A stretch of 64,000 nt of DNA from an uncultured Chloroflexia bacterium (GCA_963809385.1 CAWEJL010000013.1:14043-78042); one strand, 5' to 3'. Positions 1-64,000 are shown, counted from the stretch's first letter. Translations and numbers: made by a program. Notes: generated from the sequence alone by a model not told the origin.

Positions 1-39
1 GACCACCAGAACGATGATCACGAACACGACGGGCGACAT
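1..39 (-). CDS. 5' end of a membrane protein, probably the SPFH/stomatin partner of NfeD (runs off the window)
   Basis: ATG at 39 with AGGAGG upstream; translates MSPVVFVIIVLVV; lies directly downstream of nfeD, the usual nfeD-SPFH pairing. Confidence 0.5.
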   Translation of the reverse strand, partial: MSPVVFVIIVLVV

Positions 40-66
40 AGGATGTACCCTCCTGGGCGCGGCTCA

Positions 67-723
67 TCAGGCGGATGGGGCCTCTGGCAGACGCCACTCA
101 AATGGGCGATGGACACGGAGCGTTACCCCCTCCACGCCAATGACCTCCACGATCTCGCCACTGCTGATCGGCCCGACCTCCGCTATCGCGCTCCAGTCTT
201 CGCCGTCAACGCGCACCGCTCCGAGCGGCGCCAGGTCCGACGTAACCACGCCTTCTTTGCCGAGCAGCGCCTCAGGCCCCGTGGTGAGCGGCAACCGCCG
301 CGTGCGCAGCGACGCGCGGATGAGCAGCAGGAAGAACGCCGTCACGCCCAGAGTGCTGCCTGCCACCAGCCACGGACTCACACTCAACGTGACCGCGGCC
401 CCAGAGAATGGCGTGAACAGCAGCAACGAGCCAGTAACGAAGAGCACGACGCCGCCAAGGCCCAGCAAGCCCACCCCCGGCGTATGCGCCTCCGCGAGGA
501 ACAGCCCGACGGCCAGTAGCATCAGCAGCACGCCCACCCAGTTGACCGGCAGGATGGTGAACGCGACCAGCGCCAGGATGAGCGCGATACCCCCCATGAT
601 CCCGGGAAGGAGCACGCCCGGATGATAGGCCTCCGCGACCAGGCCAATGATGCCAATCAGAAACAGGATGTAGGCGACATTGGGGTCGCTCAGCACCGCA
701 ATCAGCGGCTCCGGCAAGCTCAT
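67..723 (-). CDS. NfeD family membrane protein (TM bundle plus C-terminal OB fold, no ClpP-like domain)
   Basis: DPNVAYILFLIG, E..HPG..LPG, TG.EALLGKEGVV...L.P.G.V.VDGE.WSA motifs. Confidence 0.85.
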   Translation of the reverse strand: MSLPEPLIAVLSDPNVAYILFLIGIIGLVAEAYHPGVLLPGIMGGIALILALVAFTILPVNWVGVLLMLLAVGLFLAEAHTPGVGLLGLGGVVLFVTGSLLLFTPFSGAAVTLSVSPWLVAGSTLGVTAFFLLLIRASLRTRRLPLTTGPEALLGKEGVVTSDLAPLGAVRVDGEDWSAIAEVGPISSGEIVEVIGVEGVTLRVHRPFEWRLPEAPSA

Positions 724-1261
724 ACAACACCCCCAATCCGCGCGATGCGCTTCGCCCGGCGGAGCGTCCGGCGGAGCGTCGCGCCGTCATCCGCTCGCGG
801 TCCGCGGCGCGCCGCCACTCAAGACGCAGCACAAGCTGTACCATTATCCGAGCCCACGACGATGCGCGTACACCTGCGTCTTATGTAAATCATAGCGCAC
901 AATGCCAGTCCGCGCACGCACATCTACAGGAGCGCGAAATGTCGCCTCACTCACCGTCTATACTCAGGCGTAGAGCGAGGAAGAACGTCGCGGCGGGGCT
1001 GCTGGCCGGCGGAGCGATTGGCGCCGGGGCGAAGCGGGGCTGAGTCAGCGCGCCATGCGGGCCGCGCTACACACTTTTAGCCCTTAAGCCATCGCGACAG
1101 GTGCCCGTATAGTGCGCCTGAGTGCGCCTGAGCGCGCCTGGCGCCACACGGTAGTAAGGATGCGGTGTGGCCTGATACTTGCGGGCAACATGCCTGCGCA
1201 AGCGCGCGGCGCCATTCGGCGCCAGAAACCGAAAACAGCGCGAAAACAGCGGAGGTACATC

Positions 1262-1774
1262 ATGAGCCAACCAATGAGCGCCGACCCCAAAGAGCTGGTG
1301 GTCGTCTCTTTCCCGGACGAGAACAAGGCGCAGGAGGTCCTACGCGTCTTGAAGCAGCTCGAACACGAGGGAGCCGCCGAACTCCGCAACGCCGCGATCA
1401 TCCGCCGGAACGCCGGTGGCGAAATATCCATCAGCGAGACGCGGGACTTCGACGACAAGCAAGGCGCCATCGCGGGCGCCATCGCCGGCGGGCTGATCGG
1501 CTTGTTGCGCGGCCATGCGCTGACTGGAGCGGCGCTCGGGGCAGCGGGCGGATTCGGCGTCAGCAAGGTGGTTGACCTGGGCTTCCCCGACGCCTACCTG
1601 CGCGACCTGGCCCAACAGCTCAAGCCGGGCAGCTCCGCCATCGTCGCCGTCGTCACCTTCACCAAGGTCGATCAGGCGATGACCACGCTCGACCAGTTCG
1701 CCGGCGGCACGATCATGCGCCAGACGCTACCCCCAGAGGTCGCCCAGAAACTCTCAGCGGCGGTCGAAGACTAA
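1262..1774 (+). CDS. DUF1269 family protein
   Basis: ELVVVSFPDE, Gly/Ala-rich GAIAG..GGLIG, DLGF..L...LKPGSSAI; GGAGG RBS before ATG 1262. Confidence 0.8.
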   Translation: MSQPMSADPKELVVVSFPDENKAQEVLRVLKQLEHEGAAELRNAAIIRRNAGGEISISETRDFDDKQGAIAGAIAGGLIGLLRGHALTGAALGAAGGFGVSKVVDLGFPDAYLRDLAQQLKPGSSAIVAVVTFTKVDQAMTTLDQFAGGTIMRQTLPPEVAQKLSAAVED

Positions 1775-1943
1775 CGCACAGCCGCGCGCGCTCCTTTGCC
1801 ATGGAGCGCAGCCAGCCCCACCGCGACGCATGGGCGCTGCGGTGGGGCTGGCTGCGCTATACTGCACACGCCGAGGGCTGTAGATGCAATCGCGACACGC
1901 CGCTGGACGGTGAGGCTGGACGGCGAGAAAAGGGTGCAGGTTC

Positions 1944-2483
1944 ATGCGGTATCCATCTCTCGAAGAGATGCGGGCGCTCGCAAACGAGCTCATGAACGCG
2001 CCAGAAGCCTGTCTTCCATGGGAACCGATTCCGGCGCGCTTCTCGGGCGACTGGCAGCTTGACGTCACCCATGTCGCCGAGGACTATGGCGAAGACCGGC
2101 AGCCCGGCGACCACCTCACCATTGCCGTAGCCGCATATATAGCGCCCACGGATACGACGCCGGGTGACGGTGGGGCCTGGCGCATTAACTTTACTGGCTG
2201 TGAGGCGTATCGCAAACGCATCATCACCTATGTGGGGGCAACGCCACTGACACGCCCTGACACAGCGGGCGCGTTTTGGGAGATCACGGGATCGCACTAT
2301 CTGATCGAGAGCGGTGTGTGGTCGGCGTATTTTCCCCAGGAATTCCATCATTACGTCATCGTCTCAGCGATCCATACCGTACATGAGGTCCTCGCTCGCG
2401 GCTGGCGCTGCAAGCCGCTTCCACAGGAGTGGGCAAAGACGTTCAATGGCCCGATGCCGAAGTGGCCCCCAGTAGAGACGTGA
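1944..2483 (+). CDS. hypothetical protein
   Basis: 179-aa ORF with globular protein-like composition; family not recognised. Confidence 0.6.
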   Translation: MRYPSLEEMRALANELMNAPEACLPWEPIPARFSGDWQLDVTHVAEDYGEDRQPGDHLTIAVAAYIAPTDTTPGDGGAWRINFTGCEAYRKRIITYVGATPLTRPDTAGAFWEITGSHYLIESGVWSAYFPQEFHHYVIVSAIHTVHEVLARGWRCKPLPQEWAKTFNGPMPKWPPVET

Positions 2484-2507
2484 GAACACCGCCAGTCTGC
2501 TTTGCCA

Positions 2508-2623
2508 GCCCAGGCTATATCGGCAGCAGCCCTTGCGTCAAGAACGCCAGATCCTCCTCCGGCCGTCGCTCCAGCCTGGCCCAACCAGGAAACCCGCCCC
2601 AGCGGAAGCACTCGCGCAGGTAG
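2508..2623. repeat. 116-bp direct repeat, copy A (3' end of SUKH-like copy 1)
   Basis: about 12 mismatches to 4294..4409 by manual alignment. Confidence 0.9.
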
Positions 2624-3355
2624 GCGACAAATGTTTTCCATGGCTTGCCACGATAATAGATCCTCGCATCTGCGGAGGTATTGGGGAGAAAGACATAATA
2701 GGGATCATTTGAGGGCTCGAGATACTTGTAGGTATCTTCAGTTGTTAGCGTGAGCGATGCGCGTTCGCCCGGCTTTCGGCTCCGCATATGCCCAAGCCAC
2801 TCCATATTGAGCGGAAGGACGAAAAGCGGATCAACCGCGCGCATCGGATACAGGCGCTCACCCGCGTGGGTGGGGTAGTCCTCCGCCGATTCAGGCAGAA
2901 GCGCGCGCCAGCCATCATGATCGCCCGCGAAATTCACTCCACCCACGGCTTTGTACCATACGCGCACCGACAATGGCAGCTTTCCCAATACCGCTTCATA
3001 TTCCGCAACCATCTCAGACGTCATTGGCCGCGCCTCCTGCTCTGCTTTGAGCTCACGCCACCGAGCGCGCACGCCATCATGTGTTTGGGGCTGAGACACG
3101 CGAGCGATCCGCTGCTCCAGCGCAGCGATCTGTTCCTCCCTGTCCGTCGCTGGCGTGAACAGCGCTGGCATACTTCGCGCCTGCTCTAGATACCCCTCGT
3201 ATGCGGCGCGGTCCGCGAATGTGTAGGATTCGTGAACCTCTGGCGGTAGGCGTGTGGGTGTGGCGAAGGCAGACCGGCCAGTAGCTTGGTCGTAATTGGC
3301 CTTATAGGGACGCAGCATACGTTCGCGAACAAACGGCTGCACCCAGCGCGCCCAT
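2515..3355 (-). CDS. SUKH/SMI1-KNR4-like protein, copy 1 (N-terminally deleted, possible pseudogene)
   Basis: LPLS.R.WY..VGGVNF, DPL, TFV.YLRECF.WGGFPGW shared with copy 2; ATG at 3355 is out of frame with the main ORF 2515..3342. Confidence 0.55.
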
Positions 3356-3358
3356 GCG

Positions 3359-4216
3359 TTAGCTCAAGCCCAGCCGGGCGCGGACTTGCTCCAGCGTCTC
3401 GGTCGAGACATGCGCTACCAGGTCGAGCAGGGTCGCCTCATCCGCCGCCTGAATCGCCGCAAGCAGGTCAGCGCTCAGCGGCCCGAATCGCCCCTCAAGA
3501 ACCGCCTTCACCATGCGCCGCTCGCCCTCAGCGATCCACTCGTCCGCCAGGCCGGATTCTCTCATGAGATCGTCTATCATTGGGTGGCTCCTCAGCGCCT
3601 CTCTGAGTACGCCGCGCCCTAGACGCAGCGCCGAAAGCGCGACCAGCAACGCGGTCAACTCACCACGATCAGTCTCAGGCAGGTCAGTAGTTGAGATACG
3701 CTCTGCGACTAAGACGGCTGACTCGACAGTGACATCCTTCATGACCGCCACAAGCGGCCATAAGTCGTAAGCGTCCGTTGAGAGCACGCGCTCAGCGGGT
3801 ATCTCCCACAATCTTACGACATCGAAGGCATAGCGTAGTGTCTCAACATTGCCCCATGAGACGACGAGTGGAGACAGAGGAAGCGTGGTCGTGGGACGCA
3901 GAAGCACAACTACCGAGCGCGGCGGCAGGTGATCCCGCAGCCACAACCGCAGACCATATTCCGCGACGCGCTCCCCAATATCCCGCTCAGGATTGGTCTG
4001 TAACTCGATGTGGAGCAGCCCGCGCCGCCCCTCGGCGTCCGCCGCCTCCCAGACCAAATCCGCCTGGCGCGGCGCGGCGGGTAGCTCCGGCGAGCGATCG
4101 GCGACCCACGTGTACCCAGGAGCCACCAGATTCAGGAACTCATCATGCGCCCTGGAGAGCAGCCGCTTGAGCGCTTGATCGTATCCTGGCCGGTCGCTCG
4201 CGCCTGAAGTTGACAA
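3359..4216 (-). CDS. Rpn family (PD-(D/E)XK) recombination-promoting nuclease / putative transposase with DUF4351-like C-terminus
   Basis: YDQALKRLL, ADLVW, LLHIELQT, RVAEY motifs; C-terminal LEGRFGPL...I..AD...L. Confidence 0.75.
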   Translation of the reverse strand: MSTSGASDRPGYDQALKRLLSRAHDEFLNLVAPGYTWVADRSPELPAAPRQADLVWEAADAEGRRGLLHIELQTNPERDIGERVAEYGLRLWLRDHLPPRSVVVLLRPTTTLPLSPLVVSWGNVETLRYAFDVVRLWEIPAERVLSTDAYDLWPLVAVMKDVTVESAVLVAERISTTDLPETDRGELTALLVALSALRLGRGVLREALRSHPMIDDLMRESGLADEWIAEGERRMVKAVLEGRFGPLSADLLAAIQAADEATLLDLVAHVSTETLEQVRARLGLS

Positions 4217-4293
4217 CGGTCCACCTCATTCCACCTGCTAAACCATACTGCCTAATAAATAAAGCTTGCGCAGCCTCGATATCCACCACCTGG

Positions 4294-4409
4294 GCCCAGG
4301 CTATATCGGCGGCAACCCCTGCGTCAAGAATGCCAGATCCTCCTCCGGCCGCCGCTCCAGCCTGGCCCAGCCGGGGAAGCCGCCCCATTGGAAGCATTCG
4401 CGCAGGTAG
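4294..4409. repeat. 116-bp direct repeat, copy B (3' end of SUKH-like copy 2)
   Basis: matches 2508..2623. Confidence 0.9.
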
Positions 4410-5043
4410 CCAACGAAGGTCGTATTGTGCCATTCATGCAATAACGGCGCATCGGCTTGGCCGCGTAGCGAGACTTCGTAGGCGCAACCACCGCTGTAAA
4501 GATACTTGTGATATTCATCTGGCGCGATGGGCAGATCGCAGCTACTATCCTCTCGCCGGTCATCGCTCCAGCGCATCCAGTCATCCAGGCGCAAGACCCC
4601 GCCCGCCGAAAGAATCTCAAGCGGATCGAGATGTTGAGCGTCCCATTCTGGATGAGAGCCAACGAAGTTCACGCCGCCAACGACTTCATAGAAGGCGCGC
4701 AGCGAGAGCGGCAGTATTCCCGCCGCTCAACCTCTTCGATCAGTTGCGCGACATCGGCTGGTGGTGGACTAAATGGCGGCTCATAGCGCTCCCACTCGCT
4801 CGCTTCCTCAGCGGGGAGCTCGCCTCGGCGCACAGCCCAGCCATAGCCGAACTCGTAGCCCAACTCCCGCAGGCGCGGGATGAGCGTCTCGATATTCGCG
4901 CGGGCGCGACGCATCGTCTCGCGCGCCACCGCGAGCGCATCGCTGTAGAGTGGTTCCTCGCGCACCGCCGCGCCCAGCCCGACCAGCTCATCCCAGACGG
5001 CCTGGCATTCGCCGCTCAGGTAGCGATCGAGGTATGCGCCCAT
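4301..5043 (-). CDS. SUKH/SMI1-KNR4-like protein, copy 2 (one frameshift near 4715)
   Basis: ORFs 4669..5043 and 4301..4672 join: YLDRYLSGE..VW.EL..LG, LSLRAFYEVVGGVNF, IAPDEYHK...SGG, TFVGYLRECFQWGGFPGW. Confidence 0.6.
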
Positions 5044-5246
5044 GCGCTATCGCTCCTCTCCGCGTCTCTTTCTCGCACCGTTGGTTTCGACCCCAATGAC
5101 ACTAACAAGCGATGCGTGCGGCCACCGGAGCGGCCTCCAGCGGAGGAATCTTGTCCCCGCCATGTGACCTGCCAGTTTCGGCTGAGCTCACGCGCGTCAT
5201 CTCACCCGGCTGATGGCGCCCATTAGCCCTCAGGCGACCTGACGCC

Positions 5247-6591
5247 TCAGCGCCCATATTCAGTCCAGGAGCCGCCAGTGTAGCGCAGCAGCACGGAATG
5301 GCCGGCGCCGGAATAGCCACTGTTATTGGGCAGTGACGTCATGACCATGTAGGCGCCGACCGCCCAGACGTCCGTGCTGGAGCTTGAGACGACCTCGATA
5401 GACTGCAAATCTTTATAGGGTACACCCAGCGTCTTCCACTGTCCGCCCGTATTGGAGAAGATCGAGGTGATTAGCCCGTACCCCGTGGCGTATAGCGGCG
5501 CCGACTGCAACGGCTCGACACTGGCGAAGCCCCACACGGTATCACTCGCCACAACGCCGGCGTACTGCACGGCTTTGGACGCATGCAAGCTCACATTCGA
5601 CCACGTAGCGCCATCGAAATGATAGATCAGCGGCGAGTCGTCGGTTTCGATGTTCGTCTTGGGGTCGTGCATCGCCCCCTCGATCCAGATATCGTTCGGC
5701 GCGAACATGCGCAGGCGATAGAAGGTGCTGTTGCGCGGGCTTGTCAACACCACCGTCGCCGCCCCGCCCTGAATATGCGCGAGCGAGCTTATGGTATTGC
5801 CCGTGTTCCAGCCGATGACCCAGGCCTCGCCGTCAGCGACCGGAGCGATGTCGGTGATGTAATGCAGGGAAGTGGGTAACGTGGATACCAGCGACCAGAC
5901 GCCGCCGCTGTAGTGGTACAGCGATGTGCTCGCCCCGCCCTGCGCGGCTTTGAGATTCGCCACCGCCGCCCAGCCCTCGTCGGGTGTGCGCATCGCTATG
6001 ACCCCGATGTCCGCCTTTGGATCAGCCGTGGGCAGCGGCTCCCGCTGCCACGCGCCGTTGGCGATGTGGAGCAGGATCCCGTTACTGCTGTCGTCGCATC
6101 CTATGACCCAGCCTTCCGACGACGAGATCATATCAACCCCACTCAGGCGCTCGCCGGGCAGCGCGGAGCCTACCTGTATCCAGGCGCCGGAGAAGTAGTG
6201 GAACACCATGCAGCGATCCGGAAAGCCCGTCACCGGGTCGGTAATGACGCACCCGGTACCCCACCCCTCATCGGCTCCGGTCAGCGTGAAGGCGGTGATC
6301 TCCACCCCTTTCGGCAGCCCCACCCCACGCTTGGGCGCTTGCAGCGGCGACGTAGCGCGAGGCCGACCAGAGCGGCGCCGAAGTAGCCGTCGCTGAGGCC
6401 TTCGTCACTCGCTTCGCCGTTCGATGGGTGGAGATCGTGGCGAAGGTCGCCACGCCGAGCGCCATCACCAGCAGCGCGGCAATGACGCTGGCGATGGCAG
6501 GGCGCCGCCGGCTGGCCGGCGGGCGCGGTTGCGCGGGATATTCGCGGGAGTCATCGTCGAGTTCGCGGGTCTGCAGGTCGCGCTGTCTCAT
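5247..6591 (-). CDS. membrane-anchored extracellular beta-propeller-like protein (frameshift near 6330-6370)
   Basis: N-terminal TM helix and Thr/Ala linker (ORF 6268..6672) join ORF 5247..6323, which has repeated S..EGW..G / HY.GG.W blades. Confidence 0.6.
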
Positions 6592-6732
6592 CGCTCGATC
6601 CTCCCTGCTCGCATTCCGCGCACGCCCGCGCCGCATGCCCCGCGCGCCCGGCTCTGGCGTCTGCGCTTCCATGCTATCTATACGACCTGTCTAGCGCTCA
6701 TCCTCACGAACAGAGCAATCAGATAGAGAACG

Positions 6733-6772
6733 AGAGAGCGGCGCCCGAACGAACGTTCGGGCGTCGCTCTCT
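6733..6772. terminator. GC-rich 19-bp-stem hairpin
   Basis: AGAGAGCGGCGCCCGAACG-AA-CGTTCGGGCGTCGCTCTCT between two minus-strand genes; no U tract. Confidence 0.5.
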
Positions 6773-6939
6773 GCTCAAATGGCGACAACTAGGCGTGCGC
6801 CGCCGTCTCCCGCGCCACCGCCTCACGCGCTGGCCTCTCGCTCTATCGGCGGCTGTCCACAGACAAAGAGCGCCATGTCCTCAGCCGGGCCAGCGCTCCA
6901 CCTCGTCCAGTCGTGTTCCGCCTCCTGGCGCATGCCCAG

Positions 6940-7539
6940 CTACATGGACGGCTTTACCGCGATGCCATACCTGGCGATCTCGGGCGCAAACGCCGCCTTG
7001 ATCGCGCCCAGGAAGCGCTCGCGCCGCTTTAGCGAGCTTCCACCCAGGTGGCTGGTGGATACCACGATGGTAGAGCCAGCGAGCCCTGGGTTCCACCACG
7101 CGAACAAGCGGCGGAAGACCGAGGAAGCGTACCGGGCGGGATGTCTGGTGTAGATGACGAACCGCGTAGAGGTTGTGCCTCCCCGCCCGCTGGCGCGGCC
7201 CCACGTGTAGAAGGTCATGAGTCTCACATCATCCCAGGGAACATCCAGACTACGCCACGGCGTCAGCGGCGCGCGGTAGGTAATGCCCGCCTCGCCGATC
7301 TGAAGGAGAGGCCGCCGGAACACCCAGCGAAACAGCAGCGTCACGAGCGCGCCAAGCGCGCTGAGCGAGAAAAAGACCATCAACGCGGCGCCCATGATCT
7401 TCGCGCCAATGCCAAAGGTATTGTTCTGTACGCCAGTAAAAGCCAGCCAGCCGAGCGCTACGAACACGGCAGCGGCGATAAGGCGGATGATCGCATTGGA
7501 GACACTCGCGAAATAGCGCAGGTCGCGCTTGCGGGCCAT
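6940..7539 (-). CDS. membrane protein with two TM helices and a bacterial PH-like domain
   Basis: AGGAG RBS before ATG 7539; TM-TM then RRPLL.I...GI.Y and VPW.DV. Confidence 0.6.
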   Translation of the reverse strand: MARKRDLRYFASVSNAIIRLIAAAVFVALGWLAFTGVQNNTFGIGAKIMGAALMVFFSLSALGALVTLLFRWVFRRPLLQIGEAGITYRAPLTPWRSLDVPWDDVRLMTFYTWGRASGRGGTTSTRFVIYTRHPARYASSVFRRLFAWWNPGLAGSTIVVSTSHLGGSSLKRRERFLGAIKAAFAPEIARYGIAVKPSM

Positions 7540-7643
7540 GGAGGAACTCCTTTTGCTAACAAGCAAGAAGGGCCACAGATGCGGAAAAAGAGAAGGCGGC
7601 GTCTGACTCCCAGATGCCGCCTTCTCGATAGGTGGGATAGCGC

Positions 7644-9796
7644 TCAGTGCGCCGCGCCGTCGCCGCCAGCGGCCACCGGGGCGGCCTCCAGCGCGCGGGC
7701 GAGGATCTCGGCGATGTCCTCGACGCCGAAGCGGTCGCTGGCCTCCACGGCCTTGATGCCGTCCTCGAACATCGTGATGCAGAAGGGGCAGGCGGCGGCC
7801 ATCGCGTCCGCGCCGGTGTCCAGCGCCTCCTGCACGCGCGTGTTGTTGATGCGCTTGCCGATCTTCTCTTCCATCCACACACGCCCGCCGCCGCCGCCGC
7901 AGCAGAACGAGCGGTTGCGGCTGCGCGCCATCTCCTGCACCCCGTCGGCGTTGATGACGTTCAGCACGCGGCGCGGCTCGTCGTAGACATCATTCCAGCG
8001 GCCAATGAAGCACGGGTCGTGGTAGGTCAGCTTGCGGCGGTCGAAGCCCACCGGCAGGTGAAGCTGGTTGGTGGAGATCAGGCGGTCAATGAACTCCGTG
8101 TGGTGCACCACCTCGAACGTCCCGCCCAGTTGCGGGTACTCGTTCTTGATCGTGTTGAAGCAGTGCGGGCAGGTCGCCACCACCGTCTTGACGTTGTAGG
8201 CCCGCCCCGGCTCGACGCCCACGCCGCGATATGGCGCCGCGCTGGCGCCGTTCCCGCCGCTGGCCGCCGTTCGCGCCGTCCGTCGCGGGGGCGCCCTTGC
8301 CGAAGCCGTAGTTGTTGAGCGTCTCGATGTTCTGCTGCGCCAGCATCGAGTAGAGGTACTCGTTGCCGATGCGCCGCGCCGGGTCGCCGGTGCAGCTTTC
8401 CTCCGGCCCCAGGATGCCGAAGCGCACGCCCGCCGCCTGCATCACCTTGGCGAAGGCCGTCGCCACCTTACGGTTGCGCGCGTCGAACGAGCCCATGCAG
8501 CCGACCCAGTAGAGCACCTCCACGTCGGGGTCCTCGGCCAGCGTCGGCACGTTCAGCCCGGCGGCCCACTCCGCGCGGGTGTCGTTGCTGATCTCCCACG
8601 GATTGCCGTTGCGCTCCAGGTTGTTGAAGAGCGGCGTCACCTCCTGCGGGAAGCTGCTCTCCTCCATCACCAGGTAGCGGCGCATGTCGTCAATCTTCTG
8701 CACATGCTCGATGCTGACCGGGCAAATCTCGACGCAGGCGCCGCAGTTGGTGCAGGCCCACAGCGACTCCTCCTTGATGACGCCGCGGACCATCGGCTCA
8801 TGCGCGGCCTCCTCCACCGCCTCGCCCGCGCCCACAAGCGTCATGCCCGCCGTGGCGAACAGCTCCTCCTTCACGCCGAGGATGATCTCCTTCGGCCAGA
8901 GCGGCTTGTCGGTCGCCAGCGCCGGGCAGACGGAGTTGCAGCGGCCGCACTCGGTACAGGCGTAGCCGTCGAGCAGCTGCTTCCAGGTGAACTGCGTCAC
9001 CTCATGCACGCCGTAGTCCTCGCGCTCCTCCAGGTTCTCGATCGGCTGGAGCGCGCCGCGCGCGCCGAAGTTGCGGAAGAAGACGTTGAACGGCGTCGCC
9101 AGCAGGTGCAGATGCTTGGAGTATGGCAGGTACATCAGGAAGCCCAGCACCGTCAGCGCGTTGGCCCACCACGCCACCGAAGCGATGGCGATGGCGGCGG
9201 TCGTCCCAATACCGGCGACCATCGGGCCAAGCCAGGCGCCGAACGGCGACCAGTCCTCGCCGTTGGTGGCGGCGTAGGCGAAGACCTCGAACGCCACCAG
9301 CGTCACCAGCACCAGCGTAATCAGGCCCAGAATCGTGAAGGCGTCAGCCATGCCGTGCGACTGGCTGCGCAGCGCCTTCGGGCGCAGGATCGGTGCGGCG
9401 GAAGGTGAAGAAGAGCAGCGAGAAGAACGCCGCGACGACGAAAAAGTCCAGAATCCAGGCGAAGGGCTGGCTGGAGAGGATCGGCAGCTTGAAGCCCAGC
9501 CCCATCGCCCACAGGTTGATCGCGTCAAGCTGGATGACAATGAAGCCCCAGAAGGTGAAGAAGTGCGCCAGGCCCGGCAGCGGATCGCGCAGCACGCCGC
9601 GCTGGCCCAGCACCATCAGCGCGAAGTATTTCACGCGGTCGCCGATGCGGTCGAAGCGGTTTTCCGGGCGGCCCGAGCGCATCATGCCCACCAGCGTGCG
9701 GATGCGCAGCCCGAAGACAATCCACGCGGTCACCAGCACGAAGGCGAAGACCACCGCGCCAATTGGCCCGCCTGACGGCCAGAACGTGAGACCCAT
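7644..9796 (-). CDS. FadF/HdrD-like membrane Fe-S oxidoreductase (two frameshifts, near 9390 and 8230)
   Basis: N-terminal TM domain, PYSKHLH, two CxxCxxCxxxCP ferredoxin motifs, CCG domains (YWVGC, E.CTG, TCPHC, YHDPC, FCCGGGGG, ACPFC). Confidence 0.88.
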
Positions 9797-9827
9797 CTAT
9801 ATCGCTCGCTTCTCTACACAGGCCGCC

Positions 9828-9978
9828 GGGCGAATGAATTCGCGCCTCAAGGCCTGACGGCCACAACGTCCGCCTACGCGGACGCGGGGACGGCGGACAC
9901 GGACGCGGGGACGGCGGACACGGACCCGCGCAGGCGGGTCTCGTGGCGGGACGCCTGGAGGCGCGGTTTCAACCGCCC
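9828..9978. repeat. REP/REPIN-like palindromic element, family A
   Basis: GGGCGAATGAATTCGCGCCTCAAGG...GAGGCGCGGTTTCAACCGCCC with internal hairpins and a 21-bp tandem duplication. Confidence 0.85.
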
Positions 9979-10014
9979 GGCGTTCCCGCCGCTGCCCGCC
10001 CGCTCTCCGCGCGC

Positions 10015-11055
10015 CTACCCCTTGCGCTGCCGCACCTTCTCGGTCAGCTGCGGCACGATCACGTTCAGGTCGCCGACCACGCCAAGGTCGCAGAAGCCGA
10101 AGATCGGCGCGTCTTTGTCCTTGTTGATGGCGACGATCAGCGCCGAGGAGGCCATGCCCGCCTTGTGCTGCACCGCGCCGGAGATGCCCACCGCGATGTA
10201 GACGGTTGGCTTGACCGTCTTGCCGGTCTGGCCGACCTGATGCGGGTAGGGAATCCAGCCAGCGTCCACCGCCGCGCGCGAGGCGCCTACGCCCGCGCCC
10301 AGCGCCGTCGCCAGCGCCTCGATCTGCTCGAAGCCCTGCGGCCCGCCCAGGCCGCGCCCGCCGGAGACGATGACCTGCGCCTCCTCCAGCTTGGCGCGCA
10401 TCGCCGCTGGCATCCAGACGTCGTGGCCGTCGGGGGCCTTGCCCAGATGCCCGGCCTCCGCCGCGCCTTCTGTGCCAAACGGGCCGGAGAGCTTCGCGCC
10501 GTTGGCGGGCGCGCTGGCGGCGGCCACGCTGACCACCTCCGCCGCGCCGCCGACGCGGTTGGTCGGGAAGGCGTTGGCGCGCGCGCCCACCAGCTTCGTC
10601 CCGCCGCCGGTGAACGCCATCTTGACCGACTGCGCGCCGCCAAAGGCCGGCACGGTCATCACCAGCTCGCCGCCCTCGACGGCCACCTCGGCGACGTTGT
10701 ACTCCATGCCCAGGCCCAGCCGCGCCGCCAGCCGCGCCGCCACGTCGCGCCCGTAGTTCGTCACGCCGAACAGGATCGCCGCTGGCTGATGCTGCTCGAC
10801 CAGCGCCGCCAGGGTGTCCACATGCGGCTGGATCAGATACTCATCGTAGACCGCGCCATCGGCGGCGTAGACCGTCTTCACGCCGCACGAGCCAAGCTCA
10901 GCGGCGGCGGCGGCCGTGTTGGTCCCCATCGCCACGGCGGCGGAGGAGCCGCCCAGCTGGCCCGCCAGCTCCGCGGCCTTGCTCGCCAGCTGCAGCGAGA
11001 TGCCCGTCATCTTTCCGCCAGCGATTTCCGCCAGCGCCCACACATCGTTCGCCAT
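10015..11055 (-). CDS. etfA: electron transfer flavoprotein alpha subunit
   Basis: [50 protein letters not shown]. Confidence 0.95.
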
Positions 11056-11056
11056 C

Positions 11057-11833
11057 TTAGAGTACCTTCTGCTCGACGAGGAAGGCGACGATGCGATCAG
11101 CCGCCCCATCATTGCCGTTGTACATCTCACCCTTGCGCTGGGTCGCCACGGGCGACGCGCCCACGGCCCGCTCGCGCGCGCCCGCCGCGCCCGCCTGCCC
11201 GGCCTCCAGGCCGATGTCCGCCAGCGAGAAGGTGTCAATCGGCTTCTTCTTCGACTGCATGATGCCCTTCATCGAAGGGTAGCGCGGCTCGTTGATGCTC
11301 TTGACCACGCTCACCAGCGCCGGGGTCGCGGCCTCGGCCACCTGATAGCCAACCTCCGCCGCCCGCTCGATGCGCGCCTTGCCGTCCACGATGTCCAGCT
11401 TGGAGGCGAACGAGAGCAGCGGCAGCCCCAGGAACTCGGCCACCGCCGCCGGGACCACGCCGCCGTAGGCGTCCGCCGCCGCGCTGCCAAAGAGCGCCAG
11501 ATCGAAGCCCAGCTTCTTGAGCGCGGCGGCCAGCGCGCGCGCCGTGCCGATGGCGTCGGAGCCCGCCAGCGCCGCGTCACTCACCAGGACGCCACGGTCC
11601 GCGCCCATCGCCAGCGCCTTGCGGATCGTCTCCGTCGCGGTGGCTGGCCCCATGCACAGCGCGATCACCTCGCCGCCGTGCTTCTCCTGCTGGCGCAGTC
11701 CCTCTTCGATAGCGTACTCATCAAAGGGGTTGATGACCGCGTCCTCTTTGCGCCGCTCCAGCCGCATATCAGCGGTGAAGCGCTTCTCCGCCGTCGTTGA
11801 CGGCGTCTCCTTCATGCAAACCACAATATTCAC
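11057..11833 (-). CDS. etfB: electron transfer flavoprotein beta subunit
   Basis: [36 protein letters not shown]. Confidence 0.95.
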
Positions 11834-12249
11834 GAGGCTCGTTCCTCTCCAGATCAACCGGCGATAGCCGCATCGCTACGGCGGATAGCCTACCATACCA
11901 CGCCGGATGCGGGCGTGGGTGGGGTTTCCGGCGGGCGGTCGGCGAGCTGTGTTCCGGGAAACGGCTGGGAGGCGTCAACAGCCGCCAGCCCAGGAGATAC
12001 AGGTGTTAGCTGGACGCGCCAGCTACACCTCACTGGCAGGCCAGCGCCATCGCGCGAAGAGGGAAGACGGCGCCGCGTCGCAACCAGGCGCCAGAATAGC
12101 TCGCGTCAGTATGCGCCTACACTCGTGGGCGCGCGGAGGCGAACGCCGTTGTCCCCTCGGTTCAGGCTACGCCCATTGTAGCCGTGCGCTCCAAGGGGTG
12201 TCAACGGTGTAGCTGGCTGACATGCGGGGCGCGCTCCGTCACACTTGAG

Positions 12250-12972
12250 TCACGGCATCCACCATACCTTCGGCTCGACATACACATCGTACCGGGCGAT
12301 CTCACTGGCGCAGGTGGCCTGAATGCGGTCAAGCAGACGCTCGCATGCCTGGGGCGTCACGCGCCAGAAGGCGTAGCTCAGCGCGGCTGTCTGTCTGCCA
12401 CTCAGAAGGAGGGTATCCGGCGGCTCGCTGGCATCTTCGCCATCTTCGCCATCTTCGCCGTCCGCGTCCGGCGGCTCGCGGCAGGCGCGGGACGAGCGCA
12501 AGACCTGTAGGCGCTGCTGCGATTGCGCTTCCCGTGGTAGACACCGATAGCCGCAATCTCACTCCAGGCCATTGTTCTCGGCTTGACGCTAATGGGACGG
12601 CGGTGAGGGAAGCGCCACCCGTCAGGCATCACCTCCACCAGCGGACGGCGCATCACGCCAAACCGCGCGACCTACACGATTATGCCCATCCCGGGGACGT
12701 TGAGGAGCGCGAACCACCACCAGTTCCAGGCTATCTCCGCCGCGCTGATATGCGGACTCCAAACGATGAGCGCATAGTAGAGAAACACCGCATAGGCGAA
12801 CGAGTAGGCCAGCCACAGCGCCAGCTTCCACGGGTTGGCGTAGAGGCGGAACAGGTATCTAGGCGTTCACGATGGCCACTCCTGGGCAAACGGGGAAGCG
12901 CGATCACAGCCAATCGCGCGGCTTGCCGCCAGTGTAACATGCGCCGCCAATGGGAGCGCGACGGTATGGCAT
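12250..12972 (-). CDS. multiply frameshifted membrane protein, paralog of 6940..7539
   Basis: fragments give TM helices, RRPLVEV, MAWSEI and ERLLDRIQATCASEIARYDVYVEP, similar to the 6940 gene. Confidence 0.45.
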
Positions 12973-13042
12973 GATCAACACTGGGAGTGACGCCATCGCG
13001 GACAGCGTGAAGAAAAGGAGCGCGGCATGAGCGCGGATATGC

Positions 13043-13906
13043 GTGGAGGAGCCGCTGACGGGGCGCGTGCAGGGCGTCGCGCTCCGCCCAACTGGCGCGT
13101 CCGCGTGTGAGGTTGGCGTGCTGGTGCTGGCAGGCTCCAGCGGGCGGCTGGACCTCGCGCGGGCGCGGCTGCTCGCGGCGCATGGGGCGCTCGCGGTCGC
13201 GCTGCGCTGGTTCGGCGGGCCGGGACAGCCGCCGGGTATCTGCGAGATTCCACTCGAAACCTTCACCGAAGCGATTGACTGGCTGGCGGAGCAGGGCGCG
13301 CGCCGCATCGGGATCGTGGGGCTCTCGAGAGGCGCGGAGGCGGCGCTGCTGGTCGCCTGCCACGACGCGCGCGTGGATACGGTGATCGCGCTTGCGCCCT
13401 CATCAGTCTGCTGGGCGTATGTGGGGCCGAGCGCCGACGGACGCGCGCACACCTATCGCTCGTCCTGGACATGGCGCGGCGCCCCGGCGCCATTCGTCCC
13501 CTATGACGAGTCATGGGAGCCAGCCGGAGGGGACGGGCTGGTGAGCTATCGCGCGCTCTACGAGGCGAGCCTGCGCGCCTTCCCCGACGCCGCGCGGGCG
13601 GCGGCGATCCCGGTGGAGCGGGCGCGCGCCAGCCTGCTGCTCGTCGCGGGCGGCGCCGACGCGCTCTGGCCGTCCGCGCTGTTCGCCGCTGAGATCGCCG
13701 CGCGCCGGAGAACGGCCGGGCGCCAGGTCGAAGTCATCACCCATCCCGACGCTGGCCACCGCCCCATCCTCCCCAGCGAACCCGCGCCGACCCCATCCAC
13801 CTCCTACGCCCACGGCGGGAGCGCGGCGGCGGACGCGGCCCTTGGCGCGCTGGCCTGGCCGCGCATACAGGCGCTCCTGCATGGCGGGGAGCGGGAATCA
13901 CCGTGA
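13043..13906 (+). CDS. acyl-CoA thioesterase / BAAT C-terminal-type alpha/beta hydrolase
   Basis: GLSRGAE nucleophile elbow, IPVER, G.D..WPS, PDAGH. Confidence 0.85.
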   Translation: MEEPLTGRVQGVALRPTGASACEVGVLVLAGSSGRLDLARARLLAAHGALAVALRWFGGPGQPPGICEIPLETFTEAIDWLAEQGARRIGIVGLSRGAEAALLVACHDARVDTVIALAPSSVCWAYVGPSADGRAHTYRSSWTWRGAPAPFVPYDESWEPAGGDGLVSYRALYEASLRAFPDAARAAAIPVERARASLLLVAGGADALWPSALFAAEIAARRRTAGRQVEVITHPDAGHRPILPSEPAPTPSTSYAHGGSAAADAALGALAWPRIQALLHGGERESP

Positions 13907-14157
13907 TGACAGCGGGCGCGGGATCGCTGGGCCTGAACGCGACGCGGGGCTTTCCCCGCCGCGTCAAAGTGGGCGCAGGTATCGTCGTTGGTGACACATG
14001 CGCGCTCTATGTGAGAACACGGGGATGGAACGTGACACCGCTGTGACCTGGCCGCATCACTATTGCTACCTGGGAGAGCGCGAGCGCTCCAGCGCGCTCC
14101 AGTGCGTTCCAGGCTGATGCGAAAGCGAGAACCCGCGTGCGAGGAAATAAGGGAAGG

Positions 14158-14736
14158 ATGCGCCACTACGTGGCCGCGCCGTTGCTAGTGATTCTTGTGA
14201 CGAGCTTGAGCCTGGCGGGCTGCGCATTGAGTTCGAGTTCAGCCCCAACGGGAGCGGCAACCATCTCTCCGAAGAGTGTGCAAGAGCAAATCAGCGCGCT
14301 GGCGAGCGTGACGCAGGTGGATGCCGCGACCAACCAGATCCGCTACACAACACAGGATGTCACGCTGGTTGCGGTAGGAGCGCCCCCAGGTCATGAGGGC
14401 GAGTACTGGCAAATTGATGGGCGTGTGAACCCAACCGTGATCGTGCCGGCTGGCGCCCATCTGATGGTCGAGGTCATCAACGGTGATCCCGATATGCCTC
14501 ATGGATGGGAGCTCACCACCAGCGCGCCGCCGTATGGCCAGACGCCCATGATGGGCGGCATGCGCGGCGGTATGGCGATGAACGCCACGATGGCGCCACT
14601 CCCGGCGGCGCACAATAATCAGTGGCCTATGGGGGCTCTGAATTTTACGGCGCCACCATCAGGCGTGTACTACTACATCTGCCAGGTACAAGACCATGCC
14701 CAAGAGGGGATGTGGGGGAAGCTGATCGTCGAGTAG
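14158..14736 (+). CDS. rusticyanin/sulfocyanin-like blue copper lipoprotein
   Basis: lipobox LAGC; NPT..VPAGA...IN....PH; YYYICQVQDHAQEGM (C-x4-H-x4-M type 1 Cu site). Confidence 0.85.
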   Translation: MRHYVAAPLLVILVTSLSLAGCALSSSSAPTGAATISPKSVQEQISALASVTQVDAATNQIRYTTQDVTLVAVGAPPGHEGEYWQIDGRVNPTVIVPAGAHLMVEVINGDPDMPHGWELTTSAPPYGQTPMMGGMRGGMAMNATMAPLPAAHNNQWPMGALNFTAPPSGVYYYICQVQDHAQEGMWGKLIVE

Positions 14737-14776
14737 GAGCGCAATGGCCCGCCCGGCGCATTCAGCCTCCCACCAC

Positions 14777-15241
14777 TCACGCCTTGAACGCGCCGTCCAT
14801 CCTGCCCTGACTCACCATCGTCTGGCAATAGGCGTACAGCGCGTCGTAGACGATAGCCTCCCGCTCCAGTGTCTCGTGGTCATCGCGCAGCCCCAGATGG
14901 CGGAACCCTTCGGCGATGGCGTTGAGCCCTGGCCCCTCCGGCTGGCCGTAGAGCGCGTTGTCGGTGTCCGCGCCGTTGACGATCTTCCCCAGCAGGGCCA
15001 GCGCCGGGTCCTTCATCAGATCGTACTTCCGCAGAATCGCCTCGAAGGAGCATTCCTTGCCGTGATGGCCTAGCGCGACACCCTTCACATCGTAGGGCGT
15101 CGCCTCCTCGCGCGCGGCGATCTCCATCACCTGACCCGCTGGCGCGAACAGAAACTCCGCCTGCGGATCAACGAACTTCTTGATCAGCCAGGGACAGGCC
15201 ACCCGGTCCACTTTGACATGCTCGCGTGTAATCCACTTCAT
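14777..15241 (-). CDS. chromate-resistance ChrB C-terminal domain protein
   Basis: MKWITRE..KVDRVACPWLI.KFVD..AEF, H....CSFEA, IVNGAD, YDALY. Confidence 0.88.
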   Translation of the reverse strand: MKWITREHVKVDRVACPWLIKKFVDPQAEFLFAPAGQVMEIAAREEATPYDVKGVALGHHGKECSFEAILRKYDLMKDPALALLGKIVNGADTDNALYGQPEGPGLNAIAEGFRHLGLRDDHETLEREAIVYDALYAYCQTMVSQGRMDGAFKA

Positions 15242-15414
15242 CGCCGCGCTCCTCATTGACCGCTACGCGAGGCGTGCAGAGCTTCGCGCTTGCGCCGTTC
15301 AACAGCTCATCACAGAGCCGTCTGGCATATCCTATGGGGTTATACCAGATAGCGCCGCCACGCGCCGTGGCAGCTGACGCGCGCTGGCGAACAGCCGAAG
15401 GTCCTCCAAGCGTA

Positions 15415-15443
15415 TTGACATTGGCTCCTGGACGCGGTATACT
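15415..15443 (+). promoter_or_regulatory. sigma70-type promoter of the initiator tRNA
   Basis: TTGACA-17 bp-TATACT, 11 nt before the tRNA. Confidence 0.85.
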
Positions 15444-15454
15444 CCTGGAAGTGA

Positions 15455-15530
15455 CGCGGGGTAGAGCAGTGGTTAGCTCGTCGGGCTCATAACCCGGAGG
15501 TCGTCGGTTCGAATCCGGCCCCCGCTACCA
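15455..15530 (+). tRNA. tRNA-fMet (CAT), initiator
   Basis: cloverleaf, C1:A72 mismatch, GGG/CCC anticodon stem, CAT anticodon, encoded CCA. Confidence 0.95.
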
Positions 15531-15535
15531 ATTTG

Positions 15536-15571
15536 GCCCTCACAACAGATCACTGGTGTGAGGGCTATTTT
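15536..15571 (+). terminator. intrinsic terminator
   Basis: GCCCTCAC...GTGAGGGC followed by TATTTT. Confidence 0.7.
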
Positions 15572-15723
15572 CGTTAACGCGCGGTACGTTCGTTAACGAA
15601 AATGGGCGCTGATTGGCTGATTGTCAGAGCCGATTGGCGCGCCTGATCAACTATCGTTCGACGCGCCATGTACCTGCCGTGCATCTGTGGCGGCGCATAA
15701 CTCTAGATTGCGCTCCTGACCAT

Positions 15724-16590
15724 ATGCCAATAACGATCAACTCGACCGTCCTCATGTCGGGCGTTGACCATTTCGATGATCGCGCCGCCATCAATCCGTT
15801 CATGCGCGCTGACGTCGCCATTGATCGAGCGAACGCTCGCATTGAACACAACCGCATCCGCGCCGCGCTGGAGTCAGCCGGTGTCAACGTGGTGGGCGTC
15901 GCGGCGCCACCTGGCTGCCAGGATGGTGTCTATACGGCGAATTGGGCGCTCGTGCGCGGCGACAAGGCTGTCATGTCTGTGCTGCCCAATGCCCGCAAAG
16001 GCGAGGAAGCCTACGCGGAACGAGTCTTGCGCGACCACGGCATGACCATCATCCATGTCCCCGATGGCGTGCGTTTCAGCGGCCAGGGTGACGCGCTGCC
16101 CTGTGGCAGGTATCTCCTCGCTGGCGCCACCTATCGCAGCGACCCAGAAGTTCACCAATTCCTCGCGAGCGCGCTGGGCTATGAGGTGGTCAGCCTGCAG
16201 ACGGTGCCCGAGCGCGATGCCAGCGGCAATCCCGTCATCAACGCGGCGTCCGGATGGCCCGACAGCTTCTTCTACGATATTGATCTGGCCATCGCCGTCC
16301 TGCGGGATGACCTCATCGCCTGGTGCCCCGACGCCTTCGAGCATGCCAGCCAGGAGACGATACGCGCGCTAGACCTCAGAAAGATCGAGGTGTCGCTGGA
16401 GGAAGCCGTACACGGGTTCGCCTGCAACCTCGTCTCTACTGGGGAGACGGTGATCATGAGCGCGCACGCGCCCCAACTTCAGGCCGCCATTGAAGCTGAA
16501 GGCCTCAAGACCGTTACGCCTGAGATCAGTGAGCTCGTCAAGGGCGGTGGCTACATCCGCTGCACGACCTTGACGTTGTCGAATCTCTGA
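15724..16590 (+). CDS. amidinotransferase / dimethylargininase (pentein) family protein
   Basis: INPFM, DGVYTAN, R.GE, FSGQGD, KGGGYIRCTT with catalytic Cys. Confidence 0.85.
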   Translation: MPITINSTVLMSGVDHFDDRAAINPFMRADVAIDRANARIEHNRIRAALESAGVNVVGVAAPPGCQDGVYTANWALVRGDKAVMSVLPNARKGEEAYAERVLRDHGMTIIHVPDGVRFSGQGDALPCGRYLLAGATYRSDPEVHQFLASALGYEVVSLQTVPERDASGNPVINAASGWPDSFFYDIDLAIAVLRDDLIAWCPDAFEHASQETIRALDLRKIEVSLEEAVHGFACNLVSTGETVIMSAHAPQLQAAIEAEGLKTVTPEISELVKGGGYIRCTTLTLSNL

Positions 16591-16646
16591 AGCGCGCGCG
16601 CCCGCCTTCTCGCAGGGCGTGTCAAAGTCGTTGACCAGAAGCGAGC

Positions 16647-16829
16647 GGGCGCAATCATTCGCGCCTCAAGGCGGCTCCCGCCGCCACCAGACCTGCCGCT
16701 GCAGGTCCCCGTCCGCTGGGTAGGCGTCCGCGCAGGCGGACGTTGTGGGCCGCGAGGCGAGTGGAGCGAAGCCCCCATGCGGGTTCGGGGCTCCCGCATG
16801 GGGCCCTTCAGGCGCGGTTTCAACCGCCC
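16647..16829. repeat. REP-like element, family A
   Basis: same terminal inverted repeats and GTCCGCGCAGGCGGAC core. Confidence 0.8.
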
Positions 16830-16878
16830 GCGCGCCTCGTCGGGCGACTTTGACACCGCCGCCAGGCGAGGCTTGCAC

Positions 16879-16908
16879 TTGACTGCCCCGAGTGAATCGT
16901 TGTATGAT
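16879..16908 (+). promoter_or_regulatory. putative sigma70 promoter of the second tRNA
   Basis: TTGACT-18 bp-TATGAT. Confidence 0.5.
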
Positions 16909-16937
16909 TTCGGGGCGGTTTTCCGCTGTATCTCTCT

Positions 16938-17012
16938 GGCGGCGTAGCTCAGTGGCAGAGCAAGGGACTCATAAGCCCTAGGTCGTTGGTTCAAATCCAA
17001 CCGCCGTCACCA
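16938..17012 (+). tRNA. tRNA with CAT anticodon (elongator Met; Ile2 not excluded)
   Basis: GGCGGCG/CGCCGTC acceptor stem, TAGCTCAG D arm, CTCATAA loop, GGTTCAAATCC T arm, CCA end. Confidence 0.92.
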
Positions 17013-17026
17013 CATCTTCCCAAACC

Positions 17027-17056
17027 CGCCCCCGGCCATCACGCCGGGGGCGTTTT
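17027..17056 (+). terminator. intrinsic terminator
   Basis: CGCCCCCGGC-6 nt-GCCGGGGGCG-TTTT. Confidence 0.75.
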
Positions 17057-17206
17057 CGTGGGCGCGCGATCCTTCAGCCCGCCAGCTCCCCACACCACGA
17101 ACGAGGCCCCCCGCCGCTTGCGCCGCTGGGGGCCTCGTCGCGTCGCCCGCCACTGTATGTGTGACGCCCGTGAACGCGGGCGCCATGCATACAGCGACGC
17201 TTCCAG

Positions 17207-19300
17207 TTACGCCTGGTTGCGGCGGCGCCGGCCAACGAACATGAACAGGAACACCGCAATAATCACCAGCAGCGCCAGCACACCGATCAACACCGGGATG
17301 AGCGGGAAACTCCCCGTGTTGAACCCCAGCACCGGCGACGATGTGGGCGTACTGGTCGCGCTCGGAACTGTCGTGTCCGTAGGCTCCGTGATCGTCGTCG
17401 TCGCTGACGGGGTCGCCGTCGCGCCCGGAGTCGCCGTCACCGTCGCCTCAGGGGTTACCGTCGCGCCCGGAGTCGGAGTCGCGCTGAGGACCGTGACCAG
17501 GACACAACTGGTCGCGCCGGTATTGCCAAACGCGTCTTTCCCGCGCACGCAGACGGTAAACCGCCCCGTCCCCGAGATCGCCACGCGGCCCTTGACGTTT
17601 TCCGAGACCTGGTTGAAGTGGCCATCCTGCGCGTAGAGCGGATAATACTGGCCACCATTGATATTGAACTGCGCCGACGCAATGCTGAAGCCGCCCGTCG
17701 TCGCGTCGCTTACCGTCGCCGTCAGCGTGAAGTTGGAGTGCGCGGCCACCGGGTCAGGGGAGGCCACCACCTTGCTCGCCACCGGTCCGGCGCAGATCGC
17801 CGCGGGCGTCGTCCGGTATGGCTTATAGGTCACGTTGGCGCTGACGCCGTTGCCCGTCCCGGAGGGGTTCGAGCTGGCGTTGTGCGGGCCACTGGAGGCG
17901 CCCCACCAGTTATTGGTGGCGACCATCGCCGTCCCGGCGGCCACTGTCGCCCCCGCGCTGGTGTTGCCCATGACGCAGTTCTGCGACGCGCTCACTGATG
18001 AGCCGCTCGGCAGCGCGTCTGAGTTCAGACCTGTCGCGAAGCCGGAGACAATGTTGCTCGTGATGCTCACGCCCGTCGTGCTGTTTGGAGCGATGATCTG
18101 CACACCCGCCAGCGGGCGCGAAGCGCCACTGCCCAGCATCACGTTGTGGTTAATGCTGATCGGTCCGCCAAGCGCGCCTTTCATGGCCACCGCATAGCCG
18201 TGGCCAGAGCCACCATTCATTCGGAACGTGTTGCCCTTGATCGTCACGCCCCAAATGTTGGATGTCACAGATCCGCTCGATGTGCCAAAGCCGTGCATGA
18301 AGATGTCGGCGCTATCCGGCACCGAGGAATACACACCCACCACACCCTGGTTGTTGAAGGTGTTATACGAGATCGTGACATTACTCAGCGAGCCGACCAG
18401 CCCACCGCCATAGCCCGCATCAAGACCGACACCCATCCCCTGGTAGTTCTCGAAGGTATTGCCTGAGATCACCTGCGGCTTCGTGACGTCGAAACTGCCA
18501 TCCGAGAGGAATAGCAGGCCCTCGGCCCAGTAGTCAGTCTGCGATGACGACATCGAGTCGTAGAGGCCGTGGAGATTCAGGTCATTCCCCGTGAACGAGA
18601 ACGCGCCCGCATTCGACTCGACCAGCGCCGCCCGGAAAACGCCCTTGAAGCTGTTGTTGGTGACATTCACCGTGGCGTTGTTGCCAGCGACATAGATCGA
18701 GTCAATCTGGTCCAACTGGTTGGTCGGGTCCAGCGTGCTGTCGCTATAGAAGAGGTTATTCTTGATCGTGATGACATCGCTGGCGTTCGTATCTTGATAG
18801 ATATCCATCAACTGGCCATAGTCATTGCCACCACCATTATAGGTCGCGCCCTCCAGCGTGAACCCGGAGATGGTAATGTTTCCGGGCGTGCTGGGCTTTG
18901 AGATCTGGATCAGCGGCGCGATCGTGAACGTTGACTGGCCAGTGGGAATCGCGTTGATGATCGCCTTGCCAGCGCCTGCGCCCACCAGGTTGACCGGCTT
19001 GTTAATGGTGATCTGCGCGTCGGTCTTGGTGGCCCCCGTCTCATTGGGGCCGTAGGTTCCCGCCTTCACCGTGATCGTGTCGCCCGGCGCGGCGGCGGCC
19101 AGCGCGTCATTGATGCTCTTGTACGTACAACCCGACGCGCACACATCCAGCGTGGCGGCGTGCGCCTGGCGTACCAGCGTCGCGCTCTCCACCGCCAGCG
19201 CCGTCATCAGGAGCAGGCCAAGCAGCGCCTGCGTCCAGCGCGATCGCAGCACGGCGCGCAGCCGCCCAGAGCCAACTCCGCCAACAGACGCGCCATTCAT
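17207..19300 (-). CDS. secreted right-handed beta-helix (pectin-lyase-like) protein with Ig-like domain, Thr/Pro linker and C-terminal membrane anchor
   Basis: signal peptide ending AHA; SI.DA...A.PGDTI.V.AGTY; I..N.F repeats; NNWWG...GP; TATP repeats; TM helix then RRRR. Confidence 0.8.
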   Translation of the reverse strand: MNGASVGGVGSGRLRAVLRSRWTQALLGLLLMTALAVESATLVRQAHAATLDVCASGCTYKSINDALAAAAPGDTITVKAGTYGPNETGATKTDAQITINKPVNLVGAGAGKAIINAIPTGQSTFTIAPLIQISKPSTPGNITISGFTLEGATYNGGGNDYGQLMDIYQDTNASDVITIKNNLFYSDSTLDPTNQLDQIDSIYVAGNNATVNVTNNSFKGVFRAALVESNAGAFSFTGNDLNLHGLYDSMSSSQTDYWAEGLLFLSDGSFDVTKPQVISGNTFENYQGMGVGLDAGYGGGLVGSLSNVTISYNTFNNQGVVGVYSSVPDSADIFMHGFGTSSGSVTSNIWGVTIKGNTFRMNGGSGHGYAVAMKGALGGPISINHNVMLGSGASRPLAGVQIIAPNSTTGVSITSNIVSGFATGLNSDALPSGSSVSASQNCVMGNTSAGATVAAGTAMVATNNWWGASSGPHNASSNPSGTGNGVSANVTYKPYRTTPAAICAGPVASKVVASPDPVAAHSNFTLTATVSDATTGGFSIASAQFNINGGQYYPLYAQDGHFNQVSENVKGRVAISGTGRFTVCVRGKDAFGNTGATSCVLVTVLSATPTPGATVTPEATVTATPGATATPSATTTITEPTDTTVPSATSTPTSSPVLGFNTGSFPLIPVLIGVLALLVIIAVFLFMFVGRRRRNQA

Positions 19301-20016
19301 GTTATGATGCTCCCCACCCAATGTCACAACCCCTTTCTCACTACCAGCGGCGCAGGCTCATGGTCCGCCTACCCACGCGCCATCCCGTTATGGGCGCGCC
19401 AGCGCCACGGCTGGTAGACATATCCCCCGGACACGTCAATCCGGGTCATAGCGATCGCGGGTTGCGGGATAGCAATGGAACAGATATGGAGTGAACGGGA
19501 TGGGGGGAAATAAAAGCAAATTAAGCGGTGCGCCCTCATCCACCTTCACCCACCTTGCAAGCCGCGATCACTAGTGGTGACGCGCGAAGCCCACACCGGT
19601 AACGTGTCGTACTGGAACATGTGGCGCGAATGACGATGAAATCAGTCATTTTCAAGGCTAATCCACGCGATGTATCATGCGCGTCACACTTCATGTGACA
19701 TGGAGCATGAAGCGCCGTTGAACCCGCGCATCCGTGCCACTCGCCTGGCGTCATCCTTGAATTATTCAGACTCCATGACCTGCCACACACTGACCGCTTC
19801 CTGCCCGACGCCGCGCCACATACGCCCCGCGTGGGCAGCCGGGAGCGCGCCGTTCCGCGCTCCGCTCACAATGTCATCACAAGCGAGCAAGCATCCATTA
19901 CATCTCTATATAGCGTTCATTTGTTCTTCAATTGTTCATCAATTCCACCCCAGCCTCACACCTGTCGCGGCTCGCGCACGGGAATAACCGCTGATCGCCA
20001 ACGACGCGGCGCTAAC

Positions 20017-21192
20017 TCACACCGGCGTGAAGGTGACGGGGAGCGTTTTGACGCCGAAGACGATCGAGCTTTCCATCCAGCGCAGCGGCGCGTCGGGGAC
20101 GCGGCGAATATCACGGAAGCGCGCGGTGAGCGCCTCCAGGGCGAGGCGCGCTTCCAGGCGGGCGAGGGGCGCGCCGAGGCAGAAGTGGATGCCGTAGCCA
20201 AAGGCGAGATGCCGGTTGGGCGTGCGCTCGATGTCGAAGACGTGGGCGTTGGGGAACAGGGTTTCGTCGCGGTTGGCCGAGCCAATCCAGGCGATGACGG
20301 GCTGGCCGGGGCGCGTGACAACGCCGCCCAGGTCCGTCCCGCCAGTGGCGGCGCGGAACATGGACTGGACGGGCGAGCGGTAGCGCAAGACTTCCTCGAT
20401 GGCGTCAGGGATGCGGTCGGGCTGGGCGCGCAGGCGCTCGTACACGTCGGGCTGCTCGTCGAAGCAGAGGATGGCGTTGCCGAGCAGGTTGGTGGTGGTC
20501 TCGTTGCCCGCGACGAGCAGCAGGACGCAGAAGCCGATCAGCTCGATCTCGCTGAGCCGCTGGCCGTCAATCTCGGCGCTGATAAGATGGCTGATGAGGT
20601 CGTCGCGCGGCTCGGCGCGGCGCTCGACGATCAGGCGCCCGAAGTACATCGCCATCTCGCGCTGGGCGTCCATAAAGGAGAGCTGACCAGCGGCGGGCGC
20701 CGCGCCAGGGGAAACGATAGCGTCGGACCAGCGCCTGAACTGGGCGCGCTCGGAGGTCGGGATGCCGAGCATTTCAGCGATCACGATCACCGGCAGCGGG
20801 TAAGCGAGGTCTTCGATGAAGTCCATGCGACCAGCGGCGGCGACCTGATCGAGCAGCTCGCCAGTGATCGCGGTGATGCGGGGAGCGAGCTGGGCGACGG
20901 CGCGCGGGGTGAAAGCCTGGGTGATGAGGTTGCGCAGCTGGCGGTGGCGCGGGGGATCGGAGCTGATGAGGCTCGCGCCCAGCGCTGACGAGCCATCGCG
21001 GCCACCACGGTCGGAGGAGAAGGCCTCGAAGTCGGAGAGGACGCGCTGCACGTCGTCATAGCCGAAGACCGAGAGCGCGCCGGAGTGGGGGTCAACCATT
21101 GCGGGCGATTCGCGCCGCATCCGCTCATACCAGGGAAAAGGATCGTGGGCTTCCCCGCGAGGATCGCCCGCGCGCCGCGACGGTGTCTCCAT
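20017..21192 (-). CDS. cytochrome P450
   Basis: AGNETT, EEVLRY (ExxR), HLAFGYGIHFCLGA. Confidence 0.95.
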   Translation of the reverse strand: METPSRRAGDPRGEAHDPFPWYERMRRESPAMVDPHSGALSVFGYDDVQRVLSDFEAFSSDRGGRDGSSALGASLISSDPPRHRQLRNLITQAFTPRAVAQLAPRITAITGELLDQVAAAGRMDFIEDLAYPLPVIVIAEMLGIPTSERAQFRRWSDAIVSPGAAPAAGQLSFMDAQREMAMYFGRLIVERRAEPRDDLISHLISAEIDGQRLSEIELIGFCVLLLVAGNETTTNLLGNAILCFDEQPDVYERLRAQPDRIPDAIEEVLRYRSPVQSMFRAATGGTDLGGVVTRPGQPVIAWIGSANRDETLFPNAHVFDIERTPNRHLAFGYGIHFCLGAPLARLEARLALEALTARFRDIRRVPDAPLRWMESSIVFGVKTLPVTFTPV

Positions 21193-21440
21193 GTTCACGC
21201 TCGCTCCTTGGCTGTGGGGTGGAGGAGGAAAGACGCCGCGCGCCTGCGCGACTGGCCTCGCTGTATAGTGTAGCGTGTGGAGGCGGCTTGCGCGAGGACG
21301 CCGAGAGGCGCCGCCAGGCTGAGTACGTACGGAAAGCCACTAGGCCAGTCCACACAGGGCTTGACCGTGGTCCAATGTCCATTTGAGTGTACTATCGACG
21401 CCGATATGTTATGACTGGGCGCCAGAGGGTAACCACGAGT

Positions 21441-22181
21441 ATGAAGCTTGATCAGCACTATGTGGACCCGCGCCTGGTAGACCTGTACGACCGCAATAAC
21501 CCGCGCGGCGCCGACACCGATTTCTATCTCCGTCTTGCGGCAGACCTTAACGCGCGCCGGATTCTCGACTTGGGGTGCGGGACCGGTCTGCTGACTCGGG
21601 AGTTGGCGGTCGATGGCCGCGATGTGTTCGGCGTCGACCCTGCCCCCGCGATGCTGGCGGTTGCCCGCAGACAGCCAGGCGCCGATCGGGTGCGGTGGGT
21701 CGATGGCCATTCCAACGCCTTGGGGACACCAGAGGCTGATCTGGTGGTCATGACCGGCAATGTAGCCCAGATCTTCCTTGACGACTCTGAGTGGGCGGCG
21801 ACTCTGCGTGACATCTATGCCGCCCTGCGATCCGGCGGCCACCTCGCCTTTGAGAGTCGCAACCCCGGAGACCGTGCGTGGGAACGGTGGAATCGTGACG
21901 CCACGTACGAGCGGATCAACTCGCCCTTCGGGCCGATGGAGTGCTGGCTGGAGCTAGTCAACGTCGGGAATAGCCGGGTTCGCTTCGACGGCCACAACGT
22001 GTTCACCACCACTGGGGAGGACGTGGTCGTGAGCAGCGAGCTGCGCTTTCGCAGCCGGGCAGAGCTGACCGGGTCCTTGATCACCGCCGGGTTCACCATC
22101 GAGCAGGTGTACGGCGACTGGGATCGTGGACCGGTGACCAGCGCGAGCCGGGCCATGGTGTTCATCGCGCGCCGCAAGTGA
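21441..22181 (+). CDS. class I SAM-dependent methyltransferase
   Basis: ILDLGCGTG, GVDPAPAML, LRSGGHLAF. Confidence 0.9.
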   Translation: MKLDQHYVDPRLVDLYDRNNPRGADTDFYLRLAADLNARRILDLGCGTGLLTRELAVDGRDVFGVDPAPAMLAVARRQPGADRVRWVDGHSNALGTPEADLVVMTGNVAQIFLDDSEWAATLRDIYAALRSGGHLAFESRNPGDRAWERWNRDATYERINSPFGPMECWLELVNVGNSRVRFDGHNVFTTTGEDVVVSSELRFRSRAELTGSLITAGFTIEQVYGDWDRGPVTSASRAMVFIARRK

Positions 22182-22402
22182 GCAGACCATCACCATGATT
22201 GGGATACGATCGTCTCGGTTGTCGCTACTCGATTCCCCCTTGATGTCATCTTCCACTCAAGTATTAGCCAGGGCGCTCAACGTCGCATCAGTGGCGATAC
22301 GCGCGTATCATGAAGGGCAGCGAGCCGCGAGGTGGGTTATTAGACCTTCGCTTGCGGGCGCGCGATGAACGACCGGATGAGCCTGGAAAACGAGGACACA
22401 CG

Positions 22403-23194
22403 ATGGGACAGCGCATTACGCAGGTTGACGCCTTTACCGCGACGCCCTTCGCCGGCAATCCGGCGGCGGTGTGTGTGCTGCCAGAGCCAGGCGAAGCGGT
22501 CTGGATGCAGCAGGTGGCGCGCGAGATGAATCTGGCCGAAACCGCCTTTCTGTACCGGCAGGAGGACGGATTCAGCCTGCGCTGGTTCACACCACTGGTT
22601 GAGGTTGACCTCTGTGGACACGCCACGCTGGCCAGCGCACACGTCCTCTGGGAGGAAGGCCATCTATCAGCCGGTGAGTCAGCACGCTTCCATACCCGCA
22701 GCGGCCTGCTGACGGCGACCCGCGATGGCGCATGGATCAACCTGGATTTCCCAGCGACTCCCGCCACGCCCGCTGAAGCGTCTTCTGACCTAATCGCGGC
22801 GCTCGGCGCGCCAGCCGTCTGGGCAGGCAAGACCCCATGGGACTACCTGGTCGAGGTGGACTCCGAGGCGACACTCCGCGCGCTCGCGCCCGATTTCACG
22901 CGGCTGGCGCGCGTGCCAGCGCGCGGCGTCATCGTCACCAGCCGCAGCGCCGCGCCAGAGTACGATTTCGTCTCGCGCTTCTTTGGGCCAGCGGTCGGCG
23001 TCAACGAAGATCCCGTGACCGGCTCGGCGCACAGCGCGCTCGCGCCCTACTGGGCTGAGCGACTGGGGAAGAGCGAGTTTGCGGCCTACCAGGCGTCGGC
23101 GCGCGGCGGAAACCTGCGCGTGCGCCTGAACGGCGAGCGCGTCATCATCGGCGGTCAGGCAGTGACGACCCTGCGCGGCGAACTGCTGGCTTGA
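22403..23194 (+). CDS. PhzF family isomerase
   Basis: VDAF...F.GNPAAV, EVDLCGHATLA, NEDPVTGSA. Confidence 0.92.
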   Translation: MGQRITQVDAFTATPFAGNPAAVCVLPEPGEAVWMQQVAREMNLAETAFLYRQEDGFSLRWFTPLVEVDLCGHATLASAHVLWEEGHLSAGESARFHTRSGLLTATRDGAWINLDFPATPATPAEASSDLIAALGAPAVWAGKTPWDYLVEVDSEATLRALAPDFTRLARVPARGVIVTSRSAAPEYDFVSRFFGPAVGVNEDPVTGSAHSALAPYWAERLGKSEFAAYQASARGGNLRVRLNGERVIIGGQAVTTLRGELLA

Positions 23195-23210
23195 GCGCCT
23201 ATCCCACCGC

Positions 23211-24241
23211 TCACGCCGCCCCCGCGCCCGCGCTCCCCGCCAGCCCCGCGAGCGCCTGCCGCGTGTAGGCGCGGATGATGCGCTTGCGCAGCGCGATCGT
23301 GCCGGAGGTGTTGTCCATCGGGTGCGCGGCGCGCAGGGCCACCTCCGCCGCCGCCTCGATCAGGTCGGGTGTCCAGCGCTGGCCGGTCAGCAGCGCCTCG
23401 GCCTCCGGCAGCGGCAGCGGGGCCGTCGCCACGCCTTGCAGCGCCAGCCGCGCCGCCACGCAGACATCGCCCTCGAAGCGCGCCGCCGCCGCCACGCTGG
23501 CGATCGGGAAGTCGAACGCGCCGCGCACGCGGTACTTCTCGTAGGTCGAGCGCCACTCGCCCGCCAGCGGCGGCAGCGTGATGTCGGTCAACACCTCGCC
23601 CTCGCGCAACCGCACCGGGTGGATGCCGTCATCATCGTAGAGCGCGGCCACCGGAACGTCGCGCGCGCCCTCGCGCGCGAGGCCACCCGCGCCGTCGCGC
23701 CGAAGGCGATCAGCACGGGCGCGGTATCGCACGACGAGACGGCGTAGCAGCCCGTCCCGTTCGGCGCCACGCGGCAGATGTCGCTGCCCTTCTTCAGGCA
23801 GAACTCGCGCGCGCCCCGCCAGAACTCCGACTGGTTATAGTAGTTGCAGCGCGTGTCCAGGCAGATGTTGCCGCCAATCGTCCCCATCTGCCGCAACTGT
23901 GGCGTCGAGACAGACGCCGCCGCCAGCGCCAGCGCCGGGTAACGCTGCTGTATCACCGCCGACGCCGCGACCTCGCTCAGCCGCACGCCCGCGCCAAGCC
24001 GCAGCCCGCGCTCCGGGTCGTAGCTGATCCCGCGCAGCGCGGCCACGCCGCGCAGGCCGACGACCACCTTCGGCGTGAAGACCTTGTGCTTCATGTTCGG
24101 CAGCACATCGGTCCCGCCGGCCATCAGCATCGCCCGCGCCTCGGGGTCTTTGTCCACCGCCGGGGCGAACGCGCCCAGCCACTCCAGCGCCTCCTCCACG
24201 GAGCGCGCGGCGCGATACTCGAACTTCGGCAAGCGCATCAT
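23211..24241 (-). CDS. hcrB: 4-hydroxybenzoyl-CoA reductase beta-subunit-like FAD/[4Fe-4S] protein (frameshift near 23680)
   Basis: AGGTD, GTIGGN; Cys insertion CLDTRCNYYNQS..WR...CLK....C.V......CYA; KYRVRG.FDFP. Confidence 0.75.
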
Positions 24242-24269
24242 GACGCCATCACCTCCCCGCACAGGGTCG

Positions 24270-24414
24270 CCTCATCCGGCCTCCGGCCACCTTCTCCCTG
24301 CGGGGAGAAGGCCCATAGCCAGCATTCCTCGCGGAGCAAACCCAGTCCGCCCTTTACGAGACACGCGCGCCTCGCGGCCCCTCTCCCCGCAGGGAGAGGG
24401 GGTAGGGGGTGAGG
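24270..24414. repeat. REP-like family C (CCCCTCTCC..GGAGAGGGG..GGGGGTGAGG), two copies
   Basis: same motif at 27041-27078 and 38193-38227. Confidence 0.7.
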
Positions 24415-24419
24415 CCCCC

Positions 24420-26816
24420 TCACGCCCGCTCCGCCTTCCGCTTCGCCCCCGGAGCCGCGACCTCGCCCCGGCCTTTCAAGGCCTCGTCCGTGCCCCGGCC
24501 TTTCAAGGCCGGGACTGCCGCCGGGGCCGGGGGGTGAGGTCGCGCCGCCCGCGCCGCCTCACGCAGCGCGCGCTGGATCTTGTCCGGCGTGATCGGCGTG
24601 GAGTCCACGCGGGCGCGGATGGCGTCGTAGACGGCGTTGGCGATGGCGGGGATGATCGGGTTCAGCGGCCCCTCGCCCGCCTCCTTCGCGCCGTATGGCC
24701 CCTCGCGGTCGAGCGTCTCCACCGTCAGCGCCGTGATCTCCGGCGTGTCGTAGATCGTCGGCAGCTTGTACTCCAGTAGCGACGGTATCTTATGCAGCCC
24801 CTTGCGGAAGACCTGCTCCTCCAGCACCGCCTCGCCGAAGCCCATGTAGGCGCTGCCCTCGACCTGCCCCTCGACGAGCACCGGGTTCAGCGCCCGCCCG
24901 CAGTCGTGCGCCACCCACAGCCGCTCGACCTTCAGGTCGTAGGTCTCCGGGTCCACCGTCACCTCGGCCACGCAGGCGGTATAGCTGTAGGCGGGCGAGA
25001 CGCCGACGCCCGACCCCTTGAACTTGCCGCCCAGCTTCGGCGGCGTGTAGCTGCCCACCGCGCTCAGCGTGCCGTGCGCCGCTTCGGCCTTCTGCGCCGC
25101 GTCCACGAAGCTGATGCGCTTCTCCGGCTCGCTGGCGTCGTATATCCAGCCCTCGCCCGCCTCCAGGCGCTCCGACGGAACCTCCAGCGCGGCGCTGGCG
25201 GCCTCGAAGAGCAGCGCCCGCAGCTTGCGCGCCCCCTCGCGCGCGGCGTTGCCCGCCATGAACGTCACGCGCGAGGAGTAGCTGCCCAGGTCCACCGGCG
25301 TCAGGTCGGTGTCCCCGGTGTAGACGCGGATGTCGAGCGGGTCAATGCCTAGCTCCTCGGCCACCACCTGCGCCAGCATCGTATCCGAGCCCTGGCCGAT
25401 GTCCGACGAGCCACAGAGCGCCGCGACGCCGCCGCCGCGGTCAATGGTGACGATCACGCCGGAGTGCGGCATGTCGTTCCAGTAGATCGCCTTGCCCGCG
25501 CCAGTCACATACGAGCTAATCGCGACGCCCAGCCCGCGCCCCTCCGGCATGCGCTCGCGGCGCTCGTCCCATCCCGACGCCTCCACCACCTTGTCCACGC
25601 ACTCCTTCAGCCCGCAGGTCGTCACCCGCAGCCCGTTGACCGTCTCGCTGTACGGCTCGATGGCGATACGCTTGCGGTACTCCGCCGGGTCAAGGCCAAG
25701 CTGCTCGGCGATGCGGTCAAGCTGGCACTCGAAGGCGTAGCGCGGCTGGGTCGAGCCATGCCCGCGCTTAGGACCGCAGGCCGGTTTGTTGGTGTAGAGC
25801 CGCATGCCGTCGAACTTGTAGGCTGGGATTTTGTAGGTCACCGTCAGCAGCGCGCCGGTGTAGTAGACCGTCGCCAGGCCGTAGCTGGCGTAGGCGCCAC
25901 CATCCAGGAAGGTCTGGAGATGCACGGCGGTAATGCTGCCGTCAGACTTCACTCCCGTCTTGAGGATCATCTTCACCGGATGCCGCCCGCGATGGCAGTA
26001 GAAGACCTCCTCGCGGCTGAGGGTGAACTTGATGGGCCGCCCGTGGCGCAGCGCGAACAGACACGCCGCGAAGTCGTGCGCGAACGGCTCGCACTTGCCG
26101 CCGAACCCGCCGCCCACCGGCGGCACGATGATCCGCAGGCGGCTGCGCGGGATGCCCAGCACCTTGGCGACCTCGCGATGGATGTAATGCGGCGTCTGCG
26201 TCGAGGTCCACAGGGTGACTTTGCCGTCGGCGTGGCAGTCGGCGACGCAGGCGTGCTCCTCCATCGGCGCGTGCGTCGTCCCCTCGAAGAAGTACGCGTC
26301 CTCGCGGACGAGGTCAGCCGCCGCGAAGCCGTCCTCCACCGGGCCAAACTCCAGGTGGACTTCCTTCATGACGTTGCCGCGATCGCTCTCCGCGTGAATC
26401 TGGTTCTCGGGGTGGGCCAGCGCCTCCTCGACCGAGTAAAGCGCCGGCAGCGGCTCGTACTCGACCTCGATCAGGTCCAGCGCCTCCTCCGCCGTCTCCT
26501 CGTCCACCGCGCAGACCGCCGCCACTGGCTCGCCGACGTAGCGCACGCGGTCCATCGCGAACGGCGTCTCGTCCTGCGTCGTCGGCATGATGCCGTAGGT
26601 ATGTGGCAGGTCGGCGCCAGTGATGACATCCAGCACGCCGGGGTAGGCCCGCGCCCGCGACACATCGAGCCGCAACAAGCGCGCGTGCGGGTGCGGGCTG
26701 CGCAGGATGCGCCCATACGCCATACGCGGCAGCGTCAGGTCGTCGGCGTATTTCGCCGCCCCTGTCACTTTCGTATAGCTGTCTATCTTGGTGAGCGACT
26801 TGCCTATCACCCGCAT
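24420..26816 (-). CDS. hcrA: 4-hydroxybenzoyl-CoA reductase alpha-subunit-like molybdopterin protein
   Basis: GGGFGGK, RGHG, DIGQGS, LGSYSSRVT, GQVEG, GAKEAGEG. Confidence 0.78.
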   Translation of the reverse strand: MRVIGKSLTKIDSYTKVTGAAKYADDLTLPRMAYGRILRSPHPHARLLRLDVSRARAYPGVLDVITGADLPHTYGIMPTTQDETPFAMDRVRYVGEPVAAVCAVDEETAEEALDLIEVEYEPLPALYSVEEALAHPENQIHAESDRGNVMKEVHLEFGPVEDGFAAADLVREDAYFFEGTTHAPMEEHACVADCHADGKVTLWTSTQTPHYIHREVAKVLGIPRSRLRIIVPPVGGGFGGKCEPFAHDFAACLFALRHGRPIKFTLSREEVFYCHRGRHPVKMILKTGVKSDGSITAVHLQTFLDGGAYASYGLATVYYTGALLTVTYKIPAYKFDGMRLYTNKPACGPKRGHGSTQPRYAFECQLDRIAEQLGLDPAEYRKRIAIEPYSETVNGLRVTTCGLKECVDKVVEASGWDERRERMPEGRGLGVAISSYVTGAGKAIYWNDMPHSGVIVTIDRGGGVAALCGSSDIGQGSDTMLAQVVAEELGIDPLDIRVYTGDTDLTPVDLGSYSSRVTFMAGNAAREGARKLRALLFEAASAALEVPSERLEAGEGWIYDASEPEKRISFVDAAQKAEAAHGTLSAVGSYTPPKLGGKFKGSGVGVSPAYSYTACVAEVTVDPETYDLKVERLWVAHDCGRALNPVLVEGQVEGSAYMGFGEAVLEEQVFRKGLHKIPSLLEYKLPTIYDTPEITALTVETLDREGPYGAKEAGEGPLNPIIPAIANAVYDAIRARVDSTPITPDKIQRALREAARAARPHPPAPAAVPALKGRGTDEALKGRGEVAAPGAKRKAERA

Positions 26817-26875
26817 CGCGCACGCTCCGTTTCTTTACCATGACCCGGCGAGATTGTTCGATGGGACGGCGCCCA

Positions 26876-27020
26876 GCGAATGAATTCGCGCCTGTGGGGC
26901 CTCGCGGCCACAACGTCCGCCTGCGCGGACGCGGATTTCGAACCCGCGCTGACGCGGAACCCGGACCCGCGCAGGCGGGTCTCGCGGCGGAACGCCCCCG
27001 AGGCGCGAATTCATTCGCCC
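26876..27020. repeat. REP-like element, family A
   Basis: GCGAATGAATTCGCGCCT...AGGCGCGAATTCATTCGC terminal inverted repeats. Confidence 0.85.
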
Positions 27021-27036
27021 GCCGCTTAGCCCGCGC

Positions 27037-27546
<510 letters not shown>

Positions 27547-27547
27547 C

Positions 27548-28864
27548 TCAGCCCCCATATTTCCGGCGGTCATCCAGCCGGCGCGCCTTCAGCTCGAAGC
27601 GTGGCAGCGACCCCGCCGGGGCTACTCGCACCGGCGCGCGCAGGTTCAGCGCGCCGCGCAGCGCCCGCTCCACCTCCGGCGCTAGCTCCTCTGGGCATTC
27701 CGCCTCGACCTCGACCTCATCCAGCGCGCCCACCCGCGTCACGATGATGCGGAACTCTTCCACCTGCGGGAACTGGCGCAGCACCGCCTCGATGCTCGAC
27801 GGGAAGACGTTGACGCCGCGCACGACGACCATATCATCCACCCGCCCCAGCACGCCGCCGGGCAGCGTCAGGAACGTCCGCCCGCAGGGGCAGCTCGCCG
27901 GGCCGCGTATCACACGGTCGCCGGTGCGGTAGCGCAGCGCCGGATAGCCCCAGCGCCCCAGGTTCGTCAGCACCAGCTCGCCCTGCTCGCCCTCCGCAAC
28001 TGGCGTACCCGTCACCGGGTCCAAAATCTCGGCGATGAACTCGGCCTCGTTGACATGCACGGCGTCCTGATTGAGGCAGGTGAAGCCATAGGCTCCCATC
28101 TCGGTCATGCCGAGATGGTCGTAGGTGCGCGCCCCCCAGGCCTCCTCGATGCGCGCTCGCGTGCTGGGGATCGAAGCCCCCGGCTCACCGGCGTGAATCG
28201 TCACGCGCACCGCCGACGAAGCGATATCCAGCCCCTCCTCGCGCGCTACCTCCGCCAGCCGCAGCGCGTAGGTTGGCGTGCAGACCAGCACGGTCGCCTC
28301 CGTCGCCAGGATCGTGCGCAGCCGCTGCGAGGTGGACTGCCCGCCGCCCGGCACGACCAGCGCGCCAATCCGCTTGGCCCCCTCATACGCCGACCAGAAG
28401 CCGATGAACGGGCCGAACGAGAACGCCAGAAAGACGGTATCCGCGCGATCCACGCCCGCCGCGTGATACACCGACTCCCAGCACTCCGCCCACCAGTCCC
28501 AGCTTTCCGCCGTGTCCAAAATCGTCAGCGGATGGCCCGTCGTGCCTGATGTCTGGTGCAGCCGCACATACTCGCGCGGCGAAAAGGTCAGGTTCGCGCC
28601 GTAGGGCGGGCAGGCGCGCTGGTCCTCCACCAACTCCCGCTTATTCATGAACGGCAGGCCGGCGAGCGCCTCCAGGCTGGTCAGACGCTCGACATCGAAG
28701 CCGTCCAGCTTGTCGCGCAGGAAACGGTTGCTCCGCAGCGCGCGCGTCAGACCGGCGCGCAGCTTGATCAGCTGGAAGCGCGTCAATGTCGCACGGCCGG
28801 CCATCTGTAGCCACGGAAGCGGGCGATCCCCAGTGATCGCGGTCGTGGTGGGCGCCGGATTCAT
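27548..28864 (-). CDS. phenylacetate-CoA ligase (PaaK) family aryl-CoA ligase
   Basis: TSGTTG, CTPTY, GEPG, YRTGD, GRVDDM...RGVNVFPS, SLPR.E.KA.R. Confidence 0.88.
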   Translation of the reverse strand: MNPAPTTTAITGDRPLPWLQMAGRATLTRFQLIKLRAGLTRALRSNRFLRDKLDGFDVERLTSLEALAGLPFMNKRELVEDQRACPPYGANLTFSPREYVRLHQTSGTTGHPLTILDTAESWDWWAECWESVYHAAGVDRADTVFLAFSFGPFIGFWSAYEGAKRIGALVVPGGGQSTSQRLRTILATEATVLVCTPTYALRLAEVAREEGLDIASSAVRVTIHAGEPGASIPSTRARIEEAWGARTYDHLGMTEMGAYGFTCLNQDAVHVNEAEFIAEILDPVTGTPVAEGEQGELVLTNLGRWGYPALRYRTGDRVIRGPASCPCGRTFLTLPGGVLGRVDDMVVVRGVNVFPSSIEAVLRQFPQVEEFRIIVTRVGALDEVEVEAECPEELAPEVERALRGALNLRAPVRVAPAGSLPRFELKARRLDDRRKYGG

Positions 28865-28976
28865 CGCGCGCGGCCCTCCCTCTCTCAATCCGAAAGGAAC
28901 AGATCCATATCAGGAAACATGCGCGTGGCCAGATCATACCCCACGCACACCTCACCCCAGCGGCGAGACGGGGCCC

Positions 28977-29150
28977 GGCGAATGAATTCGCGCCTCCAAG
29001 CGGCTCGCGCCGCCACAAGACCCGCCTGCGCGGCTCCGAATCCGCGTCCACGCAGGCGGACGTAGCGGGCCAAGAGGCGAGTGGAGCGAAGCCCCCATGC
29101 GCGGGTTCGGGGTTCCCGTATGGGGCCCTTCAGGCGCGAATTCATTCGCC
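28977..29150. repeat. REP-like element, family A
   Basis: terminal inverted repeats as in other copies. Confidence 0.85.
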
Positions 29151-29175
29151 AGCTACTCGTTCGTCGCCAGAGTCT

Positions 29176-30723
29176 CTACGGCGCCACGGCGTCCAGCCGC
29201 TTGCCGCGTGTGGCGATGCCGAACTGGGCGATGACCGCCGCGATCACCAGGAACGCGCCGATCACCAGGAAGGCATAGAGCGCGCCATTCGGCTCCGTCC
29301 CCAGCGCTGGCAGCACCGACCCGGTGATGACGATCAGGCCGACGCCGCCGCCGAGATGCCCGATGCCATCCACGATGCCGAAGCCCGTCGTGCGCGCCCG
29401 CGTTGGGAAGTTCTCCGTGGACCAGGCGTAGGTGATTGGCACCCAGATGTTGAAGCCGAAGAACAGGATGATCGAGCCAATGAACGCCAGGATCACCGTC
29501 CCGTTGACTGTCGCCGCGCTGGGCTTGCCCGCCACGGCGATCAGAATACCGCCGAGCAGCGTGAGAACCGCGCCAATCGGCAGCCAGTACTTGCGCTCCA
29601 GCCGCTCGCCGAAGGAGAAGGCGAACACGCCGCACAGGACGAACCCAATCGTGCCCATCGCCGCGATAACACCCGCTTCAGGCGGCGCGTAGCCCAAGCC
29701 GTTGAGGACCACCGTCAGCCCGGCGGCGATCGAGTAGACCGTCATGTAGGCGAAGAACCACATGACGAGCAGCAACACCACGCGCCCCAGGTAGACCGGA
29801 TGGCTGAAGATCGCGGCAAGGCCCTCGCCGCCCGTCCCCGATTGCACGGTGATGGGCTCTTCGTCCGCCGCGTCCGCCGCGTCCGCCACTGGCGCGCCGC
29901 CCTTGCTGGAGGCGAACCGCTCCATGCGGCTCACGACCGCGTCCGCTTCCGCCACGCGCCCGCGCGAGACCAGCCAGCGCGGCGACTCAGGCAACTGAAA
30001 GCGCAGCAGGATGCCGAGCAGCGCCAGAACCGCGCCGATGACGTACATGATGCGCCAGCCACTACCCTCGAAGACGCCAGTCTTGCTGACCGTCACCTGC
30101 GCGAAGTTCAGCCCCAGCGGGAACGGCGCCGGCGGGGTGGTCAGGATCAGCCCCAGCCAGATGGCGATGAACGCGCCTAGCCCCGACATGATGAAGATCA
30201 GGGAAGTGTACTTGGCGCGGCTGCGGCGCGGCGCGACCTCATTGATGTACGTGTTGACGATCGCCAGGTCGGCGCCGATGCCGATGCCGGTGATCGTGCG
30301 CGCAATGGTGAAACTGGTGAAGTCGTTCGTCAACGCCGTGTAGAGCGACCCCAACCCAGTGATGAGCAGCGTCACCATCAGCATCTCGCGCCGTCCAAAG
30401 CGATCGGCCAGCGGGCTGAGCGCCAGCGCGCCGATGACATAGCCGATGAGGTTCCACAGCACCGGCAGGCCCAGCACGGCGGACGCCCCGACGAACCCGG
30501 CTGGCAGCGCAGTCAGCCCCGGCGGCGGCCCGGCCAGGCACTTGGTGACGATCTGCGTGCAGGTCTGGATGAACGAGACATTGATGTCGAAGATGTCGTA
30601 GAACGTGAACAGGAAGCCAGCGCCGATGACGAGGACAAATGAATAGGGAAGCGACCAGACCTGGATCCGGTCCTGTCGGGCGACTACCGCGCTCGGAGTG
30701 AGCGCTTTCGCATCCGCTGTCAT
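29176..30723 (-). CDS. MFS transporter, probably an aromatic acid or small-solute importer
   Basis: LADRFGRR, E.AP..SR, LPESPRWL, TENFPTRARTTG; GAAGGGA RBS before ATG 30723. Confidence 0.88.
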   Translation of the reverse strand: MTADAKALTPSAVVARQDRIQVWSLPYSFVLVIGAGFLFTFYDIFDINVSFIQTCTQIVTKCLAGPPPGLTALPAGFVGASAVLGLPVLWNLIGYVIGALALSPLADRFGRREMLMVTLLITGLGSLYTALTNDFTSFTIARTITGIGIGADLAIVNTYINEVAPRRSRAKYTSLIFIMSGLGAFIAIWLGLILTTPPAPFPLGLNFAQVTVSKTGVFEGSGWRIMYVIGAVLALLGILLRFQLPESPRWLVSRGRVAEADAVVSRMERFASSKGGAPVADAADAADEEPITVQSGTGGEGLAAIFSHPVYLGRVVLLLVMWFFAYMTVYSIAAGLTVVLNGLGYAPPEAGVIAAMGTIGFVLCGVFAFSFGERLERKYWLPIGAVLTLLGGILIAVAGKPSAATVNGTVILAFIGSIILFFGFNIWVPITYAWSTENFPTRARTTGFGIVDGIGHLGGGVGLIVITGSVLPALGTEPNGALYAFLVIGAFLVIAAVIAQFGIATRGKRLDAVAP

Positions 30724-31052
30724 AGAGCGTATTCCCTTCCGGAGTGGCCGTGGCGCGAGATCGTGACGGAGCCTGGCTGAGTGGGCGCGCGGCCCCCGCT
30801 CATGGCATGCGCCGCTGAGCGTGAGCGCCCTCGCGCGACTGGCCTGACTGGCGCGTCTCATCCACGAGCGGCCACCCCACATGACGCCTTGTCGCCGCAC
30901 ACCGATGTGCGGCGACAAGCGCGCCAGCGCAGAGCGTCTGGCCACGCGATCGCTGCTCCGTCCACCTCCTTATCTCCGCTTCGTGCGCGGCGTCATACCT
31001 GCTGTCCGTGGTTCTGTCCGTGGTTGCGTCTCTTGTCCAGCGCAACCGAAGT

Positions 31053-31118
31053 GTTCAGCATGCCGAACCATTCGTTCTTCAACAAGAACAGTGTGCATGA
31101 ATGCGCGCGATATGTCAA
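31053..31118 (-). promoter_or_regulatory. promoter and tandem operators of the catabolic operon
   Basis: minus-strand TTGACA-17-CACACT (31118-31090), then GTTC-N8-GAAC at 31074-31089 and 31053-31068. Confidence 0.7.
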
Positions 31119-31148
31119 GACGCGAGGCGCGCGGAGCGCGGAGCGAGC

Positions 31149-31283
31149 GGGCGAATGAATTCGCGCCTCAAGGCGGCCCCAGCCGCCACAAAACCCGCCT
31201 GCGCGGGTTCCCGTCTCGCCGAACGCGGGTCCGCGAAGGCGGACCTTGTGGCCGCAGGCCTTGAGGCGCGAATTCATTCGCCC
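31149..31283. repeat. REP-like element, family A
   Basis: long perfect terminal inverted repeat GGGCGAATGAATTCGCGCCTCAAGGC. Confidence 0.9.
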
Positions 31284-31363
31284 CGCCTACTCGCCCCGCC
31301 TGCTCGCCCCACCTGCTCGCCCGGCGGCGATGACACCCGCCTGCTCGGCCTCGGCGTGTCCAC

Positions 31364-31431
31364 TTGACAGCGCGCCAGCCCGCGCGCCACACTTGTTCGT
31401 ATGTCAGAACCCACCGTTCACGATACTGAAC
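31364..31431 (+). promoter_or_regulatory. iclR promoter and tandem operators
   Basis: TTGACA-18-CACACT (31364-31393), then GTTC-N8-GAAC at 31395-31410 and 31416-31431. Confidence 0.7.
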
Positions 31432-32195
31432 CCGCCGCGCCCGCGCCGATGGTCGAGCGCGCCTTCAAGCTGCTCGATCTGCTCGCCACCAGCGACGCGG
31501 GCTACAGCCTCTCCGAGCTGGCCCGCCTGCTGGGCATGAGCAAGGGCAGCGCGCACGGCCTGCTCAAGACGCTGGAGAGCGGTGGCGTGGTCGAGCAGGA
31601 CAGCGAGCGCCGCTACGCCCTCGGCCCGCGCATCTATAACCTCAGCCAGGCGTATATTCGCGGCAGCGGCCTGCGGCGCTTCGCCCTGCCCGCCATGCGC
31701 CGTCTCGCCGCGGACGCCGGACAGACCATCTTCCTTGGCCAGATCGAGCCCGACGGCGTGCGCATCATCGAGCGAGTGGAAGAGCCAGGCGAGCGCGGCG
31801 CCCTGCGCGTCTCCGCCCGGCGCGGCGACCGCGTCCACCTGCTCGCCGGAGCTATCGGGCGCGTCGTCCTGGCAAGCTGGCCACCCGCGCGCCGCGAGGA
31901 GTATCTGCGAACGCGGACCCTGCGCCACTTCACCGACCGCTCGATCACCGACCGCGACGCCTACCTCGCTGCGGTGGAGGAGACGGCCCGAACTGGTGTC
32001 GGCGTGGACCACGAGGAATATCTCACCGGTGTCAACGCCGTCGCCGCCGCGATTCACGGGCTGGACGGCCAGCCGGTCGCGCTGGTCTGGATCGTCGGCT
32101 TCAGCGCCTACTTCACCGACGAGGCGATGGCGCGCGCGGGCGAGGCGCTGCGCACGGAGACACGCGAGATTTCGCGGGCGCTGGGAGCGGAATAG
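31401..32195 (+). CDS. IclR family transcriptional regulator
   Basis: VERAF.LLD.L, HTH LSELAR.LG.SK..AH..L.TL, Y.LGP, A.GR..LA, G...D.EE...GV.AVAA. Confidence 0.93.
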   Translation: MSEPTVHDTEPAAPAPMVERAFKLLDLLATSDAGYSLSELARLLGMSKGSAHGLLKTLESGGVVEQDSERRYALGPRIYNLSQAYIRGSGLRRFALPAMRRLAADAGQTIFLGQIEPDGVRIIERVEEPGERGALRVSARRGDRVHLLAGAIGRVVLASWPPARREEYLRTRTLRHFTDRSITDRDAYLAAVEETARTGVGVDHEEYLTGVNAVAAAIHGLDGQPVALVWIVGFSAYFTDEAMARAGEALRTETREISRALGAE

Positions 32196-32197
32196 CC

Positions 32198-33885
32198 TCA
32201 TCCGGGCGTATACACCACATAGCCATCCAGCCGCGTCAGCGTGTAGCCCCACGCCGGGTCAGCCGCCTTGCGGGCCAGCGCCGCCGCCTGGGGCGAGCCA
32301 GCGGGGAAGACGTAGGCCGCGCGCGGGTCCGCCTGGACGGCCGCCACATACGGCGGGTAGCGGTTGTCCCGCGCCTGCCGCAGCCCGGCGCCCAGCACGT
32401 CACAGGTAATCGCGCTCCTGGGAGAGGAAGGCGGTCTTGTAGCACGTCCAGTAGTCGGTGTACATGTGGCGCACGCCCAGCCGCTCCAGGTCGCGAACGA
32501 GCGCCTGATTGGCGGCGGCGTCCGCGCGCGCGGCGGGCGCCTGGGCGTAGGTCGCCGCCACGCCGCCCGCCAGCGCCACCGCCAGCAGCGCCAGCGCCGC
32601 CCACGCCACGCGCGCGCGGCGTCCCTCGCGCCACCCGGCCAGCGCCGCCGTCCACAGCGGATAGACCACCGCCGGCAGCGCGATCAGCAGGCCGATCAGG
32701 TAGCGCGCGTTGCCCAGCGGCCCCGCCGCTTGCGGGCTGATAGTATACAGCCCCAGAACCAGCGCGCCGCCTACGAGCAGCGCCAGCCGGCCCACCTGGA
32801 TGGCCGCCGCGCGCTGATCCGCCGCCGCGCGCCAGCCGCGCCAGGCCAGTTGCGCGGCGATCACCCCCAGCGCCAGAACGCCCAACGACCACGCCAGCCG
32901 CCCGGCGGCGCAGGGCGCCAGGCCCGCGCCGGTCCAGTCCGCGAGCGGCCCGCGCGGGTTGAAGGGCAGCGTACAGACCCAGCCCGCGCCGGTGGCGTCA
33001 GGCAGGGCGACGAACAGCGTCCCGATGATCTGGGTGAACAGGCGCCCAGGCAGTTGCGCCAGCGTCGCCACGCCCTGCGGCTGGAACGCCGCCACCGCGC
33101 TCGGCCCGTTGTCATTCAGATGGGTGAGGAGAAAGAGAATCTGCGGCGCCAGCCCGGCGACCAGCCCCAGCGCCAGCGCGCCCAGCCCCCGCCAGCGTAG
33201 CTCGCCGCGCCGGAACACGACCAGCGGCAGCGGCGCCGCCAGCAGGAACGGCAGGACCAGCGGATCACTCCACCACCCCAGCCCCATCGCCAGCCCCAGC
33301 CCGGCATAGGCCGCCAGCCGCCGCCCGCGTGGCCGCCCACCATCGCCGCCGCCCGCCGGGCTGATCGCCAGCCACGCCGCCAGCAGCAGCGCCAGCGCCC
33401 CGAACAGCAGCGTCTCGGGATAGCCGCCCAGCGCCAGTAGCTGCGCCTTCAGCAGGTCCGGCCCGCCCAGCGCCAGCAGCCCCAGCGCGACCAGCGCGAA
33501 CAACTGGCCATACAGCAGGCGAACCAGCGCGTACATCACCAACGAGAAAGAGGATGAAGAGCAGCAGTAGCCCCAGCCGCAGCGCGAGGACCGAGACGCC
33601 GAAGATCGGGAACAGCAGCGCGCCGAGATACGCCTGGAGCGTCCCCATGTAGACCTGGCCATAGAAAAAGAGCGGGAAATCGCGGCCCGTGGCGATGTGC
33701 AGCGCCATCAGGCCCATCGTGCCCTCGTCGCTGTTCGTCTGTGGCCAGCCAGCGAGGATCAGCCCCAGCCGCGCCAGCGCGCCCGCCGCGATCAGCGCCA
33801 GGGCCAGCCAGCCGCCAGCGCCCAGCGCGAAGCGGCGCGCCGCCGCCCGCGTCTCGCCCGGCGCGGGCGCCTCAGTCGCGGTCAT
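32198..33885 (-). CDS. GT-C (ArnT/PMT-like) membrane glycosyltransferase (frameshifts near 33545 and 32410)
   Basis: NSDE motif after TM1, P.FFYGQ.YMG, many TM helices, RYL, DYW. Confidence 0.75.
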
Positions 33886-34197
33886 ACGGGCATTCCATCG
33901 CGGGAGAGAGACATCGCGCGGCCTTTCGCATCTCGGAAAATCCGAAAAATCCTGGCCTGTACCATATGCCGCCCGCGCCGCGCCCGTCAAGCGACCTGCC
34001 AGGCGAGAAACGCGGGCGGACTGGCGTATACTCCTCATACGGGCTAGCGCCGAGGCGCGCGCACACCCGGCGTCATGGAGCGGAATGGCTCAGACATGCT
34101 CCCAGAGAAGGACGGCTGACAGGAGTAACGGTCGTGGCGTGACACACGAACCGTGCTCCAAACTCGCCTCAAGTGAAAGGTGAAAGGTGAAAGCCCA

Positions 34198-34878
34198 ATG
34201 GCCGATGCGACTCATTCGGTCTATCCGACGCTGATTCCCGTCACCGAGGAGTTGCGCGGACCGCGCGTTGCGCTGCGCCGCCACCGCGCCAGCGACGCGG
34301 CCGACCTCTTCGCCGCGCTGGAGGCTTCACGCGCGCGGCTCGCGCCCTGGCTGCGCGTCCCCGATTCGCTCCAAACCGTCGAGGCGACGCGCGATTGGCT
34401 GATCCGCCGCGAGGCGGGTTGGCTGCTGCGCGAGATATTGAGTTTCACTATCCGTCACGGCGAGACGCGGGACTACCTGGGCAATATCGAATTGCATCAT
34501 ACGGAAATAGGTCCGATCGAGTGGAAGTGGCGCTTCTTCGCGCTCGGCTACTGGCTGCGCGATGGCGCCGAAGGGCAAGGCTATATGAGTGAGGCGGTGC
34601 GGCTCGTGACCGACTACGCGTTCACCGATCTCGCCGCCAAGAAAGTCATCATCCGCTGCGACGCCCGCAACACGCGGAGCGCCGCCGTGGCGGAGCGGTT
34701 GGGCTTCGTACTTGAGGGGCGGCTACGCGCGAGGCGCATACGAAAGATGGCGCGGTCGCCGGCGAGCTGCAATACGCGCTCCTACGCGACGATCCCCGCT
34801 GGCCCTCGGAGATCGGCCTGCGGGGATCAGCGAAGTCTTAATGTAGCGCTTCTGGTCGCGTACGAGTTGAGGGACTGA
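34198..34878 (+). CDS. RimJ/RimL-type GNAT acetyltransferase (C-terminus probably frameshifted)
   Basis: LGYWL....EGQGYMSEAV, N.RSAAVAERLGF..EG. Confidence 0.85.
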   Translation: MADATHSVYPTLIPVTEELRGPRVALRRHRASDAADLFAALEASRARLAPWLRVPDSLQTVEATRDWLIRREAGWLLREILSFTIRHGETRDYLGNIELHHTEIGPIEWKWRFFALGYWLRDGAEGQGYMSEAVRLVTDYAFTDLAAKKVIIRCDARNTRSAAVAERLGFVLEGRLRARRIRKMARSPASCNTRSYATIPAGPRRSACGDQRSLNVALLVAYELRD

Positions 34879-34920
34879 CCCTACCTGGGCTGGCGCGTCG
34901 GCTCCTTAGGAAATGAACGG

Positions 34921-34950
34921 TTGATGTTTGTCGAGCGCGTTGGATATAAT
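34921..34950 (+). promoter_or_regulatory. putative promoter of the MFS gene
   Basis: TTGATG-18-TATAAT. Confidence 0.45.
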
Positions 34951-35097
34951 GCCAGCGGACAGTAATCACCACGCAGCAGGACGCGGCGCAAACTCCACAG
35001 ACCCAGCCAGTCGTTATTCAGGCAGCGACAAGCTCCATCTTGTTAAGCATCCTTGGCGCAGGTCACAGCACAGCAAGGACACTCAAAGGAGCTCTCT

Positions 35098-36450
35098 ATG
35101 GAAACAATGACGACCCAGGTGGACACCGAACCGAAGCCCTCGTTCCTCATCAATCGCAATTTTGCCTTGCTCTGGTTCGGTCAGGCGGTCTCTGCTCTCG
35201 GTGACGTCATCTACTTCGTCACGTTGAGCCTTTGGATCGCGACGGTCATTGCAAAAGGCCAGCCGTGGGCTCCTGCGGCGGTGAGCGGCGTCATGATCGC
35301 GATCGCGCTGCCAACGCTCTTTATGGGGCCTTTGGCGGGTGTATTCGTTGATCGCTGGGATAAGCGCTCGACCATGATCCGCATGGATATGATCCGCGCG
35401 ATCTTGATCCTGCTGCTGATACCGCTCACCGGCCTGGTTCCGCTCCCCTTTCTCTCCTCGTTCTTCGCCGGATCATCTACCGTCACCTGGAAGCTTGGCG
35501 CCATCTACGGCGTGGTCTTCGCCGCCAGCATCTGCTCGCAATTCTTCATGCCCGCGCGCTTTACCATCCTGAGCGAGATCATCCCGGAGCATCAGCGCGC
35601 GCGCGCCAGCGCCATGGAGCAAACCTCCGGCAGCGTCGTCCAAATCATCGGCCCTTTCCTTGCCGCGCCACTGCTATTTGTCATTGGCGTCCAGTGGGCG
35701 CTGCTGGTGAACGCGCTGTCCTTCGTGGTGTCGTTTCTGGCCATTCTCGCGGTACGCGCGCGCTCTATCCCCAAGACCACACAAGCCCCTGCGGAGAAGA
35801 CAAGCTTCTTCACGGAATTCCGTGAAGGGCTCGCCTTCTACGGGCAGAGCCATCTGATGCGCACATTGATGATTTCGGTCCTCATTGTCACGCTGGGTGT
35901 AGGCGCATTCGACGCCCTGCTGGTCTTCTTCTTCCAAACCAATCTGCATGCGCCAACGAGCCTCTATGGCACACTGCCAATGGCCGTTGGAGCGGGGTCA
36001 GTGCTGGGAGCGATTCTTGCGGCGCTGCTGGTCAAGTGGTTAGGCTCAACGCGCGTCTTCTGGCTCAGCCTCTGTATCATTGGGATCTTTCTGATCGCCT
36101 TTGCGCGCCAGACGAGTCTCTGGCCAGCGCTGGCGCTGCTGTGCCTGGTCGGGCTGCCGCTCGGATCGGTCAATACCACCCTCGGGCCACTCGTGATGCA
36201 TGTGGTTCCACATGACATCATGGGGCGCGTCCTGAGCGTCGTTTCGACGAGTCAGACGCTCTGCAATCTGATCTCAGTCTCACTGGCTGGCCTGCTGGGT
36301 ACGCTGCTGGTGGGATTCCACGCCAGGGTACTAGGAATGAGCTTTGGAGCGTACGATACGATCTACCTGTGCACTGGGGCGCTGTTCGTATTGGGCGGAT
36401 GCTATGCGATGGTGAATCTCCGTGGGCTAAAGTTGAAGGAAACGGCTTGA
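35098..36450 (+). CDS. MFS transporter (DHA3/macrolide-efflux-like)
   Basis: NRNFALLWFGQAVS..GD, GVFVDRWDKR, NALSFVVS, MGRV; 12 TM pattern. Confidence 0.88.
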   Translation: METMTTQVDTEPKPSFLINRNFALLWFGQAVSALGDVIYFVTLSLWIATVIAKGQPWAPAAVSGVMIAIALPTLFMGPLAGVFVDRWDKRSTMIRMDMIRAILILLLIPLTGLVPLPFLSSFFAGSSTVTWKLGAIYGVVFAASICSQFFMPARFTILSEIIPEHQRARASAMEQTSGSVVQIIGPFLAAPLLFVIGVQWALLVNALSFVVSFLAILAVRARSIPKTTQAPAEKTSFFTEFREGLAFYGQSHLMRTLMISVLIVTLGVGAFDALLVFFFQTNLHAPTSLYGTLPMAVGAGSVLGAILAALLVKWLGSTRVFWLSLCIIGIFLIAFARQTSLWPALALLCLVGLPLGSVNTTLGPLVMHVVPHDIMGRVLSVVSTSQTLCNLISVSLAGLLGTLLVGFHARVLGMSFGAYDTIYLCTGALFVLGGCYAMVNLRGLKLKETA

Positions 36451-37775
36451 CAACTCCCCACAGCTAAAGCCGGGGGATTCCTGCTTCATCGGGGCGCGCC
36501 GGATTGGGCATGGCCCGCCCCGGTCTTACCGCCTCTCCACAGGCGTGCACCGTGAGCCCCACGGCAAGGATGTTCTTCGCGGCGTTGATGTCGCGGTCAT
36601 GCCGGACGCCGCACGCCGGACACGTCCACTGGCGCACGTCCAGGGATAGGGCGTCGAGCACATGCCCACAGGCATGACAGCGCTTGGAACTGGGATACCA
36701 GCGGTCAATCTTGACCAGCGTGCGCCCGTACCACGTCGCCTTGTACTCCAGTTGGCGCACCAGCTCGCCCCAACCGACATCGCTGATCGCCTTCGCCAGG
36801 GTGTGATTGCGGACCAGGTTCTTGACCGCCAGCGACTCCACGCACACCGTTTGGTTTTCACGAATGAGGCGTGTCGTCAGCTTATGCAGGCCGTCGCGGC
36901 GCTGGTCCGCAATCCGGGCGTGTTCCCGCGCCACCTTCAGGCGCGCTTTCTCGCGGTTCTTGGACCCCTTCTGTTTGCGGGCGAGGCTGCGCTGCGCATG
37001 CTTGAGGCGGCGCTCACTGCGCTGAAGATGGCGCGGGTTGGCGATTTTCTCGCCCGTGCTGAGGACCGCCACGTCTTTCAGCCCGACATCCACCCCCACC
37101 AACGCATTGACGACCGGCAGCGCCGCCACCTCTTCCTCGACCAGGAAGGAGACGAAATAGCGTCCCGCCGTGTCTTTGCTGACGGTGACTGTGGTGGGCG
37201 TGCCGGTGAAGGAGCGCGACCAGTGGATGTCCAGCGGCGCGTCCATCTTCGCCAGTGTCAGCGTGTGTGTCGCGGAGTCCCAGCGAAACGCGCTGCTGGC
37301 GTAGGTCGCCGCTTGCCGTCCATGCTTCTTGTGGAAGCGGGGGTACTTGGCGCGGCCCTCGAAGAAGTTGCGGAACGCCTTGTCCAGGTGACGCAACGCC
37401 TGTTGCAGCGGCACGCTCGACACCTCGTTGAGCCACGCCGTCTCCGGCTGCTGTTTGAGGATCGTCAACGCCGCCGACGCCTCGTGATAGTCGAGGCGTT
37501 CCTGGCGCTCATAGTAGGCGTCAGTGCGCAAGCGCAGCGCCCAGTTGTAGACGAAACGCGCGCTGCCGAACGTCCGCGCCAGCACGGTGTCTTGTGCGGG
37601 CGACGGGTAGAACCGGTAGCGGTACGCGCGTTTCTGTTGCATGCTTACAAGTATAGCGCAGAAGTTGTAAGTAAACCATGGGCGGTAGTTCTCTTTGTAC
37701 GGTTGGCTGCGCCTGCGGGCGCGCGGCGTTTCATCTCCATGCCTCAAGGCAGGGGTCTTCACGCCGCATATCTCG
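36447..37775 (-). mobile_element. IS200/IS605-family (IS1341-like, tnpB-only) element
   Basis: left end follows target TTAT, with a subterminal hairpin preceded by AAGA; right end GAATCCCCCGGCTTTAGCTGTGGGGAGTTG-TCAA; no tnpA. Confidence 0.85.
36464..37642 (-). CDS. tnpB: RNA-guided endonuclease TnpB
   Basis: AYRYRFYP HTH, RuvC-I GVDVG, RuvC-II VESL, zinc finger CHACG..CPACG, RuvC-III DRDINAA.N. Confidence 0.95.
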   Translation of the reverse strand: MQQKRAYRYRFYPSPAQDTVLARTFGSARFVYNWALRLRTDAYYERQERLDYHEASAALTILKQQPETAWLNEVSSVPLQQALRHLDKAFRNFFEGRAKYPRFHKKHGRQAATYASSAFRWDSATHTLTLAKMDAPLDIHWSRSFTGTPTTVTVSKDTAGRYFVSFLVEEEVAALPVVNALVGVDVGLKDVAVLSTGEKIANPRHLQRSERRLKHAQRSLARKQKGSKNREKARLKVAREHARIADQRRDGLHKLTTRLIRENQTVCVESLAVKNLVRNHTLAKAISDVGWGELVRQLEYKATWYGRTLVKIDRWYPSSKRCHACGHVLDALSLDVRQWTCPACGVRHDRDINAAKNILAVGLTVHACGEAVRPGRAMPNPARPDEAGIPRL

Positions 37776-37793
37776 ATAAAGCGCGTATTGGGG

Positions 37794-37952
37794 TCACGAT
37801 ACCGGTTCGCGTGACCACGCCCAACGCATCCACAGCCAACCGCCGATGACCACAACGAGCCACAAAAGCGCAAACAGAATCAGGGGAATCCAGCACGATC
37901 CGCCACGGCGCGCGCCCGGCTCAGGAGCAGGTGAACGCCCCTGGGTACCCAT
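37794..37952 (-). CDS. small single-pass membrane protein (52 aa)
   Basis: GGAAGGA RBS; one hydrophobic helix CWIPLILFALLWLVVVIGGWLW. Confidence 0.5.
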   Translation of the reverse strand: MGTQGRSPAPEPGARRGGSCWIPLILFALLWLVVVIGGWLWMRWAWSREPVS

Positions 37953-38026
37953 CTCGTATCGTCCTTCCCTGTAGCCACATCTCCACACCTCTTTACGTCC
38001 GCATCCTTGCCAGTCTCTCCCCTCAT

Positions 38027-38086
38027 TTCCCCACATTTGTGGATAAATGGCCCATTCATGTGGATAACCCGGTCAAGTTGTCCACA
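38027..38086. promoter_or_regulatory. DnaA-box cluster
   Basis: perfect TGTGGATAA at 38038 and 38059, TTGTCCACA at 38078, TTCCCCACA at 38027. Confidence 0.75.
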
Positions 38087-38192
38087 AGAACGTCGCCCCA
38101 CTTCACAGAAGGCTGTGAGCGGGGCGGCGAAATTGGGAATATTAGGTTGCCGAGCTGGCCCGCGATGGCCTAGGCGTCCACCCGCATTGCCG

Positions 38193-38227
38193 CCCCTCTC
38201 CTTTGAGGAGAGGGGTAGGGGGTGAGG
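38193..38227. repeat. REP-like family C
   Basis: CCCCTCTCCTTTGAGGAGAGGGGTAGGGGGTGAGG. Confidence 0.7.
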
Positions 38228-38237
38228 TCCGCGTCAG

Positions 38238-39113
38238 CTACTCACCCTTCTCGATGGGCGCGCCCACCAGGTTGCCCCATTCCGTCCAGGAGCCGTCGTA
38301 GTTGCGCACGTCGGGATAGCCCAGCAGCTGCGTCAGCGCGAACCAGGTATGCGCCGACCGCTCGCCGATGCGGCAGTACGTCACCACCGGCTTGTCGGGC
38401 GTGATGCCCTGCCCGCCGTAGATGCCGCGTAGCTCCTCGGCGGACTTGAACGTGCCATCGGCGGCGGCGGCGGTCCCCCAGGGGATGCTGCGCGCGCCGG
38501 GGATGTGGCCGCCGCGCTGCGCCCCCTCCTGCGGATAGTTGACCATGTGCAGCAGCCGGCCCGTATACTCGTCAGGCGAGCGCACATCGATCAGCGCCGC
38601 GCTCTTCGCCGCCACCACGTCCTCCACCTGGCGGCGGAAGGCGCGGATGCTCACGTCCGCATCGCGCGCCGTGTAGGCCGTCACCGCGAGGGCTGGAACG
38701 TCGCGCGTATACGCGCGGCCCTCAGCCTCCCACTTGGCGCGCCCGCCGTTCATCAGCCGCAGATCGCCGTGGCCGTACATGCGGAACAGCCAGAAGCTGT
38801 AGGCCGCGTACCAGTTGGACTTGTCGCCGTAGAGCACGATTGTCGTGTCGTTCGTCACCCCATAGCGGCGCATTAGCGCCTCGAAGTCCGCCTTGCTGAC
38901 AAAATCGCGCCGCACCGGGTCCTGCACATCCACATGCCAGTCCAGCTTGACGGCGTTGCGGATATGCCCGATCTCATACAGCAACGGGTCCTCGTCCGCC
39001 TCGATGATCCGCACAGTTGGGTCGTCCAGATGCGCCTCGACCCAGGCCGTATCAACCAGAACCTCAGGATGCGCGTAGCCCTGTGGGCTTGCCGCCGTCT
39101 CCGTCTCCGTCAT
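38238..39113 (-). CDS. two-domain rhodanese / thiosulfate sulfurtransferase
   Basis: GHI..A...DW, DVRSP.EY.G, GHIPGA, active site [16 protein letters not shown]. Confidence 0.93.
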
Positions 39114-39249
39114 ATCCCCACGCTCCTCTCGCGTATGCTCGCGTATGCTCGCGCGCCTCGCTTGCGCCGCTTACGTCGCGCTGACCACCACACCGGGCCG
39201 CCGCGCTCCCCATAAGTATAGCGAAGGAGCGCGCGCCGCCGCCCGTCCC

Positions 39250-39352
39250 AGCCCGCGCAGGCGACCTTCGCGGCCGTGGGCGAGCGGAGCGAAGCGCCAC
39301 AGCGGGTTCGGGGCTCCCGCTGGGGCCCCTAGCCGCCGGTTTACCCGCCGGG
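39250..39352. repeat. degenerate family A REP-like element
   Basis: GCGAGCGGAGCGAAGC..GCGGGTTCGGGGCTCCCGC.GGGGCCC resembles segments at 16758 and 29078. Confidence 0.55.
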
Positions 39353-39481
39353 CCATTCCACCGCCGCGCGCAGGCGCCCGCCAGAGTATACGCGGGAGAA
39401 AGTAGACTTCGCAAGTCAACTTCATTAACTATACATGAGACACGCACAATGGGCGACCGCGCGCCGCTGGCGTCCCGCGCC

Positions 39482-40882
39482 TCACCCCACCCGCTGAATA
39501 GGCGACGGCGCCCACTCGCCATCCAGGACCGCCGGTTTGGGCCAGTAGAGCCGCATGATGAGGTTGAATCTGCCCTCTGGGGCCGGGAGCCAGTTCGCCT
39601 CGCGCTCCTCGCCCGGCGAATCGTGCTGGATGTATAGCATGAGCGAGCCATCCGCGTTGTAGCGCAGTGAGTCGCGGTCGCCAATCGCGTAGCGATTGAT
39701 CGGATTCTCCACGAAGAACTGCCGCTCGTTATACATCGTCAGCGACCAGAACCCGTTTACCGGCGGCGTCTCGCCCGCCTCGAAGTGAAGCGTATAGCTC
39801 CGCTGGCCGGTGAGATACTCGCTGTCGCTATCCGTTGTAGCGCGCATGCAAACGTCGTCTTCGGATAGATCGGCCCCCAGCCCGACCAGCGCTACGGCGG
39901 CCCGCTTGAAATAGTCTGTCCCGTACCGCCCCAGTCCCGATGGGATCACCCAGCCATTGACCAGGATGTCGCCAAGCGCGCGCTCCGACGCCGCGATCTT
40001 CGCCCGCGCCGCATCCATGCCTTCGCTCACGGCGCCCGCGATCACCTCATCGAGCCGCGCATGATCCACGCCCACCCCCGGCGCGATACCAATGCGCCCG
40101 ATCCGCTCCATCATCACCGCGTCCGCTGTCGCGGGTGGATTCGTGACCAGCAGCGCGTTCAGCCGGCTGAAGAACGCCATCGCGTCCATGCGCGCCACCT
40201 GGTCCACTGGTGGCTCCCAACGGTTCACATTCGCCGCGACGGAAACATGGTCCGGCGGCGTGTAGGGCGTGCCCCACGCGCTCAGCGGCGTCAGCCGGAA
40301 CCGCTCCTGCAGCGTCCGCACGGCGGCGTAATCGCTCGCGCCATTGGTCTTGACGCGCCCAGTCAGCCACACCATCGCCGTCGGCGTCGCGACCATACGC
40401 ATACCAGCCGGCAGCGTCCCCCGCCAGCCCGGCCAGGTGATAGCGTAATTGCCCGCGCCAGCGCCCGTCGTGCGCGTGCCTGGCGCGGAGAAGACATTTG
40501 TCCAGCCATCCAGCATCGGGACCATATAGTAGCGGCCATTCATATCCGGCAGGCTCAACACCACGGGCTCGCGCGAGACATCCAGCCAGGCGCTGGAGTA
40601 GAGCGTATCGGCGTTCGGGCTGACGACATCAGTAAACGACGGGCCAGGAAACACCCGCATATGGGCGAACTGGTTGACCGGCGCTCGCTGCTCCTCTGGG
40701 CGTGCGGTAGCGGTCATCACCTCGCGCGTCACATCCATCAGCACGAGTGGATAACCGAAGATATACGCATCCTCGGCCAGCTCCCGCGCCTCCGCGACGG
40801 TCAACGTGGCGAACGGCGCCCGTAGCCCCGGTGGCGGCTGCGGCGGCTCGACCTGCTGGCTTATGTCGCTCATGTCATTCAT
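39482..40882 (-). CDS. DUF1254/DUF1214 domain protein
   Basis: YIFGYPLV, VVSPNADTLYS.AWLD, FWSLTMY, NPINRY.I, NWLPAP, RLYWP. Confidence 0.9.
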   Translation of the reverse strand: MNDMSDISQQVEPPQPPPGLRAPFATLTVAEARELAEDAYIFGYPLVLMDVTREVMTATARPEEQRAPVNQFAHMRVFPGPSFTDVVSPNADTLYSSAWLDVSREPVVLSLPDMNGRYYMVPMLDGWTNVFSAPGTRTTGAGAGNYAITWPGWRGTLPAGMRMVATPTAMVWLTGRVKTNGASDYAAVRTLQERFRLTPLSAWGTPYTPPDHVSVAANVNRWEPPVDQVARMDAMAFFSRLNALLVTNPPATADAVMMERIGRIGIAPGVGVDHARLDEVIAGAVSEGMDAARAKIAASERALGDILVNGWVIPSGLGRYGTDYFKRAAVALVGLGADLSEDDVCMRATTDSDSEYLTGQRSYTLHFEAGETPPVNGFWSLTMYNERQFFVENPINRYAIGDRDSLRYNADGSLMLYIQHDSPGEEREANWLPAPEGRFNLIMRLYWPKPAVLDGEWAPSPIQRVG

Positions 40883-41074
40883 CGCGCCACACCTCAATCC
40901 TGTTCCTAAACAGCCGCTCTCCCGCGCAGCGGCGCGCGGGCGGCGCTCGCGTCTGCCGTCCCCGTCCGCACCCCCGGCGCCAGCGGGACAGCATCGCGGG
41001 GATGTGAACAAGGGATTGGCGGAGATTCAAGGAACGGGACATAAATGTGATGAAGCGAAGCGATGCGGCGGCTT

Positions 41075-41692
41075 TTATCGCGCCAGCGGGATGAGCGCCA
41101 CCGCCTGCCAGAGGATGATCCCGACGTAGACCGCGCGCTGGACGAGGCCGAAGTAGGGCCGCAGGCGGGGAAAGAAGCCCGCCGCAAAGAACAGGACCAC
41201 GGCGGCCAGTGTGATGAGAGCGGCGGCGATCAGCAGCGGCGCTGGGCCGCGCCAGGTGTTCCACGCGATGACCGGCTCGGTCAGCGTCAGCGTGGCCAGC
41301 GCGATCAGGCCAAAGCTCACGAGCGCCAGCAGCTGGTGGATCACCACGCGGCGGCTGGGCCGGGCGCCGGACGCCACATCACGGTCGCTCCGCCGGGCGG
41401 GGACGGTGACGAGCAGCAGCCGCGCCAGCCCCAGCGCCACCAGTCCCGCCAGCCCCACCCCCGGCAGCGGCGCGCGCATCTCGACCAGCGCCCCCGCCAT
41501 GCCCAGCGCGCACACCCCCGCCGCCACTTGCGCCAGCGCGTACAACGCCCCGTAGCGGCCATCCGCGTACAGGCTCACCGGGTCGCGCAGCGGGCTATAC
41601 CCCGTAGGCAAGAGATGCAGCGCCACCAGGCAGATGCTATACACCGCGAGCGCGGCCAGGCTCAGGATGACCGGCGCGTGCGCCGCCTGCAT
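41075..41692 (-). CDS. DUF998-like membrane protein
   Basis: LHLL..GYSP...PVS.YA, IH, G..QR motifs. Confidence 0.7.
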   Translation of the reverse strand: MQAAHAPVILSLAALAVYSICLVALHLLPTGYSPLRDPVSLYADGRYGALYALAQVAAGVCALGMAGALVEMRAPLPGVGLAGLVALGLARLLLVTVPARRSDRDVASGARPSRRVVIHQLLALVSFGLIALATLTLTEPVIAWNTWRGPAPLLIAAALITLAAVVLFFAAGFFPRLRPYFGLVQRAVYVGIILWQAVALIPLAR

Positions 41693-41834
41693 GCCCGCGT
41701 CTCCTTCCCAGAAGCCACCCGGCGCCAGCCCGCAAGACCCCTCTGCGCTCGCCTGGGGCGCCCCTAGTATAGTGTAAGGTACTCTAAGGCCGGGGCGCCT
41801 GGCGTGGTACGACTGAAACAGGAGTGGACGGGCA

Positions 41835-42662
41835 ATGGCGATCGAAGACTTCACCGGGACGGTTGCGGTAGTGACCGGCGGCGCGAGCGGAATCGGGCTG
41901 GCGACGGCGCGGGCGCTCTTTGCGCAAGGCGCGAACGTCATCCTGGCGGACATCAGCGAGGCGGGGCTGCGACAGGCGGCGGAGCGGGTGCGCGAGGCCG
42001 CGCCCAGCTCGGCGGCGAGCGTCGCCACGGTCACAACGGACGTAACGGATGACGCGCAGGTTCGGGAGCTCATGCGCCAGGCGCAGGCGTTGGCCGGGCG
42101 CGTTGACCTGGTGGTGGCGTGCGCGGGCATCGGGCGCGGGGGCCGCATCGAGGACCTGCCATCGTCCGAGATGCGCAAGATGATGGACGTCAACTTCCTG
42201 GGCATCTACAACTGCGTCCAGGCGGCGGTCCCCACCATGCGCGCGCAGGGTGGCGGCCACTTCGTGTTGATCAGCTCGGTGGCGGGCAAGCTGGGGGTTC
42301 CGATGCTCTCGGGCTACTGCGCCAGCAAATGGGCCGTGCGCGGCTTCTCGATCGCCATGCGCGCCGAGCTGTATGGGACGGGGATTGGCATCACGACGGT
42401 CTACCCCGCCTGGGTGGACACCCCCATGTTCAAGCAGGCCGCGGAGCAGGACGCTGATTTGCCGATCGAGGTGATGCTCACGCCGGAGCAGGTGGCTGAT
42501 GAGATCCTGGGGGCGGTGCGGGAAGGCAAGCGCGACCTGACGCTGGCGCCAAACCCGGACATCGCGCTGCTCATCGCGCGCACGAAGGATGATACCGACC
42601 GCGCGGAGGATGGCGCCGGCCGGGCGTACTACCGCCGGACGCACCCTCAGCCGGAGCGGTAA
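41835..42662 (+). CDS. short-chain dehydrogenase/reductase
   Basis: TGGASGIG, SSVAG, YCASK. Confidence 0.93.
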   Translation: MAIEDFTGTVAVVTGGASGIGLATARALFAQGANVILADISEAGLRQAAERVREAAPSSAASVATVTTDVTDDAQVRELMRQAQALAGRVDLVVACAGIGRGGRIEDLPSSEMRKMMDVNFLGIYNCVQAAVPTMRAQGGGHFVLISSVAGKLGVPMLSGYCASKWAVRGFSIAMRAELYGTGIGITTVYPAWVDTPMFKQAAEQDADLPIEVMLTPEQVADEILGAVREGKRDLTLAPNPDIALLIARTKDDTDRAEDGAGRAYYRRTHPQPER

Positions 42663-42789
42663 GCGGCAGCGGGCGTGCTGATCGCCAGGCGCAGGCGCGC
42701 GTACGGCATGGCCAGCTACATACCAAGCGGTATTTGGCTGGCCTCGCGGGCTGTACAGCGTCGTGACAGCCACCTGAGAGTTTGCGCCG

Positions 42790-43443
42790 CTACGCGCCAG
42801 ACGCGGGCAGCGCATAGACCTGGGCGCGCCGGGCGCTAAAGTCGTGCGCGGCGAGCAGGGCGGCGATGGAGGCGGCGATCTTGGCGCCACCTAGCGCGGA
42901 AGGCTCGATGGGGTTGGCGTAATCGGCGGGGTCCGCGCAGATCAGCCGCAACTCGAGGGCGGGCAGCCCGCGCTCGACGGCGTTGCGCAGGATGACGTCG
43001 TCCCACAGCGCGGCGCCAACAGTCGCCACGCGCTGGAAGGCGGGATCGGGCGAGGCGCCGTTGTAGACCGTGCAGAGCGCCGTGGGCAGGTCGCGGGCGA
43101 GGACGGCGTCCAGCATGCGGCGGTAGGACTTCTCGAACTGGTTCCGCAGCGTGGCGAAGCGAGCGAACGCCTCGGCGATGGTGCGAACAGGCTCGTTGAG
43201 CGCGCTGAGCAGGCCGAGGACGTCGTTGCCGCCAACACTGATGACAAGGTGGGTGGCGCCGGCGGGCATGCCCTCAAGTTGGTAGTGGATGCTGTCGGTC
43301 ACGTTCCCATCCACCGCCAGCAGCGTAGCCTGCCAGCCATCGGGGAGCCGCCCGCGAAGCTGGTGGATCACGTCGGGCTCGCCAGCGCGGACATACGCCT
43401 TGTTATCAAAGATCGAATCACCCAGTAAAACGACGTGCGGCAT
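42790..43443 (-). CDS. SGNH/GDSL hydrolase
   Basis: LLGDSIFDN, SVGGND, NPIEPS. Confidence 0.85.
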   Translation of the reverse strand: MPHVVLLGDSIFDNKAYVRAGEPDVIHQLRGRLPDGWQATLLAVDGNVTDSIHYQLEGMPAGATHLVISVGGNDVLGLLSALNEPVRTIAEAFARFATLRNQFEKSYRRMLDAVLARDLPTALCTVYNGASPDPAFQRVATVGAALWDDVILRNAVERGLPALELRLICADPADYANPIEPSALGGAKIAASIAALLAAHDFSARRAQVYALPASGA

Positions 43444-43541
43444 AACAGGCGCCCTCCTCCAGAAATCGGAGAACCCTCGCAACAGCCACGAGCGGACCCC
43501 ATCTCATCACTCACTCTACAACCGGGCGACCGCCCTTTGCT

Positions 43542-45947
43542 TCACAGATCACCCGGCAGCGGGTACGCCTCTTCCTCGTCGCTGAAGGGGTCCAGCGCGC
43601 GGGCGGGCAGGCGCGGGCCGCGCAGGCGCGCGGCCAGGCCGGTGTTGCGCGCGGCGCGGGAACTGTTCTCCACCGCATGCCGCAGCGCGCGTGGGTCGCC
43701 GACCACCACGCACAGCCGCCGCGCCCGCGTGATCGCCGTGTAGAGCAGCGTCCGCTGCAAGAGCAGGTAGTGCTGCGTCACCAGCGGGATGACCACGCAG
43801 GGGTACTCGCTGCCCTGCGCGCGGTGGATGGTGCAGGCGTAGGCCAGCGTTAGCTCGTCCAGTTCGTGCGCCTCGTAGGTGATGAGCAGCTCGCCCTCGC
43901 CATCGGGGTAGCTGACCGCGACGCGGCCCTCCGCCACGTCCGCCGCGACGACGTAGCCTGTGTCGCCGTTGAAGACCCCCGCTGGTCCCTTGTCGTAGTT
44001 GTTGCGCGTCTGCATCACCTTGTCGCCGGGCCGCAGCGTCAGCGCGCCAAACGTCACGCCGTCGCCGCCGGGATTCAGCCGCGCCTGGAGCGCGTCGTTC
44101 AGCGCCGTCACGCCCGCCGGGCCGCGATACATCGGCGAGAGCGTCTGGATGTCGCGTATCGGGTCGAAGCCGTAGCGCGCGGGCAGCCGCCGCCCCACCA
44201 AATCCACCACCAGCCGCTGCGCCGCGTCGGGCGTCTCGGCGCGCAGGAAGAAGAAGTCGCTCGACGGCTCCGAGCGCAGGTGGGGCATTTCGCCCGCGTT
44301 GACGCCGTGCGCGGTGACGATGATCGCGGACTCCCGCGCCTGGCGGAACAGCTCGGTCAGCCGCGCGTGCGGGATGCGCTCGCTGGCCAGGATGTCCGCC
44401 AGCACCGCGCCAGGGCCGACGCTGGGAAGCTGGTCGGCGTCACCCACCAGCAGCAGGCTGGCCTCCGCCGCGATGGCGCGCACCAGCCGGTAGGCCAGCA
44501 GGATGTCGAGCATCGAGACTTCGTCCACGATAATGTAGCGCTGCGGCAGCGGGCGCTTCTCGTTGTAGGCGAAGTCGTAGATTCCCGGCTGGAACTCCAG
44601 CAGGCGGTGCAGCGTGCTGGCGGGCCGCCCCGTCGCCTCGGTCATGCGCCGCGCCGCGCGTCCCGTCGGCGCCGCCAGCGCGTAGCTCACGCCCTGCGCG
44701 TCCAGCGCGTCCAGCAGCGCGCGGATCGCCGTCGTCTTGCCGACGCCCGGCCCTCCCGTCAGCGCCGCCACCTTCGAGCGGTAGGCCAGCATCACCGCGT
44801 CGCGCTGCCCCGCCGAGAGCGCCGCCCCAACCGTGCGCCGGCCATTCATGGCCGCGTCTTGCCCCGCGCCAACCGTGCGCCGGCCATTCATGGCCGCGTC
44901 CCCTCCCTCTACCGTGCGCCGGCCATTCATGGCCGCGTCCTGCCCCGCGCCGCCCGTGCGCGCGATGGCGGCGAAGATCCCCTCCCACGCCGCGTCGCTG
45001 ACTGGCGGCAGCGCGGACGGCGCGTTGAGCAGCAGCCGCAGCCGCCGCGCCGTCCCGTTCTCGGCGTAGAAGAACGGCGCGAGATAGATGTGGTCCTCGC
45101 CGCCATCGGGGTCCGGCTCGATGAAGATTTCCTTCTCCACCGCCAGTTGCGACAGCGCCGGCTCCAGCGCCTCGATGGGCGTCTCCAGCAGCGCGGCGGC
45201 GCGGATGAGCAGCTCCTCGCGCGGCAGGTAGCAGTGGCCGTCAGATGACGCCGCCTCGGAGAGCGCGTGCTTGACGCCGGTCATCAGGCGGGGCAGGCTG
45301 TCGCGCGGCAGGCCCAGCCGCACCGCCAGCGCGTCGGCGGTCTTGAAGCCCACCCCCGTCACGTCGCGCTCCAGCGCATACGGGTTCTCGCGGATGACGC
45401 CCAGCGACTCGGCGCCATACTGCTTGTAGATCTTGGCGCCCAGCCCCGGCGAGACCCCATGCCCCTGCAGGAAGATCATGATGTCGCGTATCTCGCGCTG
45501 CGCCTGCCAGCCCGCGACGATCGCCTCCCGCTTGCGCGCGCTGATGCCGTTGACCTCCGCCAGCCGCTCCGGCTCCAGCTCGATCACCGCCAGCGTCTCT
45601 TCGCCAAACCGCTCGACGATGCGCTCCGCCAGCTTCGGCCCGATGCCCTTGATGACGCCGGAGCCGAGGTAGCGCTTCAGCCCCTCCGCGCTGACGGGCG
45701 CGTGCGGCGTGAACGACACGACGCGCAGCCGCCGCCCGTGCTGCGGGTGCAGCTCCCACTCGCCCGTGACCTCCGCCAGCTCGCCGACGTTCACCCCCGG
45801 CAGCGCGCCCACCACCGTCACCAGCTCGCTACGAAACAGCCGCCCGGCGTCATTGGGACTCAGCCGGGCGACGGTGAAGCCGGTCTCCTGGTTGCGGAAC
45901 ACAATCCGCTCGACAGTCCCGGCGATGGTGACGCTGCTCGTCGGCAT
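43542..45947 (-). CDS. recD2: ATP-dependent RecD2-like DNA helicase
   Basis: HhH KGIGPK and GVGFKTAD, Walker A GGPGVGKT, IVDEVSM, GDADQL, FRQA, AYACTIHRAQGSE, YTAITRA. Confidence 0.93.
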   Translation of the reverse strand: MPTSSVTIAGTVERIVFRNQETGFTVARLSPNDAGRLFRSELVTVVGALPGVNVGELAEVTGEWELHPQHGRRLRVVSFTPHAPVSAEGLKRYLGSGVIKGIGPKLAERIVERFGEETLAVIELEPERLAEVNGISARKREAIVAGWQAQREIRDIMIFLQGHGVSPGLGAKIYKQYGAESLGVIRENPYALERDVTGVGFKTADALAVRLGLPRDSLPRLMTGVKHALSEAASSDGHCYLPREELLIRAAALLETPIEALEPALSQLAVEKEIFIEPDPDGGEDHIYLAPFFYAENGTARRLRLLLNAPSALPPVSDAAWEGIFAAIARTGGAGQDAAMNGRRTVEGGDAAMNGRRTVGAGQDAAMNGRRTVGAALSAGQRDAVMLAYRSKVAALTGGPGVGKTTAIRALLDALDAQGVSYALAAPTGRAARRMTEATGRPASTLHRLLEFQPGIYDFAYNEKRPLPQRYIIVDEVSMLDILLAYRLVRAIAAEASLLLVGDADQLPSVGPGAVLADILASERIPHARLTELFRQARESAIIVTAHGVNAGEMPHLRSEPSSDFFFLRAETPDAAQRLVVDLVGRRLPARYGFDPIRDIQTLSPMYRGPAGVTALNDALQARLNPGGDGVTFGALTLRPGDKVMQTRNNYDKGPAGVFNGDTGYVVAADVAEGRVAVSYPDGEGELLITYEAHELDELTLAYACTIHRAQGSEYPCVVIPLVTQHYLLLQRTLLYTAITRARRLCVVVGDPRALRHAVENSSRAARNTGLAARLRGPRLPARALDPFSDEEEAYPLPGDL
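44830..44950. repeat. family B palindromic repeat, 3 copies in-frame inside recD2
   Basis: ACCGTGCGCCGGCCATTCATGGCCGCGTC at 44830, 44872 and 44911. Confidence 0.9.
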
Positions 45948-46003
45948 AAGTGGCGTTTTCCCGGATGGTGAAGGTGATGGTGGTGTGGGCGGGGACGGCC
46001 CCC

Positions 46004-46129
46004 GGCGAATAAATTCGCGTCTGGAGGGCCTGCGGCCACGAGACCCGCCTGCGCGGGTCCAGGTACGGGGCGTCCGCGCAGGCGGACGTTGTGGGCCGTC
46101 GGCCCTTGAGGCGCGGTTTCATCTCGCCC
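46004..46129. repeat. REP-like element, family A
   Basis: same ends and core as other copies. Confidence 0.8.
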
Positions 46130-46196
46130 GCGTACCCTCGCTCGCGCCGCGTACCTTCGCGCGCCGCGTACCCTCTCGCGCCGCGTACCCTCTCGC
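46129..46196. repeat. about 17-bp tandem repeat (CGCGTACCCTCTCGCGC) x4
   Basis: visible imperfect tandem copies. Confidence 0.7.
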
Positions 46197-46361
46197 GGCG
46201 TGCGCTCGCCGCCCCCACAGCGTATCACGCCCGCCGCCACCCTCGCGCCAGCATTCGCCGCGCTACCAGGCTACTTTCTCTGTATAATGGCGTTGGTCGC
46301 TTCTGCCTGCTTGTGATCGCTTCGTACAGAGCGCGCGTGGATGTGGCAAAGGAGAGTGTCT

Positions 46362-47750
46362 GTGGCGGATGAGCAATTGAACGTCTTCATCAGTTATTCG
46401 CGGCGGATTCCGAGTTCGTAGACCGCCTGGACGCCGATCTGCGCGCACGCGGCTTCAGCGTCTGGGTGGATCGCCGCCGTCTGGAGGGCGGCATGGACTG
46501 GGAGCGAGAAATCAACGCCGCCATCGCCCGCTGCGACATCTTCCTCATCTCACTCTCGCCGCCCGCCGTCAACTCCCCCTACGTGCGCCAGGAGTTCGAG
46601 GAGGCCGACCGTCTCAACAAACGGATGCTTCCCATCCTCTACCAGAACTGCGCCATCCCCGCCTGGCTCGCCGCCGCCGACAAAATCCAGCGGCAAGACT
46701 TCACCAACACCAGCGCTTATGCGCTCAACCTGAAGCGACTGCTCTACGCCATCCAAGACCCGACGCTCGACCTGAGCGCCCGCACCGACCTGCTCTACAA
46801 CCAGGCGCTCCGCCTACGCGCCACCGAGCCCGAGCGCGCCGCCATCATCCTCCAACACATCATTGACCGCGAGCCCACCTACTTCGGCGGCCAGGCGCAG
46901 CGCGACCTCGCCGATCTGGAGGCGCAGCTCTACGCGGCGCGTGTCGCCCGGCTGCGCGCGCAAGCCGAGCAGGCCCGCCAGCAGGGCGAGTACGGCGTCG
47001 AGGCCGCCTCGCTGGAGGCGCTGCTCGCCCTTAGCGACCGCGACACCACCGCTACCACCTGGGCGCGGGAATATCTGCCCATCGCCCAGCAGAACCGCGC
47101 CCTCCTCGGCCCCTACGGCGTCATCCAGCAGCGCGTCGCTGACGACGACACGACCACCGCCCGCACGCTGCTCCAGAACCTCTGGAGCCAAGCCCCCTAC
47201 TTCCGCGACCCCGCCAACATCGCACCCGCGCTGGGCCTCTCCGTCCCACCTACCTATGAGCAGATGCAACGGCCGCCGAACGAAAAGCCGCGGAACCGCC
47301 ACTGTAGACCGCTGAGCGCGAACGAAAAGCCATGGTGGAAGCCGCTGAGCGCGAACGTAGAAAGCCATGGTCGGAACGCCCGACTGAACGTGGAAGGTTT
47401 GAACGAGCCTGCAGTCCTGCTACGTGGCGAACTTGTAAACCAGAACATAGCGATAGTCGTGCAAGCACGCGAACTACAGAGGCTACGACTATGATCTTGG
47501 CCGACTCCAGGCCATCAAACTCGCTTATCGACTGCAGATTCGACACGTTATTGCGCCGGAATCTCGCGCTGCTAGGTGACGCCAGACGGCTGGCGGAGTT
47601 GGGACAACAGGCAAACGCGCACCGCAGCGCATCGAACAGATCAAGCGCGACGCCGACGCCGCCCGCGCGCAGGCCGACGCCGCCTACCAGCAGTGGCGCC
47701 AGCTCGCCGAGCAAGTCCTCCAGCAGCGGATCGCGGACATCAACCGGTGA
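46362..47750 (+). CDS. TIR-domain protein with helical and coiled-coil C-terminus (frameshifted; 47280-47620 garbled)
   Basis: VFISYSR / DSEFVDRL / VWVDR..LEGG.DW / LSP.AV.S.YVRQE; AAGGAG RBS before GTG 46362. Confidence 0.75.
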
Positions 47751-47802
47751 GGCGCGACGGTCGGGGAAGCGTGGGAGAGCGCCTCACGTTGGGAGCAACG
47801 AC

Positions 47803-48126
47803 ATGACGACGACGCTATACCTCATCCTGCTGACCTACAGCCGCCCGGCGGAGGAGATCGCCGCCGCGCTGGAGGACCACCGCGCCTACTTGCGCCGCGC
47901 CTACGCCGCCGGACGTTTCCTCGTCTCCGGCCCGCGCGTCCCCGCCACTGGCGGCGTCGTCCTCGCCCGCGCCGCCTCGCTGGAGGAAGCGCAGTCCTAC
48001 GTGCGCGACGACCCCTTCTCCCAGCGCGGCCTCGCCACCTACGAGATCATCCCCTTCGCCGCGCTCTGGTCCGATCCCCGCCTGGCGCCGCTGCTGGCGG
48101 ATGAGCCGCCACCGCAGGGCGAGTGA
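47803..48126 (+). CDS. YciI family protein
   Basis: H..YL......F..SGP.....GGV, DPF. Confidence 0.85.
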   Translation: MTTTLYLILLTYSRPAEEIAAALEDHRAYLRRAYAAGRFLVSGPRVPATGGVVLARAASLEEAQSYVRDDPFSQRGLATYEIIPFAALWSDPRLAPLLADEPPPQGE

Positions 48127-48848
48127 ATGGCGCGCGCGGGGACAGAGGCAGCCTCCTGGTCAGGGATTCGCGTAAACCTGAGAGAACCGGGCACGCGCGC
48201 TATGGGCGTTCCGTTTTCTCGAGCGCCCAGCGCCGTTTCGCGTTTGCGATACCGCAGCAGCATGGAGGTGAATACCAGCAAGAGGACCAGGCCCAGCGCG
48301 AAGAGTGAAATGGCCCCAAGAACGTCGCCCATCGCCTCCCAGCTTGCGCCGAAGAGGAACCCCAGCCCAAGCGTGAGAACCGCGCCCAGCGCCTCGCCCG
48401 AAATGTCATAGAGCAGAAACGGGCGCAGAGGGAACGACTCGGCTCCGGCGACGAGATTCGTGACGCCGCCCAGCGCGGTAAGCAGGAAGCGCGTCAGGAA
48501 AATAGCCCACCCACCATGCCGGCTCACATAGCGGCGCGAGCGCTCAACATCCTGTGGCGTGATGAATCGTTTGCCATAACGCGAACGCGGCAGCCACTCC
48601 AGCGCTTTGCTCCCCCAGAGCCTCCCAACCAGGTAGCCAGCGCAGTCGCCCGCGACCGAGGCGGCGGTTGCGATCACGAGGAGAGACACGATGTTGAAGT
48701 CGCCCTGGGCCGAGAATGCGCCCGCCGCGAGCAGCATCAAGCTGATCGGCAGTGGCGCGCCCGCCGCGCCAACGAAAGCCGAGAGCGCAAGCGCGATATA
48801 CCCGTATGCGAGCAGAAAGCTCAACAAATCGGCAAGGAAAATATTCAT
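48039..48848 (-). CDS. DedA family membrane protein
   Basis: G.PLP...L.AAG, GD..GY..GR, AIFLTRF, N..AG. Confidence 0.85.
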   Translation of the reverse strand: MNIFLADLLSFLLAYGYIALALSAFVGAAGAPLPISLMLLAAGAFSAQGDFNIVSLLVIATAASVAGDCAGYLVGRLWGSKALEWLPRSRYGKRFITPQDVERSRRYVSRHGGWAIFLTRFLLTALGGVTNLVAGAESFPLRPFLLYDISGEALGAVLTLGLGFLFGASWEAMGDVLGAISLFALGLVLLLVFTSMLLRYRKRETALGARENGTPIARVPGSLRFTRIPDQEAASVPARAIHSPCGGGSSASSGARRGSDQSAAKGMIS

Positions 48849-49264
48849 GCCGGCCGCGCCCCATCTGTGGGGGATGCGACGCCAAAGCGACTCCCGAATT
48901 GAGGCGGCGTGGGGTGCGATTGACGGTACGTCAGGATCGCCGTTTGGAGGTCGTGAATCAGCGCGTCCGGCGTGAGGCCCAGACGCCCCGCGAGCGAGGT
49001 CAGGGTGACGTGGCGCACCGACTCCGGATCGGAGATGCGCAGCGATTGCAGGAGATAGCTTTCAGGAACACGATAGACCCTGGCGATGTAGGGAATCGTC
49101 ATCCAGGGGCGAATGCTGCGCACATCACCGCTGACCACCTGTTGATGGGTCTGCTGGAAATGTTGAACCGCCTGTACGGTCCGCACGGCGAAGAAAAGCG
49201 TGAGGCCCAGCGCGAGACAAACGAGGATGCCGAGGCCAATCCGCTTCGCGCGACCAGGCGCCAT
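48845..49264 (-). CDS. membrane-anchored hypothetical protein translationally coupled to dedA
   Basis: N-terminal TM helix, IRPWMT..YIA..Y.VP; ATGA overlap with dedA. Confidence 0.65.
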   Translation of the reverse strand: MAPGRAKRIGLGILVCLALGLTLFFAVRTVQAVQHFQQTHQQVVSGDVRSIRPWMTIPYIARVYRVPESYLLQSLRISDPESVRHVTLTSLAGRLGLTPDALIHDLQTAILTYRQSHPTPPQFGSRFGVASPTDGARPA

Positions 49265-49689
49265 CCCGCGCTCCTCTGCGACTCACGCGACGCTACGGAA
49301 ACGCTCCACGCAACGCACACAGACCAACTCGATGTTGAAACCAAGCCAACCACGACCAGCGCCACACACACGCGACCCAGGCGCCTCCCCCAGTCTAGCA
49401 CGTCCCCTGCTCATCCGCCGTTCCGCATTCCCCCCCACAATTGACGCGCGCTCGATAGCGTCCTCAGGAGCCATCGCATGACCACAACGCCCTGCCGCAT
49501 CCTAGCCGCCAGGCGGCGGAGCAGGAACCACCCCGGGGCGAGCGGTAACGGCTCGCGGCGCCATCGCGCGCCCGCATCTCCCCCGCGAACTGGTACGCGG
49601 CGTGCGGGTTTCCGCCGAAGGGCGCGTCAGCACAGGCGCTGAACGCGAGGCGCCCGCAGTGTCACGCGAGTGAGAAGGTGGTGGACGGC

Positions 49690-50496
49690 ATGGCGATCAC
49701 ACACCCGGTCAGACGTCAGCAGCCGCCAGCCAGCGCGCCGGGCGACCTGGCGCACCGCAAGCTGGAGGCGTTCGGGCGCATCGAGAAGGAGTTCATCGCC
49801 AGCTTCCGCTTCGTCGAGGAAGTCCACGGCCAGCGCCGCTTCACCGCCTTCTCCGTCGCGGACAGCGTGCGCTACCTGCATGCGCTCTCCATCTGCGAGC
49901 GCAAAGACCTGCTGCTCAGCGTCCCCCACACCGTTCAGCGCTACGAGGGCGCGCGCTGCCTGGAGCTGCTGCGCGACTGGCAGGAGGGCCACACCGCCAG
50001 CGTCGTCGCGTTCATCCACCACCGGCTGGACGACCAGCCCTTTGGCGAGCTCTCCCACCAGATCGAAGACGCCACCCACGCGAAGGACGCGCCGCTCGCC
50101 CACCGGCTGATCTCTGGTCGCGCCGTCCTGCTGAATCGCCTCTTCACCCTCGCCTACGCCCTCGACGCCATCTTCGCGCTGGAGCCCAAGCAGCTCCGCT
50201 CCGAGGCGCGGGCGGCGTGCAAGCGCCTCGGACACACCCCCGACCAGATTGACCGCCAGCTCGCTGAGTTGCGCTCGGACCTCTACGCCTACGCGCCAAA
50301 CCCCGCGCTGGCCCGCCGCAACATGATCGTGATGAATGGCATCGGCCTGCACATGACGGACGCTGACGGCGACCGCCCCGGCGAGCGCACCGACCGCGTG
50401 CGCCCGCCCGCCCCGCCCGTCGCGCCCTACGCCGACGCGCCCATCCCCCGCGAAACCACCCAGCTCTCCCTCCGCTGGCGCGCCGCGCGCGACTAA
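49690..50496 (+). CDS. hypothetical protein
   Basis: clean ORF with strong GC3 bias; family not recognised. Confidence 0.65.
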   Translation: MAITHPVRRQQPPASAPGDLAHRKLEAFGRIEKEFIASFRFVEEVHGQRRFTAFSVADSVRYLHALSICERKDLLLSVPHTVQRYEGARCLELLRDWQEGHTASVVAFIHHRLDDQPFGELSHQIEDATHAKDAPLAHRLISGRAVLLNRLFTLAYALDAIFALEPKQLRSEARAACKRLGHTPDQIDRQLAELRSDLYAYAPNPALARRNMIVMNGIGLHMTDADGDRPGERTDRVRPPAPPVAPYADAPIPRETTQLSLRWRAARD

Positions 50497-50501
50497 TCGC
50501 C

Positions 50502-50585
50502 ACCGTGCGCCGGCCATTCATGGCCGCGTCCCCCACCGTGCGCCGGCCATTCATGGCCGCGTCCCCCACCGTGCGCCGGCCCATG
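50502..50585. repeat. family B palindromic repeat, tandem 33-bp units (intergenic)
   Basis: units at 50502, 50535 and 50568 (last one partial). Confidence 0.85.
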
Positions 50586-50710
50586 AGCTGTCTCGGCAGC
50601 CAGCGCCCAGCGCGCCGCCGTTCCTATGCTATACTGCCAATCACGCACGCTTCCAGCGCGTGTAGCGCGACCGCGCGCCCCAGTGGCGGATATGGCAAGG
50701 AGGGCAGGGT

Positions 50711-53110
50711 ATGGGACTGGGCGAGACCGACACCCGCGCGAAGCTGATTGATCCGGCCATCCACGCGCGCGGGTGGACGGAAGAGCTGATCCGCCGCGAG
50801 GAGAGCGCGGGCGCGATCGAGATCGTGGCGGCGCGGCGCGCAAGCGGGCGCGCGGGCGGGTGGACTATACGCTGCGCGTGCGGGTGAACCAGCAGTCGCA
50901 GCCGGTGGCCGTGGCGCTGATCGAGGCCAAGGCCGAGGACCTGCCGCCGACGCACGGCCTGGAGCAGGCCAAGGCTCTACGCCGACTGCCAAGCGCCTCA
51001 ACGTCCCGTTCGTCTTCGCCAGCAACGGCCATCTGTTCGTCGAGTACGACCGCTTCACCGGGCTGACCAGCGCGCCGCGCCCGCTCAGCGAGTTCCCCAC
51101 GCCCGCCGACCTGCGCGACGCGCTACGAGCAGGGCATGGGCTTCCGCCTGACGGACGCCGCCGCCGCGCCGCTGCTGCGCCGCTACCCCGGCGGCGAGGC
51201 CACGCGCCGCTACTACCAGGACGCCGCCATCCGCGCGGTGCTTGGAGAAGATCGCGCGCGCGAGCGGGAGAAGCGCGCGCTGCTCTCGCTGGCGACCGGC
51301 GCGGGCAAGACGTTCATCGCCGTGAACCTGCTCAAGCGCATCGCCGACGCGGGCCAGCTGCGCCGGGCGCTCTTCATCTGCGACCGCGACGAGCTGCGCA
51401 AGCCAGGCCGCCGGCGCCTTCCAGAACGTCTTCGGCGCCGAATGCCGCGACGGTGTCGAAGGGCAACGCCGCAGAAGAACGCCCGCATCCTGATCGCCAC
51501 CTACCAGACGCTGGACGTGGCGACCGACGACGCCGACGCCAACTTCCTGATCGCCAACTACCCCGAGAACTATTTCAGCCACATCATCATTGATGAGTGC
51601 CACCGCTCGGCCTGGGGCAAGTGGTCGCAGGTGCTGACCCGCAACCCCGACGCGGTGCAGATCGGCCTGACCGCCACGCCGCGCCAGATCGAGATTGGCT
51701 CCGACACACGCGAGGCGCAGGCCGACGCCGCGATCACCGCCGACAACTACCGCCACTTCGGCGAGCCGGTCTACGAATACGACATGAGCCAGGGCATCGA
51801 GGATGGCTACCTCGCCGCCTGCGAGATCGTCCGCCGCGATATCTTCCTCGACCGCAACGAGGCCGATGAGCGCGCAGTCCGGCGTCGACGCAGCATGACC
51901 TGTGGAACAAGCTGCTGACCGACGCCCGCACCGGCGCCCCGCTGACCGTCGCTGACGCCCGCGCGCAGTACATCGCCTCCACCTTCGAGGACCGCCTGCT
52001 GCTGCGATGACCGCGTGAAGGCGATGTGCCGCGACCTCTTCGAGCAGCCTGCGCGATACCGGCGGGCCGGAGCAGAAGACGATCATCTTCTGCGCGCGCG
52101 ATGAGCACGCCGACCGCGTCGCCACCGAGATGAACAACCTCTACGCCGAGTGGTGCCAGCGGAACGCCCGGACACCGCGCCGCGCCCTACGCCTTCAAGT
52201 GCACGGCGGCGGGCAATGGCGCGGACAGCCTGCCCGACCTGCGCGGCGCGGCCCGCCACCACTTCATCGCCACCACGGTGGACCTGCTGACGACTGGCGT
52301 GGATGTGCCGGTGGTGCGCAACATCGTCTTCTTCAAGTACGTGAAGCTCGCCCATCAGCTTCTACCAGATGGTCGGGCGCGGGACGCGGCTGGACGTGGC
52401 CAGCGGCAAGCTGATGTTCCGCGTCTACGACTACACCAACGCCACGCGCCTGTTCGGCGAGGAGTTCCTGACCCGCATGCGCGCGCCCGTGCGCCAGACG
52501 CCCCCGGATGACACCTCGACGGAGCCCGAGCCGGAGCGCGTCATCCGCGTGGCGGAGGGCTTCGAGCGTCCACATCACCCCCGCCGGGCATTTCATCCTC
52601 GCCACCGATGAGAGCGGCCGGGCGATGCCCGTCTCGGTCGAGGAGTACAAGAAGCGGCTCTTCGAGCGACTGGTGAAGGAAGCCCCGACGCTGGCGGACT
52701 TCCGCCGCCTGTGGGTCGCCCCCGCCGAGCGGCGGCGGCTGCTGGCGGCGCTGCCCTACGGCGTGAACGGCGCGCAGGCGCTACGCCAGCTCGACGGGCT
52801 GAGCGATTGCGACCTCTACGACGTGCTGGCGGACCTGGCCTACGACCTGGCCCCGCGCACCCGCGTCGAGCGCGCCGACGCCTTCACCGACGGCAGCGCG
52901 GCCTGGCTGGCGACGCTGCCCGGCGAGACCGCCGCCGTCATCCGCGCGCTCGCCACGCAGTTCGCGCTGGACGGCACCGACGCGCTGGAGAGCGTGCGCG
53001 TCTTCGACACGCCGGAGGTGGTCCGCGCTGGTGGGATGACGGCGCTCAGCAAAGGGGGCCAGCCCGGCGACCTGCTGCGCGAGACGAAAGAGCGCATCTT
53101 TGCGGCGTAA
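50711..53110 (+). CDS. hsdR: type I restriction enzyme R subunit (EcoEI/EcoAI-like), multiple frameshifts
   Basis: E.DTR..LIDP, DY....LIEAK, RYYQ, LATGAGKT, DECHRS, GLTATP, LLTTGVD, QMVGRGTR. Confidence 0.85.
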
Positions 53111-53417
53111 CACTGACACGAGGAGTCAGCTTGATGTCGCACAACAACATCTCGGATGATGAGGAGCATTGCGAACAATCGCGCCTCATCATTGCCACGA
53201 AGGATCTCAGAATGCGCGCTGACCGCGCCCCTCAAAGGGCGCGAGCCGCGCGCAACAAGCGCCTAATCACGGGGCTGTATGATAGCCAGGCGCTAGTATG
53301 GATGCCGAAACATAACGGTCGCTGATATCAACTTTGTGCTACACTGCGCCGTAGTTGGTATCAAAAGCGCAATACGAGCGTTGTAACAAACACGCCGGCA
53401 GTGGTTAGGAGGAGAGT

Positions 53418-53639
53418 ATGCGGACAATGAATGCGCGCGCAAGTCATGAGGCGCAGCGGCATCCAGCGTTGACACGCCGAGAATCCGCGATGCTTTCCGC
53501 CGCCAGCGCACCCTCCATGCGCCAGAATATCACGCCTCAGCGCTTCCCTAAAATGTCGAAGGCGGCGCTCGCGTTCGCTCGCCAGATGCAGGCGAACCCG
53601 CATGTGCAAGCTGTCATGCGCGATCTTGCTGACAAGTAG
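53418..53639 (+). CDS. putative antitoxin of the Doc-like toxin
   Basis: AGGAGGAG RBS; 73 aa ending in amphipathic VMRDLADK; 3 bp upstream of the toxin. Confidence 0.5.
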   Translation: MRTMNARASHEAQRHPALTRRESAMLSAASAPSMRQNITPQRFPKMSKAALAFARQMQANPHVQAVMRDLADK

Positions 53640-53642
53640 CGC

Positions 53643-54269
53643 ATGAGATTCAGGTTACCAATGGGGCGCTATAGTCAACAGCCTGTAGCGCCCTTCCCAT
53701 TGCCACGGAACGTGGAGTTCGCTGACGCCTGCCGCCAGGTCATAGACCAGTTGTGCGAAGACATCGCTGGCTTCAACGCGATCATACTTGATCTTCCAGA
53801 AGGCGCAAGCGCGCTCAATCGCCCCGCGTTACTGGGCTCAGCTGTCCAACGACCATTCACGACGATTGCCCACAAGTTCGTCTACGCTGATGGACTATCT
53901 CAGGCGTCGGCGCTACTCTATTCCCTCATCCAAAACCACCCGTTCACAGACGCTAATAAGCGAACCGCCTACCTGAGTTGTGTGTACTTTCTACAACAAT
54001 GTGGATATTGGAAAAGTGAGCCTTTTCTCAGCGGCAATGAAGCGCAAGCATATGAACAGCTTGTGCTCGACATTGCGCGTGAGGGAGATGACATTGCGCA
54101 CGAGCTGCGAGCGGCGCGATACACCCCAAGCGAAATCGCGTATCGCCTCGATCACATCTTCGCAGGTTCACGCCGTCGCCGTTTTCGCCTTCAACGCGCG
54201 AGTACTGGACTATGGGGCTCACTGCTCGGGTTTATCAGGCGCGGGGCGCATGAGGAACACATAGAATAG
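53643..54269 (+). CDS. Fic/Doc family toxin (Doc-type motif)
   Basis: L.SAV.RP, HPFTDANKRTA. Confidence 0.85.
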   Translation: MRFRLPMGRYSQQPVAPFPLPRNVEFADACRQVIDQLCEDIAGFNAIILDLPEGASALNRPALLGSAVQRPFTTIAHKFVYADGLSQASALLYSLIQNHPFTDANKRTAYLSCVYFLQQCGYWKSEPFLSGNEAQAYEQLVLDIAREGDDIAHELRAARYTPSEIAYRLDHIFAGSRRRRFRLQRASTGLWGSLLGFIRRGAHEEHIE

Positions 54270-54323
54270 CCGCGCGAGGAAATCACCGCCTCAGCCACCG
54301 GGCGGCCGGGCGGATGAATCCGC

Positions 54324-54393
54324 GGCGCTGGGCAAGGGCGGGCAGCCCGGCGACCTGCTGCGCGAAGCCAAGGAGCGCATCTTTGCCGCTTAA
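54324..54393 (+). pseudogene. remnant second copy of the hsdR 3' end
   Basis: encodes ALGKGGQPGDLLREAKERIFAA* versus ALSKGGQPGDLLRETKERIFAA* at 53041-53110. Confidence 0.85.
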
Positions 54394-54479
54394 CGCGTCG
54401 CGCGCTTGATACCCTCTGATAGACGCGCGATACTGAAGCGAGCCAGCGCCCATCATCACCGACGAGAGGACACTCCCCC

Positions 54480-55679
54480 ATGCCCGACCCCAACGCCGCC
54501 ACCGCCGTAGAGACTGCCATCGCCGCCCCGCCCGCCGCGCTCCGCCCGCTGCCCGACGGCTGGCGCTGGGCGCGGCTGGGGGATGTGTGTGAGTTCAAGT
54601 ACGGTGTCAGGTTTGCCGAACGCACAAACGCAAGCGGTCGAAGGCATTATCCCTGTCTTCGGTGCAAACGGCATATGCTGGATTACCATATACGAAGTCC
54701 TTACCTCTGGCCCAAGTGTCGAGTAATTGGCCGAGAGAAGGCTCGCATAGGTGAGGTTCATTCTCAGGTGTAGCTTGTGGCCAATTGACACGACCCATTG
54801 TTGATGGCCACACGTCCAGATTGACTTCGACTAGTTTGTATATCGCACTCAATACGCTCGATACTTGGTGATCTAGAATAAGAGCGGCTGCGGTTCCAGG
54901 ACTGAACAGAGATGATGCTTATGCTACTCTCTATCCCCCTCCCACCGCTCGCGGAGCAGCGCCGCATCGCCGCCATCCTCGCCGCGCGCATGGCCGCCGT
55001 GGAGCGCGCCCGCGCCGCCGCCGAGGCGCAGCTTGCCGCCGCGCGGACCCTCCCCGCCGCCGAGTTGCGCGCCGTGTTCGAGAGCGACGAGGCGCGGGCG
55101 TGGCCAGTTGCGGCAGTTCGGCGATCTCGGGATCCATCAGATGCGACGCTTGGATCGGAGCGATTGCGAACGAGCTGACAGAGCATCGCGTATCTACGCT
55201 TGATTACGGAGCGGCTCAGTCGTGACTTGCCGATGTTACCGACGCTATCTGATGATGAAGGCGACAATATCTCTTGCTACGCGAGGATGATGTACTCTTC
55301 TGAGCGGCGACTCACACTGGGCAGGGGCCTACTGCGTGGTGAATTGGACGATGTGCAGTCACCGACTCATGCTACGTGTCACGCTTCAAGCCTGGGCCTT
55401 GTATTCACAGTTATCTCTGCTCATTAGCTTCGCTCGATATAGTCATGGACGCTATGTGCTGATGCAGCGACGCAGCCCAACAGTGCATTGCGACCAGCTA
55501 TGAACCGGTTTTGCTAGCCTCTCCCGCACGTTGATCACGAGCAGCGCCGCATCGCCGCCCATCTCGATGCCCGCATGGCGGAAATCGCGCGGCTGCGGCA
55601 GACGCTCGAAGCGCAGCGCGACGCCATCAACGCCCTGCCCGCCGCGCTGTTGCGGCAGGCGTTCAACGGGGAGCTATGA
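54480..55679 (+). CDS. hsdS: type I R-M specificity subunit; both target-recognition domains disrupted or garbled
   Basis: LPDGWRWARLGDVC; central IPLPPLAEQRRIAAIL; terminal EQRRIAAHLD...LPAALLRQAFNGEL*. Confidence 0.8.
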
Positions 55680-55688
55680 ACACGTATA

Positions 55689-55916
55689 ATGCCACGAAAG
55701 AAGCGTGATATTCGGCGTGATTACCGCCTGATAGGATTCACCGAACGGATAGGAAAGGGCGACCACACGGTATTCTCGCATCCACTGGTGGCAAAGCATT
55801 ACGCAGTTGACGGACGTGATGGCCTCGACGCGCAACGCTATGATGAGAAGAACCTGCTCGACGCCAGACATGAACTGGATGAGGCGCTGAAGAAGCAGGG
55901 GGAGCATGACACATGA
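55689..55916 (+). CDS. hicA: HicA family toxin
   Basis: GF...GKGDH..F.HP; overlaps hicB (ATGA). Confidence 0.75.
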   Translation: MPRKKRDIRRDYRLIGFTERIGKGDHTVFSHPLVAKHYAVDGRDGLDAQRYDEKNLLDARHELDEALKKQGEHDT

Positions 55917-56149
55917 CCGACCAGATACCGCGCTATTCCATCATCATCGAGTGGAGCGATGACGATCAGGCCTACGTCGTCATTTTGCCAGAATGGGCAG
56001 ATCAATACGCCATGCCTGTCGCCAGCGGCCAGACCTATGAAGAGGCTGCGGCGCGCGGGCGCAACGCCCTGGAGAACTATATTCAGTTTGCGCGTGAAGA
56101 TGGCAAGCCATTGCCTGCTCCGCGCACCTTCGCCGCCTCGGCCAGCTAA
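55913..56149 (+). CDS. hicB: HicB family antitoxin (short form)
   Basis: Y.IIIEWS.DD.AYVV.LPE, G.TYEEA, G.PLP.P. Confidence 0.85.
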   Translation: MTDQIPRYSIIIEWSDDDQAYVVILPEWADQYAMPVASGQTYEEAAARGRNALENYIQFAREDGKPLPAPRTFAASAS

Positions 56150-56166
56150 GGAGAAGAGCAGCGGAC

Positions 56167-57688
56167 ATGACCACACAGAACGGCTCCGCCCGCTACACCA
56201 CCCAACAATCGCTCAATAGCGCCATCTGGTCTATCTGCGACATCCTGCGCCGCTCCAACTGCGCGGGCGCGCTGCAATACGTCCCCGAGCTGACGTGGAT
56301 TCTCTTCCTGCGCATCCTCGATGACCGCGAGGCGCAGGAGGCCGCGCGGGCGGAGGTCCTGGGCCTGTCCTTCACCCCCTCGCTGGAGGAGCCGTACCGC
56401 TGGCGCGACTGGGCGCGGCGCTTCGGGGCTCAAGCGCGTCGAGTTGCAGGACGGCTCGCTCGGCTCCGTCTTCGGCTTCGTCAACGGCGAGCTACTGCCC
56501 TACCTGCGCGAGTTGCGGGACCAGCCCAACGCCAGCCCGCGCCAGCGCGTCATCAGCGAGATCATGTCCAGCGTCGAGCGCGTCCACGTGGACACCGAGA
56601 AGAACTTCATGGATGTCGTGGACCGCGTGGACGGCATCAGCCTCGACGCCGTAGACTCCACCCACATGTTCGCCCTCTCGCAGGTCTACGAGGGCCTGCT
56701 GCTGCGCATGGGCGAGAAGGGCAACGACGGCGGCCAGTTCTTCACCCCGCGCGAAGTCATCCGCGCCATGGTCCAGACCGTCGCCCCGCGCCTGGGCGAG
56801 ACGGTCTACGACCCCTGCTGCGGCACCGGCGGCTTCCTCGCCCAGTCCTACGAGCACATCCACAACCATCTCGGCCCCACCGCCACCGGCGACGACCTGG
56901 AGACGCTCTCCCGCCGCACCTTCTTCGGGCGTGAGAAAGAGAACCTCATCTACCCCATCGCCCTCGCCAACCTCGTCCTGCACGGCATCGACGAGCCGCA
57001 CCTCTGGCACGGCAACACCCTGACGGGCGCCAGCGCCTACGACGGCCTCTTCGAGGGCGCGCCGCCGCTCTACGATGTCATCCTCACCAACCCGCCCTTC
57101 GGCGGCAAAGAGGGCGACGAGGCGCAGACCCGCTTCGCCTACCGCACCAGCGCCACGCAGGTCCTCTTCCTCCAGCACGTCATCGACAGCCTGCGCCCCG
57201 GTGGCCGCTGCGGCATCGTGCTCGATGAGGGCGTCCTCTTCCGCGCCAACGAGACCGCCTTCGTCCAGACCAAGCGCAAGCTGCTCGACGAATGCGACCT
57301 CCAGGCGATCGTCAGCCTGCCCGCTGGGGTGTTCAACGCGGCCGGCGCGGGCGTCAAGACCAACCTGCTCTTCTTCACCAAGGGCCAGCCCACCGAGCGC
57401 GTCTGGTACTACGATCTCTCCGGCGTCAAAGTCGGCAAGAAATCGCCGCTCACCCTGGCTGGCTTCGCGGAGTTCTTCCGCCTGTTCCCGGAGCGCGCCG
57501 AGAGCGAGCTGAGCTGGAGCGTCACCCGCGAGCAGATCGAGGCCCGCAACTACGACCTCAAAGCCGTCAATCCCAACGCCCGCCGCGAGCAGGACACCCG
57601 CACGCCCGAAGACCTGCTGACGCTCATCGAAGCCAAAGGCCGCGAGGTCGCGGAAGCCCTAACCGCCCTTCGGCTGCCGGTGGAATAG
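56167..57688 (+). CDS. hsdM: type I R-M N6-adenine methyltransferase (frameshift near 56420)
   Basis: GQFFTPREVI, YDPCCGTGGFL, TNPPFGG. Confidence 0.9.
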
Positions 57689-57710
57689 GCCGCGCCTCAT
57701 CCCACGCGAG

Positions 57711-57769
57711 CGTCCGCGTAGGCGGACGTTGTGGCCCGCCAGGGCCTTGAGGCGCGGTTTCAACCGCCC
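57711..57769. repeat. half family A REP-like element
   Basis: GTCCGCGTAGGCGGACGTTGTGG...TTGAGGCGCGGTTTCAACCGCCC. Confidence 0.75.
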
Positions 57770-57967
57770 GCGCGCTTGCCCGCGCCCACCCTTCCCCCCG
57801 TCCCGTCCGCTTGACGCTTCCTCGAAGGGCGCGCCACAATAGCTTGTGGAACACAGCGCTATCGCTGTGGCGACGTGGCGCGGCCATTCCCCGACCGGCG
57901 CCAATGGAAAGCGATACAGACGCTCAGATGGCGATTCCCTCCTCAGATAGATTGAGCCCGCATGTGG

Positions 57968-59452
57968 ATGGCGGCGCTCGGACACGATCGAAGCGGTGAT
58001 CGTCGGCGCGGGCGTCTCCGGCCTGCTCGCCGCGCACGAGCTGCTGCGCCGCCGCCCTGGCTCGCGGCGTGATCCTCGTGGACGCCGGGCTGCCGCTGGA
58101 GCAGCGCCGCGCCCAGCCTACCCCGCCGATGGGTGGCGAGGGCGGCGCGGGCCTGTTCCTCGGCGGGCGGCTCTACCTCGGCGCGGCGTCGCTGCCGGTC
58201 ATGCCGCCAGTCAGCGCGCCAGAGTCCATGCGCCCCGTCATCGCGGGCGAGGAGTACGTGCGGCGCGCCCAGGAGATGGACGCGCTGCTGCACGACGCTG
58301 GGCGCCCGCGCGGAGTGGCAGCCGGAGCCGCCGGAAGCGCTGGCGCGCGCGATTCACGCGGCGGCGGACGCGGGCGTGGACTACATCACCAGCTACCCCT
58401 CGCGGCGGCTCAGCCCGGAAGACAAGACGGCGGCGCTGACCGGCCTGCGCGCGCGGCTGATCGCGGCAGGGCGCGCGGTTCATCTTCGGCGCCCGCGTCA
58501 CCGTCGCCACCCCCACGGATGAAGGCTTCCTGCTGACGCTCGATAGCTCAGACGCCCCCGAAGGCGCGCCGCCCGTCCCGGAGCGGCTCACCACCCGCAC
58601 GCTGCTGCTGGCCCCTGGACGCTACGGCGCGGAGTGGCTGACGCGCGTCGTCAGCGACCTCGGCGCGGAGGTCGTCGCGCTGCCGCGCGCGTTCGGCGTG
58701 CGGATCGAGACGCCCGCCACCGTCTACGACCCACTGACCGATGTCAACCCCGACCCGCGCTTGCAGATGGCGCTGGCGGAAGACGCCTACATCAAGACCT
58801 ACGCCACCTGCCCCGGCGGAGTCGTCAGCCCGGTCGCGCGCTATGGCGCGCTGGTGGCCAGCGGCGTCCCCATGATGCGGCGCGAAGACCGCGGCCCCTC
58901 GACGACCGTAGCTATCCTCGCCCAGCCCGGCGTCACCGGCGCGGCTGGCGCCTGGCGCGGCGGCGAGCGCGCCGCCCGCGCGCTCAACCAGCGCGCGCCG
59001 GGCCGCCTCACCGTCCAGCGGCTGGAGGATGTCCGCCAGCGCCGCGCCACCACCGCGGAGGCGCTGGCCGCGGCCCCATTCGCCCGACCGACGCCAGCGC
59101 CGCGCCCGGCGCGCTGCACGATGTCTACCCCGACGCCTACTGGGCCGCGTTCGAGGACTTCCTCGGACGGATCGAGCGTCTGGCGCCGGGCATCTCCTCC
59201 GGCGAGACGCTGCTCTACGGCCCCGCCGAGGAGCGCTTCTGGCACTTCCCCACCGATGGCCACATGCAGACCACCACGCCCGGCCTCTTCGTCGCCGGGG
59301 ATGGCCCCGGCCAGAGCCAGGGCATCATCCAGGCCAGCGTCGCGGGCCTGCTGGCGGGCGAGGGCCTGGCGGAGGCGCTGGCGCGAAAGGCGAGCGGCGG
59401 CCAGACCACCGGAGCTCGGGGCGTGGTGGAATCCACTGAACGCGCGCAGTGA
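57968..59452 (+). CDS. FAD-dependent oxidoreductase (uncharacterised), several frameshifts
   Basis: IVGAGVSG, GG.GGAG.F, LAPGR.G, GVRIETP, CPGG.V, T..PGLFVAGDG.G.S.GI. Confidence 0.7.
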
Positions 59453-59459
59453 GCCAAGA

Positions 59460-60455
59460 TCAGATGTGGACGGCCAGCCACTCCAGGATGCTGGCCAGCG
59501 CCTCCGGGTCCAGGCGAGTATCGGGGCCGTTATAGCTCTCCCCGATTCCAGAGGCCGTCAAGTCCGCGCGTGACCTCGGCTCATTCTTGAGCACGTGATT
59601 CGCGTTCTCCGGGAAGAGAAAGGTCACATTGGCATGGCCCGCTGCGGCAGCCTGGAGCGGCTCGCCATCGGCTTCCCAGTCCACCTGGAGGTCTTTCTTC
59701 CCGATGACGACCAGCGTAGGAACGTCCACCTGAGCCAGCAGCGGAGCCGCGTCCGCCAGCCAGAGCTCACGGGCGAAGGGCAGGTTGACTGGCGCCTCCA
59801 GACTCTGGATCAACATCTGGACTCCTTGTGGCAGCTCTGGATCCGGCGCCGCGGGCTCCCCCGCCATGAAGCGGGCGATAGCGGCGTCGTAGAGCGCCAG
59901 CAGCGCGGCGCCGTTGGGAATGGCGGCCGCTTGCGCCGCCAATTGAGCCCGCGCCACCACGCCAACGGCCCGTCCCGGTGGGGCGATCAGCGCAAGCCCC
60001 GCGAGGGGAATAGCCGGGCGTTGGGTCTGATAGTTCAGGGCGTGCAGCGTTCCCTCGCTGTTCGCCAGAGCGAAGAGCCGCCTCTCATCGACATCGTCCC
60101 GCCCAGCCAGAAACCGGACCGCGCTCGCCAGCTCCTCCATATGGCTCCGCATGCTGAGCTTGCCGGCCAGAACCCGCATATTCTCGCCCGCATGGGGACC
60201 CGAAGCGCGCTTGTCGTAGCGCAGGGAGGCGACGCCCACCCGCGCGAGCGCCTCCGCTAACAGGCGGGCGCTGCCATTGGATCCGGGCAGCAGCGGTGAG
60301 TTCCAGTCGCGGTCGGTGGGGCCGCTGCCAGCCACCATCACCACCGCTGGAAACGGCCCTGGGCCCTCCGGCCTGACCAGCGTGGCGTAGAGCGTCGTCG
60401 CGTCCAGCGGCCACGTGACATCCACGCTGGCGCTACGCGCGTCTTCAGCAGCCAT
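59460..60455 (-). CDS. alpha/beta hydrolase
   Basis: AGSGPTDRD.N, RYDKR, ANSEG elbow, G.KDLQV, NHVLK. Confidence 0.85.
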   Translation of the reverse strand: MAAEDARSASVDVTWPLDATTLYATLVRPEGPGPFPAVVMVAGSGPTDRDWNSPLLPGSNGSARLLAEALARVGVASLRYDKRASGPHAGENMRVLAGKLSMRSHMEELASAVRFLAGRDDVDERRLFALANSEGTLHALNYQTQRPAIPLAGLALIAPPGRAVGVVARAQLAAQAAAIPNGAALLALYDAAIARFMAGEPAAPDPELPQGVQMLIQSLEAPVNLPFARELWLADAAPLLAQVDVPTLVVIGKKDLQVDWEADGEPLQAAAAGHANVTFLFPENANHVLKNEPRSRADLTASGIGESYNGPDTRLDPEALASILEWLAVHI

Positions 60456-60479
60456 GTGTCCCGTCCCTTCGCTCGCGCG

Positions 60480-61782
60480 CTAGAGCAGCTTCAGCCGCTC
60501 GAAGGCCGTATCAATCCACGGCAGGTAGGCGGTTGGGTCGGCGATCGCGTCCAGCTCCTCCGGCGTCAGCTTCGCCGCCACGTCGGGGTCGGCCTTGAGC
60601 ATCGCCAGCAGGCCCTGGCCCTCGTCCTCGTCTCGCCAGACCTTCTGCGCGTTGCGCTGCACCAGCTTGTACGCCGCCTGGCGGTCCATCCCCTTGTCCA
60701 CCAGCGCCAGCAGGACGCGCGAGGAGTAGATCAGCCCGCGCGTCATGTTCAGGTTGGCGGCCATCTTCGCCGTATTGACCTCCAGCCCGCTCATGATCTC
60801 GTTGAACAGCCACAGCATGTAGTGCAGCAGTCCGCACGAATCGGGCAGGATGATGCGCTCGGTCGAGGAGTGGCTGATGTCGCGCTCATGCCACAGCGCG
60901 ACGTTCTCCATCGCCGTCAGCGCGTAGCCCCGGAGCACCCGCGCCAGCCCGCAGACGCGCTCCGCCTTCTCCGGGTTGCGCTTGTGCGGCATCGCCGACG
61001 AGCCCTGCTGGTTCGCGCCGAACGGCTCGAACGCCTCGCTCAGCTCCGTCCGCTGCAAGTGGCGAATCTCCTGCGCCATCATCTCCAGCGAGGAGCCAAC
61101 CAGCGCCAGCGCCGTCACGAAGTGCGCGTGCCGGTCGCGCTGGATGATCTGCGTCGAGACCGCCTCCACCCGTAGCCCCAGCTCGCTGGCAGACATACTC
61201 CTCGATCTTCGGCGGAATCGTCGCGTGCGTGCCGACCGCGCCGGAGATCGCCCCGACCGCGATGTCGTCTATCGCCGCGTCCAGCCGCGTACGGCTGCGG
61301 CGCAGCTCGTCCACCCACATCGCCAGCTTGAAGCCGAAGGTCGTCGGCTCGGCGTGGATGCCGTGCGTGCGCCCAACCATCAGCGTCATTCGGTGCTCCA
61401 CCGCCAGCCGCGAGACGGTCTCCGTCAGCGCGTCGAGCTGCTCGCGCAGCAGCGTCCCCGCCTGGAGCAACTGGAGGCTGAGGGCGGTATCGAGCATGTC
61501 GGAGGAGGTCATGCCCAGGTGCAGGAAGCGGCCCTCCGGCCCCAGCTTCTCCTGCACCGAGCGCAGAAACGAGATCACATCGTGGTGCGTCTCGCGCTCG
61601 ATCTCGTGCGCGCGCGCGCTGTCGTAGGTCGCCTCGCGAATCTTGTCCATGTCTTCCGGCGAGATGACGCCCTCGCGCGCCCAGCCCTCGCAGACCAGCA
61701 GCTCGACCTGCAGCCAGTTATCGAACTTGTTTTCCTCGGACCAGACACGGGCCATCTCAGGCCGCGTATAGCGCTCGATCAT
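60480..61782 (-). CDS. purB: adenylosuccinate lyase (frameshift near 61190)
   Basis: MIERY.RPEM, HDV, H.GMTSSD, GRTHGIHAEP, SSAMPHKRNP, ERDISHSS.ER. Confidence 0.95.
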
Positions 61783-61930
61783 CCGTCATCCTCGCTCGTA
61801 CAGTGTTAGGAACAGAGACACACGAAGCCACACCCCGCCGCGCATGGCATCCAGCGGGCAGGGCCTAGCGCGACACATCCTATCGTATCCCATCGCGCAC
61901 GTGTTCTGCCGGGGAAGGCGGCGCGCGGCG

Positions 61931-62024
61931 GACGCGGCCATGAATGGCCGGCGCACGATACGCGGGGGATAAATCCCCTGGGCATTTATGCCCCCGTCGC
62001 GTGCCCCGGCCTTTCAAGGCCGGG
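61931..62024. repeat. cluster of a family B unit, a hairpin and a family D (GCCCCGGCCTTTCAAGGCCGGG) unit
   Basis: family D also occurs at 24465 and 24492. Confidence 0.7.
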
Positions 62025-62131
62025 ATGACGGAGACAAGGCCGTGAGCCAGCGCCGGGCTGGCGCCGCCCGCCGCCATGCGCGTACAGTCTCATCAGCGAT
62101 GGTGGACGGCGCGCGGCGAAAGGAGCCTGTG

Positions 62132-63041
62132 GTGAGTGACGCGATAGCGCCCAGCGAGGGATACGTGACGGCTGGCGGGCTGCGGCTGCATGCGCTGGAG
62201 TGGGGCCAGCGCGACGGCGCGGGCGAGCCTCCGCTGCTGCTGCTGCACGGGCTAGCCTCGGCGGCGGCGATCTGGGAGCTGGTCGCTCCGGCGCTGGCGC
62301 GCGAGCGGCGCGTGGTCGCCCTCGACCAGCGCGGCCACGGGCTGAGCGATAAGCCCGATGACGGCTACGACTTCGCGACGATCGTCGCGGATGACATCGC
62401 GGCGGCGGACGCGCTGGGGCTGGGGCCACGCTTCGCCGTCGCGGGCCACTCGTGGGGCGCGAACGTCGCGCTGGAGCTAGCGGCGCGCCATCCCGACCGC
62501 GTGGCGGCGCTGCTGCTGGTGGATGGTGGCTTCGGCATGCTGCGCGAGCGGCCCGGCGCCACGTGGAAGCGGGTCAGCCGCGACCTGGCGCCGCCGCGCT
62601 TCGCCGGGACGCCGCGCGAGACGTTCACCGGCTGGGTCCGCCAGGGGATTCCCGGCGCCGGGCCGGAGGTCGAGGCCATCGAGCTGCGCATCGTCGAGTT
62701 GCGCGCGGATGACACCGTCGGCCCGCGCCTCGTCCTTCGAGAACCACATGCAGATTCTGCGGGCGATGTGGGATCAGGACCCGGCGGCGCTCTTCCCCGC
62801 CGTCCACGCCCCCACGCGCTACATCCTGGCGGAGGGCGCGGGCGTCGGCGGCGCGAGCGCGGCGGCGGAGGACGGCTTCCTGGCCGCCAAGCGGGCCGGG
62901 GCGGCGCTGGCGCGCGAGCGAATGGCCGGCGCGCCCTCGGTCGAGGTGTTCTGGATGCCCGACACGATCCACGACATTCCCCTCCAACGCCCCGCCGAGC
63001 TAGCGGAGCGCATGGGCGAGTTCCTGCGGGCGGTGGAGTAG
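62132..63041 (+). CDS. alpha/beta hydrolase (frameshift near 62735)
   Basis: LLHG, DQRGHG.S, GHSWGA, HDIP. Confidence 0.85.
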
Positions 63042-63047
63042 CGGCCC

Positions 63048-64000
63048 CTACAGATTCCGCAGCTCGCGACTGAAGAAGGCGGCGATGACCGAGCCACCCA
63101 GGATTACGCCGCCGCCGATGATCACCGGCTGGGGGCCGAAGCGGGCGACGGCGAAGCCAGAGACGGCGACCGAGATGGGGAACGTCGCGAAGTTGGCGAA
63201 GGCGAAGACACCCATGATGCGCCCCAACAGGTTGCGCGGCAGCTTGCGCTGGATCAGCGTCATGAAGGAGACGTTGCCCAAACCGTTGAGGATGCCGAAC
63301 CCCGCCATGCAAGCGACGGCGATATAGATGTTCGGCGCGAAGGCCAGCGCGAAGATCGGAATAACCTGGACGGTGAAGAAGAGCAGCGAGATCCAGCCGC
63401 GATTGATGCGGTTCCCTAGCGCGCTCGCCAGCAGGCCGCCCACCAGTCCGCCCGCGCCGGCCGCCGAAAGCATAAGGCCGAAGCCCTGGGCGTCGGTGTG
63501 CAGCGGCCCGTTCGCCATCGCCGGGAAGGCGACCTCGGCGGCTCCGCCGAACAGGTTGGCGACGATCAACACCAGCAGGAGGACGAGAAAGTAAGGGGTG
63601 GCGAGGGCGAAGCGCCAGAGGCTGTTCGTCTGGGCGGCGCCCTCCGCCGGGGTCCCAGCGTCCGCTTCTGGGCTGGCTTCCGCACCCGCTTCGGCGGCGG
63701 CTTCTGGCGCGGCGGGCGCGGCGGCGCGGGCGGGCTTGCTGGCGCGGCCACGGATGAGAGCCAGGGTGAACGTGGAGACGGCGAAGGTGGCGGCGTCTAT
63801 GGCGAAGGCGATGGGCGAGCCAACGCTCGCGACGGCGGCGCCAGCGATGGCGGGACCGACCATCTGAGCAAAGCGCGCGAGCGAGTAGAACAGTCCGTTA
63901 GCGGCCTGGAGCTGCTCGTCAGGCAGCAGGTCGGGGGTGATGGCGTTGGAGGCGGGCATGAACATGCCGTCGAAGAGGCCCAGCGCGGCGGTGAAGGCGG
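63048..64000 (-). CDS. MFS transporter (5' end outside the window)
   Basis: FMPA..I.P.L, ANG, GP..AG, DA.TF..S, LGRI; multiple TM helices. Confidence 0.85.
   Translation of the reverse strand, partial: AFTAALGLFDGMFMPASNAITPDLLPDEQLQAANGLFYSLARFAQMVGPAIAGAAVASVGSPIAFAIDAATFAVSTFTLALIRGRASKPARAAAPAAPEAAAEAGAEASPEADAGTPAEGAAQTNSLWRFALATPYFLVLLLVLIVANLFGGAAEVAFPAMANGPLHTDAQGFGLMLSAAGAGGLVGGLLASALGNRINRGWISLLFFTVQVIPIFALAFAPNIYIAVACMAGFGILNGLGNVSFMTLIQRKLPRNLLGRIMGVFAFANFATFPISVAVSGFAVARFGPQPVIIGGGVILGGSVIAAFFSRELRNL

Follow-up and report, generated by a model that had tools for sequence, protein, structure and literature searches.

A regulator, an importer, a PaaK-superfamily ligase and a 4-hydroxybenzoyl-CoA reductase-like molybdoenzyme encoded together in an uncultured Chloroflexia bacterium

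The window, that is, the whole stretch of 64,000 nucleotides analysed here from an uncultured Chloroflexia bacterium, contains between positions 23211 and 32195 a set of six genes, delimited by ORF calls and domain search, which encode an IclR regulator, an MFS transporter, a CoA ligase and the gamma, alpha and beta subunits of a molybdoenzyme. This gene content is observed directly, and every gene that the sequence-only reading had listed was found in its place with the domains expected of it. The IclR gene (31401–32195, plus strand; HTH_IclR and IclR_C) is divergent from the catabolic run, which lies on the minus strand and consists of an MFS transporter of the aromatic-acid/H+ symporter type (29176–30945; Sugar_tr and MFS_1), an acyl/aryl-CoA ligase of the PaaK superfamily (27548–28888; AMP-binding and AMP-binding_C_2), the gamma subunit with two [2Fe-2S] domains (27037–27573; Fer2 and Fer2_2), the HcrA-like alpha or molybdopterin subunit (24420–26816; Ald_Xan_dh_C, MoCoBD_1 and MoCoBD_2) and the beta or FAD subunit (23211–24262). 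The beta subunit is split over two ORFs, both on the minus strand: an N-terminal piece with a four-Cys loop (23588–24262; FAD_binding_5) and a C-terminal piece in another frame (23211–23732; CO_deh_flav_C). Its Cys loop had been described correctly, but the split had been overlooked.

Three spacers of the module are occupied by copies of a repeat element with inverted ends. The first copy is located between gamma and alpha (26865–27025; families D2, D4 and D6 and inverted pair I4), the second between the MFS gene and the ligase (28960–29154; D2–D4, D6, I1, I8 and I9), and the third between the MFS and IclR genes (31140–31299; D2–D4, D6 and I6), where the I6 arms are 26 nt long and 100% complementary. 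The 3′ end of gamma extends into repeat sequence, as do the final residues of alpha, about 40 in number.

As for the regulator, NCBIfam gives BhcR (147.6 bits) and PcaR/PcaU/PobR (112.6 bits) as its best matches, in each case far under the cut-off, and an IclR homologue adjoins the ligase in 16 Ktedonobacterales-type loci. The transporter scores 143.3 bits on the aromatic acid/H+ symporter model TIGR00895, the top of 33 families (the subfamily cut-off of 418.55 is not reached), and 91.3 bits on the 4-hydroxybenzoate transporter PcaK. It was found in 13 Ktedonobacterales-type loci, with alignments starting at query residues 2–79, and its true start is probably near 30723 (MTADAKAL...).

Judged by sequence, the nearest characterised relative of the molybdoenzyme is by far 4-hydroxybenzoyl-CoA reductase (HCR). 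The alpha subunit reaches 924.1 bits on TIGR03194, against 562 for the next best model, XdhA, and falls below the equivalog cut-off of 994.55; it matches 1rm6_A with 651 bits over residues 5–755, whereas PaoC gives only 194 bits. On TIGR03195, with a cut-off of 404.55, the two beta pieces score 178 bits (profile positions 21–178) and 92.9 bits (178–317), and the intact beta proteins of the relatives L006 and L010 also remain under this cut-off (286.2 and 277.6 bits, respectively). Gamma scores 182.2 bits on TIGR03193 (cut-off 257.8), which is level with other small subunits of the XDH family. In the 41 genomes of the order no alpha exceeds the TIGR03194 cut-off, and among the 60 cluster representatives scanned only P0254 does so. 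Alpha homologues are numerous, at least 8,000 being found at E ≤ 1e-50 in a word-indexed search, mostly in metagenomes.

P0254 was the stand-in for canonical HcrA in a tree of 75 alpha rows (quick LG+G4 with SH-aLRT support), a tree that was built without 2-furoyl-CoA dehydrogenase and the Thauera HcrA themselves. The module alpha, about 45% identical to P0254, falls in a clade of 28 rows (SH-aLRT 100), which together with P0254 is part of a clade of 38 rows (SH-aLRT 95); E. coli XdhA and PaoC lie outside. That is to say, in this tree the clade of the module alpha is the sister of canonical HcrA and is not nested inside it. The placement of the three subunits with HCR, rather than with the Pao, Cox or Xdh enzymes, thus agrees with what had been proposed, being seen in the profile scores, in the 1rm6_A match and in the grouping with the HcrA representative. 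Because the scores lie below the cut-offs and the clade is a sister, the placement is compatible with the substrate of HCR and with a different one alike.

The beta subunit carries the Cys-rich stretch CLDTRCNYYNQSEFWRGAREFCLKKGSDICRVAPNGTGCYA, which matches the [4Fe-4S] loop region of Thauera HcrB residue by residue in an alignment (1rm6_B, 25–183), all the loop Cys being kept. The insertion had been taken as a hallmark of HCR. It is indeed present and aligned to HcrB, but it is not exclusive: although E. coli XdhB has no Cys loop, PaoB of E. coli and the FAD subunit of a Methylobacillus aldehyde oxidase match the same region, the PaoB loop being of another form. Since the oxidative PaoB also has a loop, its occurrence is compatible with either direction of the reaction. 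In the alpha subunit both noted motifs are found, KRGHGS and GAKEAGEG, the latter from residue 709. RGHG and the Glu of GAKEAGEGP, whose column we take to be that of the xanthine-oxidase family's catalytic Glu, are both retained, just like in P0254. Beside the active-site Arg, the module alpha reads GPKRGHG and canonical P0254 reads GAMRGHG; apart from this, its active-site segments closely resemble those of 1rm6_A.

The Glu column divides the relatives. Glu is found in the module and in 25 loci, and Gln in 50 related loci; within the 28-row clade the Ktedonobacterales branch keeps Glu, whereas most other members have Gln. In the other Glu-type loci L029, L032 and L033 the neighbours are an AI-2E transporter, YbjQ and methyltransferases, a context that is uninformative; at a distance of 7 kb, L032 also encodes a crotonase, an aldehyde dehydrogenase and a thiolase. 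The clearest context comes from box-linked relatives, all of which are Gln variants, unlike the Glu type of the module. The same ligase subfamily occurs in hcrCAB-like clusters at 11 of 54 distant loci (49–63% identity per matched segment), and nine of these 11 also carry BoxC and BoxB, 78–92% identical to the copies at locus L079, where both proteins exceed their NCBIfam cut-offs. Both a TIGR02262 ligase and a ligase of this PaaK-like subfamily are carried by the box-linked relatives.

The ligase of the module was said to be of the PaaK type rather than the benzoate-CoA ligase type, and its domains are those of the PaaK superfamily, but it is divergent and not a PaaK equivalog. It scores 246.8 and 220.3 bits on the PaaK models NF041878 and TIGR02155 (cut-offs 700 and 646.3), for comparison with 559 bits for the PaaK-like neighbour in L045, and only 29.1 bits on TIGR02262, the benzoate-CoA ligase family that is the usual partner of HCR (cut-off 375.25). 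Its best solved relatives are Bacteroides PaaK (4r1l, 227 bits), 2-hydroxyisobutyryl-CoA synthetase (6hdw, 207 bits) and Burkholderia PaaK (2y27, 198 bits), with weaker matches to BagE/FevW (104 bits) and to AjiA1 and 6siw (about 90–97 bits), PaaK-family members presumably related to enzymes acting on substituted benzoates. No other PaaK-family match was obtained in its own genome.

The linkage of this ligase to the reductase genes is conserved, as had been supposed. It stands directly upstream of gamma in 18 of the 19 Ktedonobacterales-type loci with upstream sequence, and an orthologue (at least 63% identity) was observed in all 18 alpha-holding genomes among the 41 of the order, on the same contig in 15; these are incomplete metagenome-assembled genomes (the own genome is 87% complete), and the related ones do not count as independent samples. 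The pairing occurs in three different gene orders, such as gamma-alpha-beta-ligase in the genome G040. No paper pairing this ligase type with HCR was found in the searchable literature, which leaves most subscription journals and supplements outside. Within the same searchable literature, nothing was found on HCR or benzoyl-CoA reductase in Ktedonobacteria, where benzoyl-CoA is mentioned only incidentally.

The closest relatives of the module are labelled as Ktedonobacterales or Chloroflexota, and its own genome has two heme-copper oxidase (COX1) genes, in agreement with the first impression of a Chloroflexota lineage known mainly from aerobes. The host is probably not purely aerobic, however, as a class I aryl-CoA reductase cluster is present on another contig (G000:C5:663376-670410, equal to L087:7377-14411; hereafter the C5 cluster), and with its dch, had and oah look-alikes the module can no longer be called self-contained. 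The C5 cluster consists of BcrC/B/A/D-like genes, that is, two catalytic and two activase-type subunits, together with Dch-, Had- and Oah/BadI-like genes. The best NCBIfam matches are BcrD/BzdQ, BcrA, BcrB, BcrC, Dch, Had and BadI/Oah, all under the equivalog cut-offs (on Bcr models, 243 against 487 and 276 against 421); the best solved relatives of the B and C subunits are MbdO and MbdN of 3-methylbenzoyl-CoA reductase (355 and 325 bits). Among the 13 genomes of the own genus, module and reductase are observed together in six, the module alone in one, the reductase alone in one and neither in five. A BcrC-like reductase occurs in only eight of the 41 genomes of the order, and it is absent from ten of the 11 module-holding genomes outside the own genus.

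The search for downstream genes that had been suggested thus recovered a bcr-type cluster and three POR_N matches, which indicate 2-oxoacid:ferredoxin oxidoreductases. Box genes and a canonical paa cluster were not recovered. BoxB has no match in the own genome (87% complete) or in any of the 41 genomes of the order, and the BoxC matches of the own genome are of crotonase level (at most 70 bits). There are no paaABCDE equivalogs in it, only weak, split PaaA/PaaC-like matches on another contig (at most 64 bits against a cut-off of 280). No ferredoxin gene lies beside the C5 cluster, the downstream ORF of 91 aa having no Cys motifs. No AFOR_N match, the sign of a class II (BamB-type) reductase, was obtained in G000, G040, G029, G025 and G022, and the single-contig genome G040 is without BoxB, AFOR_N and a BcrC-like gene. 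Seven Ktedonobacterales loci have flanks that vary, with P450s, further AMP-ligases, one crotonase, peptidases and transporters, and genes for ring reduction or ring opening are not conserved among them.

Taken together, the module on balance probably takes up an aromatic acid, activates it with CoA and removes its para-hydroxyl group reductively, with benzoyl-CoA as the product; the substrate, the reaction direction, the electron donor and any connection with the reductase cluster are what we infer. The IclR-controlled genes would serve the catabolism of an acid hydroxylated in the para position, in the simplest case 4-hydroxybenzoate or a relative derived from lignin. The acid would be imported by the MFS symporter and converted by the PaaK-superfamily ligase into its CoA thioester, after which the gamma/alpha/beta enzyme, supplied by a low-potential donor with electrons that pass the extra [4Fe-4S] cluster, would remove the para-hydroxyl to give benzoyl-CoA or a ring-substituted analogue. 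The product would then probably be dearomatised by the unlinked class I aryl-CoA reductase of the C5 cluster and passed to the Dch-, Had- and Oah-like enzymes.

The same reductive chemistry may act on another para-substituted aroyl-CoA, with the specificity set by the PaaK-type ligase; we regard this as unlikely. The candidates are 4-aminobenzoyl-CoA (by reductive deamination), protocatechuyl-, vanilloyl- and syringoyl-CoA and other substituted p-hydroxyaroyl-CoA esters. Such a substrate would suit an enzyme of a sister clade with all subunits below equivalog cut-offs and a difference beside the active-site Arg, as well as a ligase outside the benzoate-CoA ligase family with its weak matches to BagE/FevW, AjiA1 and 6siw. 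Moreover, the two ligase types of the box-linked relatives suggest two different acids. In Desulfatiglans anilini, HCR-annotated proteins are reported to be abundant only with aniline or 4-aminobenzoate (PMC7500099). P450 genes also recur near the cluster, but those of different loci are only 28–30% identical to each other and are probably bystanders. No sequence feature favours any particular alternative, whereas the MFS protein is closest to aromatic-acid/H+ symporters, its PcaK match included, and the likeness of the active site to 1rm6_A speaks against a different substrate.

An oxidative role is distinctly improbable. The enzyme would then, like 2-furoyl-CoA dehydrogenase, run in the direction usual for its superfamily and hydroxylate an aroyl- or heteroaroyl-CoA, the host being an aerobic soil bacterium, and its [4Fe-4S] cluster would pass electrons outward as in PaoABC. 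The two COX1 genes would fit such a role, and so would the loop in oxidative PaoB, the lack of a BcrC-like gene in ten of 11 holders outside the genus, the lack of BoxB in the 41 genomes, and the retained catalytic Glu, which is the general base of the family's hydroxylases. However, among characterised enzymes the reductive HCR is much the closest, and in its own genus the module is found together with a class I aryl-CoA reductase cluster. Operons of sister-clade enzymes include the benzoyl-CoA-consuming BoxB and BoxC, and no ring-cleavage or hydrolase genes that could deal with a hydroxylated heteroaromatic product are conserved beside the module. No paper naming both HCR and furoyl-CoA dehydrogenase was found in the searchable literature.

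The frame break in beta bears on whether the reductase is active in this genome. By comparison with relatives it consists of two extra bases in a CG-rich tract (23668–23690). The bases, near 23674, are missing from all five aligned relatives and from bridging contigs of the public runs X1 and X4, which are not of the same strain; the best share of words that a public run has in common with this strain is 0.26, and the four runs examined hold relatives only, 88–99% alike. The relatives L006 and L010 have intact beta ORFs of 345 and 335 aa. The break is probably an assembly error, because the same assembly also splits the rplE match and one tuf copy over two frames each and spreads the transketolase over three ORFs. 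Decay of the module, with a real insertion, a beta pseudogene and an inactive reductase whatever the family does elsewhere, is very improbable: the bases are present in the assembly and absent from every relative examined, replication slippage is plausible in a (CG)n-like tract and repeat elements fill three operon spacers, but the genes broken in this assembly, the essential rplE among them, fit a rate of roughly one indel error in ~10 kb of coding sequence, each of the remaining five module genes gives a single full-length match to relatives, and both beta pieces are still 91–94% identical to their closest relatives (L005 and L009) without further stops.

HCR is the textbook case of a xanthine-oxidase-family enzyme that runs "backwards", and it has been studied in few anaerobes. 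A large uncharacterised sister lineage of it is common in soil metagenomes and is tied to a ligase type with no earlier HCR pairing in the searchable literature. Within one clade, the Glu and Gln forms are a natural experiment on the "catalytic" glutamate in the reductive direction. In addition, the module and an ATP-dependent aryl-CoA reductase occur together in a Ktedonobacterales genus; should the module be functional, the oxygen-free turnover of lignin-derived phenolic acids would involve a class that is known from aerobic isolates. Returning to para-dehydroxylation as the preferred function, a tentative and rather unlikely extension is that the Glu-retaining reductase and its dedicated PaaK-type ligase form a portable two-step cassette from phenolic acid to benzoyl-CoA in oxygen-respiring soil Chloroflexota, which feeds the class I reductase in the own genus and has an undescribed product fate in most other holders. 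The Ktedonobacterales of the own genus would then be facultative anaerobic aromatic degraders, most other holders would have a new dearomatising route or use benzoyl-CoA as a biosynthetic starter, and the HCR-type reductase would tolerate oxic or micro-oxic life.

Among the known systems, HcrCAB of Thauera aromatica (1RM6/1SB3) and HbaBCD of Rhodopseudomonas palustris (TIGR03193–03195) likewise have three subunits in gamma-alpha-beta order, and they share with the module the beta Cys loop, RGHG and the catalytic Glu, and a gene cluster that also encodes CoA ligase, regulator and importer. The module differs from them in that its subunits all fall below the cut-offs, that its enzyme belongs to a separate, uncharacterised sister clade with GPKRGHG instead of GAMRGHG, that its ligase is of the PaaK superfamily, and that its host is Ktedonobacterales-like with aerobic oxidases. 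The Gln-variant HCR-like enzymes of soil Methylomirabilota/Rokubacteria, Acidobacteriota and Dormibacterota belong to the same 28-row clade (57–64% alpha identity) and have the beta loop in common; many of them have BoxC, BoxB, RidA and a TIGR02262 ligase linked to them, whereas the genome of the module is without BoxB/BoxC. PaaK itself (TIGR02155; 4R1L, 2Y27/2Y4N) shares the two-domain architecture and the superfamily with the module ligase, which is, however, about as close to 2-hydroxyisobutyryl-CoA synthetase (207 bits). PaoABC of E. coli (5G5G) and the Methylobacillus aldehyde oxidase (5Y6Q) have a Cys-rich [4Fe-4S] insertion at the same place of the FAD subunit, but PaoABC is an oxidative enzyme on free aldehydes, its gene order is paoA-B-C and PaoC lies outside the HCR-like clades. 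The urolithin 9-dehydroxylase UcdCFO of Enterocloster, as described in two papers whose authors compare it with 1RM6 (PMC11760930, PMC12771579), is also a reductive phenol dehydroxylase of the xanthine-oxidase family; its substrate is a free polyphenol rather than a CoA ester, and its FAD subunit is reported to be unlike HCR beta, the latter having an extra element (PMC11760930). Finally, 3-methylbenzoyl-CoA reductase MbdONQP (9G87) resembles the C5 cluster in the B and C subunits and in two activase-type subunits, and the C5 cluster, which continues with Dch-, Had- and Oah-like genes, lies on a different contig from the module.

The module lies within positions 23211–32195 of the window as a minus-strand run of five genes, with an IclR gene on the plus strand. 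Pfam and NCBIfam assign the IclR gene to 31401–32195 (+), an MFS transporter to 29176–30945 (−), the ligase to 27548–28888 (−), the gamma subunit with two [2Fe-2S] clusters to 27037–27573 (−), the molybdopterin alpha subunit to 24420–26816 (−) and the FAD beta subunit to 23211–24262 (−), which upholds every assignment in the gene set claimed by the sequence-only reading. Moreover, both alpha motifs that it named were found in alpha, in the forms KRGHGS and GAKEAGEG, and the Cys-rich insertion that it saw in beta aligns with the [4Fe-4S] loop region of the Thauera HcrB (1rm6_B residues 25–183). The nearest NCBIfam subfamily of the MFS protein is the aromatic acid/H+ symporter TIGR00895 (143 bits), with PcaK at 91 bits. 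Homologues of the window genes are already labelled "4-hydroxybenzoyl-CoA reductase subunit alpha" and "phenylacetate-CoA ligase" at JGI, and "molybdopterin cofactor-binding domain-containing protein" and "AMP-binding protein" at NCBI.

As for the ligase, its claimed PaaK type holds for the two-domain Pfam architecture (AMP-binding and AMP-binding_C_2), but the NCBIfam PaaK models give only 220–247 bits against cut-offs of 646–700; the benzoate-CoA ligase family model gives 29 bits. Among solved structures, the ligase comes closest to Bacteroides PaaK (227 bits), followed by 2-hydroxyisobutyryl-CoA synthetase (207 bits) and Burkholderia PaaK (198 bits). Scores so far under the PaaK cut-offs, together with such mixed relatives, mark the ligase, at the level of sequence, as a divergent protein within the PaaK superfamily, and similarity does not indicate its substrate.

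The alpha subunit scores 924.1 bits on the NCBIfam HcrA equivalog model, just under the cut-off of 994.55, with XdhA at 562, CoxL-type models at no more than 376 and PaoC at 285 bits; against 1rm6_A it reaches 651 bits, and against the next solved structure 298 bits. In close relatives with an intact beta gene, the subunit reaches 286 and 278 bits against a cut-off of 404.55, with the next family at 155–159, and the gamma score is not diagnostic. An exhaustive alpha search over 1.84 billion cluster representatives returned 6,271 proteins at E ≤ 1e-30, and among the 60 top representatives scanned only one passed the HcrA cut-off: P0254, the stand-in for canonical HcrA, with 1301.7 bits and 45% identity to the window alpha. 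In an alpha tree of 75 rows (quick IQ-TREE, LG+G4, SH-aLRT only), the window groups with five Ktedonobacterales/Chloroflexota loci in a 28-row clade (support 100), which together with P0254 and its neighbours makes up a clade of 38 rows (support 95), with E. coli XdhA and PaoC outside. From the tree and the scores, then, alpha does not cluster with Pao, Cox or Xdh, and its reading as HCR-like stands: by its sequence, the enzyme is a sister of canonical 4-hydroxybenzoyl-CoA reductase (HCR) outside its equivalog group. No assayed enzyme from the window's clade was found in the literature searched. The search of cluster representatives also contained apparent gamma–alpha fusions of HCR-like enzymes, that is, representatives of 891–951 aa in which the alpha match begins at about residue 165–190 (P0242, P0246, P0247, P0253, P0264, P0271, P0281 and P0381).

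The two forms of the enzyme differ in the GxGE motif column, which we take to hold the catalytic Glu of the family. Glu is found in 25 loci, namely the window, all Ktedonobacterales-type loci reaching the motif, and L029, L030, L032 and L033; Gln is found in 50 loci (Methylomirabilota/Rokubacteria, Acidobacteriota, Dormibacterota and others), and four loci are truncated. G040, a single-contig genome of the window genome's order, also has Gln. Since P0254 likewise has Glu while most of the clade has Gln, the window enzyme is the more canonical form inside a mostly Gln clade. Beside the active-site arginine, it reads GPKRGHG whereas the canonical group reads GAMRGHG.

A scan of genome contigs for the module gave 79 loci, of which 25 are Ktedonobacterales-type (L005–L028 and L035; alpha 81–93% identical). 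Sequence upstream of gamma is available in 19 of these, and in 18 the ligase lies directly there (exception L008), while IclR is present in 16 and MFS in 13 Ktedonobacterales-type loci. The alpha gene occurs in 18 of 41 genomes from the order (E ≤ 1e-200), and all 18 have a ligase orthologue of at least 63% identity, on the same contig as alpha in 15; in G010 and G012 both genes sit on contig fragments. The order in G040 is gamma–alpha–beta–ligase, and among the 54 loci that are more distant, 11 have a ligase of this subfamily at the end of a longer operon (49–63% identity per matched segment). Thus the claimed linkage is conserved, and the pairing is kept across three gene orders and several phyla, which favours a functional link between ligase and reductase. 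The module is real and goes beyond an annotation artefact, being a conserved set of six genes around a Glu-retaining HCR sister and a dedicated PaaK-type ligase. Gamma and alpha are separated by an unrelated gene in some Ktedonobacterales loci: an S9 peptidase (L016:7915–9999), a patatin (L011:9038–9922) or a PNPOx-like gene (L010:9532–9960).

In the window, beta is divided into two overlapping ORFs in different frames, matching TIGR03195 positions 21–178 and 178–317; it is intact in L006 (345 aa) and L010 (335 aa). Aligned with the DNA of five relatives, the window has two additional bases in a CG-rich tract, and relatives' contigs in two public runs span the break site without them; none of the public runs holds the strain itself (best share 0.26). 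When 17 conserved E. coli proteins were compared with the window's own genome (G000), the rplE match (G000:C2:804284–804812) and the second of two tuf copies (G000:C4:555870–557067) were each split over two frames; a transketolase lies in three consecutive ORFs (L088:504–2579), and a PaaA-like gene of this genome is likewise split. The split rplE, tuf and transketolase suggest frequent indel errors in this assembly. Because the relatives lack the two bases, the same damage occurs elsewhere and the other five module genes give single full-length matches to relatives, the beta break is probably an assembly indel. A ResIII fragment of 260 aa (51136–51918) and a C-terminal adenylosuccinate lyase fragment of 238 aa (60480–61196) are possible further broken genes in the window.

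Three module spacers are filled by copies of an intergenic element of about 160–190 nt (26865–27025, 28960–29154 and 31140–31299), whose ends are inverted repeats with GCGAATGAATTCGC. A second, CCCTCTCCCCGCAGGGAGAGGGG-like palindromic repeat is located at the 3′ end of both alpha (24290–24409) and gamma (27042–27072), whose ORFs it extends. A TnpB/IS605 OrfB-type gene (36464–37873; domains HTH_OrfB_IS605, OrfB_IS605 and Cas12f1-like TNB) lies 4 kb from the module. At 8086–11857, electron-transfer flavoprotein alpha and beta genes adjoin a 484-aa 4Fe-4S dicluster protein and are followed by a BAAT-type acyl-CoA thioesterase (13043–13906); these genes are 10–15 kb from the module and not conserved with it. 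A cytochrome P450 is encoded at 20017–21198, and several loci likewise have P450s no more than a few kb from the module (L017:13522–15009, L015:16673–18160), with only 28–30% identity to that of the window; they are probably bystanders.

The genome that hosts the module is Ktedonobacterales-like and has a class I aryl-CoA reductase pathway as well, encoded in a tight minus-strand cluster of seven genes on another contig (G000:C5:663376–670410 = L087:7377–14411) flanked by two-component regulators. The best NCBIfam matches are BcrD/BzdQ, BcrA, BcrB (243 bits), BcrC (276 bits), Dch-like, 6-hydroxycyclohex-1-ene-1-carbonyl-CoA dehydrogenase (245 bits) and BadI/Oah (205 and 194 bits), all seven products being under the equivalog cut-offs. 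The catalytic subunits resemble the solved 3-methylbenzoyl-CoA reductase (MbdO 355, MbdN 325 bits) more than BzdO/N and 2-hydroxyisocaproyl-CoA dehydratase (97–146 bits). Among 13 related genomes of the genus (62–91% complete), six hold both module and reductase cluster, five neither, G011 the module only and G004 the reductase only. Both are also present together in four further assemblies from the genus, so misbinning in G000 does not account for the co-occurrence. Two COX1 genes and three POR_N matches in G000 would fit a facultative organism able to make reduced ferredoxin. BoxB is absent from G000, where BoxC-level matches are crotonases only, and from all 41 genomes of the order; AFOR_N had no match in the five genomes searched.

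BoxB and BoxC act on benzoyl-CoA. In 12 of the 54 distant loci (L079:9471–20565, L041, L049, L050, L060, L062, L067, L071, L076, L078, L082 and L083), an HTH-cupin regulator, BoxC (932 bits), BoxB (851 bits), RidA, a benzoate-CoA-ligase-family protein (688 bits) and often the PaaK-like ligase come after the hcrCAB-like genes, the three scores each being over the cut-off; the record titles name Rokubacteria, Methylomirabilota, Verrucomicrobiia, Limnocylindria and Nitrosotalea. These operons therefore argue that the sister enzymes would yield benzoyl-CoA, and this carries over to the window only with caution because all box-linked relatives are Gln variants. A CoA-transferase (PF01144) is found repeatedly upstream in loci of Dormibacterota and Rokubacteria, which again points to CoA esters. 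The module would import a phenolic acid, activate it with CoA and reductively para-dehydroxylate it to benzoyl-CoA, and with moderate confidence we regard this as its likeliest function.

BcrC-like genes occur in 8 of the 41 genomes, and outside the genus in only one (G031) of 11 module-holding genomes; G040, a single contig with a marker completeness of 94%, carries the module and shows no BcrC-like, BoxB or AFOR_N match. That ten of these 11 holders lack a BcrC-like gene and G040 has no match to any of these routes leaves three other possibilities. The product may take an undescribed route. In all five genomes searched, weak PaaA/PaaC-like diiron proteins (100–112 bits, cut-off 280) adjoin an enoyl-CoA hydratase and an acyl-CoA dehydrogenase (G040:C1:337219–339663, L089; split in G000:C3:5774–8046, L088), a possible alternative sink for aryl-CoA. 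The enzyme may act on a different substrate, or it may run in the oxidative direction. The [4Fe-4S] loop, which the sequence-only reading took as a mark of HCR, leaves this direction undecided because the oxidative PaoB also carries one.

Related modules are already annotated automatically. The split between Glu and Gln, the type of ligase, the host in the Ktedonobacterales and the large number of holders without a known benzoyl-CoA route all lend themselves to direct tests. Among known systems, the urolithin 9-dehydroxylase UcdCFO of Enterocloster is another reductive phenol dehydroxylase of the xanthine-oxidase family, which its authors compare with 1RM6 (PMC11760930, PMC12771579). 1RM6 served as a search model for PaoABC (PMC3958847), and for SAR324 bins an HCR annotation is listed as well as box genes, with no link drawn between them (PMC4782131). 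In the Desulfatiglans anilini study, HCR-annotated proteins were produced only on aniline or 4-aminobenzoate, for which the authors suggested 4-aminobenzoyl-CoA deamination, and the aniline-specific proteins include a "phenylacetate-CoA ligase" (PMC7500099).
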